Program-made: the position numbers and the translations under genes | Shown here: positions 1 to 32,000 of the stretch, in pieces | How the letters are laid out: each line of letters starts with the position of its first letter | Position numbering within the stretch: position 1 is the first letter of the stretch | Notes under the pieces: generated by a model | What the model was told of the DNA's origin: nothing | The model's database searches: none | Seen by the model: the letters and a program-made list of their open reading frames with translations, nothing else | Assembly (NCBI RefSeq): GCF_000014785.1 | Contig: NC_008340.1 | Location: 150,001-182,000 of the forward strand | Reading direction: 5' to 3' | Source of the DNA: Alkalilimnicola ehrlichii MLHE-1 | Lineage (GTDB): Bacteria; Pseudomonadota; Gammaproteobacteria; Nitrococcales; Halorhodospiraceae | DNA: 32,000 nt

Positions 1-548
1 GAGGTGAAGAACAGATAGGCCAGGTCGTCGGGTTGCACCGATGCCGGGCGCCAGTCAGACGGCGCACCCAACTCCGCGCGCGTCAGGAAACGGTGCTGCG
101 GGAAGCGCGCCTGCAGTGCCTGGGCCGATTCGGCAAGGGGCAGCACCACGACCATGGGGACATCCATTCCAGGTAGCAAGTCGCTGAGCAGGGCCTCACC
201 CTGCCCATCCGCCACCAGGGCCTGCAGGCCGGCCTGTTCAACCATCTGTTGGGTGCGTTCCTGCGGGAAGCCAGGGTTCAGCGGCACCACCGCCTTCCCC
301 GCCATGAGCGTGCCGAGCAGGCCGCTGTAGACGGGCAGAGAGCGATTGGCCAGTACCCCGACCAACGGCGCCGTGGTCTCCGGCATGGCGCTTTGCAGGG
401 CAGCACCGACCGCTGCGGCTTGGTGGTAGAGGTCGCTGTAGCTGTACTGCGCCCCTTGTACCTCTAGCGCGGGGCGACCGGAGTGGCGGTCGACGGATTG
501 CAAGAAACCCTGGTGGAGACCGTAGATGCCGTCGAACCCTGTTGCCAT
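1..548 (-). CDS. Acyl-CoA ligase / AMP-dependent synthetase, N-terminal part (gene runs off the left edge); exosortase A-associated type
   Basis: Absent from the ORF track because it is open at the window edge. My reverse-strand translation from ATG 548..546 reads MATGFDGIYGLHQGFLQSVDRHSGRPALEVQGAQYSYSDLYHQ...SDWRPASVQPDDLAYLFFTS. That is a typical adenylate-forming enzyme N-terminus, ending at the start of the (Y)LFFTSGSTG AMP-binding motif. AAGGAG Shine-Dalgarno (complement of 560..565) lies 11 nt upstream. Confidence 0.8.
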   Translation of the reverse strand, partial: MATGFDGIYGLHQGFLQSVDRHSGRPALEVQGAQYSYSDLYHQAAAVGAALQSAMPETTAPLVGVLANRSLPVYSGLLGTLMAGKAVVPLNPGFPQERTQQMVEQAGLQALVADGQGEALLSDLLPGMDVPMVVVLPLAESAQALQARFPQHRFLTRAELGAPSDWRPASVQPDDLAYLFFT

Positions 549-705
549 CTTCTGTCGCGCTCCTTTGTCGGTGACACGGGCACTGTTGTCACTGTGTTGC
601 CTGCCGCTAACGGCCAATATGGTTTGCAGGCGGATCTACTGCTCAGATTAGCAGTCAGGGGTGAGACTTCAGGGGTGGCGGCGCTCCGCCGGGCGGGCCT
701 GGCGC

Positions 706-2499
706 TTAACGCCCCTTGAAGAGACCCATGGCCAGGCTCATCCCGGCGTAGCGCCAACTGCCCAGGTGGCGGGGGTGGTGGCGCAGCGCCTCCAGGAAGG
801 ACCGGCTGGCCCTGCGGGGGTTACCGCTCCAGTAGTGGTGATAGCCAAAGTCAAAGCAGGTGCCGGCCAGGCGTCGCTCGACGGCCTTGCGGTCGGAGCG
901 TTCACCGGTGGGTCCCTCCAGCCCCCAGCGGGCCAACGCCTTTTCCACCACCAGCTTTTCGTAGTTGATGTCCGGCCATTGGGTGATGCAGCCGCTGCCG
1001 TGCAATCGGTACAGCGCGAACACCCGGTCCAGCTGGTGGATCTCGGTGTGGCGGGAGGCCCGCAGCCAGTAGTCGTAATCCTGACCCCGTTTCAGTTCGG
1101 GATCGAACCGGCCGACCTGCTCGATCAGCTCACGGCGGGCCATGACCGTGATGGTGTGCAGTAGCGAGCCAAAGAGCAGCCGGTTGTAGAGCCAGCCGGA
1201 GCCTTCGGTCAGCAGCGGGATCTCTTCCGGAGGTACCCCGGTATCAGGTGTTGCCGGTGCCAGGGCTTCGGGTGGGGGGAAGGCCTTGGACTGCTTGTCC
1301 CGTTTCCAGGGCAGCCAGTCCGAGTAGATCATGCCCACATCCGGGTGCGCCTCCAGGTACCCCACCTGCGCCGTCAGCTTGCCCGGCAGCCACACGTCGT
1401 CGGAATCCAGAAAGGCGATGTACTCCCCCTGGGCGGCATCCAGGCCCTGGTTCCGGGCCACCGCCGAGCCCTGGTTGGCCTGGGTCAACAGCCGTACCCG
1501 GTCACCGTAGGCTTGCACCCGGGCCACCGTGTCGTCACTGGAGCCATCGTCGATGACAATTAGCTCCTTGTGCGGGTAGTCCTGGGCCAGGACGCTGTCG
1601 ATGGCCTCCTCGATGTAACTGGCGGCGTTGAACGCCGGCATGATCACCGAAACCAGGGGCTGGGCGCTTGCATCGGCCGCTTGCGCTGCTGCCGCCGGGC
1701 CGCGCTGGAGGCAACCCAGCGTCCGTTGCCACAGCGCAGGTACCGTGCGGATCTCCTGGGTGGACCAGAAGGGTTCGCCGGGCACCACTGCGGCCTGCAC
1801 CGCGATACCGGCCTCCTGCCAGTCGTCCACCAGCCGCTGACTGGCAGGAGGCAGCTGCGGGGCATCCCCCTGCATCACTTCCACCCAGTGCACCTCGACG
1901 CCATCGGGCGGTTGCTGCAAACGGGCCTGCTCCAGCGCCTGGGCCAGGGCCGGTGCCAGTGGGTAGCCGGCGATCTCCAGGGTCTCGCCGCCGGCCAGGC
2001 GCTCACGCAATGCCGCGGTGGTCTCCTTTCCGCCGCTCATCATCCCGGCGGCCACGCGCAGACGCAGGAACTGGGTCAGGAAGAGCTTGCCGTTGCCGAC
2101 CGGTTGCCAGTAGAGCAGTGAGCGGGGTGGGGTCTCCAGGCGGTGGGCCAGGGCGCTGGCCAGCAGGCAGCCGCTGCGCAGCCCCCACAGGTGCAGCGGG
2201 GCCGGAAAACGGGCGCATAGCGTCTCCGCGCACCGCTGCAGGTCGTCCAGCCAGGCCTCCCAGCGGGCATCCTGCAACTCACCGGCGCTGTCGCCGCAGC
2301 CATACAGGTCGGGCAGCAGCACGGCGTAGCCGGCAGCCGCCAGCCTGCGCGCCTGCTCCGCCACCATGCGGCGGGATTTGTTCAGCTCCTCCGCAAACGG
2401 CGGAGCATAGAGCACGCAACCCTTGGGGGGCTCCGCCTCCGGTGGGTGAAGGATATGGAAGAGTGGCCCTTGGGGCCCTTCTAGAAATCCGGCTTCCAT
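706..2499 (-). CDS. Fusion protein: exosortase A system-associated alpha/beta hydrolase (hydrolase-2-like, aa 1-265) + family-2 glycosyltransferase (aa ~281-597)
   Basis: ORF 706..2715, trimmed to ATG 2499 (MEAGFLEGPQGPLFHILHPP...) because the first 72 codons overlap the ACP gene in another frame. N-terminal half: PPFAEELNKSRRMVAEQARRLAAAGYAVLLPDLYGCGDS, alpha/beta-hydrolase-like. An Ala-rich linker RGPAAAAQAADASAQ follows. C-terminal half has GT2 signatures: VSVIMPAFNAASYIEEAIDSVLAQDY, VIDDGSSDDT, FLDSDD. Confidence 0.8.
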   Translation of the reverse strand: MEAGFLEGPQGPLFHILHPPEAEPPKGCVLYAPPFAEELNKSRRMVAEQARRLAAAGYAVLLPDLYGCGDSAGELQDARWEAWLDDLQRCAETLCARFPAPLHLWGLRSGCLLASALAHRLETPPRSLLYWQPVGNGKLFLTQFLRLRVAAGMMSGGKETTAALRERLAGGETLEIAGYPLAPALAQALEQARLQQPPDGVEVHWVEVMQGDAPQLPPASQRLVDDWQEAGIAVQAAVVPGEPFWSTQEIRTVPALWQRTLGCLQRGPAAAAQAADASAQPLVSVIMPAFNAASYIEEAIDSVLAQDYPHKELIVIDDGSSDDTVARVQAYGDRVRLLTQANQGSAVARNQGLDAAQGEYIAFLDSDDVWLPGKLTAQVGYLEAHPDVGMIYSDWLPWKRDKQSKAFPPPEALAPATPDTGVPPEEIPLLTEGSGWLYNRLLFGSLLHTITVMARRELIEQVGRFDPELKRGQDYDYWLRASRHTEIHQLDRVFALYRLHGSGCITQWPDINYEKLVVEKALARWGLEGPTGERSDRKAVERRLAGTCFDFGYHHYWSGNPRRASRSFLEALRHHPRHLGSWRYAGMSLAMGLFKGR

Positions 2500-2512
2500 A
2501 CGGGGGATGGGC

Positions 2513-2767
2513 TCAGGCCTCTTCCAGCTTCGATTCCACGAAGTCGCAGAGGCTGCCCACGGTCTCGAAGGTCTCGGCACTGACGTCGTCGTCCTCGACC
2601 ATGATGCCAAAGCGCTGTTCCAGCTCGGTGATGACGGATACCACCGCCATCGAGTCCAGCTCCGGAAGGTCCCCCAACAGCACGGTGTCGCGGTCGAACG
2701 AGCGGGCGCGGCCATTGAGGCTCAGCGCGCTGTCCAGGATCTCCCTGACCTGGTCTAGACTTGACAT
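2513..2767 (-). CDS. Acyl carrier protein (exosortase A locus type)
   Basis: ORF 2513..2800 trimmed to ATG 2767 (MSSLDQVREILDSAL...), with a GGAGG SD about 10 nt upstream. Phosphopantetheine attachment motif LGDLPELDSMAVVSVITELE; about 84 aa and acidic, as expected for an ACP. Confidence 0.85.
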   Translation of the reverse strand: MSSLDQVREILDSALSLNGRARSFDRDTVLLGDLPELDSMAVVSVITELEQRFGIMVEDDDVSAETFETVGSLCDFVESKLEEA

Positions 2768-2838
2768 GAAAGCATTACCTCCAACGTGGGTGAAACACAT
2801 CGAAGTGTAGCACCTGACCTATAGGAAAGGATGGTCAA

Positions 2839-4695
2839 ATGGCGGGATTGTGTGGCTGGTTTAGCACGGGCGGCGGGCAGGATGGGCGGGACATTCGGTC
2901 ACGGGCCGATACGCTGGCGGCCCGTCGGGGCGCCGGAATGGACAGCCGGAGCAACCCGCGCGCGGCCTGTCTGGTGCGGGACGGCTGGCTGGCGGAGGAT
3001 GACCAGGGACGCATGGTGGCGCTGGTGGGCCACCCGCACTGGCGCGATGGCGAACTGGCTGAACTGGCCCGCGCGCAGGACCCCGCCCAGGCGCTGCTCG
3101 AGGCTTGGCGGCGGCATGGTCCGGGGCTGTTGGACTGCCTGGCGGGGGACTTTGCCCTCGCTGTGATCGATACCGCGCAAGGCCGGGTATTGGCGGGGGT
3201 CGACCGGATGGGCCAGCAGCCGCTGCACTATGCCCGTATTCCCGGCGGGGTGGTCTTCGGCAGCACCGCTGACAGCGTGTTGGCCCATCCGGGGCTTTCC
3301 CGTACGCCGACCCCGGAGGGGCTCTACCACTACCTCTTCTTCCACATGTTGCCGGCGCCGGTCAGCCTCTTCCCCGACCTGGCCAAGCTGCAGGGGGCCC
3401 ACTGCCTCCAGGCCGAGGGCGGCGCCGTGGAGGCCACCCCTTACTGGCAGCCACGCTTCCAGGAGCCCGACGGGGCGGATGGGGCCGAGCTGGGCGAGGA
3501 GCTGCGGGGGCTTTTGCACGAGTCGGTGCGCCGGCGGGCGGATGTGGACCGGCCGGGCGCCTTTCTCAGCGGCGGACTGGACAGCTCCACCGTCGCCGGC
3601 ATGCTCGCCGGGGTGCGCCCGGAGGGTGCGGACACCTTCAGCATCGGCTTTCACGCCGAGGGCTACGATGAGCTGCCCTACGCCCGGATTGCCGCCCGCC
3701 ACTTCGGTACCCGCTCGCACGAGTATTACGTGACCCCCGAGGATGTGGTGGAGGCCGTGCCGCTTATCGCGGCCAGCTACGACGAGCCCTTCGGCAACTC
3801 CTCCGCCCTGCCCGCCTACTTCTGCGCCCGGGTGGCCGCCGAGCAGGGCGTCACCCGCATGCTCGCCGGCGACGGCGGGGACGAGCTGTTCGCCGGTAAC
3901 GCCCGCTACGCCAAGCAGGGCGTGTTCGAGCACTGGGGCCGGCTGCCGGCGCCGGCCCGCCGGGCGCTGGAGCCGCTGTTCACCCGCCTGCCCCGTGGGC
4001 TGCCGGTGCTGGGCAAGGCGCGCAGCTACGTGGAACAGGCCCGCATCCCCCTGCCCGACCGGCTGCAGACCTATAACTACCTGCACCGGCTGGCGGTGGA
4101 GGAGATGCTCGAGCCGGACTTCCTCGGCCAGGTGGACCGGGAGGCCCCCTGGGGGCTGATGCGCAGTATCTACCAGCGCCCCCAGGGGGCCTCCGCCCTC
4201 AACCGCATGATGTACCTGGACTGGCAGCAGACCCTGGCGGACAACGACCTGCGCAAGGTCAGCCGGATGGTGCAACTGGCGGGGCTGGACGTGGTTTATC
4301 CCATGCTGGACGACGACCTGGTGGTCTTCTCCTGCCGGGTGCCCTCGGCGCTCAAACTGCACAAGGGGCGCCTGCGCCACTTCTACAAGGAGGCCCTGAG
4401 CGGTTTTCTGCCCGCTGAGATCATCGACAAGAAGAAGCACGGCTTTGGCCTACCCTTCGGGGTCTGGATGCACGAGCATCCCCCGCTGCGCGAGATGGCC
4501 TACGATAGCCTGCTGCGGCTTAAGGGGCAGGGCTTCCTGCGCCCTGCCTTCATCGACGAGCTGATCCGGCTGCACCGGGAGGGCCACTCCGCCTACTACG
4601 GCGATTTCGTTTGGATACTCATGATGCTGGACCTGTGGCTGGAAGCGCATCCGGCGGAGGGCGCGGGCCGGTTGCCTCGGGCTGCTCAGGCCTAG
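2839..4695 (+). CDS. Asparagine synthetase-family ATP-dependent amidoligase, paralog with degenerate glutaminase domain
   Basis: 618-aa ORF. PP-loop FLSGGLDSSTVAG and an AsnB-like synthetase domain (SYDEPFGNSSALP, GDGGDELFAGN). The N-terminal domain lacks the HRGPD, RRLSIID and NGEIYN motifs present in the paralog at 8526..10421. AGGAAAGGA SD lies upstream of ATG 2839; an in-frame TTG at 2848 sits directly before a Cys codon. Confidence 0.85.
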   Translation: MAGLCGWFSTGGGQDGRDIRSRADTLAARRGAGMDSRSNPRAACLVRDGWLAEDDQGRMVALVGHPHWRDGELAELARAQDPAQALLEAWRRHGPGLLDCLAGDFALAVIDTAQGRVLAGVDRMGQQPLHYARIPGGVVFGSTADSVLAHPGLSRTPTPEGLYHYLFFHMLPAPVSLFPDLAKLQGAHCLQAEGGAVEATPYWQPRFQEPDGADGAELGEELRGLLHESVRRRADVDRPGAFLSGGLDSSTVAGMLAGVRPEGADTFSIGFHAEGYDELPYARIAARHFGTRSHEYYVTPEDVVEAVPLIAASYDEPFGNSSALPAYFCARVAAEQGVTRMLAGDGGDELFAGNARYAKQGVFEHWGRLPAPARRALEPLFTRLPRGLPVLGKARSYVEQARIPLPDRLQTYNYLHRLAVEEMLEPDFLGQVDREAPWGLMRSIYQRPQGASALNRMMYLDWQQTLADNDLRKVSRMVQLAGLDVVYPMLDDDLVVFSCRVPSALKLHKGRLRHFYKEALSGFLPAEIIDKKKHGFGLPFGVWMHEHPPLREMAYDSLLRLKGQGFLRPAFIDELIRLHREGHSAYYGDFVWILMMLDLWLEAHPAEGAGRLPRAAQA

Positions 4696-6044
4696 CCGGC
4701 GTCCACCCGGCAGACCACGTGGCGGTGCTTGCCGTTGGGCTCCGGCGGCACGGCGTCCACCCGGCGCAGGGTGATGCCCACCTCCGGGCCCAGGGCATCG
4801 GCGAAGGCCATCCGCAGTCGCTGCTCGAACCCCTCGTCGGGGGGCGGGTCGGCGCTCAGCAGCACCTCCACGGCGTCGCGCCGGTGCTGGACGATCTTGT
4901 AGGCGCGCAGCCCGTCCAGTTCCCGCAGCAGGTAGTTGAAGCGGCTGCCGTGCACCCAGGCCCCGTTCCAGGCCAGCAGGCCGTCGTTGGCCCGGCCCTC
5001 CAGGCGGCTGAGCCGGGGCAGCCCGCGGCCGCAGGGGCAGGGCGTGGTATCTAAAGCGCCGCGGTCGCCCGTGCGGTAGCGGAGGAAGGGGAACTCGGGC
5101 CCGGCCAGGGTGGTGACCACCAGGTGACCGGCCTCGCCGGGCGGGACCGGTTGGTCCGCGTCGTCCAGCACCTCGACGATCAGGTACTCGGCGCTGACGT
5201 GCAGCCCCCCCGCCGGGCACTCCCGGGCGATGAAGCCCGCATCCCGCGCGCCGTACTCGTTGGCCACGCCGCAGCCCAGCACCTCGCCGATCACCCCGCG
5301 CCACTCCGGGCGCAGCACCTCCGAGGTGGTGAAGGCCACCCGGATGCCCAGGTCATCCAGTCGCCGGCCCTGCTCCCGCGCCCGCCAGGCCACCCGCGAG
5401 AGCGCCGAGGGGTAGCCGAACAGCATGCGCGGTCGGAACCGTTGGATCTGCTCAATGACCCGGTCCAGGCCCGGCCCGTCCAGCGCCTGCGCCGGCACCA
5501 GCCGGGAGCGCATCAGTCGGTCGCGCCAGGCGCGGAGGCGGTTCTGGGCCTGGTTCTCCACGGCGGAGCCCCAGAGCACCAGCTCGCGGTCGCCGATGTC
5601 CACGTCCCACCAGCGGGTGGCGCGCCACTTGGCGGCGATATCCAGGCTGATCCGGTCCTTGCTCAGCCAAAAGGTCAGCGGCTCGCCGGAGGAGCCGCTG
5701 GTCCGCTGGCGCACCAGGCCGGTGGCGCCCTCCGCCAGCCAGTCCTGGCCCTGGGCCCGGATCAGCGCCTTGTCCGTGACCGGCAGCCGGGCCAGGTCGT
5801 CGAGGGTGCGGAACTGCTCGGGGGTCAGGCCCTGCGCCCGGAACAGGCGCCGGTAGTAGGGCACGCGCGTGGCCACGTCGTGTAACAGGGCCTGCAGCCG
5901 TTGCACCTGCAGCGCCGCCAGCCGGTCTGCCGGCCACCACTGGCTGGCCTCCAGCGCCCGCCGATGGGCGACGCTGTGGTGGCCCTTGAGCCGCTCGTGC
6001 AGGGGGAACAGGCCCCCGGCCACCAGGCGGGTCCAGGGGCTCAT
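4692..6044 (-). CDS. Phenylacetate-CoA ligase-like (PaaK / CapK / F390-synthetase family) adenylate-forming enzyme
   Basis: 450-aa ORF. N-terminus LFPLHERLKGHHSV...SQWWPADRLAALQVQRLQALLHDVATRVPYYRRLF and the motif TSGSSGEPL are characteristic of this family. The start overlaps the upstream stop (ATGA at 6041..6044). Confidence 0.8.
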   Translation of the reverse strand: MSPWTRLVAGGLFPLHERLKGHHSVAHRRALEASQWWPADRLAALQVQRLQALLHDVATRVPYYRRLFRAQGLTPEQFRTLDDLARLPVTDKALIRAQGQDWLAEGATGLVRQRTSGSSGEPLTFWLSKDRISLDIAAKWRATRWWDVDIGDRELVLWGSAVENQAQNRLRAWRDRLMRSRLVPAQALDGPGLDRVIEQIQRFRPRMLFGYPSALSRVAWRAREQGRRLDDLGIRVAFTTSEVLRPEWRGVIGEVLGCGVANEYGARDAGFIARECPAGGLHVSAEYLIVEVLDDADQPVPPGEAGHLVVTTLAGPEFPFLRYRTGDRGALDTTPCPCGRGLPRLSRLEGRANDGLLAWNGAWVHGSRFNYLLRELDGLRAYKIVQHRRDAVEVLLSADPPPDEGFEQRLRMAFADALGPEVGITLRRVDAVPPEPNGKHRHVVCRVDAG

Positions 6045-7294
6045 GACTTGCCGGAGGAGGGGGTCGGGACGGTGGCGGGGGCCTTGCCGTCGTGGACGGC
6101 CTGGAAGGCGGTCACCAGCTGCGGGATCCGGGTCTGCCAGGCGTTAGCCTGGGCGTGGGCCAGGATGGCCTCGCGGTCCCAGTCGCGGCTCAGCGCCTGG
6201 TCGATGGCCTCGCGCAGGGCAGCGGCGTCGCCGTAGGGGACCAGCAGCCCCACCCGCTCCGAGGGGACCACCTCGGCATTGCCCCCCACCCGGGTGGTGA
6301 CGATGGGCAGGCCGCAGGCGCTGGCCTCCAGGAAGACGTTCGCCCAGCCCTCGAAGCGGGTGGCCAGCACGAAGAGGTCGCCGGCGGAGTAGACGTGGCG
6401 CAGCTCTTCCGGAGGGACCTGGCCCAGGAAATGCACTCGTTCGCCGAGCCCGAGATCGGTCGTCTGCCGGCGCAACTCGGCCTCGTTGTTGCCTTCGGGG
6501 CTGGCGCCGCCAGCGATGGCGAAGTGCAGGTCCGGATGGCGCCTCAGCAGGTCGGGCAGCACGGCGATCACCCGGTGAAAGCCCTTGCGCTCGGTGAGTC
6601 CGCCCACCGAGACCAGCAGTTGTCCACGGGCGGGCAGACCCAGGCATTCCCGGCTCTCCGCCCGGTCTTCCGGGTAAAATCGCTGCAGATCGACGCCGTT
6701 ACCCACCACCTGCACGTGATCCGGAGCCTGCCCCCAGGCGATGGCGTCCTGGCGCAGGGCGTCGGCCACCGAGAAGACGTGCGCGGCCTCGCTCATGGCC
6801 CGCTCGATCTGGCGCCGCTCGGCCCCCTTGCCCTTGAAGCGGGTCAGGCTGCCGCGCAGGGTGATGGTGTAGGGGCGGTTCAGCCAGCGGCCCAGCCAGC
6901 GCGCGGCCACGCCGTCCGGGTAGACGAAGTGGGCGTCGATGACATCGAAGTCGAACGACCGCTGCAGCCGGCGCATCAGGGGCAGGCTGCCCAGGGCCTG
7001 GAAGAACCCGTCGGTCCACTTGAACAGCCCGGGGATGCAAAAGAAGCGCGGATGGTGCACCCGGATGCCGTCCTGCTCCTCCACGTAGGGGACATCGGCG
7101 GGGCGGGAGTGGGGGCGCAGCCGGCCCAGCAGCCCCTGAAAGGGAAACCAGGGCACCGGCGCCACCACCTCCAGGTCCAGGTGCTCGGCCACCCGACGCA
7201 TGCGCTCGCGCACGAACAGGCCGAGGCCGGGCTGGGCCCGGTTGGGGTAGACGCGGGTGTAAACCACCAGGCGGGGGCGACGCTCAGCCGGCAC
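6041..7294 (-). CDS. Glycosyltransferase, GT-B fold (family 4-like)
   Basis: 417-aa ORF with a GTG start at 7294. RLVVYTRVYPN... N-terminus; C-terminal half has the GT4-type pattern (LVSVGGLTERKGFHRVI, FLGQVP...L...Y, FVLATRFEGWANVFLEASACGLPIVTT). Confidence 0.85.
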   Translation of the reverse strand: MPAERRPRLVVYTRVYPNRAQPGLGLFVRERMRRVAEHLDLEVVAPVPWFPFQGLLGRLRPHSRPADVPYVEEQDGIRVHHPRFFCIPGLFKWTDGFFQALGSLPLMRRLQRSFDFDVIDAHFVYPDGVAARWLGRWLNRPYTITLRGSLTRFKGKGAERRQIERAMSEAAHVFSVADALRQDAIAWGQAPDHVQVVGNGVDLQRFYPEDRAESRECLGLPARGQLLVSVGGLTERKGFHRVIAVLPDLLRRHPDLHFAIAGGASPEGNNEAELRRQTTDLGLGERVHFLGQVPPEELRHVYSAGDLFVLATRFEGWANVFLEASACGLPIVTTRVGGNAEVVPSERVGLLVPYGDAAALREAIDQALSRDWDREAILAHAQANAWQTRIPQLVTAFQAVHDGKAPATVPTPSSGKS

Positions 7295-8519
7295 GGGCGG
7301 CCTCCCCGAGCCCTGTCAGGCGGCGGTAGATGGCCTGATAGCGGGCCACGCTCGCCGGCCAGTTGCGCTCCTCCTCGACAAATCGGCGGCCATTGGCGCG
7401 CACCTGCGGCCAGTCCGCGGCGCGGGCGAGGGTGTGCAGGACGGTATCGGCCAGGGCCTTGGGGTCGCCGGCCGGGAACAGCCAGCCGGTCTCGCCATCG
7501 CGGATCAGCTCCCGGTGGCCCCCCACGTCGGAGGCCACCAGCAGCCGGCCCTGGGCCATGGCCTCCAGCGGCTTGAGCGGGGTGACCAGCTCGGTCAGGC
7601 GCATGGAATGGCGCGGGTAGACCAGCAGGTCCACCAGGTCATAGTAGCGGTTGACCTGGTCATGGGGGACCCGGCCGGTGAAGACCACCTGGTCGGCGAT
7701 GCCCAGGTCCCGGGCCTGGGCCTTGAGCGCCTCCGCCTGGCTGCCCCCGCCCACCAGCAGGATGCGGACATCGGGGGCCTGGTCGTGGATGCGTGGGAAG
7801 GCCTGCAGCAGCAGGTCCAGCCCCTCGTAGGCGTAGAAGGAACCGATGAAACCGAGCACCCGGCAGCCCTCCAGGCCCAGTTCCGCCTTCAGGGCCGGGT
7901 CGGCGGTACCGCCGAGTTGGAACCGCTCCGCGTCCACGGCGTTGGGGATGACGGTGACCCGGCCCGGGGCGATGCCGCGGGTGATGATGTCCTGGCGCAG
8001 CCCCTCGCAGATCGTTGTGACATGGTCGGCGCGTCGCAGGGCGCGGGTCTCCAGGCCGCGGGTGAGCCGGTAACGCAGCCCCTGATCGCGGCTGGTGCCA
8101 TGGTCCACCGCGGCGTCCTCCCAGAAGGCCCGCACCTCGTAGACCACCGGGATGCCCAGCCGCCGGCCCACCCGCAGGGCGGGGATGGCGTTCAGGGCCG
8201 GCGAGTGGGCGTGCAGGACGTCCGGTCGGGTCTCTGCGGCCACCTGGTGCAGGCGTCGGGTGAGCGCATCCATCAGGGTCCACTCGCCCAGTCCGGGGAC
8301 CCGCAGGGGGGTGTGGGGGGTGCGGTGGAAGTGCAACCCCTCCGCCCACTCCTCGCGGTCGGCGTCCGCGCCGGCCGCCACCCCGTGTTTCGGGCTGGTC
8401 AGGTGCACGGTCTCCCAGCCCAGCCGGTGCTGCTCGCGCAGGATGGCGGCCGTGCGGAAGGTGTAGCCGCTGTGCAGGGGCAGGGAATGGTCGAGGATGT
8501 GGAGCACTTTCATGGGCAT
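7284..8519 (-). CDS. Glycosyltransferase, exosortase A system-associated type (GT-B fold)
   Basis: 411-aa ORF. MPMKVLHILDHSLPLHSGYTFRT... matches the N-terminus I recall for the exosortase A-associated GT family. C-terminal motifs: FTGRVPHDQV, PLKPLEAMAQGRLLVASDVGGHRELI. Confidence 0.85.
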   Translation of the reverse strand: MPMKVLHILDHSLPLHSGYTFRTAAILREQHRLGWETVHLTSPKHGVAAGADADREEWAEGLHFHRTPHTPLRVPGLGEWTLMDALTRRLHQVAAETRPDVLHAHSPALNAIPALRVGRRLGIPVVYEVRAFWEDAAVDHGTSRDQGLRYRLTRGLETRALRRADHVTTICEGLRQDIITRGIAPGRVTVIPNAVDAERFQLGGTADPALKAELGLEGCRVLGFIGSFYAYEGLDLLLQAFPRIHDQAPDVRILLVGGGSQAEALKAQARDLGIADQVVFTGRVPHDQVNRYYDLVDLLVYPRHSMRLTELVTPLKPLEAMAQGRLLVASDVGGHRELIRDGETGWLFPAGDPKALADTVLHTLARAADWPQVRANGRRFVEEERNWPASVARYQAIYRRLTGLGEAARAG

Positions 8520-8525
8520 GCCGCG

Positions 8526-10421
8526 TCAGGGTCGGGCCTTGGCCAGGAACTCGTCGAACATCAGCAGCGACCACAGCGCCGGGCTGTGGTCACGGGCGCC
8601 GCGGGTGTGTTCGTCCACCAGCCGGTTGAGAAAGTCCATGTCGAAGAGGCCGGACTCGCCGATGCGCGGGCCCAGCACCTGGTCGCGCACCCGCTGGCGC
8701 AACGGGCCGCGGAACCACTCGGCCACCGGCACCGCGAAGCCGCGCTTCTTCCGGTATAGCACCTCGTGGGGCAGGTGCGGCTCCATGGCCTTCTTCAGCA
8801 GGTGCTTGCCCTCGCTGCCGTTCAGCTTCATCTCCGGCGGCAGGCCCGACATCCACTCCACCAGCTTGTGGTCCAGGATCGGCACCCGGACCTCCAGGGC
8901 GTGGGCCATGCTGGCCCGGTCCACCTTGGTCAGGATGTCCCCCGGCAGGTAGGTCTTCATGTCCAGGTACTGCACCAGCGACAGTGGGTGATCGGTGGGC
9001 GCCTGTGCGGCGTGCCGGCGCAGCACGTCCACGGCGCTGTAGCCCTGCAGTTCGCTGCGAAAGCCGGACGAGAACAGGTGGCGGCGCAGGTCATCCCGCA
9101 GGATGGAGACCCCTTGGAAGTAGCCCTCCACCGCGTCCCGGGCCAGGGCCTGGAAGGTGGCCTTGGCGCGGAAGACCCGGGGCGCCCAGTCGGCCTTGGG
9201 GTAGACCCGCGCCAGGCTGCCGAACAGGCCCCGGCGCAGGCCCAACGGCAGCAGGCCGCGCAACCGCTCCTCGCCCAGGTGGTGGCGGTAGCGCCGGTAG
9301 CCGGCCAGGTTTTCGTCGCCGCCGTCGCCGGACAGGGCCACCACCACCTGGCGGCGGGCCTGCTCGCAGACCCGGTAGGTGGGCAGCGCCGAGCTGTCAG
9401 CGAAGGGCTCGTCGTAAAGCGCGCCCAATTTGCCCAGGAGGTCGAAGTCGTCCGGGTTGACCTGGTCCAGCCGGTGGGCGGTCCGGTAGCGCTCGGCGAC
9501 CATGCGGGCGTACTCCGACTCGTCGTAGCGCGGGTCGTCGAAGCCGATGGAACAGGTGCGCACCGGATCGGGGGAGAGGCCGGCCATCATGGCGACTACG
9601 GCGCTGGAGTCCACCCCGCCGGAGAGGAAGGCGCCCAGCGGCACCTCCGCCACCAGCCGGATCTCCACCGCCTCGCGCAGGCGCCGGACCAGCTCTTCGG
9701 CGGCCTCCGCCTCGCCCATGGCCGGCAGGGGTGCGAAGGGGACGTCCCAGTAGGCGCGACTGGCCGGCACCCCGCCCTGCCCGCGGCGCACGGTCAGGGT
9801 GTGGCCCGGGGGCAGCTTGTGCACCCCGGCAAAGATGCTGCGCGGCTCCGGCACGTAGCCGAACCCGAAGTACTCCTCCACCGCGCAGGGGTCGAGCTGG
9901 CGGGGCAGATCCGGGTGGGCCATGAGCGCCTTGAGCTCCGAGGCGAAGAGCAGGTGCCCGTCCGGCAGCGCCGCGTAGTAGAGCGGTTTGATGCCCAGCC
10001 GGTCACGGGCCAGAAAAAGGGTCTCGCGGTTGCGGTCCCAGAGGGCGAAGGCGAACATGCCGCGGAAGCGCTCCACGCAGGCCTCGCCCCACTCCTCCCA
10101 GGCGTGGACGATGACCTCGGTGTCGCAGTGGGTGCGGAAGGTGTGGCCGGCGCTCTGCAGTGTCCGGGTGAGCTCCGGGAAGTTGTAGATCTCGCCGTTG
10201 TAGGTCACCGCCACCGACCCGTCCTCGTTGAACAGCGGCTGCTGGCCGCTGGACAGGTCGATGATGGAGAGCCGCCGGTGGGCCAGGCCGACGCCGGGCT
10301 CGTGGTGCAGCCCGCCCTCGTCCGGACCCCGGTGGTACTGGGTCTGGTTCATGGCCTCGAGCAGCGGGACGTCTATCGGGCGCTGGGCCTGGAGATCGAA
10401 GATGCCGGTGATACCGCACAT
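8526..10421 (-). CDS. Asparagine synthase (glutamine-hydrolysing) family; XrtA/PEP-CTERM system amidotransferase 1 type
   Basis: 631-aa ORF starting MCGITGIF (N-terminal nucleophile Cys). Has HRGPD, RRLSIIDL, NGEIYNF and the PP-loop FLSGGVDSSAVVA. Confidence 0.9.
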   Translation of the reverse strand: MCGITGIFDLQAQRPIDVPLLEAMNQTQYHRGPDEGGLHHEPGVGLAHRRLSIIDLSSGQQPLFNEDGSVAVTYNGEIYNFPELTRTLQSAGHTFRTHCDTEVIVHAWEEWGEACVERFRGMFAFALWDRNRETLFLARDRLGIKPLYYAALPDGHLLFASELKALMAHPDLPRQLDPCAVEEYFGFGYVPEPRSIFAGVHKLPPGHTLTVRRGQGGVPASRAYWDVPFAPLPAMGEAEAAEELVRRLREAVEIRLVAEVPLGAFLSGGVDSSAVVAMMAGLSPDPVRTCSIGFDDPRYDESEYARMVAERYRTAHRLDQVNPDDFDLLGKLGALYDEPFADSSALPTYRVCEQARRQVVVALSGDGGDENLAGYRRYRHHLGEERLRGLLPLGLRRGLFGSLARVYPKADWAPRVFRAKATFQALARDAVEGYFQGVSILRDDLRRHLFSSGFRSELQGYSAVDVLRRHAAQAPTDHPLSLVQYLDMKTYLPGDILTKVDRASMAHALEVRVPILDHKLVEWMSGLPPEMKLNGSEGKHLLKKAMEPHLPHEVLYRKKRGFAVPVAEWFRGPLRQRVRDQVLGPRIGESGLFDMDFLNRLVDEHTRGARDHSPALWSLLMFDEFLAKARP

Positions 10422-10424
10422 GGC

Positions 10425-11633
10425 CTAGCCCCGCCTCCCCGGCACGGCCGGCAAGGGGTGTTCGGCCAGCGCCTGATCGTAGACCCTCATGTAGCCCTCC
10501 ACCATGGCCTCCATGCTGAATACCGCCTCCGCCCGGGCCCGCGCGGCCTCGCCCTCGCGCTGCCGCCGTTCCGGGTCGTCCAGGTAGGCCTGGAGGTGCC
10601 GGGCGAGGGTTGACGGATCGCCTGCCGGGACCAGCGTGCCGGTCTCGCCGGGCCGCACCAGGTCCGGGTTGCCGCCCACCTCGGTGGCGACCACTGGCAG
10701 CCCGCAGGCCATGGCCTCCAGGACGGTGTTGCAGATGCCCTCGGCGAGTGACGGCAACACGAACAGGTCCAGGGCGCGCATCACCGCCGCCACATCGTCC
10801 CGGGCGCCGGGCAGCCAGGCCTGATCCGCCACCCCGGCCTCCGCCAGCCGCCGGGCGACGCGCTCGCTCAGGGGGCCGTCGCCCACCAGCACCAGCCGCA
10901 GGCGGGGGAAGCGGGCGGGTGCCCGTTCGCGCAGCGCGATGAAGGCATCAACGAGATCCTCCGGGGCCTTGACCGCCTGCATGCGCATCACGCTGCCCAC
11001 CACCAGGCTGCCCTCCGGCGCGAAGCCGTCCGGCAGTGGCGAGGCCTCGTCCCGACGGCGGGGCCTGAAGCGGTGGGTGTCCACACCGTTGCAGACGTGG
11101 TGCAACCGCCCCTCCGGCACGCCGATGGCACCGGCCAGGTAGTCCAGCTGCTGGCGCGACAGGGCGATATAGCGCCCCACCAACGGTCGGGCCAGGCGGC
11201 GCATCAGGCGGTGTTTGGTGCGGGCGCCGTCGAGATCGCCGATATCCCAGCCGTGCTCACCGTGGATGCGTGCCCGCACGCCGGCCGCCGCGGCGGTGGC
11301 CTGGGCCTCCAGGGTGGCGAGGTTGCGGGTGTGGACGATGGCCGGGCGCAACGACCGCAGCAGCCGGTGCAGGCGCCGATGCACCCCCAGGTCCTTGCCC
11401 TCGCGCTTGTGCAGGGCGTGCAGGCTCACATCATCGCGGTGGATGCGCTGGCTGAAGTCGGTGTACCGGGTCATGCAGACGATGGCGTGGCGGTAGCGCT
11501 CGGCCGGCATGTGGTTGATCAGGTTGACCAGGCCGTTCTCCATGCCGCCCACGTCCAGGCGGTGGATGATATGGGCCACCAGCGGGCGCTCGTCGCCCGG
11601 GGCCGCCGTTGCCAGGGGGCGGGCCGCGCTCAT
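10425..11633 (-). CDS. Sugar transferase, PEP-CTERM/EpsH1 system-associated (stp2-like GT-B glycosyltransferase)
   Basis: 402-aa ORF. HIIHRLDVGGMENGLVNLINHMP is the hallmark N-terminal motif of this family as I recall it. C-terminus has EGICNTVLEAMACGLPVVATEVGGNPDLV. ATGA overlap with xrtA (11630..11633). Confidence 0.85.
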   Translation of the reverse strand: MSAARPLATAAPGDERPLVAHIIHRLDVGGMENGLVNLINHMPAERYRHAIVCMTRYTDFSQRIHRDDVSLHALHKREGKDLGVHRRLHRLLRSLRPAIVHTRNLATLEAQATAAAAGVRARIHGEHGWDIGDLDGARTKHRLMRRLARPLVGRYIALSRQQLDYLAGAIGVPEGRLHHVCNGVDTHRFRPRRRDEASPLPDGFAPEGSLVVGSVMRMQAVKAPEDLVDAFIALRERAPARFPRLRLVLVGDGPLSERVARRLAEAGVADQAWLPGARDDVAAVMRALDLFVLPSLAEGICNTVLEAMACGLPVVATEVGGNPDLVRPGETGTLVPAGDPSTLARHLQAYLDDPERRQREGEAARARAEAVFSMEAMVEGYMRVYDQALAEHPLPAVPGRRG

Positions 11634-13204
11634 GGTCCCGCCACGCCGTCGAGCAGGCGGAGCGCCTGGGGCAGGGCCTGCGCCGCGTACTGCGCCAATG
11701 CGGCCTCGGCCTCCGCGGGGTCGTTGCGGTAGTCGGCGTAGAGGACCACCAGGGCGGCGTCGTCCCGCCCGCCCAGCAGGCGGCTGAGGGCCTCTCGTGC
11801 CTTGACCTCGTGGCCGCTGGTGGTCAGCCGGCCACCCACCCAGTACCAGCGCCAGGCCACCACCCGGCGGCCATCCGGGCCGGAGAGCAGCACCCGGTCG
11901 CCCTGCCGGTCGATGCCGGGCACGGCGGTCCGGCCGCCGCTGTGCTGTCGCCAGTCGTCGCGGTGACGGCCGGCCAGGGTGTTGGCCCAGCCGACCATGT
12001 TGCCGTGGCGGTGCTGGGCGCGATAGTAGTCGATGTGGAGGCCAACGGCGTGCCCGGCCTCCTCCTGGACGACCAGGCCGCCGCGGCTGGCGCGGGCGTT
12101 ACGGTAGCCGGGGGTCCAGGGCTCGGCGTCGGCCTCGCTCGCGGCCTGCCAGCCCTCGACCAGCAGCGGGCCACTGCCCAGGCCCTGCACTTCGCCCAGG
12201 TCCCGGTGGTTCATCCAGCCGGCATAGAGTGGGCCGCTGACAGTGAGCAGCAGCGCCAGGGCGGTGGCGGTGACCAGGCGCCCGGTGCGGGGCGCGGGCT
12301 CGGCTACCCCGGTGCCTGGCGTCTTGTCCCCGCTGTTCTGGCCTGTGGACAGGTGGTCTTCCCGCCAGAGGGCCCCGATCAGGAACATCAACAGGATGAC
12401 CACCCCGAAGAAGACCCAGCCATAGAGTAGGTGGTCCACCCCGGCGGCCAAGCGCATGTCGCTCAGGTGGCCGATCATCACGATGCCGTAGGCGCGCAGC
12501 CAGTTGGCAACGATGGGCACGAGGATGGCGATGGCCACGAAGATCAGCCGCCGGGTCCAGCTTCGGTACATGAGATAGGCGAACAGGGTGCCCAGGGCCA
12601 CCGAGGCGATCAGGTAGCGCACGCCGCTGCAGGCGGCCACCACCGACCAGCGGCCGGTGGGCAGGTCGAAGAACAGGCCGTCCCGGTAGACCGGGACCCC
12701 GGTGAGGCGGATGGCGCCCACCGTGAAGTCGGCGGTCCAGATCATCATCGGCTCCACCATGAATTCGCCGAAGGGTACGGCGAACAGCAGGTAGGCCAGC
12801 GGGAACTGCAGCCGGCGGGTGATCTCGCCGCCGAGCACCAGCCAGACCAGGGCCGGGACCATCAGCACGGCGGCGAACTGGCGCACCGAGATGACATCCA
12901 CCAGCTCGCCCATCACCCACATCAGGGTGATCAGCACCAGCGGGATGACGGCCAGCAGGCAGGGCCGGGGCTGCAGAGACGCCAGCTCATGGCGCAGGCG
13001 GAAGACCAGGAAGGCCACGATGGGGACGATGAGAAACCCGTGGGCGAAGGTCTCCGAGCGCTGCCAGGTCTCCACCATGCTGGTGAAGGTGGGGAAGAAC
13101 GCCACCAGCAGCGCGGTCAGCGCTACCGCCATGGCGGTCAGCGCCCGGGGCCAGCCCGGTGCCGGGTGCACCGCCCCGGCGCCCTGCGACCACTCAACGG
13201 CCAT
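11630..13204 (-). CDS. xrtA: Exosortase A (XrtA/EpsH) fused to an EpsI-family domain
   Basis: 524-aa polytopic ORF. Exosortase catalytic signatures AACSGVRY (Cys192/Arg196), VANWLRAYGIVMIGH (Asn233/Arg236/His246) and WQRSETFAHGFLI. After a linker and an extra TM helix (aa ~307-325, nt ~11630..12286) comes an EpsI-like domain with AWRWYWVGGRLTTSGHEVKA. Confidence 0.9.
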   Translation of the reverse strand: MAVEWSQGAGAVHPAPGWPRALTAMAVALTALLVAFFPTFTSMVETWQRSETFAHGFLIVPIVAFLVFRLRHELASLQPRPCLLAVIPLVLITLMWVMGELVDVISVRQFAAVLMVPALVWLVLGGEITRRLQFPLAYLLFAVPFGEFMVEPMMIWTADFTVGAIRLTGVPVYRDGLFFDLPTGRWSVVAACSGVRYLIASVALGTLFAYLMYRSWTRRLIFVAIAILVPIVANWLRAYGIVMIGHLSDMRLAAGVDHLLYGWVFFGVVILLMFLIGALWREDHLSTGQNSGDKTPGTGVAEPAPRTGRLVTATALALLLTVSGPLYAGWMNHRDLGEVQGLGSGPLLVEGWQAASEADAEPWTPGYRNARASRGGLVVQEEAGHAVGLHIDYYRAQHRHGNMVGWANTLAGRHRDDWRQHSGGRTAVPGIDRQGDRVLLSGPDGRRVVAWRWYWVGGRLTTSGHEVKAREALSRLLGGRDDAALVVLYADYRNDPAEAEAALAQYAAQALPQALRLLDGVAGP

Positions 13205-14447
13205 GACTCGCCTCCAGCGCCAGGTCGCCGGCGACTCCCGGTGCCGCCTCTTCGCCGTCCAGGAGCGCGTCGAGCTGGGCCAGGTTGCGATCCCAGTCGT
13301 AGTCGGCGAGCACCCGCTCGCGCGCCGACTTTCCCAGGATCGGGTCGGGGTCGGTCAGTTGCGCGGCCACCCGGGTGGCGAAGGCCTCCGGCTCGTCCCA
13401 CGCCAGCAGCAGGTCCTCGCCGGGGCGGGCGGTGAGCCCCTCCAGCGCCTGGGGGGTGGCCACCACCGGCCGGCCCAGGGCCATGGCCTCCAGTACCTTG
13501 TTCTGCACCCCGCGGGCGATGCGCAGCGGTGCCACCGCCAGCGCCGCGTGCTGAATCCAGGGGCGCACGTCGTCCACGAAACCGGTGACCGTGACGCCGG
13601 GGCGCTGGGCCAGCGCCAGCACCCGCGGCGCCGGCCGGGAGCCCACCACGTGGAATTGCAATCCGGGGAGCCCGGCCTGCAGCCGGGGCAGGACCGCCTC
13701 GGCGAACCAGCAGGCCGCGTCCACGTTGGGCCAGTAGTCCATGGCCCCGGTCAGCACCACGGTGCGGGTGCCGGGTGGGTAGGGCGAGGGGCGTTGCGGG
13801 TCGGGGGCGAAGAAGCGGGCGTCGACGCCGTTGTTGAGGGCGTGCACCCGGCCGGTGCTCTCCGGGGCGAAGCCGCGGAAGCTCTCCGCCTCGGCCGGCG
13901 AGACGAACAGACTGGCGTCACTGGCGGCGGCCAGGCGGCGCTCGTAAGCCAGCAGCCGGCGGCCCTCGCGGCGATAGAGGGCGCTCATGGGCCAGCGCTT
14001 GCTGGCGGCGTACTGGGTCCACTTGTCCGAGTCTACGTCCACGAAGTCCACCACCCGCAGCAGCTCGCCGGCCCTGTCGGGCAGGTACTGGCCCATGGCC
14101 GAGGAGAAGACCAGCGCCCGGCGGATGCGGTGGCGCGCGAGGGTGTCGTCCACCCAGTCCTGGAGGGTGCGGTCGCGGTACCAGGGCAGGGTCAGCGGCT
14201 CGCCGGTGAGCAGCCCGGTGAGGGCCCGGGTGCGGGCCCGGCTGGCGGGGAGCGGACGGGCGCAGACGCTGGCGCAGAGTCGTTCCAGCTCCGGCACGTG
14301 GGCCTGGTCCGCCGGGTCGTCCACGAAGGTGCCCAGGTGTACCCGGTAGCGCCCGGCCAGGTGGCGCAGGATATGGTAAGAGCGGATCTTGTCGCCCTTA
14401 TTGGGGGGCCAGGGGATGCGGTGGACCAGAAACAGCACGTCTTCCAT
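13194..14447 (-). CDS. Sugar transferase, PEP-CTERM/EpsH1 system-associated (stp1-like GT-B glycosyltransferase)
   Basis: 417-aa ORF. LFLVHRIPWPPNKGDKIRSYHILRHL is the hallmark N-terminal motif of this family. C-terminal GVQNKVLEAMALGRPVVAT. Confidence 0.85.
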   Translation of the reverse strand: MEDVLFLVHRIPWPPNKGDKIRSYHILRHLAGRYRVHLGTFVDDPADQAHVPELERLCASVCARPLPASRARTRALTGLLTGEPLTLPWYRDRTLQDWVDDTLARHRIRRALVFSSAMGQYLPDRAGELLRVVDFVDVDSDKWTQYAASKRWPMSALYRREGRRLLAYERRLAAASDASLFVSPAEAESFRGFAPESTGRVHALNNGVDARFFAPDPQRPSPYPPGTRTVVLTGAMDYWPNVDAACWFAEAVLPRLQAGLPGLQFHVVGSRPAPRVLALAQRPGVTVTGFVDDVRPWIQHAALAVAPLRIARGVQNKVLEAMALGRPVVATPQALEGLTARPGEDLLLAWDEPEAFATRVAAQLTDPDPILGKSARERVLADYDWDRNLAQLDALLDGEEAAPGVAGDLALEASHGR

Positions 14448-14451
14448 CGGC

Positions 14452-15504
14452 TTACCCCAGGTTGCGGACCACGTAGGGGCCGATGGCGTTGGCCACCGGC
14501 AGCGGCAGGCGCTGCCACCAGCGGATCAGCCGCTGGTACTTGGGGTTAAGCGGGTTGTTGTCCGGCACGGCATCGCCCCGGTGGAGCTCAAACTCGTAGT
14601 GGAGCGGCTCGGGCTCGAACCCCCAGTTCTTCTTGAAGCTGAAGGAGCCGGTCCCGCGCTTGCTGCGGCCGAAGTCGAACAGCCGGTAGCCGGCCTCGCA
14701 ACCCCGGCGCATCAACTCCCAGTACATGAAGTCGTAGCCGGCCACCTCGCGGGCGAGCGGGGTGCCGCCGCCGTAGTAGGGCAGCACCTCGTCGCGGAAG
14801 TAGAAGCTGAGCACGCTGGCCACCGGCTGGCCGTCGCGGGTGACCGTGAGGTATTCACAGTCGTCGCCGAAGACCGCCTTCAGGATGCGGAAGTAGCGGC
14901 GGCTGAAGACCGGGGTCCCCATGCGGTGCACGTTGCCGGCGTAGACGGGGAAGAAACGGGTCTCGTCGGTATCCACCTCGCTGGTCAGCCCGGCCTTGAT
15001 GCCCTTGCGCACCATCCGCCGCTGCTTGCGGGGGATGGCGTTCATGTTGGCCTCCACCTCCGGCTCGATGGGCTTGCGGAAGGTGACGTACAGGTCCTTG
15101 GTCGGCCAGTCCGGGTGGTAGGGACGGCGGTGCCGGTATTCCAGGTGGTCGACCCCCTGGTCGGCCGCCTCGGCGCGGGCGGCCTCGTCCAGGGCCCGGG
15201 CCGCACCGGGGTCGTCGGCGACGATGCCGCCGTAGACACAGAAGGGCAGCGAGACCAGCGAGTGGCCGAAGAGCAGGCTCTTCACCCGGGCCAGGGGCAG
15301 CACCCCGACGATTTGCCCCTCGCGCTCGGCGAACAGGAACAGCGTGGGGTGGCCGAAGGCGCGCCGGATCACCTCCGCCCAGCCAGCGCGGTGGAAAAAG
15401 GTGGCCTCCGGGCAGGCGGTCACGTAGGCGTCCCAGCGTGGGATCGCCTCCGGGGTGAGGGTGCAAACCTGTACCGTCGTGCCTTGCAGGGTGTCGGGCG
15501 CCAT
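14452..15504 (-). CDS. FemAB-family protein, PEP-CTERM system-associated
   Basis: ORF 14452..15522 starts at a TTG in the track. I prefer ATG 15504 (MAPDTLQGTTVQV...), which has a GGAG SD 8 nt upstream. Family-typical segments: FFHRAGWAEVI, GVLPLARVKSLLFG, FRDEVLPYYGG, FDFGRSKRGTGSFSFKKNWGFEP. Confidence 0.85.
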   Translation of the reverse strand: MAPDTLQGTTVQVCTLTPEAIPRWDAYVTACPEATFFHRAGWAEVIRRAFGHPTLFLFAEREGQIVGVLPLARVKSLLFGHSLVSLPFCVYGGIVADDPGAARALDEAARAEAADQGVDHLEYRHRRPYHPDWPTKDLYVTFRKPIEPEVEANMNAIPRKQRRMVRKGIKAGLTSEVDTDETRFFPVYAGNVHRMGTPVFSRRYFRILKAVFGDDCEYLTVTRDGQPVASVLSFYFRDEVLPYYGGGTPLAREVAGYDFMYWELMRRGCEAGYRLFDFGRSKRGTGSFSFKKNWGFEPEPLHYEFELHRGDAVPDNNPLNPKYQRLIRWWQRLPLPVANAIGPYVVRNLG

Positions 15505-15518
15505 GGGGTGCGGCTCCG

Positions 15519-16451
15519 TCAAGCGAGTTCAGGCGCGGCGGCTGGCGGCGTGGCCTGCTGTGGTTCGCCGGCAAGGGCACTGGCGTAGACCTGGTCCATC
15601 CGGTCCCAGCGGAAGTCGTGCAGCAACCGCTCCAGCCGCGCCTCCATGCGGTGCAGATTGAGGTAGTGGCGAAAGCGGGTCTTCAGGCCGATGCCCGGGA
15701 TCCGGGGCTGGCCGGGGTCGATCTCCCAAGGGTGGAAGTAGAAGACCGCCGGCTGGCCCTCGACGCGGTTGATGCGGTTCAGCGCGCCGCGGGAGGCCGC
15801 GTAGGGCAGCAGCCGGAAGTAGCCGCCGCCCGCGGCCGGAAGATTGCGCCCGGCCAGTGCCAGGGTGGCGGGGGGCAGCTCCAGGATACCGCCGCGCCCG
15901 GTGGGGCGGTGCGGGTGGCGCGGTGCCTCCGGCATGCCGTAGTGGTCGTGGCGCACCGGGTAGATGCTGGAGCTGTAGCGGTGCCCGGTCTCCGCCAGCA
16001 CCTCCAGGGCCCAGAGGTTGCTCCGGCCGATGGAGAAGCTGGGGGCGCGATAGCCCTTGACGGCGACCCCGCCGATGTCCTCCAGCAAGGCCTTGGCGCG
16101 GGTGATGTCGGCATGGAACTGGGCCGGGCCCAGGTCACTGACCCGTTCATGGCCGTAGCCGTGGCTGGCCAGCTCGTGGCCGCACTCGACGATGCGGCGC
16201 ACCGCCGCCGGGTAGCGCTCGGCGATCCAGCCCAGGGTGAAGAAGGTGGCCCGGGCATCCCGGCGCTCGAACAGAGCCAGGATCCGATCGAGATTGCGTT
16301 CCACCCGGCAGGCGCGGTGCGACCAGCTCTCGCGCGGGATGTGCGGCGCCAGCGCCGAGACCTGGAAGTAGTCCTCCACGTCCACGGTGAGGGCGTTCAC
16401 CACCCCCTGCATGTCGCTGACCTGGCGGCCTTGTCCCTGCCTAGTCGTCAT
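15519..16451 (-). CDS. Polysaccharide deacetylase, PEP-CTERM locus subfamily
   Basis: ORF 15519..16616 trimmed to ATG 16451 (MTTRQGQGRQVSDMQGVVNALTVDVEDYFQV...); the upstream 55 codons overlap the ATPase gene. NodB-type motifs TVDVEDYF, ATFFTLGW, ELASHGYGH. An alternative ATG at 16412 is possible. Confidence 0.85.
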   Translation of the reverse strand: MTTRQGQGRQVSDMQGVVNALTVDVEDYFQVSALAPHIPRESWSHRACRVERNLDRILALFERRDARATFFTLGWIAERYPAAVRRIVECGHELASHGYGHERVSDLGPAQFHADITRAKALLEDIGGVAVKGYRAPSFSIGRSNLWALEVLAETGHRYSSSIYPVRHDHYGMPEAPRHPHRPTGRGGILELPPATLALAGRNLPAAGGGYFRLLPYAASRGALNRINRVEGQPAVFYFHPWEIDPGQPRIPGIGLKTRFRHYLNLHRMEARLERLLHDFRWDRMDQVYASALAGEPQQATPPAAAPELA

Positions 16452-17490
16452 GGTGCTGCTCGTCCGGGTTGTGGTTTGGCGCCTCGCGCATGGCGGCGAG
16501 GATCTGGCGCGTGAGCTTGAAGTTATAGACCAAGTAGCGCTCGATGCGGTGCAGGCGCTTGTCCATCTGGTAGAGCGCCTCGTCGGCGTCATCGAGCCCG
16601 GGCAGCTCCAGGCCATTCAGGCCCCCGGCATCCTGCCCGTTCCGGTTCTTCGGCGCAGGGGCCGGTGCCGTTCCACCCCCCAGGTCATCCTCCAACTCAT
16701 TGATCACCGTCTCGGCCTGCTCCGGCCCCAAGGTGTGGCGCTCCTCCAGGAAGCCCATCAGGAACAGCCGGTCGCAGAAGGTGTTGACCCGCCGTGGGAT
16801 GCCGCCGGAATAATGATGGATGAGCGGCCAGATGGCCTCCTCGAAGCGGGGGTTGTCGGTCCACCCCACCTGCGCCAGGCGGTGCTCCACGTAGGCGCGG
16901 GTGTCCACCTCGTCCATGGGGCCGAGGTGGTAGGTGGCGATCACACGCTGGCGAAGCTGCTGCATGTTCTCGCTGCGCAGGATGCCCCGGAACTCCGGCT
17001 GCCCGAGTAGGAAGCTTTGTAGCAGCGGGCCGTCCTCGCCCTGGAAGTTGGAGAGCATGCGCAACTCCTCCACCGCGTCGTTGCCCAGGTTCTGGGCCTC
17101 GTCCACTACCAGCAGGGCCCGCTGTCCGCGCGCCCGGGTCCGCAGCAGGAACTGCTCCAGCCGTCGCAACTGACCGGCCTTGTCCGCCGGGGCGTCCTCC
17201 AGCCCGTAGGCCAGGCAGACCGAGCGGAGCAGGTTGTCGGCGTCCAGCTGGGTGCTCACGAGTTGGGCGGCCACCAGCGGCTTGCCGGAGAGGCTCTGGA
17301 AGAGGTTGCGCACCAGGGTGGTCTTGCCCGCGCCCACCTCGCCGGTGATGACGATGAAGCCCTCCTCCAACTGCACGCCGTACTCCAGGTAGGCCATGGC
17401 CCGGCGGTGCCCCTTGCTGCCGTAGAAGAACCGGGGGTCGGGGCTGAGGGCGAACGGCCGGGCCTGCAGTCCGTAGAAATCCTCGTACAT
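16441..17490 (-). CDS. XrtA/PEP-CTERM system-associated AAA ATPase (ExeA/GspA-like)
   Basis: 349-aa ORF. MYEDFYGLQARPFALSPDPRFFYGSKGHRRAMAYLEYGV, Walker A ITGEVGAGKTTL, Walker B LLVVDEAQNL. Confidence 0.9.
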   Translation of the reverse strand: MYEDFYGLQARPFALSPDPRFFYGSKGHRRAMAYLEYGVQLEEGFIVITGEVGAGKTTLVRNLFQSLSGKPLVAAQLVSTQLDADNLLRSVCLAYGLEDAPADKAGQLRRLEQFLLRTRARGQRALLVVDEAQNLGNDAVEELRMLSNFQGEDGPLLQSFLLGQPEFRGILRSENMQQLRQRVIATYHLGPMDEVDTRAYVEHRLAQVGWTDNPRFEEAIWPLIHHYSGGIPRRVNTFCDRLFLMGFLEERHTLGPEQAETVINELEDDLGGGTAPAPAPKNRNGQDAGGLNGLELPGLDDADEALYQMDKRLHRIERYLVYNFKLTRQILAAMREAPNHNPDEQHHDD

Positions 17491-17493
17491 GCC

Positions 17494-19026
17494 TCAGAAT
17501 TCCTTGGTGAAGGTGGCGAGCAGCGCGTTCTCGCGATACTCCGCCGCCCGCTCGGACGACTCCCGTTGCTGATGGCGGTAGCTCAGGGTCGCGCGGGCGT
17601 CCGGGGTCAGCTGCCGGGAGATGGCGGCGCGCAGCCCCCACAGGTCGTCCTGGCGCTCATCGGCGAAATCGGAGCGCGAGAACCGGGCGCTCAGGGTGGT
17701 GTTGGTCCTGGGGCCGAGTGCCCAGGTCCAGCTCGCGTTGCCGCCCCGGGTCTGGCGGTCGGATTCAAACAGACCGCCCGGCTGGCCGCTGATGTCCGTC
17801 TCGGACTCACGCCGGGTGTGGAAGCCGCTCAGCCGGAAGGTGCTGCGACCGGTCTGGTACTGCCAGGCGCCGCGCCAGCTCTGCACGAAGAAAAAGCTCT
17901 GTACCCGGGCCTCGTCGATGTAGTCGTCGATGTTGTCGATAGGGATGTTGAGGTTGCCCTCGTCGTCGAAGATGCCGCCTTCGCCGATGAGATCGATGAT
18001 CTCCTGGAGCAACAAGTCCTCCCGGAAGAACTGCGTGGTCCGCTGGGTGGAGGTGATGCGCTCGCTATAACTGAGCCGGTAGCTGGCGCGCCGGCTGGCG
18101 TGTCGGGCGCTAATGGCGCGGTTCTTGCCGAAATAGCGTTCGCCGTAACTGGCCTGGACGCTGGTGGCCCGTGTGGGTGTCCAGGTGGCCCCCACCTCCC
18201 AGAAGGTGTCGTCCTCGTCGTCCCGCAGGGTCTCGAAGTTGTTGTAATCCCGGCCCACCTGGACGTAACTGCTGAAAAAGCGGCTGAATTGGTACCCCGC
18301 GGTGCCGGACACCGAGCCGAACTCGCCGGTGGGCGCGTTGTCGAACCGCTCCTCCCGGTAATCCGCAGCCAGTTGCCAGAAAGGGCGGTTGAAGGCCGGG
18401 CCGCTGTTCAGCTGATAGCTGGTCGCGTGGGTGTGGCTGTCGCCCTGGGTGCTGCGGTGGTTGAGCACCTCGCTGAAGCGGTAGCGCAACTGCTGGGTGG
18501 CGAACCGCCCGTAGCGGGTGATCAGGTAGGGGCTGATGCTGTAGCGAGTGGTCTCGCGGAGGTTCTCCCGGGGCGTGGAACCGCCCACGCCCACCGGACC
18601 GAGCAGAGAGTCGGCCTGTTCGGTGCGCAGGGCGGTGGCCTCGATAAAGAAGGTCTCGCGGATCACTTCCGCGGTGCCAGTCCCGGCCAGCCGGTGGCTG
18701 GTGCGGTCCTGGCCGGTCTCGCGGGCGTAGAAGCGGTTGTTCATCGAATAGTTGATCGACGCCTGGAGCCGGCCGTCATCCCGGCGCAGGCTGAAACCGG
18801 GGTTGACGCTGGTGATGAAGTCCCACTCCTCGCTGCCCCGCGGCGCCAGGGTGGCGTTGTCCGTCAGCTCGCCGGTCACGCTCACCCTCGGGGTGAACGT
18901 CCAATTGGCCGTCGCCGTCGTCGGCAGGGCGAGCCCGGCGATGACCAGGCCCAGCGCCACCAGAGTGGGGTTTCCGCATGCCCGCCGGGCGACGCCGGCT
19001 GACGCTATCCTTTCCCTACTCGCCAT
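17494..19026 (-). CDS. PEP-CTERM system-associated outer-membrane beta-barrel protein
   Basis: ORF 17494..19065. I prefer ATG 19026 (GGAAGG SD about 7 nt upstream; the 19065 start has none). Signal peptide MASRERIASAGVARRACGNPTLVALGLVIAGLALPTTATA/NW. Alternating beta-strand pattern rich in Y/R/S/T, with a terminal aromatic ...ATFTKEF typical of OM barrels. Confidence 0.8.
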   Translation of the reverse strand: MASRERIASAGVARRACGNPTLVALGLVIAGLALPTTATANWTFTPRVSVTGELTDNATLAPRGSEEWDFITSVNPGFSLRRDDGRLQASINYSMNNRFYARETGQDRTSHRLAGTGTAEVIRETFFIEATALRTEQADSLLGPVGVGGSTPRENLRETTRYSISPYLITRYGRFATQQLRYRFSEVLNHRSTQGDSHTHATSYQLNSGPAFNRPFWQLAADYREERFDNAPTGEFGSVSGTAGYQFSRFFSSYVQVGRDYNNFETLRDDEDDTFWEVGATWTPTRATSVQASYGERYFGKNRAISARHASRRASYRLSYSERITSTQRTTQFFREDLLLQEIIDLIGEGGIFDDEGNLNIPIDNIDDYIDEARVQSFFFVQSWRGAWQYQTGRSTFRLSGFHTRRESETDISGQPGGLFESDRQTRGGNASWTWALGPRTNTTLSARFSRSDFADERQDDLWGLRAAISRQLTPDARATLSYRHQQRESSERAAEYRENALLATFTKEF

Positions 19027-19972
19027 AAGGCCCCTTCCCGTAGCCCTGGGAATAGTAACCGCCATAGCCGCCCAGACCCGGGAGGCGGGTGGCCTTGTTT
19101 AAGGTGGTCAGCACTACGTCGCAGTGCTGCAGTTGCTCCATGGCGCGCTCCAGGGAAGTCCTGGGCGTGTGCTCCGCCTCCACCACCATGATGATCTGGC
19201 CCATGTGGCCGGCCAGCACCCCGGGCTCACTGGTGGCCAGCAGCGGTGGAGAGTCGAACAGGATGATGCGGTCGTCGTAGCGGTCGTGCAGTTCGTCCAG
19301 GATCTGCATCATCGCCTCGCTGGCCAACAGCTCGGTGGAGCGGCCGTGGGGACGCCCGGCGGGCAGCACGCTGAGATTGGGGATGCTGGTGCGCAGCAGC
19401 ACATCGGGGATCTCGATGTCGGGCTCGGTCAGGACATCCATCAGGCCCCGGTCGCTCTGAAAACCCAGGGTGTGGGGGACGGCCGGACGGGCCACGTCCG
19501 CATCAACCAGCAGCACCGTGCGGTCGACCTCCATGGCCATACTCAGGGCTAGGTTCACCGTGGTGAACGTCTTGCCCTCACGGGGCAGCGAGCTGGTCAC
19601 CATCACCAGGCGACCCTTGGGCACGCGCATGGCGTTGCTGCGGCCGAAGGCGTTGTCGAGGATCGGCCGCTTCATCATGCGGAACTCCTCGGCCAAGCCC
19701 GAACGCCGCTCGTTGGGCACGATGATGCCCTGCTTGCGCAGCCAGGCGAAGTCGATCTCGACCTGCTGGGATCGCTCCACCGGTGGCGGGGCCTTAGCCG
19801 CCGCCTTTAGTTGCGGTTGCGGGGCGGGGTCGCTGGTCGCGCCTACGGACTCCCCGGACCCCAGAGGCGCATCGGCAACCTCCGGCGCGGCGGACGTCGC
19901 CGTCCCTTGCCCTTCCTTATGCTGCTCGCGGGCGGTGCGGCTTTTGTTCAGTGCCTTTTCGATGATACTCAC
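19016..19972 (-). CDS. epsG: Exopolysaccharide / PEP-CTERM locus tyrosine autokinase (BY-kinase catalytic subunit, EpsG-like)
   Basis: 318-aa ORF with a GTG start (MSIIEKALNK...). Walker A VMVTSSLPREGKTF, Walker A' LLVDADVARP, Walker B IILFDSPPLL. Tyr-rich tail GGYGGYYSQGYGKGPYGE. Confidence 0.85.
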   Translation of the reverse strand: MSIIEKALNKSRTAREQHKEGQGTATSAAPEVADAPLGSGESVGATSDPAPQPQLKAAAKAPPPVERSQQVEIDFAWLRKQGIIVPNERRSGLAEEFRMMKRPILDNAFGRSNAMRVPKGRLVMVTSSLPREGKTFTTVNLALSMAMEVDRTVLLVDADVARPAVPHTLGFQSDRGLMDVLTEPDIEIPDVLLRTSIPNLSVLPAGRPHGRSTELLASEAMMQILDELHDRYDDRIILFDSPPLLATSEPGVLAGHMGQIIMVVEAEHTPRTSLERAMEQLQHCDVVLTTLNKATRLPGLGGYGGYYSQGYGKGPYGE

Positions 19973-19986
19973 GTCTTGGCAGACCT

Positions 19987-21498
19987 CTAACCGGAGAAGT
20001 AAACGCCGACCACCACGAAGAACGCGACCAGCAGGCTGCCGGTGGCGGTGGCGAAGACCAACAGCTCCAGCATGCGCCGCCGGCGGCGGATCGGGGTCCG
20101 CACGCGGGAGACCTGCCCCAGCACCGGGCGCCCGGTCAGTTCGGCCAGTTGACTGTTGCTGTTCACGGTGCCGCGCAGCTGCGCCAGCAGGAAGGCAAAA
20201 CCGCCGCCGGCACCCAGCCCCAGGATGAGCACCATGCTGGCCAGTGCCGGCCGGTTGGGTGAGGCCGGGTTGCTGGGCAGACGCGGCGGCTCGAGCACGC
20301 GGAAGTCCACCGAGTCGGTCTGCGTCTCCACCTCTCCGGACATGATCGCCCGCTCCCGGGTGCTGAGCAGCTGGCGGTAGCTGTTCTTCAGTACGTCGTA
20401 ATTGCGGGTCAACGACGTGAATTCGGATTCCACCGCCGGCACCCGGTCCACCTGCGCCTCCAGGCGGGCGACCCGGTCCTCGAACTCCTCGACCCGTGTC
20501 TCCAGCGCCGCCGCGCGACTCTGCGCCTCGGCCAGGGCCATCTGCAGCGGATGCTGGGACTGGCTGGCGCCGTCTAGGCCGTCGGCGCCGGAGGCCGCGA
20601 ACTGCTCCGCCTCCTCGGCCATCTGGGTGCGCAACTCGTCCAGCACCCGGCGGGCCGACTTCACATCGGGGTGCTCGTCGGTATACCGCTGGCGCAGGGT
20701 GTCCAGCTCGCTCTCAAGGCGGCTGATGCGCTGTTTCAGCTCAGGGTTCTCGTACCCCAGGCCGTCAGCCGACGTGCCGCCCTCGCGGATGCGTTGGGCA
20801 AAGGTGTTCACCCGGCGCTGTACCTCCCGGTGTTCCAGCCGGGCTTGCTCCAGACGCTCCTTGGCCTGCTCCAGGCGGTTGTAGAAGCTGCCGCCGGCGC
20901 TCAGATAGGCCGCGTTATCGCGCTTGAACTGCTCGATCTCAGCCTCTTTCTCCTCCAGTTGCCGCTCGTAGTTCTCCAGCTGGCGCTCGATGAACTGCCG
21001 GGAGCTGGTCAGGTCCAGCCGGGAGTCGCCCAGGCCGCGTTCCATGAAGAGATTGACTGTCTCCTGAACGACGCGGTGGGCCACCTCCGGGTCGCCGTGG
21101 CGGAAGGAGATGTTGTAAATGTTGTCGCGCTGCCCGCCGTCCAGTGAGAGTCGGGAGCGCAGGACACCCACTTGGCTGTCGATGTTGTCGCTGCCGGTGA
21201 GCACGCCAAGGTCGCTGGCCTCGGCGATGCGCTCCAGGTTGTCGCGGCTGAGCAGGGTGCGGGTCATCATCCGCAACCGCTGCTCGGTGTCGGGCCGCAC
21301 GGTCATACCCCGAAGCAGGGGGTCGAGCACCGACTGGGTGTTGACGTAGACGCGGGCCGACGACTGGTAAGTGTCCGGGATGGTCTGGATATAGGCCCAC
21401 CCCGTCAGACAGATCAGCCACGCGATTGGGATGATCCACCAACGCTTGCGCCAGGTGGCGCGCGCCTGCTGAAGGACCTCCTGATAAATCTTTTCCAT
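19987..21498 (-). CDS. epsF: Polysaccharide chain-length determinant protein, PEP-CTERM locus subfamily (Wzz-domain, EpsF-like)
   Basis: 503-aa ORF. N-terminal TM (WWIIPIAWLICLTGWAYI), a long coiled-coil periplasmic region rich in E/R/L/Q, the proline motif LEPPRLPSNPASPNRP, and a C-terminal TM. This is the first gene of the minus-strand operon. Confidence 0.85.
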   Translation of the reverse strand: MEKIYQEVLQQARATWRKRWWIIPIAWLICLTGWAYIQTIPDTYQSSARVYVNTQSVLDPLLRGMTVRPDTEQRLRMMTRTLLSRDNLERIAEASDLGVLTGSDNIDSQVGVLRSRLSLDGGQRDNIYNISFRHGDPEVAHRVVQETVNLFMERGLGDSRLDLTSSRQFIERQLENYERQLEEKEAEIEQFKRDNAAYLSAGGSFYNRLEQAKERLEQARLEHREVQRRVNTFAQRIREGGTSADGLGYENPELKQRISRLESELDTLRQRYTDEHPDVKSARRVLDELRTQMAEEAEQFAASGADGLDGASQSQHPLQMALAEAQSRAAALETRVEEFEDRVARLEAQVDRVPAVESEFTSLTRNYDVLKNSYRQLLSTRERAIMSGEVETQTDSVDFRVLEPPRLPSNPASPNRPALASMVLILGLGAGGGFAFLLAQLRGTVNSNSQLAELTGRPVLGQVSRVRTPIRRRRRMLELLVFATATGSLLVAFFVVVGVYFSG

Positions 21499-21848
21499 TG
21501 CTGCTCAGACCCCTGCCGGCTATTGGGCCGGCGCGGCACTACGTTGGAACCAGTCCGTCCCGACGGGGACGACGCCTGTCACTTATTCAAGCACAAAAAT
21601 AGCAGTCTGCCCGGCGGATTCAGCGGGCCCTTTAAGGGGGGGCGTGGTGCGCCGGGCGCCCGGCCCCCGGTCTCCACGCATGCGGTGTCGACATCCTTTA
21701 CAACCGTAGGCAGCGGGGTGGGGGTCGGAACAGCGAGAGTGCCAGATTATCGAACTAGTAACAACGATTTATCGATCCCGGTCTGAATATTGCTGGATTG
21801 CATGAAAAATACTCGAAGCCAGCCGCTCGTCTCGGGCAAGGGGATGGA
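21499..21848. promoter_or_regulatory. Divergent intergenic control region between the epsF operon (-) and the PilZ gene (+)
   Basis: 350 bp non-coding with the lowest GC in the window. AT-rich blocks at 21581-21603 and 21745-21812; direct repeat TTATCGA at 21747-21753 and 21769-21775 (22-bp spacing). No promoter hexamers could be assigned confidently. Confidence 0.45.
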
Positions 21849-22421
21849 ATGAACGTAGAAGAACTGGCTGAAGAACTGGCCGATTTTTGGGCCTCAGCGC
21901 TGGTGGAACGCGACTGGGCGGGTCGGCTGGAGCTCATGAACCGGATCCACGAGCAGTTGTATAAGGATCTCGAGGATGAGCGCACCTTCCGTCAGGTCTC
22001 CCTTCATTTCGTGGCCGCCGCCATCCATCGATTGGGCGATCCGCCGGTGACGTCGGATGCCCAGGCCGAAATCTACGCCCAGTCCGCCGACGAGGCCCAT
22101 TGCCAGGCGGCCCGGCTCTGGTGGAAGCATGGTCGTGGCGGGAACGAGGCCGGTGAAGCGGCGGGCGAGGAAAGGCGGCGGTATCAGCGCCGAGTGGTGG
22201 ATGAGCCGAGCCTGGTGTGGATCGGGGAGCACACGGTGGCCTGCCGTCTGGTGGACCTGTCGGCCGGCGGCGCCCGTGTGACCGCCTTCGCGACGGACCT
22301 TGGTGTGGGCACACAGGTGCGGGTGGCCATGCCGGATGGCGAGGTGCAGCCGGCCAAGGTGGTACACGCCAATGCCTGCAGCGCGGGGCTGCGTTTTGAG
22401 CCGGTACAGCGGGCGGCGTGA
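21849..22421 (+). CDS. PilZ-domain (c-di-GMP-binding) protein with an uncharacterised N-terminal domain
   Basis: ORF 21798..22421 trimmed to ATG 21849 (MNVEELAEELADFW...), with an AAGGGGA SD 5 nt upstream. The C-terminal ~70 aa carry both PilZ signatures, RRRYQRR (RxxxR) and DLSAGGARV (DxSxxG). Confidence 0.7.
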   Translation: MNVEELAEELADFWASALVERDWAGRLELMNRIHEQLYKDLEDERTFRQVSLHFVAAAIHRLGDPPVTSDAQAEIYAQSADEAHCQAARLWWKHGRGGNEAGEAAGEERRRYQRRVVDEPSLVWIGEHTVACRLVDLSAGGARVTAFATDLGVGTQVRVAMPDGEVQPAKVVHANACSAGLRFEPVQRAA

Positions 22422-22681
22422 CTGCGCGCGGGTTGGCGGGATAGGGGTGTGGACGGGTGTTGAATGTGCGGAAAGTGGTAAGGACCCTGCCTGATGCCGG
22501 GGGGTACATGCCACGTCGTGCTAAAGATGCCCCTGTTTTTAGTCGTTTTATCGCAGGGACTAACCGTATAGTCTTAGCACTCTGGCTGCGCTTGCGGCCG
22601 ATGCAGGGGGGAGGGTCACCGGACTTGCGGTCCGCCGACGACGCCCTTCTGGCCTTGGGTCGAACCGGTGAACCAGATGCG

Positions 22682-23395
22682 ATGAACAATTTCACACACC
22701 AGGTGGTTCTGGCGGATTGCGCCGCACCCCGGCGTGACCACTTCCGGCTGCGCCATCAGGTCTTCTGCCAGGAGTATCGCTTTGAGCCGCCGGAGCAACA
22801 TCCGGAGGGGCTCGAACGGGATGCCCACGATACCCAGTCCGTCCATTTCCTCGTCGGCCCACCGGACCCGGCATCTCGGGTTGCTACACCCTGGGTCGGC
22901 GCCATGCGGCTGGTCCGCCCCGCGCCCCTGGCATTACCGATGAAGGGGGTGCTCTGCCCTGATGGGGTAGCGGCTGGTGGCTTGGATGGCCGTCACCGCT
23001 CGATCCTGGAGGTCTCCCGCCTGCTGCTCCGGCCCGAGGCCCGGGGTGGCCGCTCGCCGGTGATGATCTACCTCCTGTGCCGTGCCGCTTGGGCCTATGC
23101 CATGCAACACGGGTTTGAGGAGCTCTACTTCATGGTCACGCCCGCCCTGGCCCGGTTCGTGCGCGGCCAGGGGTTACCCCTTCAGGTTTTTGCGCCCCCG
23201 GTGGATCACCGCGGGGTCCGGTTGCCCTGTCGGGTTTCCACCACCGACCTGGGCGCGGGGCTGCGCGTCTGGCGTGGTCGTTTACCCGGCCCGGTCCCGG
23301 CGACCCCATACCTGAGTTATGCCGAGCACGTGGCGAGGCCCGAGGCGGCCGGGTTTTTGGGAGCGGGCGAGTCATGGGCCGTCCGTATGGCTTGA
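22682..23395 (+). CDS. PEP-CTERM/exosortase system-associated acyltransferase, LuxI-fold / N-acyl amino acid synthase-like (divergent paralog 1)
   Basis: ORF 22457..23395 trimmed to ATG 22682 (MNNFTHQVVLADCAAPRRDHFRLRHQVFCQEYRFE...). Retains the motif series FRLRHQVFC, LERDAHD (ExDxxD), GAMRLVRP and LEVSRLLL (ExSR), shared with paralog 2 and with LuxI-type synthases. Confidence 0.75.
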   Translation: MNNFTHQVVLADCAAPRRDHFRLRHQVFCQEYRFEPPEQHPEGLERDAHDTQSVHFLVGPPDPASRVATPWVGAMRLVRPAPLALPMKGVLCPDGVAAGGLDGRHRSILEVSRLLLRPEARGGRSPVMIYLLCRAAWAYAMQHGFEELYFMVTPALARFVRGQGLPLQVFAPPVDHRGVRLPCRVSTTDLGAGLRVWRGRLPGPVPATPYLSYAEHVARPEAAGFLGAGESWAVRMA

Positions 23396-23439
23396 GCGAG
23401 ACCGGGGTTGGCCGATGACCTCCCCGACAGGAGCGAACC

Positions 23440-24195
23440 ATGTCTGATGCGCCTTTGGCCGAGGCCTTTGAAGCCTACTTTGACTACTCGCTGGCCCGCG
23501 GTGATGAGCAGGAGGAGATTCACCGGCTGCGCTATGACGTCTATTGCCGTGAGTTCGGCTTCGAGCGGGAGGAGGACTGCCCCGGGGGGCTGGAGCAGGA
23601 TGAGTTCGATGCCCTCTCATGGCACGGGCTGCTCCGCCACCGTGGCACGGGACGGGCCGCCGGCTGTGTGCGGGTGGTGCCCGCCGACGCCGGGGCACCG
23701 GGTGCCGCCCTGCCCATCGAGAAGCACTGCGGGGAGAGCTTCTTTCACCCGGAACTCCGGCCCGATCTGTTGGAGCGCGAACACGTTTGCGAGGTTTCCC
23801 GGCTGGCGGTGCATGGGGTGTTCCGCCGTCGGCGCGGTGAGTCGAAGACCCCGTTGGGTGACGTGGACGGCCTGGAAATCCCGGCAGAGCATTACCGGAC
23901 CTTTCCCTTGATGGCGGTGAGCCTGTTCATGGCCGCCACCGCCCTGACCGGGTTGACCGGTAAGCACCATGTATTCGCCATGATGGAGCCCCGGCTGGCA
24001 CGCCTGTTGAGCCGCAGCGGATTGGTGTTCGTGCAGGTGGGTGATGTGCTGGACTACCATGGGCTGCGTGCGGCCTTCTATATTCATCGGGACAACGCTG
24101 TACGCGAACTGAAACAGTCCGCGATGCTGAACCGCCTCTACCAGCGGGCGCTGGAACAACTTGGGGAGGGCTTCTACGCCACGACCACGGCCTAG
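23440..24195 (+). CDS. PEP-CTERM/exosortase system-associated acyltransferase, LuxI-fold / N-acyl amino acid synthase-like (paralog 2, family-typical)
   Basis: 251-aa ORF with an AGGAG SD 6 nt upstream. Motifs: HRLRYDVYCREFGFE, LEQDEFD, GCVRVVP, CEVSRLAVHGVFRRRRGE, MEPRLARLL. Confidence 0.8.
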   Translation: MSDAPLAEAFEAYFDYSLARGDEQEEIHRLRYDVYCREFGFEREEDCPGGLEQDEFDALSWHGLLRHRGTGRAAGCVRVVPADAGAPGAALPIEKHCGESFFHPELRPDLLEREHVCEVSRLAVHGVFRRRRGESKTPLGDVDGLEIPAEHYRTFPLMAVSLFMAATALTGLTGKHHVFAMMEPRLARLLSRSGLVFVQVGDVLDYHGLRAAFYIHRDNAVRELKQSAMLNRLYQRALEQLGEGFYATTTA

Positions 24196-24216
24196 GGAGT
24201 CGGGCTCGCCCCCTAC

Positions 24217-24820
24217 GTCACTGCGAGGAGGCGAAGCCGACGTGGCAGTCTACCGCTCTGGATCGCCGCGGGCCTCCGGCCCTCGCGATGACGGGGATGG
24301 CGCCCCCACCGTCACTGCGAGGAGCGAAGCGACGCGGCAGTCCAGGCGCCGCATGGATCGCCACGGGCCTTCGGCCCTCGCGATGACGGGGGAAGGCCTC
24401 CGGCCCTCGCGATGACGGAGAGGAGGCCTCCGGCGCTCGCGATGACGGGGATGGCGCCCCCACCGTCACTGCGAGGAGCGAAGCGACGCGGCAGTCCAGG
24501 CGCCGCATGGATCGCCACGGGCCTCCGGCCCTCGCGATGACGGAGAGGAGGCCTGCGGCCCTCGCGATGACAGGGATGGCGCCCCCACCGTCACTGCGAG
24601 GAGCGAAGCGACGCGGCAGTCCAGGCGCCGCATGGATCGCCACGGGCCTCCGGCCCTCGCGATGACGGAGAGGAGGCCTGCGGCCCTCGCGATGACGGGG
24701 ATGGCGCCCCCAACGTCACTGCGAGGAGCGAAGCGACGCGGCAGTCCAGGCGCCGCTTGGATCGCCACGGGCCTTCGGCCCTCGCGATGACGGGGGAAGG
24801 CCTCCGGCCCTCGCGATGAC
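24217..24820 (+). repeat. Mosaic tandem array of 76-77-nt imperfect-palindrome (hairpin) elements with short half-elements and 18-nt linkers (BIME/REP-like)
   Basis: Long units (GTCACTGCGAGGAGCGAAGCGACGCGGCAGTCC...GGATCGCCACGGGCCTCCGGCCCTCGCGATGAC) at 24217-24292, 24311-24387, 24465-24541, 24590-24666 and 24715-24791. Short units (...GGCCTCCGGCCCTCGCGATGAC) at 24388-24416, 24417-24446, 24542-24571, 24667-24696 and 24792-24820. Linker GGGGATGGCGCCCCCACC at 24293-24310, 24447-24464, 24572-24589 and 24697-24714. The blocks 24465-24589 and 24590-24714 are 123/125 identical. Confidence 0.9.
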
Positions 24821-24881
24821 GAAGGTGGGTGCGCTCGCAACGATGGTTTCTTCACCGCTTCCCGGATGCAGGGAGCCAGCG

Positions 24882-25784
24882 ATGGCAGGGTTTGATTACC
24901 GGACCGCCTTCACCCGCAACGTGGGCTGGGTGACCGAAGAGGAGCTGCAGCGCCTGAGGCGGGCGCGGGTGGCTATCGCCGGCCTGGGTGGCGTCGGCGG
25001 AGCCCATCTGCTCACACTGGCGCGCCTGGGTGTCGGCGCCTTTCACATCTCCGACTTCGACCACTTCGAGTTGCACAACATGAACCGTCAGGCCGGGGCC
25101 TGCATGAGCCGGTTGGGCCAGCCCAAGGTCGAGGTCCTGGCGGAGATGGCCCGCGACATCAACCCCGAACTGGACCTGACCCTGTTTCCCGAGGGCGTGG
25201 GCCGGGGGAACCTGGCAGACTTCCTGGACGGGGTCGATGTCTACGTGGACGGCCTGGATTTTTTCGCCTTCGAGGCCCGCCGGCAGGTGTTCGCAGAGGT
25301 GGCCCGCCGGGGTATCCCCGCCGTCACGGTGGCCCCCCTGGGCATGGGCGGGGCGTTGCTTAACTTCGACCCGCAGGGCATGAGCTTCGACGCCTATTTC
25401 GACCTGCGCGACGGGCTCTCCGATGAGGACCTGGCGCTGCGCTTCATGATGGGCCTGGCCCCGGCCATGCTGCACATGGGCTACCTGGCCGATGCGGCGG
25501 CGGTGGATCTGGGCGCCCAGCGAGGGCCTTCCACCCCGATGGCCTGCGACCTGTGTGCCGGCATCATGGGCACCGAGGTGCTCAAGATCCTGCTGGGTCG
25601 CGGGCGGGTGGTCTGGGCCCCCCGGGGGATGCACTTTGACGCCTACCGGCAGCGCCTGGCTCACACCTGGCGCCCCGGGGGCAACCGCAACCCCTTGCAA
25701 CGGCTGCTGATGGCCATCGCCCGGCGGCGACTGGCGAAACTGCGCACGGCCCAGCGGCCGGCGCAGACTGGAGGTGCACGATGA
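24882..25784 (+). CDS. ThiF/MoeB/HesA-family (E1-like) adenylyltransferase
   Basis: ORF 24816..25784 trimmed to ATG 24882 (MAGFDYRTAFTRNVGWVTEEELQRL...), with a GGGAG SD 6 nt upstream; the upstream codons lie in the repeat array. Nucleotide-binding motif VAIAGLGGVGGAHLLTLARLGVG, then ISDFDHFELHNMNRQ. One CxxC (ACDLCAG). Confidence 0.8.
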   Translation: MAGFDYRTAFTRNVGWVTEEELQRLRRARVAIAGLGGVGGAHLLTLARLGVGAFHISDFDHFELHNMNRQAGACMSRLGQPKVEVLAEMARDINPELDLTLFPEGVGRGNLADFLDGVDVYVDGLDFFAFEARRQVFAEVARRGIPAVTVAPLGMGGALLNFDPQGMSFDAYFDLRDGLSDEDLALRFMMGLAPAMLHMGYLADAAAVDLGAQRGPSTPMACDLCAGIMGTEVLKILLGRGRVVWAPRGMHFDAYRQRLAHTWRPGGNRNPLQRLLMAIARRRLAKLRTAQRPAQTGGAR

Positions 25785-26590
25785 GCGAATGGTGGCGTGG
25801 CCGGTTTCTCGCCGGTGGCGTTTTGATCCTGGCCCTGGCCGGGCCGGTAGCTGCCGACGAGGAGGCGGGCCGGGCCCTGGCCCAGGCGGTCTATGACCGG
25901 CCGGATGGCGACGACGCAGTCACCCGCGGCCGCATGGTGCTCGGCGGCGAGGGCCGGCGTGAGCGGGTGCGTGAGAGTTATGAATACCGCCTGGACGGCG
26001 ACGACGGCGAGAGCTGGAACCTCATCCGGTTCACCCACCCCGCCAACATCGCGGATACCGGGTTGCTGGTCCACAACCGGCCGGACGACGCCAGCGACCA
26101 GTGGCTGTTTCTGCCGGCGGCCCAGCGGGTGCGCCGGATTAGCAGCGAGAACCGGGGCGGCAGCTTCGTGCAGTCGGAGCTCTGGTTCGAGGACCTGGAG
26201 GACCGCGAGCCCCACGAGGACACCCACCGTCTTCTGGGGGAGGACCACTACCAGGGGGTGGAGGTCAAGCTGCTGGCGAGCGTCCCTGTCGACCCCGATA
26301 ATTCGGTCTATAGCAAGCGGCTGAGCTGGGTGCATCCCGATACCCTGATCCCGCTGCGCATCGACTTCTACCAGTCCGGCGAGGAGCCGGTGAAGCGCCT
26401 GACGGTGGATCGCATCGAGCGGATTCAGGGGTACTGGACAGTGATGCGCAGCACCATGGCCGACCTGCGCCGCGGCCGGGAAACCACACTGGAAGTCGAG
26501 GAAGTGGTGTATGACCAGGGACTGCCCCGTGACCTGTTCACCAGCCGGGCCCTCTCCGACCCGACTCTGGAGCGTGACTATCGCCCCTGA
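25781..26590 (+). CDS. Outer-membrane lipoprotein-sorting protein family (LolA-like fold), periplasmic
   Basis: 269-aa ORF with a GGAGG SD and an ATGA overlap with the ThiF-like stop. Signal peptide MSEWWRGRFLAGGVLILALAGPVAA/DE. Family-typical core DQWLFLPAAQRVRRISSENRGGSFVQSELWFEDLEDRE. Confidence 0.75.
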   Translation: MSEWWRGRFLAGGVLILALAGPVAADEEAGRALAQAVYDRPDGDDAVTRGRMVLGGEGRRERVRESYEYRLDGDDGESWNLIRFTHPANIADTGLLVHNRPDDASDQWLFLPAAQRVRRISSENRGGSFVQSELWFEDLEDREPHEDTHRLLGEDHYQGVEVKLLASVPVDPDNSVYSKRLSWVHPDTLIPLRIDFYQSGEEPVKRLTVDRIERIQGYWTVMRSTMADLRRGRETTLEVEEVVYDQGLPRDLFTSRALSDPTLERDYRP

Positions 26591-28007
26591 GCGCGAGCGC
26601 ACGCATTGGACCGGCTTCGTGTTGTCCTGTGTCATCCTGGCGCTGCTGTTGGCCGTGCTACTGACGGCCCCCGCCGCCGCAGAGGACGTGCTGATCTTCG
26701 GCGAGCCGGACCCGGACGAGCCGGAACCGCCGGAGGCGGAGGCCGCCGAGATGCCCTCCCCCTGGGACACCCGCATCGAGCGCGGCCTGCTGGAGCTGGG
26801 CCAACTGGCCGCCAACCGGCGCACCGCCGATTTCAGCCACCACGGTCGGGCCGAGTTCCGCGCCGGCCGCACGCTGGCCGGAGACTGGGAGCTGCGCCTG
26901 GGCGCCCGCCTGGACGGCCACTGGCAGGGCGGGGGCGAGCGCTCCGGCGTCTCGCGGTTGGACGCCGACTACGCCGAGAACTGGCTGCGTTACCGGGGCC
27001 GCGATTGGCGGCTCACCGTCGGGACCCAGCGGGTACTCTGGGGGCGGGTGGATGAGATCCCGCCCACCGACCGCCTGAGCACCAAGGACCTCACCCGCTT
27101 TGCGCTGGACGAGATGGTGGACCGGCGACGGACCAATCCCGCTGTCCGCCTGGAGTTCTACCAGGCCGGCTGGGCGGTGGACCTGCTGTTCCTGCCGCTC
27201 TTCCGCCCCGCGGAGCTGCCCGACCGGGACAGCGTCTGGCATCCGGTGGACCGCGAGCGTGGCCGGCTCTTCGGCCTCCCGGCGGACCCCGCCCTGGCAC
27301 CCTTCATCCGTGACGCCCGCATCGACGACGATGTCTCCGGCGATGGCGATGGCGGGGGCGGGGTGCGCCTTAGCCGCGGCGGCGCCGGTGCGGACTTCGC
27401 CCTCACCCTCCAGCGTGCGCGCCACTCCCAGCCCCACTACCGGGTGGACGACGCCACCCGCGCCGCCCTGCTGGGCGCGGGCCCGCCGCCGGATCGGCCC
27501 ACGTTGCATGCCGAGCACCCGCGCACCTGGGTGGTGGGCGGCGACCTGGCCACGGAACTGGGCGCCTGGACCCTGCGTGCCGAGGCCGCCTGGCTCAGTG
27601 ACGTGCCGGTCACCCGGGCCGATGACCTGCGCCAGCGGACGGTGGCGGGTTTTGACTGGGTGCTGGGCGTGGAGGGCTTTCCCGGGGATCGCGACTTCCG
27701 CACCACCCTGCAGGTGGCCGGGCAGCACCTGGACGGTGCCGGGGGGGTGCTGGAGGCGCGCGAGGCCTACTACCTGACCGGCGAACTGGAAAACCCCTTC
27801 GCCGACCACCAGTGGCGGGCCCGGGTGCGCTTCTCCGCGGGGCTCGACCGCCGCGATGTCTATCTGAACCCGGAACTGGCCTGGATCGGCTTCGAACCCC
27901 ACGAGTTCTACGCCGGCCTGCACTGGTTGGACGGGCGTGATGACACCGCTGGCGGGTTTTACCGGGACAACCGCATGCTGGTGCTGGGCTGGCGGGGACA
28001 GTTCTGA
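26574..28007 (+). CDS. Putative outer-membrane beta-barrel protein (family not recognised)
   Basis: ORF 26511..28007. The start is uncertain: ATG 26511 has a GAGGA SD but overlaps the upstream gene by 80 nt; GTG 26574 and GTG 26619 are alternatives. Hydrophobic signal sequence FVLSCVILALLLAVLLTAPAAA/ED, amphipathic strand-like repeats, and a C-terminal ...LVLGWRGQF (terminal Phe, an OM-barrel signature). Confidence 0.6.
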   Translation: MTIAPERERTHWTGFVLSCVILALLLAVLLTAPAAAEDVLIFGEPDPDEPEPPEAEAAEMPSPWDTRIERGLLELGQLAANRRTADFSHHGRAEFRAGRTLAGDWELRLGARLDGHWQGGGERSGVSRLDADYAENWLRYRGRDWRLTVGTQRVLWGRVDEIPPTDRLSTKDLTRFALDEMVDRRRTNPAVRLEFYQAGWAVDLLFLPLFRPAELPDRDSVWHPVDRERGRLFGLPADPALAPFIRDARIDDDVSGDGDGGGGVRLSRGGAGADFALTLQRARHSQPHYRVDDATRAALLGAGPPPDRPTLHAEHPRTWVVGGDLATELGAWTLRAEAAWLSDVPVTRADDLRQRTVAGFDWVLGVEGFPGDRDFRTTLQVAGQHLDGAGGVLEAREAYYLTGELENPFADHQWRARVRFSAGLDRRDVYLNPELAWIGFEPHEFYAGLHWLDGRDDTAGGFYRDNRMLVLGWRGQF

Positions 28008-30262
28008 TGCGCTGGCTGCTGGACCGCCCCCGTCTTGCCCTGGCCGTGCTCGCGCTGCTGGTGCTGGGGCCGGGGCCGATGCTGCTGCAGGTCAACCTGG
28101 ACAACGCGCCGGAGGCCTATTTCCCGCTGGACGCCCCGGCAGTGGTGCTGGACAACGAGCTGCGGGAGGAATTCCCCCAGGATCAGGTGCTGGTGGCGCT
28201 GTTCGAGGGGGAGCACCTGTTCGAGGCGGATTTCCTTGGCCGGCTGCACGCCCTCGCCGAGGCCCTGGAGGGCAAGGAGCGGGTGGAGCGGGTGCTCGGC
28301 CTGACCAGCACCGACCACATCCGCGCCACGGCGGACGGCTTTGCCGTGGAACCGCTGGTGGACGCCTCCGCGCTGGACCGGTTCGACCCCGCGGGCTGGC
28401 GCGCGCGGGCGCTGGGCGACACCTTTGCCCCCGGCCTGATTGTCGCCCACGACGGGGAGGCCACGGCCCTGGTGGTCCGCCCCCACGTGCTGGAGGACAG
28501 CCTGCAGCGCCTGGAGCTGGAGCAGTCGCTGCGCCGCGCCATCAAGGCCCACGGCCTGAGCGCGGAGCTGACCGCCATCGCCGGCCATGTGGCGCTGGAC
28601 GTGGCCCAACTCCGGGCCATGATCGGCGACCTGGCCCTGCTGGTGCCCGGCACCATGGGCATCGGCCTGCTGCTGCTCTGGTGGTTGTTCCGGCGCTGGC
28701 TGGTGGTGGGGCTGGCCGCGGCCACCATCAGCGCCGTCACCGGCTCGGCGCTTACCCTGCTGGTAGTCACCGGCAAGCCCTTCACCCTGATCACCGCCAT
28801 CATGCCGCCGCTGCTCACCGCGCTGACGGTGGCGATGATGATGCATTACTTCAACGCCGTGCTGCACGCCGCCCAGCGCGGTTACACCGGCCGCGCCCGG
28901 GTGGAGGCGGCCTTGCAGGCCGTGGCCCGGCCCACCCTGTTCATGGCCCTGACCACCGCCGCCGGCCTGGCCTCGCTCAGCGTCAGCCCCATCCGCCCCA
29001 TCGAGGCCTTCGGCCAGGTCTCCGCCTTTGGGGTGCTGGTGGCCGCCGCCTGCGTACTCGGGCTGCTGCCGCCGATCCTGGCCCGGTATGATCGCGGCCC
29101 CTGGGTGCGGCAGCAGCGGGGCATGCGCCGGCTCGACGGCTTCCTGCGGCTGGCCGCGCACCTGGCGGTACGCCGGGCCGGCTGGGTGGTGGCCGCGGCG
29201 GTGCTGGTCTTCGCTGTCGCCATCCCGCAGATCCGCCACGTGGAGGTGGAAACCGATCTTTACGCCTTCTTCGACGAGGGCCACGAGATCACCCGCGCCA
29301 CCCGCCAGGTGGAGGAGCGCCTCGCCGGGGTGATGGCCATGGAGGTGGTCTTCGACGGCCCCGACTGGGACAGCCTGATGGCGCCGGAGCGGCTGCAGGC
29401 CATCCACGCGGTGCAGGCCTGGCTGGATGCCCGCCCGGAGGTGGATTACAGCCTGTCGCTGCCGGATCTGGTGGCGGAGATGCACTGGGCCTTCAACGAG
29501 GAGGACCCGGACTACCGCGCCGTGCCCGACAACGAACCGCTGGTCGCCCAGTACCTGTTCATCTACGACGGCCAGGACCTGTGGGACGTGGTGGACCGCG
29601 ACTTCACCCGCAGCCGGCTGTTGCTCAACCTCAACGCCACCGGTGCCCAGGAACTCAATACCCTGATGGCTGACCTGCGGGGCCACCTGGAGGCCGAACC
29701 GCCGGCCGATCTGGCGTGGGATATCGCCGGTATGGGCCGGCTGTTCGCGGATCAGGAGCGGCTGCTGATCCAGGGGCAGTTGCACAGCTTGATGGTCGTG
29801 GTGGCGCTGCTCGCCGTGCTGATGCTCCTGATGTGGCGGTCCGTCTCCGTGGCCGCCGTCAGTATGGTGCCCAACCTCACCCCCATCGTGCTCATCTTCT
29901 CGCTGATGGGTCTGCTGGGTATCTGGCTGGACATGGCCACCGCCATGATCGCCAGTGTCGCGGTGGGGATCGCCGTGGACGACACCATCCACATCCTCCA
30001 TGCTTACCTGCGCCGCCGGCGCGCCGGCAGCCCGGCGGCCTGGGCGGTGGCCCGCAGCTTCCGCCAGAGCGGGCGGGCGGTGACGGCCACCACCCTGGTG
30101 TTGATCGCCCAGTTCCTGCTGGTGGCCCTGTCGGACTTCCAGCCCACCCAGAGCTTCGGCCTGCTCACGGCCTTCGGGCTGGCAGCGGCGCTGGTGTACG
30201 ACCTGCTGGTGCTGCCGGCAGTGCTGGTGCTGCTGAGCCGGGTCCAACGGTTGAAAGAATGA
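28007..30262 (+). CDS. MMPL / RND-superfamily inner-membrane exporter (HpnN-like lipid transporter architecture)
   Basis: 751-aa ORF; the start shares a base with the upstream stop (TGATG 28005..28009). Two repeats of one TM + periplasmic loop + a five-TM bundle (e.g. LALLVPGTMGIGLLLLWWLF..., MVVVALLAVLMLLMW...PNLTPIVLIFSLMGLLGIWLDMATAMIASVAVGIAVDDTIHIL). Confidence 0.85.
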   Translation: MRWLLDRPRLALAVLALLVLGPGPMLLQVNLDNAPEAYFPLDAPAVVLDNELREEFPQDQVLVALFEGEHLFEADFLGRLHALAEALEGKERVERVLGLTSTDHIRATADGFAVEPLVDASALDRFDPAGWRARALGDTFAPGLIVAHDGEATALVVRPHVLEDSLQRLELEQSLRRAIKAHGLSAELTAIAGHVALDVAQLRAMIGDLALLVPGTMGIGLLLLWWLFRRWLVVGLAAATISAVTGSALTLLVVTGKPFTLITAIMPPLLTALTVAMMMHYFNAVLHAAQRGYTGRARVEAALQAVARPTLFMALTTAAGLASLSVSPIRPIEAFGQVSAFGVLVAAACVLGLLPPILARYDRGPWVRQQRGMRRLDGFLRLAAHLAVRRAGWVVAAAVLVFAVAIPQIRHVEVETDLYAFFDEGHEITRATRQVEERLAGVMAMEVVFDGPDWDSLMAPERLQAIHAVQAWLDARPEVDYSLSLPDLVAEMHWAFNEEDPDYRAVPDNEPLVAQYLFIYDGQDLWDVVDRDFTRSRLLLNLNATGAQELNTLMADLRGHLEAEPPADLAWDIAGMGRLFADQERLLIQGQLHSLMVVVALLAVLMLLMWRSVSVAAVSMVPNLTPIVLIFSLMGLLGIWLDMATAMIASVAVGIAVDDTIHILHAYLRRRRAGSPAAWAVARSFRQSGRAVTATTLVLIAQFLLVALSDFQPTQSFGLLTAFGLAAALVYDLLVLPAVLVLLSRVQRLKE

Positions 30263-30528
30263 AGCCAGTGGGGGTTGTCGGCCGGCTTTACAGCGATGGG
30301 TGATCGATAACCGACTGGTTTGTCGAGATTTTCCTGGGCCTCTGTGCTGCAGGCCCCGTTGCCCCCGGAATCTCCCCCGATTCGCTGTCAATCCGCTTTA
30401 CAGACTCCGTGCTTTCTCCGTCAGGGATGCGCTGGGACAGACCTAATTCCGGGTGGCATCTCCAGGAAGGTCGTTTGTCGCCAATAAATTCAGTCACTTG
30501 TGATGCGCTTCTGGATGATTGTTCATCT

Positions 30529-30544
30529 TGGCATGGTGTCTGCT
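30529..30544 (+). promoter_or_regulatory. Candidate sigma-54 (RpoN) -24/-12 promoter for the PEP-CTERM gene
   Basis: TGGCAT-GGTGT-CTGCT against the consensus TGGCAC-N5-TTGCW. The GG (30530-31) and GC (30542-43) are exactly 12 nt apart as required. It lies about 90 nt upstream of ATG 30633 in a GC-poor non-coding stretch. Confidence 0.5.
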
Positions 30545-30632
30545 TCTAGTGAACGACAAGAGGTGGTTTGCCGGCCTTAGGGCCGAACCCGCGATGGGTT
30601 CATCGCACTACATTGATCATCAGGAGAGGCTC

Positions 30633-31610
30633 ATGAACACAAAAAGACTCATGCTCGCTTCGCTTTGCGCGGGCACCTTCGCCTTCGGCGCGGGCGCTGC
30701 ATCGGCGGCGGAGATCATCGACTTTGATATCGACCTGGATGCCACGGCGGATTTCAGCGGCGGGGTTAGCGATGTTCGGCGTATCCAGTTCGACTTGAAT
30801 ACCCAGACCTTTCAATATGTGCAGGATCCGCTGAACCCCGTCCAAGTTGGGGATGTATTCTTCGACCGCGGTTATGGCGATGCCTCTGCGTACCGGACCT
30901 CGGGCGGTGGTTCCGCCGTTCAAGAGCCCGGAGGAGACTTTTTGGGCATTACCTACTCCATGGGGCTGCTATGGGATGAGCTCCGCGGGGTGATTACCTC
31001 GGCGGGTGCCAATGCCGCCGGTGATTGGGTGGTGACCGCCGACTACACCTCGGTGGGTCCCAACAACTTCCAGTTGTTCGTCGCGGACCTCAACCCCGGG
31101 TATGGCCAGGACTATGACGGGGCCGCCGCCCACTTCTCGGGGGGCGAGCAGGTCATGGAGATGGCGTTGGTGCAGGGTGACAGTATCCTCGAATTCGAAG
31201 GCGGTCCGGCTGGGGATTTTGTCGAGGGGACATTCACCTTCGAGTTCCAGGTGATTGACGTGTTGCCGGGCTTCTGGTTCACCAGCGATGGCGAGGACTT
31301 CGCCGATCTGATCGAGGATGACGAGGGGGCGCCCACCTTCATCGTCAGCGCCTTCGCCAGCGCCGGTACTATCCAGGAGCCGCCGCCCGAGACCTTCTTC
31401 GGCGATGACGCTAATAGCGACGCGTTCGGCGACGAGCGGGAGGGCCAGACCCTGTTCAGCGAGACCCAGTCCACCCACGATGGCAGCCTGCGCTTCGCGG
31501 TGCCGGAGCCGGGTACCCTGGCGCTGATGGGCACCGCTCTGCTGATCCTCGGTGGCCTCCTGGGTGTGGGTGGCATCCGCCGCCGCACCGGGTCGGCACA
31601 AGCGGCCTGA
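30633..31610 (+). CDS. PEP-CTERM sorting-domain protein (exosortase substrate), acidic secreted protein
   Basis: ORF 30519..31610 trimmed to ATG 30633, with an AGGAGA SD 5 nt upstream. Signal peptide MNTKRLMLASLCAGTFAFGAGAASA/AE. The C-terminus VPEPGTLALMGTALLILGGLLGVGGIRRR is the PEP motif + TM helix + Arg cluster. Confidence 0.85.
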   Translation: MNTKRLMLASLCAGTFAFGAGAASAAEIIDFDIDLDATADFSGGVSDVRRIQFDLNTQTFQYVQDPLNPVQVGDVFFDRGYGDASAYRTSGGGSAVQEPGGDFLGITYSMGLLWDELRGVITSAGANAAGDWVVTADYTSVGPNNFQLFVADLNPGYGQDYDGAAAHFSGGEQVMEMALVQGDSILEFEGGPAGDFVEGTFTFEFQVIDVLPGFWFTSDGEDFADLIEDDEGAPTFIVSAFASAGTIQEPPPETFFGDDANSDAFGDEREGQTLFSETQSTHDGSLRFAVPEPGTLALMGTALLILGGLLGVGGIRRRTGSAQAA

Positions 31611-31672
31611 AGCAACCGCTGTAGGGCGCTATAATAGCCCAGTAGTTACCCGGTAAGCGTAGTGACCGACCT

Positions 31673-31704
31673 GAAGGGCCCCTCCCGGGGCCCTTCGTTT
31701 TTTT
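31673..31704 (+). terminator. Rho-independent terminator
   Basis: Perfect 10-bp GC-rich stem GAAGGGCCCC / GGGGCCCTTC with a 4-nt loop (TCCC), followed by G + T7. It lies 63 nt after the PEP-CTERM gene stop. Confidence 0.85.
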
Positions 31705-31838
31705 AGGTTACCTGTTCTTCTGTCGATGGCACCGGCTTGCCCTCACACCCGCCGCTCCGATGGCTCCGGATCCTCCGCTTCCTCCATTGCGAGCGCAGCC
31801 CCTGTCAGTCAGAGTAAGGGCTGAAGGCTTCCCCCGCC

Positions 31839-32000
31839 GTCATCGCGAGGGCCGAAGGCCCGTGGCGATCCAGGGCGGTAGACTGCCACGTCGGCTTCGC
31901 CTCCTCGCAGTGACGGTGGGGGCGCTCGCAGTGACGTGCCGGGCCTCGTCATTGCGGAGAGCGAGCCCCCTCACCCCTGTCATTGCGAGGAGCGGGCCCC
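31839..32000 (-). repeat. Inverted copy of the 76-nt hairpin element plus further half-elements; cluster continues past the window end
   Basis: 31839-31914 is the reverse complement of unit 24217-24292 with 73/76 identity. It shares that unit's variant core (GCCGACGTGGCAGTCTACCGC) rather than the majority core. It is followed by GGTGGGGGCGC (reverse complement of the array linker) and by GTCATTGCG(A/G)G half-sites at 31948-31960 and 31979-31994. Confidence 0.85.

Follow-up and report, generated by a model that had tools for sequence, protein, structure and literature searches.

The XrtA/PEP-CTERM/EPS locus of Alkalilimnicola ehrlichii MLHE-1 holds a module that we consider reasonably likely to consist of two joined units, one for lipid synthesis in the cytoplasm by oxazolone-type chemistry and one for export through the envelope. 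Judged from sequence, the synthetic cassette is most likely to produce an N-acyl amino acid that it then cyclizes, following the oxazolone route minus its oxidase. The window analyzed is a stretch of 32,000 nucleotides (contig NC_008340.1, positions 150,001 to 182,000). The genes, overlaps, repeat and promoter listed in the original prediction are all present in it, with minor corrections to coordinates:

21849..22421, + strand: PilZ-domain protein (190 aa), first plus-strand gene divergent from the EPS operon; Pfam PilZ 31.9 bits
22682..23395, + strand: NAS1, acyltransferase; TIGR03694 104.2 bits, slightly under the cutoff of 111.95; Acetyltransf_5 57.9 and FeeM 27.2 (Pfam)
23440..24195, + strand: NAS2, PEP-CTERM/exosortase-associated N-acyl amino acid synthase by profile, in an OxzA-like position; TIGR03694 200.8 bits
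about 24200..24821, + strand: tandem REP-like palindromic units between NAS2 and ThiF; TRF period 125, 3.4 copies, 96% matches
24882..25784, + strand: stand-alone ThiF-type enzyme, predicted ATP-dependent N-acyl amino acid cyclase (TyzB / OxzB N-domain type); PRK08223 498 bits
25781..26590, + strand: periplasmic LolA-like protein (269 aa); type I signal peptide, lipobox absent; PF17131 195 bits
26574..28007, + strand: predicted outer-membrane beta-barrel (477 aa), remotely DUF1302/Wzi/porin-like; signal peptide, C-terminal GWRGQF, AF2 model
28007..30262, + strand: MMPL/HAE3-like RND inner-membrane transporter (751 aa); Pfam MMPL 81 bits
30285-30293 and 30395-30403, + strand: two GCTTTACAG boxes that agree with Haft's PEP-CTERM enhancer motif 1 at its TTTACA end
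30529..30543, + strand: sigma-54 (-24/-12) promoter, TGGCATggtgtCTGC, 104 nt 5' of the PEP-CTERM gene ATG
30633..31610, + strand: PEP-CTERM protein (325 aa), predicted XrtA substrate; signal peptide, C-terminus VPEPGTLALMG...IRRR, TM
31672..31707, + strand: intrinsic terminator ending the plus-strand unit; 11-bp stem with 8 GC pairs, then a T run

The XrtA/EPS operon divergent from the module is canonical, and the PilZ gene (its 190-aa start chosen from the sister-strain annotation) precedes the synthases in 10 loci of Ectothiorhodospiraceae. By profile score, both acyltransferases are TIGR03694-type N-acyl amino acid synthases, the type that had been proposed for them: NAS2, which adjoins xrtA and PEP-CTERM genes, is a full member of the family, and NAS1 falls just short of the cutoff. 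The second, divergent paralogue in tandem is kept in relatives. NAS2 shares 44-45% identity with synthases encoded immediately 5' of fused ThiF-oxidase open reading frames, and these likewise pass TIGR03694. The statement that this acyltransferase family is known by genomic context only is outdated, to go by the title of Craig et al. as cited in PMC11072679. The literature searched, which excluded Craig 2011, yielded no link between TIGR03694-type synthases and ThiF/oxidase (oxazolone) genes or the exporter.

The ThiF gene starts at ATG 24882 (as annotated in P0121) and encodes a protein of 300 aa that matches Pfam ThiF at 143.7 bits and PRK14851, a ThiF-oxidase fusion family, at 319 bits across the ThiF half. 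The NCBIfam model PRK08223 (498 bits on the window ThiF) also recognizes, at 440 bits, the ThiF half of a ThiF-oxidase fusion (locus L129) with two TIGR03694 synthases 5' of it, and identity to the ThiF domains of such fusions is 61-68%. Among the 150 nearest family representatives, 81 are at least 600 aa long, and Pfam identifies synthase-ThiF, methyltransferase-ThiF-FeeM and ThiF-nitroreductase fusions; the closest relatives are mostly ThiF-nitroreductase fusions, or ThiF genes with a nitroreductase-type oxidase 3' and a TIGR03694 synthase 5'. Metagenome loci seeded with ThiF show an oxidase within 300 nt downstream in 39 of 61 cases (fused in at least 11) and a synthase within 300 nt in 24 of 58, or anywhere in 39 of 58. 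In Halorhodospira, ThiF lies inside the synthase operon and convergent to the exporter. A LolA-like or barrel gene occurs within 8 kb in only 3 of 18 ThiF-seeded loci, making the exporter facultative for the ThiF cassette. Judged by the Halorhodospira operon and the metagenome neighbors, ThiF functionally goes with the synthases rather than with the exporter, with which it had originally been grouped.

The adenylation motifs of ThiF are invariant, in keeping with the activation step envisaged for it. Its AF2 model (pLDDT 87.4) has an E1-like fold about equally similar to ThiF, MoeB, MccB, PaaA, AclA and TcdA, and the nearest solved structure by sequence is TcdA, a cyclodehydratase. The claim that no described pathway has such a composition does not stand: an N-acyltransferase with a ThiF-type cyclase (and a flavin oxidase) makes up the characterized acyl-oxazolone pathway, represented by OxzA/OxzB of Pseudoalteromonas rubra and other proteobacteria (bioRxiv 10.1101/2020.06.11.147165) and by TyzA/TyzB/TyzC (PMC10404671) and TrzA/TrzS (PMC12856293) of Mycobacterium tuberculosis. 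As in these systems, an amino-acid N-acyltransferase adjoins a ThiF-type ATP-dependent cyclase, here a predicted one, and the window ThiF falls in a clade mostly fused to, or followed 3' by, a nitroreductase-family oxidase. A split ThiF is a known arrangement (TyzB), and the M. tuberculosis tyz cluster likewise adjoins an MMPL transporter gene, mmpL9. By contrast, the window genes include two synthase paralogues, sit in an XrtA/PEP-CTERM/EPS locus, are translationally coupled to the LolA-like/barrel/RND exporter, and lack an oxidase both at the locus and in the surrounding 10 kb. The oxazolone literature searched makes no mention of exosortase, and no tie between oxazolone genes and exosortase loci or this exporter was found in any of the literature searched.

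No oxidase gene was found in the window, within 10 kb in the sister strain, or in the other Ectothiorhodospiraceae loci examined, so the end product could differ from a classical unsaturated oxazolone. If no oxidase takes part, adenylation might yield, in place of an azlactone, a thiocarboxylate, a conjugate (amide or ester), or a lactone serving as an AHL-like signal; this would suit the local absence of the oxidase, the conserved second synthase, the evenly distributed fold similarities and the single CxxC motif of the ThiF clade (Cys222 invariant, Cys225 nearly so). We regard such a product as unlikely in view of the close identity to oxidase-fused ThiF domains and the NCBIfam equivalog held in common with them. 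Further, the window ThiF scores far under the cutoffs of ThiF and MoeB models, and no ThiS/MoaD-like partner is seen among the neighbors as annotated. The likeness to OxzB and TyzB is drawn through fused relatives and profiles, the sole model of a tested family, Rv1355c, giving 66 bits (cutoff 476).

The exporter genes follow closely, with overlaps of 4, 17 and 1 bp at the ThiF/LolA-like, LolA-like/barrel and barrel/RND junctions. The LolA-like protein has PDB relatives 9tp6, 4z48 and 3bk5. The barrel, which starts at GTG 26574 (P0001), has no Pfam or NCBIfam match and is not a Pfam DUF1302 member; its AF2 model (pLDDT 88.3, pTM 0.82) shows about 18 strands by our count, and Foldseek returned porins at TMq about 0.42. 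The pump scores 156.7 against the HAE3 model TIGR00921 (below the cutoff of 351.9) and 77 against HpnN, and a hydropathy scan gave seven hydrophobic blocks, some fitting several helices, and two loops, each about 170 aa long, which would agree with an RND topology. Together, these three form a conserved triad predicted to carry lipid to the outer membrane. Like the Lol pathway (LolCDE-LolA-LolB), it would run from an inner-membrane extractor through a LolA-fold periplasmic carrier to an outer-membrane acceptor. In sister lineages (L083 and L085), a LolCDE-like ABC transporter whose best match is LolC/E and LolD replaces the RND pump, with the LolA-like protein, a DUF1302 barrel, two synthases and ThiF retained. 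Unlike Lol, the module in the window has an RND pump as extractor and, in place of LolB, a barrel of about 18 strands as acceptor, and every Lol model scores under its cutoff.

The neighborhood is kept far outside this genome, and the pump, carrier and barrel recur together, as the original prediction had it. Among the loci sampled, which are phylogenetically clumped, the LolA-like gene adjoins the barrel gene in 76 of 81, and the full-flank barrel-seeded loci (n=45) contain LolA in 45, RND in 43, ThiF in 30 and a synthase in 24. The order NAS-NAS-ThiF-LolA-barrel-RND is repeated in Alkalispirillum and Immundisolibacter, the relative positions are unchanged in Thioalkalivibrio, and 14 loci, spread over two proteobacterial classes and including Thauera and Azoarcus, have ThiF immediately 5' of LolA. 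A PEP-CTERM/EPS marker (PrsT/R/K or XrtA-EPS) occurs in 14 of 18 ThiF-seeded loci and in 38 of the 45 full-flank loci, sometimes where neither ThiF nor a synthase is close by. PrsT adjoins the triad in 43 of 81 loci, and because it does so even where ThiF and synthase are missing within 10 kb, the cargo of the triad could be different.

These associations, the LolC/E- and LolD-like variant, the PEP-CTERM genes on the flanks of the module in this genome as well as in Thioalkalivibrio and Halorhodospira, and the lost polysaccharide band of a Methylomonas mutant in an exosortase-type synthase (PMC11072679) would also fit a Lol-like sorting role. The triad, with either pump, would then move lipid-modified PEP-CTERM proteins or their lipid acceptor to the outer membrane, and what the synthases and ThiF make, perhaps a reactive azlactone or an N-acyl diamino acid, would be an anchor or acyl donor acting with XrtA. 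This, the strongest reading in the original prediction, appears improbable. Signal peptides are absent from ThiF and from the synthases, which are therefore expected in the cytoplasm, whereas XrtA presumably acts at the periplasmic face; the six-gene Immundisolibacter cassette lacks PEP-CTERM and EPS genes in the 10 kb around it; and the products of the characterized pathways are free small lipids.

AmeABCD of Castellaniella defragrans (DUF1302, DUF1329, COG4447 and an HAE3 RND), a monoterpene efflux system that gives monoterpene tolerance (PMC6394551), likewise combines in one cassette an inner-membrane pump of the MMPL/HAE3-like RND type, a periplasmic member of the LolA superfamily and a barrel in the outer membrane; in four full-flank loci the triad stands without any of the associated genes. 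That the triad is general hydrophobe or solvent efflux of this kind, or an EPS-related outer-membrane factor, merely co-located with the synthase-ThiF genes, is nonetheless very unlikely given the ThiF/LolA-like overlap, the adjacency in 14 loci, and at least one of ThiF, synthase or PEP-CTERM marker in 41 of the 45 full-flank loci; the window module also differs in having no AmeC (COG4447) homologue, a barrel only remotely DUF1302-like, a short PF17131-type LolA-like protein (269 aa vs 451 aa for DUF1329), and a biosynthetic and EPS-related rather than catabolic context.

The core motif of the repeat array, GGCCCTCGCGATGAC, is present in 10 copies there and in one at 31839-31853 (minus strand), whereas chance alone would give 0.28; this outlying copy marks it as a dispersed REP-like element that is not module-specific. 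No such array occurs in 82 related loci, the NAS2-ThiF gap in Alkalispirillum being 34 bp without one, and the array has a fold z-score of -0.19. Since NAS2 and ThiF are split by the array here and by an IS at the same site in the sister strain, co-transcription of the synthases with the remaining genes is in doubt.

The PEP-CTERM protein has weak matches to floc_PepA and other PEP-CTERM models, and its gene has orthologues at the equivalent position in Thioalkalivibrio. The GCTTTACAG boxes (enhancer motif 1, PMC1569441) share offsets of about -348 and -237 with these orthologues, one second gene copy having the proximal box alone. Sigma-54 motifs in the window are not above chance in number (43 seen vs 39 expected); TGGCAC-N5-CTGC stands at -104 to -106 in 8 of 8 Thioalkalivibrio orthologous gene copies examined.

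From this evidence for linked synthesis and export, we infer substrate, product, cargo and direction of transport as follows. NAS2, and probably NAS1, would use a fatty acyl thioester to N-acylate an amino acid in the cytoplasm, and ThiF would cyclize the N-acyl amino acid at the expense of ATP, with chemistry as for OxzB, TyzB and TrzS. Because the flavin oxidase, the usual desaturase of the ring substituent, is not encoded at the locus, the product would be a saturated acyl-oxazolone or a derivative, barring an oxidase elsewhere in the genome. Extracted from the inner membrane by the RND pump, this amphiphile would be shielded by the LolA-like protein while in the periplasm, and at the outer membrane the barrel would insert or release it; the PrsR-box/sigma-54 promoter would drive the adjoining PEP-CTERM gene. 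The earlier interpretation is partly supported, being right in some respects and outdated in others, and the recurring pump/LolA-like/barrel unit, with its replaceable pump, is compatible with a route for lipidic cargo across the envelope.

Profile searches, the ORF list and TRF recovered every element that the original prediction had listed for this window. Gene coordinates are those of the ORF list, and overlaps of 4, 17 and 1 bp join the four genes from the ThiF-family gene to the RND gene.

Features of the window module
21849-22421, plus strand, PilZ protein (Pfam PilZ)
[quoted passage not shown]
23440-24195, plus strand, NAS2, a second N-acyl amino acid synthase (TIGR03694 200.8 bits)
~24200-24821, plus strand, repeat array (TRF period 125, 3.4 copies, 96% matches)
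24882-25784, plus strand, ThiF-family protein (Pfam ThiF 143.7; NCBIfam equivalog PRK08223 "hypothetical protein" 498 bits)
25781-26590, plus strand, LolA-like protein (PF17131, 195 bits)
26574-28007, plus strand, barrel of 477 aa, without Pfam or NCBIfam family
28007-30262, plus strand, RND protein of 751 aa (Pfam MMPL 81 bits; HAE3 model 156.7, under cutoff)
30633-31610, plus strand, PEP-CTERM protein (C-terminus VPEPG-TM-RRR)
31672-31707, plus strand, terminator

On the minus strand, positions 706-21498 hold a canonical XrtA/PEP-CTERM EPS locus, as judged by NCBIfam models. Its members above cutoff include an XrtA-EpsI fusion; the stp1, stp2 and stp3 glycosyltransferases; an amidotransferase, a FemAB protein, a deacetylase and an ATPase; and a TIGR03016 outer-membrane protein, a tyrosine kinase and a chain-length determinant. 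XrtA and the EpsI domain form one protein of 524 aa (11630-13204), and a "hydrolase 2, exosortase A-associated" domain is joined to a family 2 glycosyltransferase in another of 669 aa (706-2715).

By the curated cutoff of 111.95 bits, NAS2 is a member of TIGR03694, the PEP-CTERM/exosortase-associated acyltransferase family (200.8 bits), and NAS1 falls outside it (104.2 bits). XrtA, PrsT-associated families and EPS genes all lie near NAS2 in the window and its flanks. A LuxI-type AHL synthase assignment failed for both proteins, which score 18.8-23.9 bits on TraI models with cutoffs of 250-292; Pfam Autoind_synth is marginal on them (26.4 and 19.6 bits vs a cutoff of 24). NAS2 is 44-45% identical to synthases encoded directly upstream of fused ThiF-oxidase ORFs, and synthases adjoining ThiF or fused ThiF-oxidase ORFs also pass TIGR03694. 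A 2011 study by Craig reportedly tied N-acyl amino acid synthases to PEP-CTERM/exosortase loci, without a mechanism. The only phenotype that we found in the literature for an exosortase-type synthase comes from Methylomonas, in which the mutant loses a polysaccharide band (PMC11072679).

We then considered the stand-alone ThiF-type protein, a predicted cyclase. Model scores rule out housekeeping ThiF (TIGR02356, 85.8 vs a cutoff of 275), MoeB (79.8 vs 266) and TcdA as its identity; by sequence, TcdA is its closest solved relative, and is the cyclodehydratase that inspired the mechanism proposed for the cyclase OxzB. The adenylation motifs are invariant across the ThiF clade (GxGGxGG, D60, N66, N68-R69-Q70, K82 and D123-x-x-D126), and a single CxxC motif is conserved in it. 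No small ThiS/MoaD-like gene was noticed among the annotated neighbours in the window, Halorhodospira and Alkalispirillum, a survey by annotation rather than a systematic one. A fold search with the predicted ThiF structure did not tell E1-like subfamilies apart, and for AclA (PDB 9egb), one of its fold matches, no identification was found in the literature.

The partners of this clade were examined in a metagenome scan seeded on it, with counts taken over loci that carry enough sequence. In 39 of 61 loci ThiF is followed, within 300 nt, by a nitroreductase-superfamily protein of the Acg/Rv1355c C-terminal type; in at least 11 loci ThiF and the oxidase are a single ORF of 650-690 aa, whose ThiF half shares 61-68% identity with the window protein. 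Synthase genes occur no more than 300 nt from ThiF in 24 of 58 loci and anywhere in the locus in 39 of 58. One metagenome locus (L129) encodes, in order, two TIGR03694 synthases (218 and 178 bits) and a fused ThiF-oxidase whose ThiF half scores 440 bits on PRK08223, the model on which the window ThiF scores 498 bits. Among 1.84 billion cluster representatives, a sensitive search returned 435 ThiF relatives at E 1e-30 or better; among the best 150 of these, 81 are at least 600 aa long and 44 are stand-alone. Pfam fusions among the representatives include ThiF-nitroreductase, nitroreductase-ThiF, synthase-ThiF, methyltransferase-ThiF-FeeM and methyltransferase-ThiF-nitroreductase. The existence of synthase-ThiF fusions is direct Rosetta-stone evidence that synthase and ThiF work together. 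PRK14852, tried as a model of such fusions, had no match from the synthases; the true fusions were found via Pfam instead. In Halorhodospira halophila, PilZ, two synthases and ThiF form one operon, convergent to the LolA-barrel-RND genes. Together, the Halorhodospira operon, the metagenome neighbours and the fusions place ThiF functionally with the synthases, and not with the exporter genes among which it had originally been grouped.

Some ThiF proteins of the clade are accompanied by a class I methyltransferase domain, either as a fusion or in a neighbouring gene (homologues P0284, P0316 and P0383; related loci L083 11563-13122 and L085 12005-12880), which suggests that some lineages may make methylated derivatives of the synthase/ThiF product.

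The combination of synthase, ThiF and oxidase is that of the acyl-oxazolone pathway, whose products were discovered between 2020 and 2025; the describing papers call the biological role of these compounds unclear. OxzA N-acylates tyrosine or phenylalanine (De Rond, Asay, Moore; bioRxiv 10.1101/2020.06.11.147165); in M. tuberculosis the steps are split between the acyltransferase TyzA, the ThiF-type cyclase TyzB and the O2-dependent flavin oxidase TyzC (PMC10404671), and tryptazolones are made by TrzA and TrzS (Rv1355c) (PMC12856293). As in that pathway, the N-acyltransferase NAS2 is encoded beside a predicted cyclase, and the window ThiF belongs to a clade fused or adjacent to a flavin oxidase. 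The synthase and ThiF steps thus correspond to a characterised route, and the original view of the pathway as entirely undescribed does not hold. Exosortase and PEP-CTERM go unmentioned in the acyl-oxazolone literature that we searched. On NF005901, the Rv1355c/TrzS family and the only tested-enzyme model compared, the window ThiF reaches 66.4 bits (cutoff 476), and we regard the two as homologues from different subfamilies.

Unlike the characterised systems, the window is without a nitroreductase-superfamily flavin oxidase (FDO): tblastn with two oxidase queries gave no window match at E 1e-3 or better, and none was found within 10 kb in the sister strain (L171) or in the Alkalispirillum, Halorhodospira, Thioalkalivibrio or Ectothiorhodospira loci. 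Given the known architecture and the retained adenylation motifs, the best reading is that NAS2, perhaps with NAS1, and ThiF would form and cyclise an N-acyl amino acid. Because no oxidase was found at the locus, the product here may be a saturated, chemically reactive azlactone or a derivative of one.

The three genes downstream of ThiF encode a candidate exporter. Besides a signal peptide, the barrel protein has the C-terminal residues GWRGQF; its AlphaFold model, built with 27 homologues, has about 18 long strands (pLDDT 88.3, pTM 0.82), and Foldseek matched that model to general porins only (TMq ~0.42). On these features the product of 26574-28007 is predicted to be a barrel of the outer membrane, and no structure of a close relative has been solved. 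Weak DUF1302 or Wzi matches occur in a few homologues; the window barrel itself has no Pfam match, and DUF1302 (PF06980) is matched by only 1 of 27 relatives (E 3e-4). In many homologues (P0004-P0120) a peptidoglycan-binding domain of the SPOR, LysM or AMIN type stands at the N-terminus, and the A. ehrlichii protein has none, which suggests that other lineages may attach the barrel to the cell wall. The LolA-like protein carries a type I signal peptide, lacks a lipobox, matches the solved LolA-like structures 9tp6, 4z48 and 3bk5, and has a short stretch matching DUF1329 (34.5 bits vs a cutoff of 23.1). The RND protein scores 156.7 bits on HAE3 (TIGR00921; cutoff 351.9) and 81.1 bits on Pfam MMPL (cutoff 20.5), and is only weakly similar to solved RND, MmpL and Patched proteins. 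A basic hydropathy scan gives it seven hydrophobic blocks, some with room for several helices, and two loops of ~170 aa, a pattern compatible with RND topology. It is not an HpnN hopanoid transporter (TIGR03480, 77.2 bits vs a cutoff of 751.85).

The closest described system to the triad is AmeABCD of Castellaniella, which combines DUF1302, DUF1329 and COG4447 proteins with an HAE3 RND pump and confers monoterpene tolerance (PMC6394551). Both have a LolA-superfamily periplasmic protein (in the window, PF17131, 195 bits). However, the window triad is without AmeC, its LolA-like protein is shorter and its barrel lies outside Pfam DUF1302; no AmeC (COG4447) gene was found in window 21.4-32 kb or among the conserved neighbour families. 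The triad also differs from the Lol pathway, in that the window carries an RND pump and a barrel, and the LolCDE, LolA and LolB equivalogs did not reach their cutoffs. Literature searches on HAE3 with LolA-like proteins, TP0789 and TIGR03694/PRK08223 returned nothing relevant.

In some lineages the inner-membrane component has been exchanged. Quisquiliibacterium and a metagenome-assembled relative keep two synthases, ThiF, the LolA-like protein and a DUF1302 barrel, in a cassette adjoining PrsT, a PEP-CTERM protein and EPS export genes, and have two FtsX/MacB-type permeases and an ATPase in place of the RND pump. The best matches of these ABC parts are LolC/E and LolD, under cutoff (in locus L083, 80-95 bits against 362 and 215 bits against 308). 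Such a swap of engine, with carrier and barrel kept, is expected of a system that moves inner-membrane lipidic cargo across the periplasm. In L129 (9972-13232), an HAE1-type (AcrB-like) RND permease is convergent to the NAS-NAS-ThiF/oxidase operon, which would make a third kind of pump beside the cassette.

Several observations favour the synthase/ThiF product as the candidate cargo: the ThiF and LolA-like genes overlap, the two are adjacent in 14 loci (including Thauera and Azoarcus), Immundisolibacter has a stand-alone six-gene cassette, and mmpL9 lies beside the M. tuberculosis tyz cluster (PMC10404671). Against it, a carrier or barrel occurs within 8 kb in only 3 of 18 well-flanked ThiF-seeded loci, and for some triads that adjoin PrsT, neither ThiF nor a synthase occurs within 10 kb.

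The gene-neighbourhood comparison proposed in the original prediction proved positive. A scan seeded with the barrel-family alignment, at one genome per species, gave 80 loci from Gammaproteobacteria (Ectothiorhodospiraceae, Chromatiaceae, Sedimenticolaceae, Porticoccaceae and Halieaceae) and Betaproteobacteria (Thauera, Azoarcus, Sulfuricella, Thiobacillus and others). Among the 45 with at least 9 kb on both sides, the LolA-like protein is present in all 45, RND in 43, ThiF in 30 and a synthase in 24; a PEP-CTERM/EPS marker is present in 38, and a marker, ThiF or synthase in 41. De novo ORF clustering placed PrsT (TIGR02917, 683 bits) in 43 of 81 loci, usually immediately 3' of RND, and also brought in PrsR, PrsK and an EPS export protein as neighbours. 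Alkalispirillum and Immundisolibacter share the exact gene order NAS-NAS-ThiF-LolA-barrel-RND, and the Thioalkalivibrio loci keep the relative positions of the cassette genes. With many of its loci from Thioalkalivibrio and Porticoccus, the sample is clumped phylogenetically, and these counts therefore overstate the number of independent events; the conserved pattern still spans two proteobacterial classes. Among the ThiF-seeded metagenome loci, 18 have 4 kb or more on each side, and 14 of these carry PrsT/R/K or XrtA-EPS markers; since ThiF-adjacent synthases also pass TIGR03694, the oxazolone-type cassette is a regular accessory of PEP-CTERM systems in the ThiF clade. Nothing relevant emerged from full-text searches that combined exosortase with ThiF or PEP-CTERM with LolA.

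The sigma-54 motif before the PEP-CTERM gene (30529-30543) is no more frequent in the window than chance would give. The motif and two upstream GCTTTACAG boxes nevertheless recur at the same offsets at eight orthologues of the gene (seven Thioalkalivibrio loci), and it is on this conservation, rather than on the count alone, that we accept the promoter originally proposed. Its GCTTTACAG boxes and sigma-54 motif match the enhancer-plus-sigma-54 arrangement of Haft et al. 2006 (PMC1569441). The ~100-nt leader from promoter to start codon (30544-30632) is conserved between Alkalilimnicola and Thioalkalivibrio (L004-L012), with blocks GGCCnCCAGGCC, GCGATGGnTnnATCGC and ATTGAnCATCAGGAGA, and may be a structured 5' UTR. 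Upstream of NAS1, the block ATGCCCCTGTTTTTnnTnGTTTTAT (22525-22560) is kept in Alkalispirillum (L086) in an otherwise diverged intergenic region and may be a promoter or binding site. A sigma-54-like site there (TAGCAC...CTGC at 22575) was dropped, as it is without the GG and is not conserved in Alkalispirillum. A PilZ-domain gene lies directly 5' of the synthases across Ectothiorhodospiraceae (window 21849-22421; L001, L003-L012, L086, L171), and the M. tuberculosis trzAS locus adjoins c-di-GMP turnover genes (PMC12856293); the two together hint at c-di-GMP control of the synthase/ThiF lipid pathway.

The repeat array between NAS2 and ThiF is a dispersed REP-like palindrome: where chance predicts 0.28 occurrences of its core motif, the array has 10 copies and one more lies inverted after the PEP-CTERM gene. 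On this dispersal, and on a fold no more stable than shuffled sequence (z -0.19), we rejected a functional RNA or a CRISPR-like element; an inverted-repeat search of the array at seed 9 found nothing, and the motif is absent from related loci. The NAS2-ThiF spot collects mobile or repetitive DNA (24200-24821, noted together with the stretch 31839-31930): the sister A. ehrlichii strain CP184336.1 has an IS there with a DDE transposase gene (L171 7894-9213), and in Alkalispirillum the gap is only 34 bp. Short-read assemblies of A. ehrlichii stop near REP-like repeats.

The original proposal is partly supported: its general logic, by which the module would make an N-acylated amphiphile, activate a carboxylate and move the product across the envelope in association with exosortase, stands, shorn of its claim to complete novelty. 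The features that look new are a form that has two synthases and lacks the oxidase, the regular presence of the cassette inside XrtA/PrsKRT loci, and its coupling to a LolA-like/barrel/RND (or ABC) exporter. That the product serves as an anchor for exosortase is possible. A fuller version, which we consider a long shot, is that exosortase uses a dedicated synthase/ThiF lipid, delivered by a Lol-like route, to anchor XrtA-processed PEP-CTERM proteins or EPS to the outer membrane. The synthase/ThiF pair would make an activated azlactone (or N-acyl amino acid); a private route from RND pump or LolCDE-like ABC transporter to LolA-like protein to barrel would carry it; and it would act as acyl donor or acceptor in anchoring. 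If this were true, the orphan oxazolone lipids and exosortase would each gain a missing partner.

The window and about 160 related loci suggest that the oxazolone and exosortase-synthase stories are one. They suggest that the exosortase-type synthase is the usual partner of the OxzB/TyzB-type cyclase, that both belong to EPS, floc and biofilm loci under PrsK/PrsR/sigma-54 control, and that many lineages couple the pair to a trans-envelope exporter with a swappable inner-membrane engine. This gives oxazolone function a concrete, testable setting, as an envelope or biofilm lipid, a signal or an exosortase co-substrate, and proposes a function for an uncharacterised family that combines a LolA-like protein, a barrel and an RND or ABC transporter.

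Follow-up and report, generated by a model that had tools for sequence, protein, structure and literature searches.

A putative oxazolone-type ThiF cyclase without a nearby flavin oxidase is encoded with a putative lipid exporter in an exosortase locus of Alkalilimnicola ehrlichii

Introduction

The ThiF domains of OxzB, TyzB and TrzS adenylate and cyclise N-acyl amino acids supplied by a neighbouring N-acyltransferase (bioRxiv 10.1101/2020.06.11.147165; PMC10404671; PMC12856293). OxzA and OxzB occur in Pseudoalteromonas rubra and more than 50 proteobacteria, and OxzB requires ATP to make an oxazolone from N-decanoyl-tyrosine (de Rond, Asay & Moore, bioRxiv 10.1101/2020.06.11.147165). Mycobacterium tuberculosis TyzB is a stand-alone ATP-dependent cyclase of 318 amino acids, and tyzABC adjoins mmpL9, the gene for an MMPL-family RND transporter (PMC10404671). 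The order of steps in the TyzA/TyzB/TyzC pathway has since been revisited; in TrzS, cyclisation comes before desaturation, and a cyclised, non-oxidised product accumulates in an oxidase-dead variant or when O2 is limiting (PMC12856293).

N-acyl amino acid synthases of the TIGR03694 family have been tied to exosortase loci (Craig, Cherry & Brady 2011, cited in PMC11072679 and PMC4897644), and these two citing texts give no role to a ThiF gene. Finally, AmeABCD or DUF1302–DUF1329–BNR–HAE3 cassettes have been put forward as routes by which hydrophobic molecules cross the envelope (PMC6394551; bioRxiv 10.1101/072470). Here we describe a locus in which genes related to all of these systems lie together.

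Results

The window (the whole 32-kb stretch of A. ehrlichii DNA analysed here) is an XrtA/PEP-CTERM exopolysaccharide locus throughout. Exosortase A (XrtA), with its EpsI domain, is encoded at 11630..13204 on the minus strand (TIGR03109, 351 bits) and marks the surrounding locus, which conforms to a textbook XrtA system: XrtA is flanked by the equivalogues TIGR03007, 03018, 03016, 03015, 03006, 03019, 03087, 03088, 03108 and 04063. The locus also has genes for a FemAB-like protein, a polysaccharide deacetylase and amidotransferases. The plus-strand unit of interest opens with a gene for a PilZ-domain protein (21798..22421; PF07238, E = 1.7e-7), a position kept in Thioalkalivibrio loci, and this protein may provide a c-di-GMP input to the unit. 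Beside the module, also on the plus strand, lies the gene for a secreted PepA-like PEP-CTERM protein (30633..31610) ending in ...VPEPGTLALMGTALLILGGLLGVGGIRRR, with partial matches to floc_PepA and other PEP-CTERM families. It is a probable exosortase substrate, and similar genes adjoin ThiF modules in several genera.

The stand-alone ThiF-family adenylating enzyme (24882..25784, plus strand) matches NF006077 (498 bits, cut-off 266) and PF00899 (144 bits); its start agrees with a GGGAG Shine–Dalgarno sequence and with a 300-residue NCBI protein that is 99% identical (P0001). It aligns to positions 23–303 of the 679-residue ThiF–nitroreductase model NF011424 (319 bits), and the neighbouring nitroreductase gene of relatives covers positions 325–677. 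In oxidase-linked (ThiF–nitroreductase) orthologues, the ThiF half or ThiF partner is 62–68% identical to it. One of these, the fused ThiF–nitroreductase A4BSM0 of Nitrococcus mobilis Nb-231 (62% identity over 293 residues, E = 2e-129), is entered as OxzB-like in Table S1 of de Rond et al. (bioRxiv 10.1101/2020.06.11.147165) and is an OxzB homologue by bioinformatics only, not an assayed enzyme. The nearest 50%-identity cluster representatives are mostly di-domain proteins of 650–690 residues at 45–65% identity, and those sampled combine ThiF with nitroreductase. Other natural fusions are Acetyltransf_5–ThiF and methyltransferase–ThiF–FeeM, the latter without a nitroreductase.

The Gly-rich loop (G34–G40), R69, K82 and D123/D126 are invariant in 81 orthologues; D126 aligns with D127 of E. 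coli ThiF, a residue of the class altered in TrzS D217A. An AF2 model of the protein (pLDDT 88) has an E1-like fold, and its structural matches include PaaA and MccB. The best PDB sequence matches are TcdA, ThiF and MoeB (E = 1e-16 to 4e-12), with similarity confined to the N-terminal Rossmann half (residues ~16–165). By sequence, the window ThiF is orthologous to the cyclase domain found in oxazolone synthetases of the OxzB type.

Scanning all 32 kb in six frames (ORFs of at least 30 residues) revealed five ORFs ending in Gly-Gly, all of them Arg/Pro/Gly-rich and out of frame inside GC-rich genes, and they were rejected as ubiquitin-like partners; the scan found no small conserved ORF accompanying ThiF. 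No sulfur-carrier, thiamine or molybdopterin genes were found in the window or in the 10-kb flanks of relatives. The original prediction, that this ThiF has no ubiquitin-like partner gene, therefore holds across the 32 kb.

Two acyltransferase genes lie directly 5′ of the ThiF gene, both on the plus strand. The nearer (23440..24195) encodes an OxzA/TyzA-type, PEP-CTERM/exosortase-associated N-acyl amino acid synthase (TIGR03694, 200.8 bits, cut-off 111.95; FeeM PF21926). It is ~38% identical, in a tblastn match, to an acyltransferase-like stretch of the Nitrococcus locus L072 (6489–7136), on the opposite strand upstream of the oxzB-like gene, which is consistent with the oxzA position of de Rond Table S1. 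Its paralogue Acyl1 (22457..23395; PF13444, FeeM PF21926), also resembling N-acyl amino acid synthases, scores 104 bits against TIGR03694, slightly below the 112-bit cut-off, and has weak OlsB similarity. Thioalkalivibrio homologues of Acyl1 are ~238 residues long, and the real Acyl1 start is probably further downstream than 22457. At the acyltransferase/ThiF junction the window carries an inserted 686-nt block of tandem repeats. These REP-like intergenic repeats are annotated at 24200..24830 (unstranded; 4–5 copies with a period of 125–154 nt). The repeat core GGCCCTCGCGATGACG occurs ten times in the block and once more at 31838–31853, against 0.18 expected; the block has no Rfam match and no promoter or terminator consensus, and its fold z-score is -0.6.

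Downstream of ThiF, three plus-strand genes encode envelope components. The first product (25781..26590) is a periplasmic LolA-like lipid-binding protein (PF17131, 195 bits) whose signal peptide is cleavable and lacks a lipobox, matching 9tp6, 4z48 and 3bk5 ('outer membrane lipoprotein-sorting protein') in the PDB with E down to 4e-35. The second, ORF3 (26574..28007), is assigned as a DUF1302-like outer-membrane β-barrel from the domains of its homologues and its AF2 model. Sequence searches of Pfam, NCBIfam and the PDB give no match to ORF3 itself; DUF1302 is matched by 6 of 40 homologues, many of which carry N-terminal LysM, SPOR or AMIN domains, and the model (pLDDT 90.7) is an all-β barrel with porin-like Foldseek matches (TM ~0.42). 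The third (28007..30262) is an inner-membrane RND transporter of HAE3/MMPL type (PF03176, 81 bits), which scores 157 bits against TIGR00921 HAE3, under the cut-off, and 77 bits as HpnN-like; its PDB matches are MmpL4 and AcrB-type proteins.

The original prediction treated ThiF and these three genes as one translational unit, and all three junctions are confirmed in the sequence. The ThiF stop TGA (25782–25784) shares ATGA with the LolA-like ATG (25781–25783), 8 nt 5′ of which is GGAGG. The LolA-like stop (26588–26590) overlaps ORF3 by 17 nt if ORF3 starts at GTG 26574, the start picked by an independent gene caller (477 residues), or by 80 nt from the alternative ATG at 26511; the junction of ORF3 with the RND gene is TGATG (28005–28009). 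The limit of four genes did not stand. The unit is larger: the ThiF start in Thioalkalivibrio overlaps the stop codon of the acyltransferase gene before it.

We compared 80 genome loci retained out of 563 tblastn-confirmed relatives. Eight Thioalkalivibrio genomes have identical gene order and near-identical junctions, and the six genes (two acyltransferases, ThiF, LolA-like protein, barrel and RND transporter) cluster in two further arrangements, one in Ectothiorhodospira and one in two uncultured gammaproteobacteria. The set is thus kept across three gene orders, and because of this recurrence the tight ThiF–exporter linkage exceeds chance, in support of the coupling first proposed. In two Thioalkalivibrio genomes the acyltransferases and ThiF are present but the 10 kb downstream of ThiF contains none of the transporter genes, and export coupling is therefore not obligatory. 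Other lineages have, beside their ThiF–oxidase modules, LolC/E-type ABC permeases and a barrel resembling ORF3 rather than this transporter set. Of 43 full-length ThiF loci, 22 have an acyltransferase homologue no more than 10 kb away, among them all ten that lack the oxidase. Linkage of ThiF to acyltransferase, oxidase and exporter genes is kept across many genera.

A fused ThiF–nitroreductase ORF of 657–686 residues is present in ~13 of the 80 loci, and most non-fused loci have a nitroreductase (Acg/FDO-like) gene directly 3′ of ThiF. Of the 43 full-length loci, 33 have an oxidase nearby, and an oxidase, where there is one, is nearly always fused to ThiF or encoded right next to it. Searching with a profile of 29 oxidases gave no match in the 32-kb window or in 14 related loci, and the oxidase is missing from each 20-kb locus of 12 Thioalkalivibrio/Ectothiorhodospira genomes and two uncultured relatives. 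On the ThiF tree, proteins of the split form are interspersed with fused ones, indicating that gene arrangement is fluid, and the oxidase appears to have been lost several times independently.

Discussion

The "orphan" ThiF is most likely the cyclase half of a pathway from N-acyl amino acid lipids to oxazolones, and not an activator of a ubiquitin-like protein. We base this on homology, on the conservation of catalytic residues, on linked and fused genes, and on the absence of an oxidase within reach; the substrate's identity, cyclisation over another fate of the adenylate, and the export and role of the product we infer. The original prediction suggested an N-acyl amino acid made by the upstream acyltransferases as substrate, which orthology to oxazolone synthetases and the ThiF–synthase fusions support. 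It also called an E1-like enzyme in an exporter operon atypical, an overstatement since a characterised enzyme class went unrecognised and tyzABC likewise adjoins an MMPL pump (PMC10404671). That class has been known since 2021. The really unusual point, overlooked at the time, is the missing flavin oxidase partner; its absence here and in the Thioalkalivibrio and Ectothiorhodospira relatives looks new, as does a cyclase tied to a dedicated exporter within an exosortase locus.

In the proposed pathway, one or both neighbouring exosortase-associated synthases would acylate an amino acid, ThiF would use ATP to adenylate its free α-carboxylate, and attack by the amide oxygen would yield a 2-alkyl-5(4H)-oxazolone (azlactone). 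With the flavin-dependent oxidase (a nitroreductase-fold desaturase) lost, the product would stay saturated: an electrophilic, activated N-acyl-aminoacyl lipid, or whatever reacts with it. Its absence from the window and its relatives predicts an oxazolone that is saturated and reactive, or else a transfer product, and because TrzS accumulates a cyclised, non-oxidised product without its oxidase, an oxidase-less ThiF could still make product. Gene linkage suggests this lipid as the transporter substrate; the HAE3/MMPL-type pump, the LolA-like carrier and the DUF1302-like barrel would move it across the envelope to the cell-surface and exopolysaccharide setting built by the XrtA/PEP-CTERM locus. 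Saturated 5(4H)-oxazolones are readily hydrolysed, so that a dedicated exporter for so labile a species is not obviously sensible, and a different nucleophile may intercept the adenylate. Taken whole, the proposal of an OxzB/TyzB/TrzS-lineage cyclase, without oxidase and wired to a lipid exporter in an exosortase/exopolysaccharide locus, is in our judgement somewhat favoured.

The oxidase could be encoded elsewhere in the genome, the compound exported by the RND system then being the usual unsaturated (4-ylidene) acyl-oxazolone or an N-acyl-dehydroamino acid. The fluid arrangement and the frequency of nearby oxidases speak for such a split, and our search covered just 32 kb of the A. ehrlichii genome. 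However, the profile found no oxidase in the window or the 14 related loci, oxidases elsewhere are nearly always fused or adjacent, their loss seems repeated, and natural methyltransferase–ThiF–FeeM fusions also do without one; we consider a split pathway unlikely.

We regard with similar doubt the idea that ThiF is an amide or ester ligase, in which case an amine or hydroxyl on another molecule (for example a second amino acid, an exopolysaccharide sugar after deacetylation, or a protein) would trap its adenylate or a transient azlactone and give a lipidated product that is exported outward. Among ThiF-family enzymes, PaaA and MccB pass the adenylate on to different nucleophiles (PMC12596934), knockout of an exosortase-associated acyltransferase in Methylomonas LW13 abolishes a polysaccharide band (PMC11072679), and the locus offers two acyltransferase paralogues, the FemAB-like protein, the deacetylase and amidotransferases; without an oxidase, the ring-stabilising conjugation step is also gone. 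Yet the OxzB/TyzB/TrzS clade holds no precedent, no active-site change is evident at 62–68% identity to oxidase-linked orthologues, and ThiF is cytoplasmic, whereas exopolysaccharide and PEP-CTERM processing takes place at or beyond the inner membrane.

That ThiF works like MccB or PaaA and adenylates the C-terminus of a protein or peptide, for example a PEP-CTERM protein or some small peptide without annotation, is very improbable, even in a PEP-CTERM locus with PepA-like neighbours and with PaaA and MccB among the structural matches. The enzyme is a bare 300-residue E1 core without an RRE or peptide-clamp N-terminal domain and has no signal peptide, while exosortases cleave at the membrane or in the periplasm; its relatives are fused to acyltransferase, oxidase and methyltransferase domains rather than peptide-binding ones, characterised clade members act on small lipids, and no small conserved ORF lies alongside. 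A cleaved PEP-CTERM C-terminus, the other substrate first suggested, is accordingly disfavoured. A housekeeping ThiF/MoeB activase or TcdA placed here by chance, despite the Pfam domain and best PDB matches, is effectively refuted by scores far under cut-off (ThiF 89 versus 159 and 86 versus 275, MoeB 80 versus 266, TcdA 67 versus 304 bits), similarity limited to the Rossmann half, a single CxxC pair without a rhodanese domain, the lack of ThiS/MoaD, thiamine or molybdopterin genes in the regions searched, and the conserved acyltransferase/oxidase/exporter linkage.

Our preferred reading, an oxidase-less cyclase, can be set against known systems. TcdA, the tRNA ct6A dehydratase, is the best PDB sequence match and a ThiF-family enzyme that adenylates and cyclodehydrates its substrate to form an oxazolone ring, with no ubiquitin-like partner involved, but it acts on tRNA and the similarity (64 bits, Rossmann half) is far under the TcdA equivalogue cut-off. 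AmeABCD-type cassettes likewise encode an HAE3-type RND pump, a LolA-superfamily periplasmic protein and a DUF1302-type barrel together; they have four components rather than three, including a BNR/COG4447 protein absent here, the window LolA-like protein is of the short PF17131 type (269 residues) rather than a ~450-residue DUF1329, and the window barrel is too divergent to match DUF1302 itself. TrzA/TrzS (Rv1356c/Rv1355c family), forming a cyclised, non-oxidised species without a working oxidase, offers the situation predicted for the window, although TrzS is a fusion protein and a distant relative (Rv1355c/TrzS model NF005901, 67 bits, cut-off 476). TyzA/TyzB/TyzC shares the stand-alone cyclase, the adjacent synthase and the MMPL-family gene next door; it differs in being actinobacterial, in lacking LolA-like and outer-membrane components, and in having the flavin-dependent oxidase TyzC, which is required for the tyrazolone product. 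OxzA/OxzB shares the ThiF lineage (62% to the listed OxzB-like protein), the N-acyltransferase gene immediately upstream and, by homology, the ATP-dependent carboxylate activation; an N-acyl amino acid substrate leaves no need for a ubiquitin-like partner. OxzB is a ThiF–nitroreductase di-domain enzyme whose nitroreductase half the window ThiF lacks, and oxzAB is described as a two-gene operon in a paper that mentions neither exporter nor exosortase. The synthase upstream of the window ThiF is a full member of TIGR03694 (200 bits), and the ThiF beside it would connect the exosortase-associated N-acyl amino acid synthases to oxazolone chemistry.

Assignment of the ThiF-like protein

The ThiF-like protein (hereafter ThiF), encoded at 24882-25784 on the plus strand, is a 300-residue, equivalogue-level member of NF006077, a family named 'hypothetical protein' (498 bits), and matches the first, ThiF half of the 679-residue model NF011424 with 319 bits. 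Its OxzB-type assignment is anchored on A4BSM0 of Nitrococcus mobilis Nb-231, a listed OxzB-like protein and not an assayed enzyme (Table S1 of de Rond, Asay and Moore, bioRxiv 10.1101/2020.06.11.147165). The A4BSM0 gene is our locus L072; along 293 residues, the ThiF half of its fused product and ThiF share 62% identity (E 2e-129). With P0001, a protein of Alkalilimnicola ehrlichii, ThiF shares 99% identity. Judged by these comparisons, ThiF appears orthologous to the ThiF domain of the ThiF-nitroreductase oxazolone synthetases.

The OxzB-type ThiF lineage proves to be large: no fewer than 8000 proteins in the database reach E ≤ 1e-10, and when 1.84 billion cluster representatives were searched exhaustively with HMMER, 435 fell below 1e-30. 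A tblastn search of plasmids gave matches only in Bdellovibrio and Nitratidesulfovibrio. The nearest representatives of clusters at 50% identity are mostly 650-690 residues long and 45-65% identical to ThiF, and sampled ones of this size combine ThiF with nitroreductase domains; Emcibacter is a named source among the di-domain representatives. A Pfam scan of ten representatives revealed the orders ThiF-nitroreductase, nitroreductase-ThiF, GNAT (Acetyltransf_5)-ThiF, methyltransferase-ThiF, methyltransferase-ThiF-nitroreductase and methyltransferase-ThiF-FeeM N-acyl amino acid synthase. Several close relatives (P0196, P0164, P0166 and P0263) carry an N-terminal SAM methyltransferase, one of them being a methyltransferase-ThiF-FeeM synthase fusion with no oxidase. 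These fusions suggest further product classes, for example methyl esters, and echo the methyltransferase-ThiF-nitroreductase clusters of stieleriacine producers (PMC12479983).

The glycine-rich loop (G34-G40), R69, K82 and D123/D126 are invariant across 81 orthologues and are also kept in our alignment A2. D126 aligns with D127 of Escherichia coli ThiF and would be the equivalent of D217 in the ThiF domain of the published cyclase TrzS, the alanine substitution of which abolishes all products (PMC12856293). On sequence, the ATP-binding and adenylation residues thus appear intact. The AlphaFold model of ThiF is confident, and its Foldseek TM scores of 0.6-0.7 are alike for AclA, ThiF, PaaA, MoeB and UBA5, so that subfamilies are not separated by fold. 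The best structural match is PDB 9egb/9egc ('AclA from Tenacibaculum discolor in complex with substrate', released in 2025); AclA may be another small-molecule ThiF enzyme.

ThiF is not a housekeeping sulfur-carrier activase or TcdA. The TcdA model scores 67.5 bits against a cut-off of 304 (NF011696), disposing of the possibility, raised with the original prediction, that this clade is TcdA placed here by chance. The sulfur-carrier activases ThiF and MoeB are rejected on the same grounds (NF006395, 89 against 159 bits; TIGR02356, 86 against 275; NF004281, 80 against 266; TIGR02355, 63 against 377). Likeness to the ThiF, MoeB and TcdA structures ends near residue 165, and a search of the window protein for the two CxxC zinc motifs and the conserved cross-over-loop cysteine of ThiF/MoeB found one CxxC only (C222/C225). 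C222 is invariant and C225 is kept in at least 90% of ThiF orthologues; the pair lies in the C-terminal subdomain, which has no counterpart in the ThiF or TcdA alignments. A metal site and a thioester are candidate roles for this cysteine pair.

Small-molecule substrates are very rare among ThiF/E1 enzymes: leaving aside peptides, proteins and tRNA, a review of 2025 counts a single validated case, OxzB (PMC12596934). The original prediction stressed that no ubiquitin-like partner accompanies ThiF, and this stands: among ORFs of at least 30 residues, a six-frame scan of all 32 kb found five ending in Gly-Gly, all of them out-of-frame, low-complexity overlaps of real genes, and hence no credible candidate. 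The window also contains no sulfur-carrier partner and no thiamine or molybdopterin genes, any of which would have pointed to a conventional role. Orthology, fusions and linkage instead favour the non-protein substrate that had been proposed, an N-acyl amino acid: the adjacent synthase would supply a small N-acylated amino acid, the free carboxylate of which is the probable substrate of ThiF. The absence of a ubiquitin-like partner is expected for such a substrate, and the 'orphan E1' puzzle is largely solved because the enzyme class has already been characterized.

Acyltransferases and gene order

Upstream of ThiF on the plus strand lie a PilZ-domain gene (21798-22421), which heads the acyltransferase-ThiF-exporter unit, and two genes for N-acyl amino acid synthase-like proteins. 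Acyl1 (22457-23395) scores just below the TIGR03694 cut-off, and Acyl2 (23440-24195) scores 200.8 bits against a cut-off of 111.95 and also matches FeeM; an acyltransferase of the kind represented by OxzA, TyzA and TrzA is thus found next to ThiF. An acyltransferase homologue is present in 22 of the 43 related loci with full 10-kb flanks. The PilZ gene leads the unit in the window and in all Thioalkalivibrio loci, a position that hints at possible control of the lipid module by c-di-GMP.

In Thioalkalivibrio the order is PilZ, Acyl1, Acyl2, ThiF, LolA-like, barrel, RND, with the Acyl2 stop overlapping the ThiF start and 4 nt separating ThiF from the LolA-like gene. In Ectothiorhodospira, RND directly follows ThiF, and the LolA-like, barrel, Acyl2 and Acyl1 genes are divergent. 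Two uncultured gammaproteobacteria show a further order, with Acyl2-ThiF facing Acyl1-LolA-barrel-RND. The six genes have thus stayed clustered despite three rearrangements, which is good evidence that they form one functional module.

In the window, Acyl2 and ThiF are separated by 686 nt filled with repeats: 4-5 tandem copies with a period of 125-154 nt (24200-24830), in which the core GGCCCTCGCGATGACG occurs ten times. One more copy of GGCCCTCGCGATGACG lies on the minus strand at 31838-31853, after the PEP-CTERM gene. The repeats at 24200-24830 have no Rfam match and no promoter or terminator consensus, and fold no better than shuffled sequences; an RNA or regulatory element was therefore rejected and the repeats were taken as REP-like insertions. 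They look like a dispersed REP-like element expanded at a junction that in Thioalkalivibrio is a 4-nt overlap, and may decouple ThiF from the acyltransferases.

The exporter genes

The genes from ThiF onwards are tightly joined, as originally described. ATGA at 25781-25784, with GGAGG upstream, links ThiF to the LolA-like gene; the ORF3 start (GTG 26574, or ATG 26511) precedes the LolA-like stop at 26588-26590; and TGATG at 28005-28009 forms the third junction. An independent gene caller run on public contigs returned the same products of 300, 269, 477 and 751 residues.

A cleavable signal peptide without a lipobox marks the LolA-like protein (25781-26590, plus strand; PF17131, 195 bits). This protein matches DUF1329 partially (34.5 bits) and resembles crystallized 'outer membrane lipoprotein-sorting' proteins. 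ORF3 (26574-28007, plus strand) itself has no family or PDB sequence match, PF06980 (DUF1302) included, although 6 of 40 homologues match PF06980 (best E 8e-8). Its AlphaFold model, built from 40 homologues, is a confident beta-barrel with a pLDDT of 90.7 and porin-like Foldseek matches. In most ORF3 homologues (P0274-P0345) the N-terminus bears LysM, SPOR or AMIN domains, which bind peptidoglycan, and the annotation 'FimV/HubP' is given to some of them; this extension is missing from the Alkalilimnicola protein. The third protein (28007-30262, plus strand) is an RND pump of the MMPL/HAE3 type (Pfam MMPL, 81 bits), the best NCBIfam match of which, TIGR00921 (HAE3), reaches 157 bits, below the cut-off of 352. 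Domain matches, signal peptide and barrel model together make 'three-part envelope transporter' a fair description.

Exporter genes occur in 23 of the 43 loci with full flanks: the LolA-like/barrel/RND set in 9, and in 14 a pair of LolC/E-type ABC permeases, often accompanied by an ORF3-like barrel. Since RND and ABC exporters replace one another repeatedly, export of the product of the ThiF module seems likely. Azoarcus/Thauera-type loci (L016, L017, L022, L024 and others) combine acyltransferase-ThiF-oxidase with two LolC/E-like FtsX permeases and lack the RND set; four loci (L014, L027, L061 and L073) add an ORF3-like barrel. Judged by gene content, the LolC/E-like permeases represent a non-orthologous replacement of the exporter. 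In Thioalkalivibrio thiocyanoxidans ARh2 (L003) and Thioalkalivibrio sp. ALJ3 (L005), PilZ-Acyl1-Acyl2-ThiF is kept and no LolA-like, barrel or RND gene is found within 10 kb downstream of ThiF, so that the exporter is either dispensable or encoded elsewhere in these two strains.

Apparent repeated loss of the flavin oxidase

We kept the 80 best loci among 563 tblastn-confirmed relatives and mapped their neighbours. The commonest gene directly downstream of ThiF encodes an Acg/nitroreductase-fold protein of ~360 residues, which in both NF011424 and the Rv1355c family model corresponds to the second half. ThiF and this oxidase form a single ORF of 657-686 residues in ~13 of the 80 loci, and the oxidase is present in 33 of the 43 loci with full 10-kb flanks. 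Janthinobacterium loci (L019, L030, L032, L033 and others) place ThiF and the oxidase between a gene for a 947-residue M16 peptidase and a PepA-like PEP-CTERM gene, with no acyltransferase homologue within 10 kb.

The oxidase is absent from the window, from all 12 Thioalkalivibrio and Ectothiorhodospira loci and from a few other lineages. With a profile HMM built exclusively from 29 split oxidases, neither the window nor any of 14 related loci, taken with flanks of 10 kb, gave a match at E<1, and tblastn of the window and relatives likewise found none. Against a large protein database, the top 120 matches of the oxidase query were 54-58% identical to it and missed the query's own protein. In a neighbour-joining tree of ThiF domains, the genes without an oxidase fall into several distinct groups, nested among genes that are linked to one, and we infer that the oxidase was lost repeatedly while ThiF was kept intact. 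Both acyltransferase paralogues are retained in all ten oxidase-less loci with full context. The absence of the oxidase holds for the 32-kb window and the flanks; an oxidase encoded elsewhere lies outside that scope, and would reduce the finding to a correct functional annotation of the 'hypothetical' family NF006077. The oxidase-less version offers a simpler natural system for the cyclase step alone.

The first step in TrzS is cyclisation by the ThiF domain, and under O2 limitation or with a disabled oxidase domain the cyclised, non-oxidised product builds up (PMC12856293). Because TrzS without a working oxidase behaves in this way, the simplest prediction by analogy is that ThiF, using ATP, would convert an N-acyl amino acid into a saturated 5(4H)-oxazolone.

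The exosortase setting and the possible fate of the product

The minus strand of the window (~70% G+C) carries, from 21498 down to ~700, an exopolysaccharide operon of the classic exosortase A kind. Its products, most of them scoring above curated cut-offs, are a chain-length determinant (TIGR03007), tyrosine autokinase, outer-membrane protein (TIGR03016), ATPase, polysaccharide deacetylase, FemAB-like protein, three system glycosyltransferases, XrtA (11630-13204, minus strand; TIGR03109, 351 bits), amidotransferase, AMP-ligase and hydrolase-2. Families TIGR03007, 03018, 03016, 03015, 03006, 03019, 03087, 03088, 03108 and 04063 score above cut-off in the window. The ORF at 706-2715 (minus strand, 669 residues) joins hydrolase-2 (TIGR03101, residues 76-332) to a family-2 glycosyltransferase (residues ~350-480). 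On the opposite strand, a second asparagine-synthase-like amidotransferase (2839-4695, plus strand) aligns to TIGR03108 from position 100 only (278 against 817 bits) and so apparently lacks the N-terminal glutaminase nucleophile region. Downstream of the exporter lies a PEP-CTERM protein gene (30633-31610, plus strand) with a VPEP-TM-RRR tail at 31500-31610.

The link between the acyltransferases and exosortases is already known (Craig et al. 2011, as cited in PMC11072679 and PMC4897644), and Methylomonas LW13 loses a polysaccharide band when that acyltransferase is knocked out (PMC11072679). Our literature search found nothing joining exosortase and oxazolone chemistry, the one text containing both words doing so by coincidence, and nothing on an oxidase-less, exporter-coupled version; PEP-CTERM does not occur in the OxzB preprint (bioRxiv 10.1101/2020.06.11.147165).

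A saturated oxazolone is chemically activated and could just as well react with a different nucleophile. One bold, and in our estimate improbable, outcome is that this azlactone, an activated N-acyl-aminoacyl donor, would be exported by the RND, LolA-like and barrel proteins and then attach lipid covalently to the exopolysaccharide or to PEP-CTERM proteins processed by the exosortase. Such a surface-directed lipid acyl donor is a long shot as the product, and would make the system considerably more important: N-acyl amino acid synthases would at last have a role in exosortase systems, one that has long been sought, and E1 chemistry would gain a new use, the making of a diffusible lipid acylating agent.

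Comparison with known systems

The link between acyltransferase, ThiF and oxidase belongs to the literature of 2020 to 2025. OxzA produces N-acyl tyrosine, which OxzB converts to an oxazolone in an ATP-requiring reaction (bioRxiv 10.1101/2020.06.11.147165). The architecture of OxzB (ThiF plus nitroreductase) is that of the fused relatives of the window protein, whereas the window ThiF stands alone. The pathway is split in Mycobacterium tuberculosis, into the acyltransferase TyzA, the stand-alone ThiF-type, ATP-dependent cyclase TyzB and the flavin-dependent oxidase TyzC, and the tyz cluster adjoins mmpL9 (PMC10404671).

Among known systems, the exporter comes closest to the DUF1302-DUF1329-BNR-HAE3 cassette, for example AmeABCD, for which a part in the transport of hydrophobic molecules or of a cell-wall component has been put forward (PMC6394551; bioRxiv 10.1101/072470). 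The window set differs in having no BNR protein: no BNR/COG4447 fourth component was found in 24882-30262, where the four abutting or overlapping genes are all assigned. Set against these systems, the novelty lies in a variant that lacks the oxidase and has its own trans-envelope exporter within an XrtA/PEP-CTERM locus, and with it in the bridge between exosortase and oxazolone chemistry, which gives a concrete hypothesis for the acyltransferase output: a reactive azlactone lipid that would be delivered to the cell surface.
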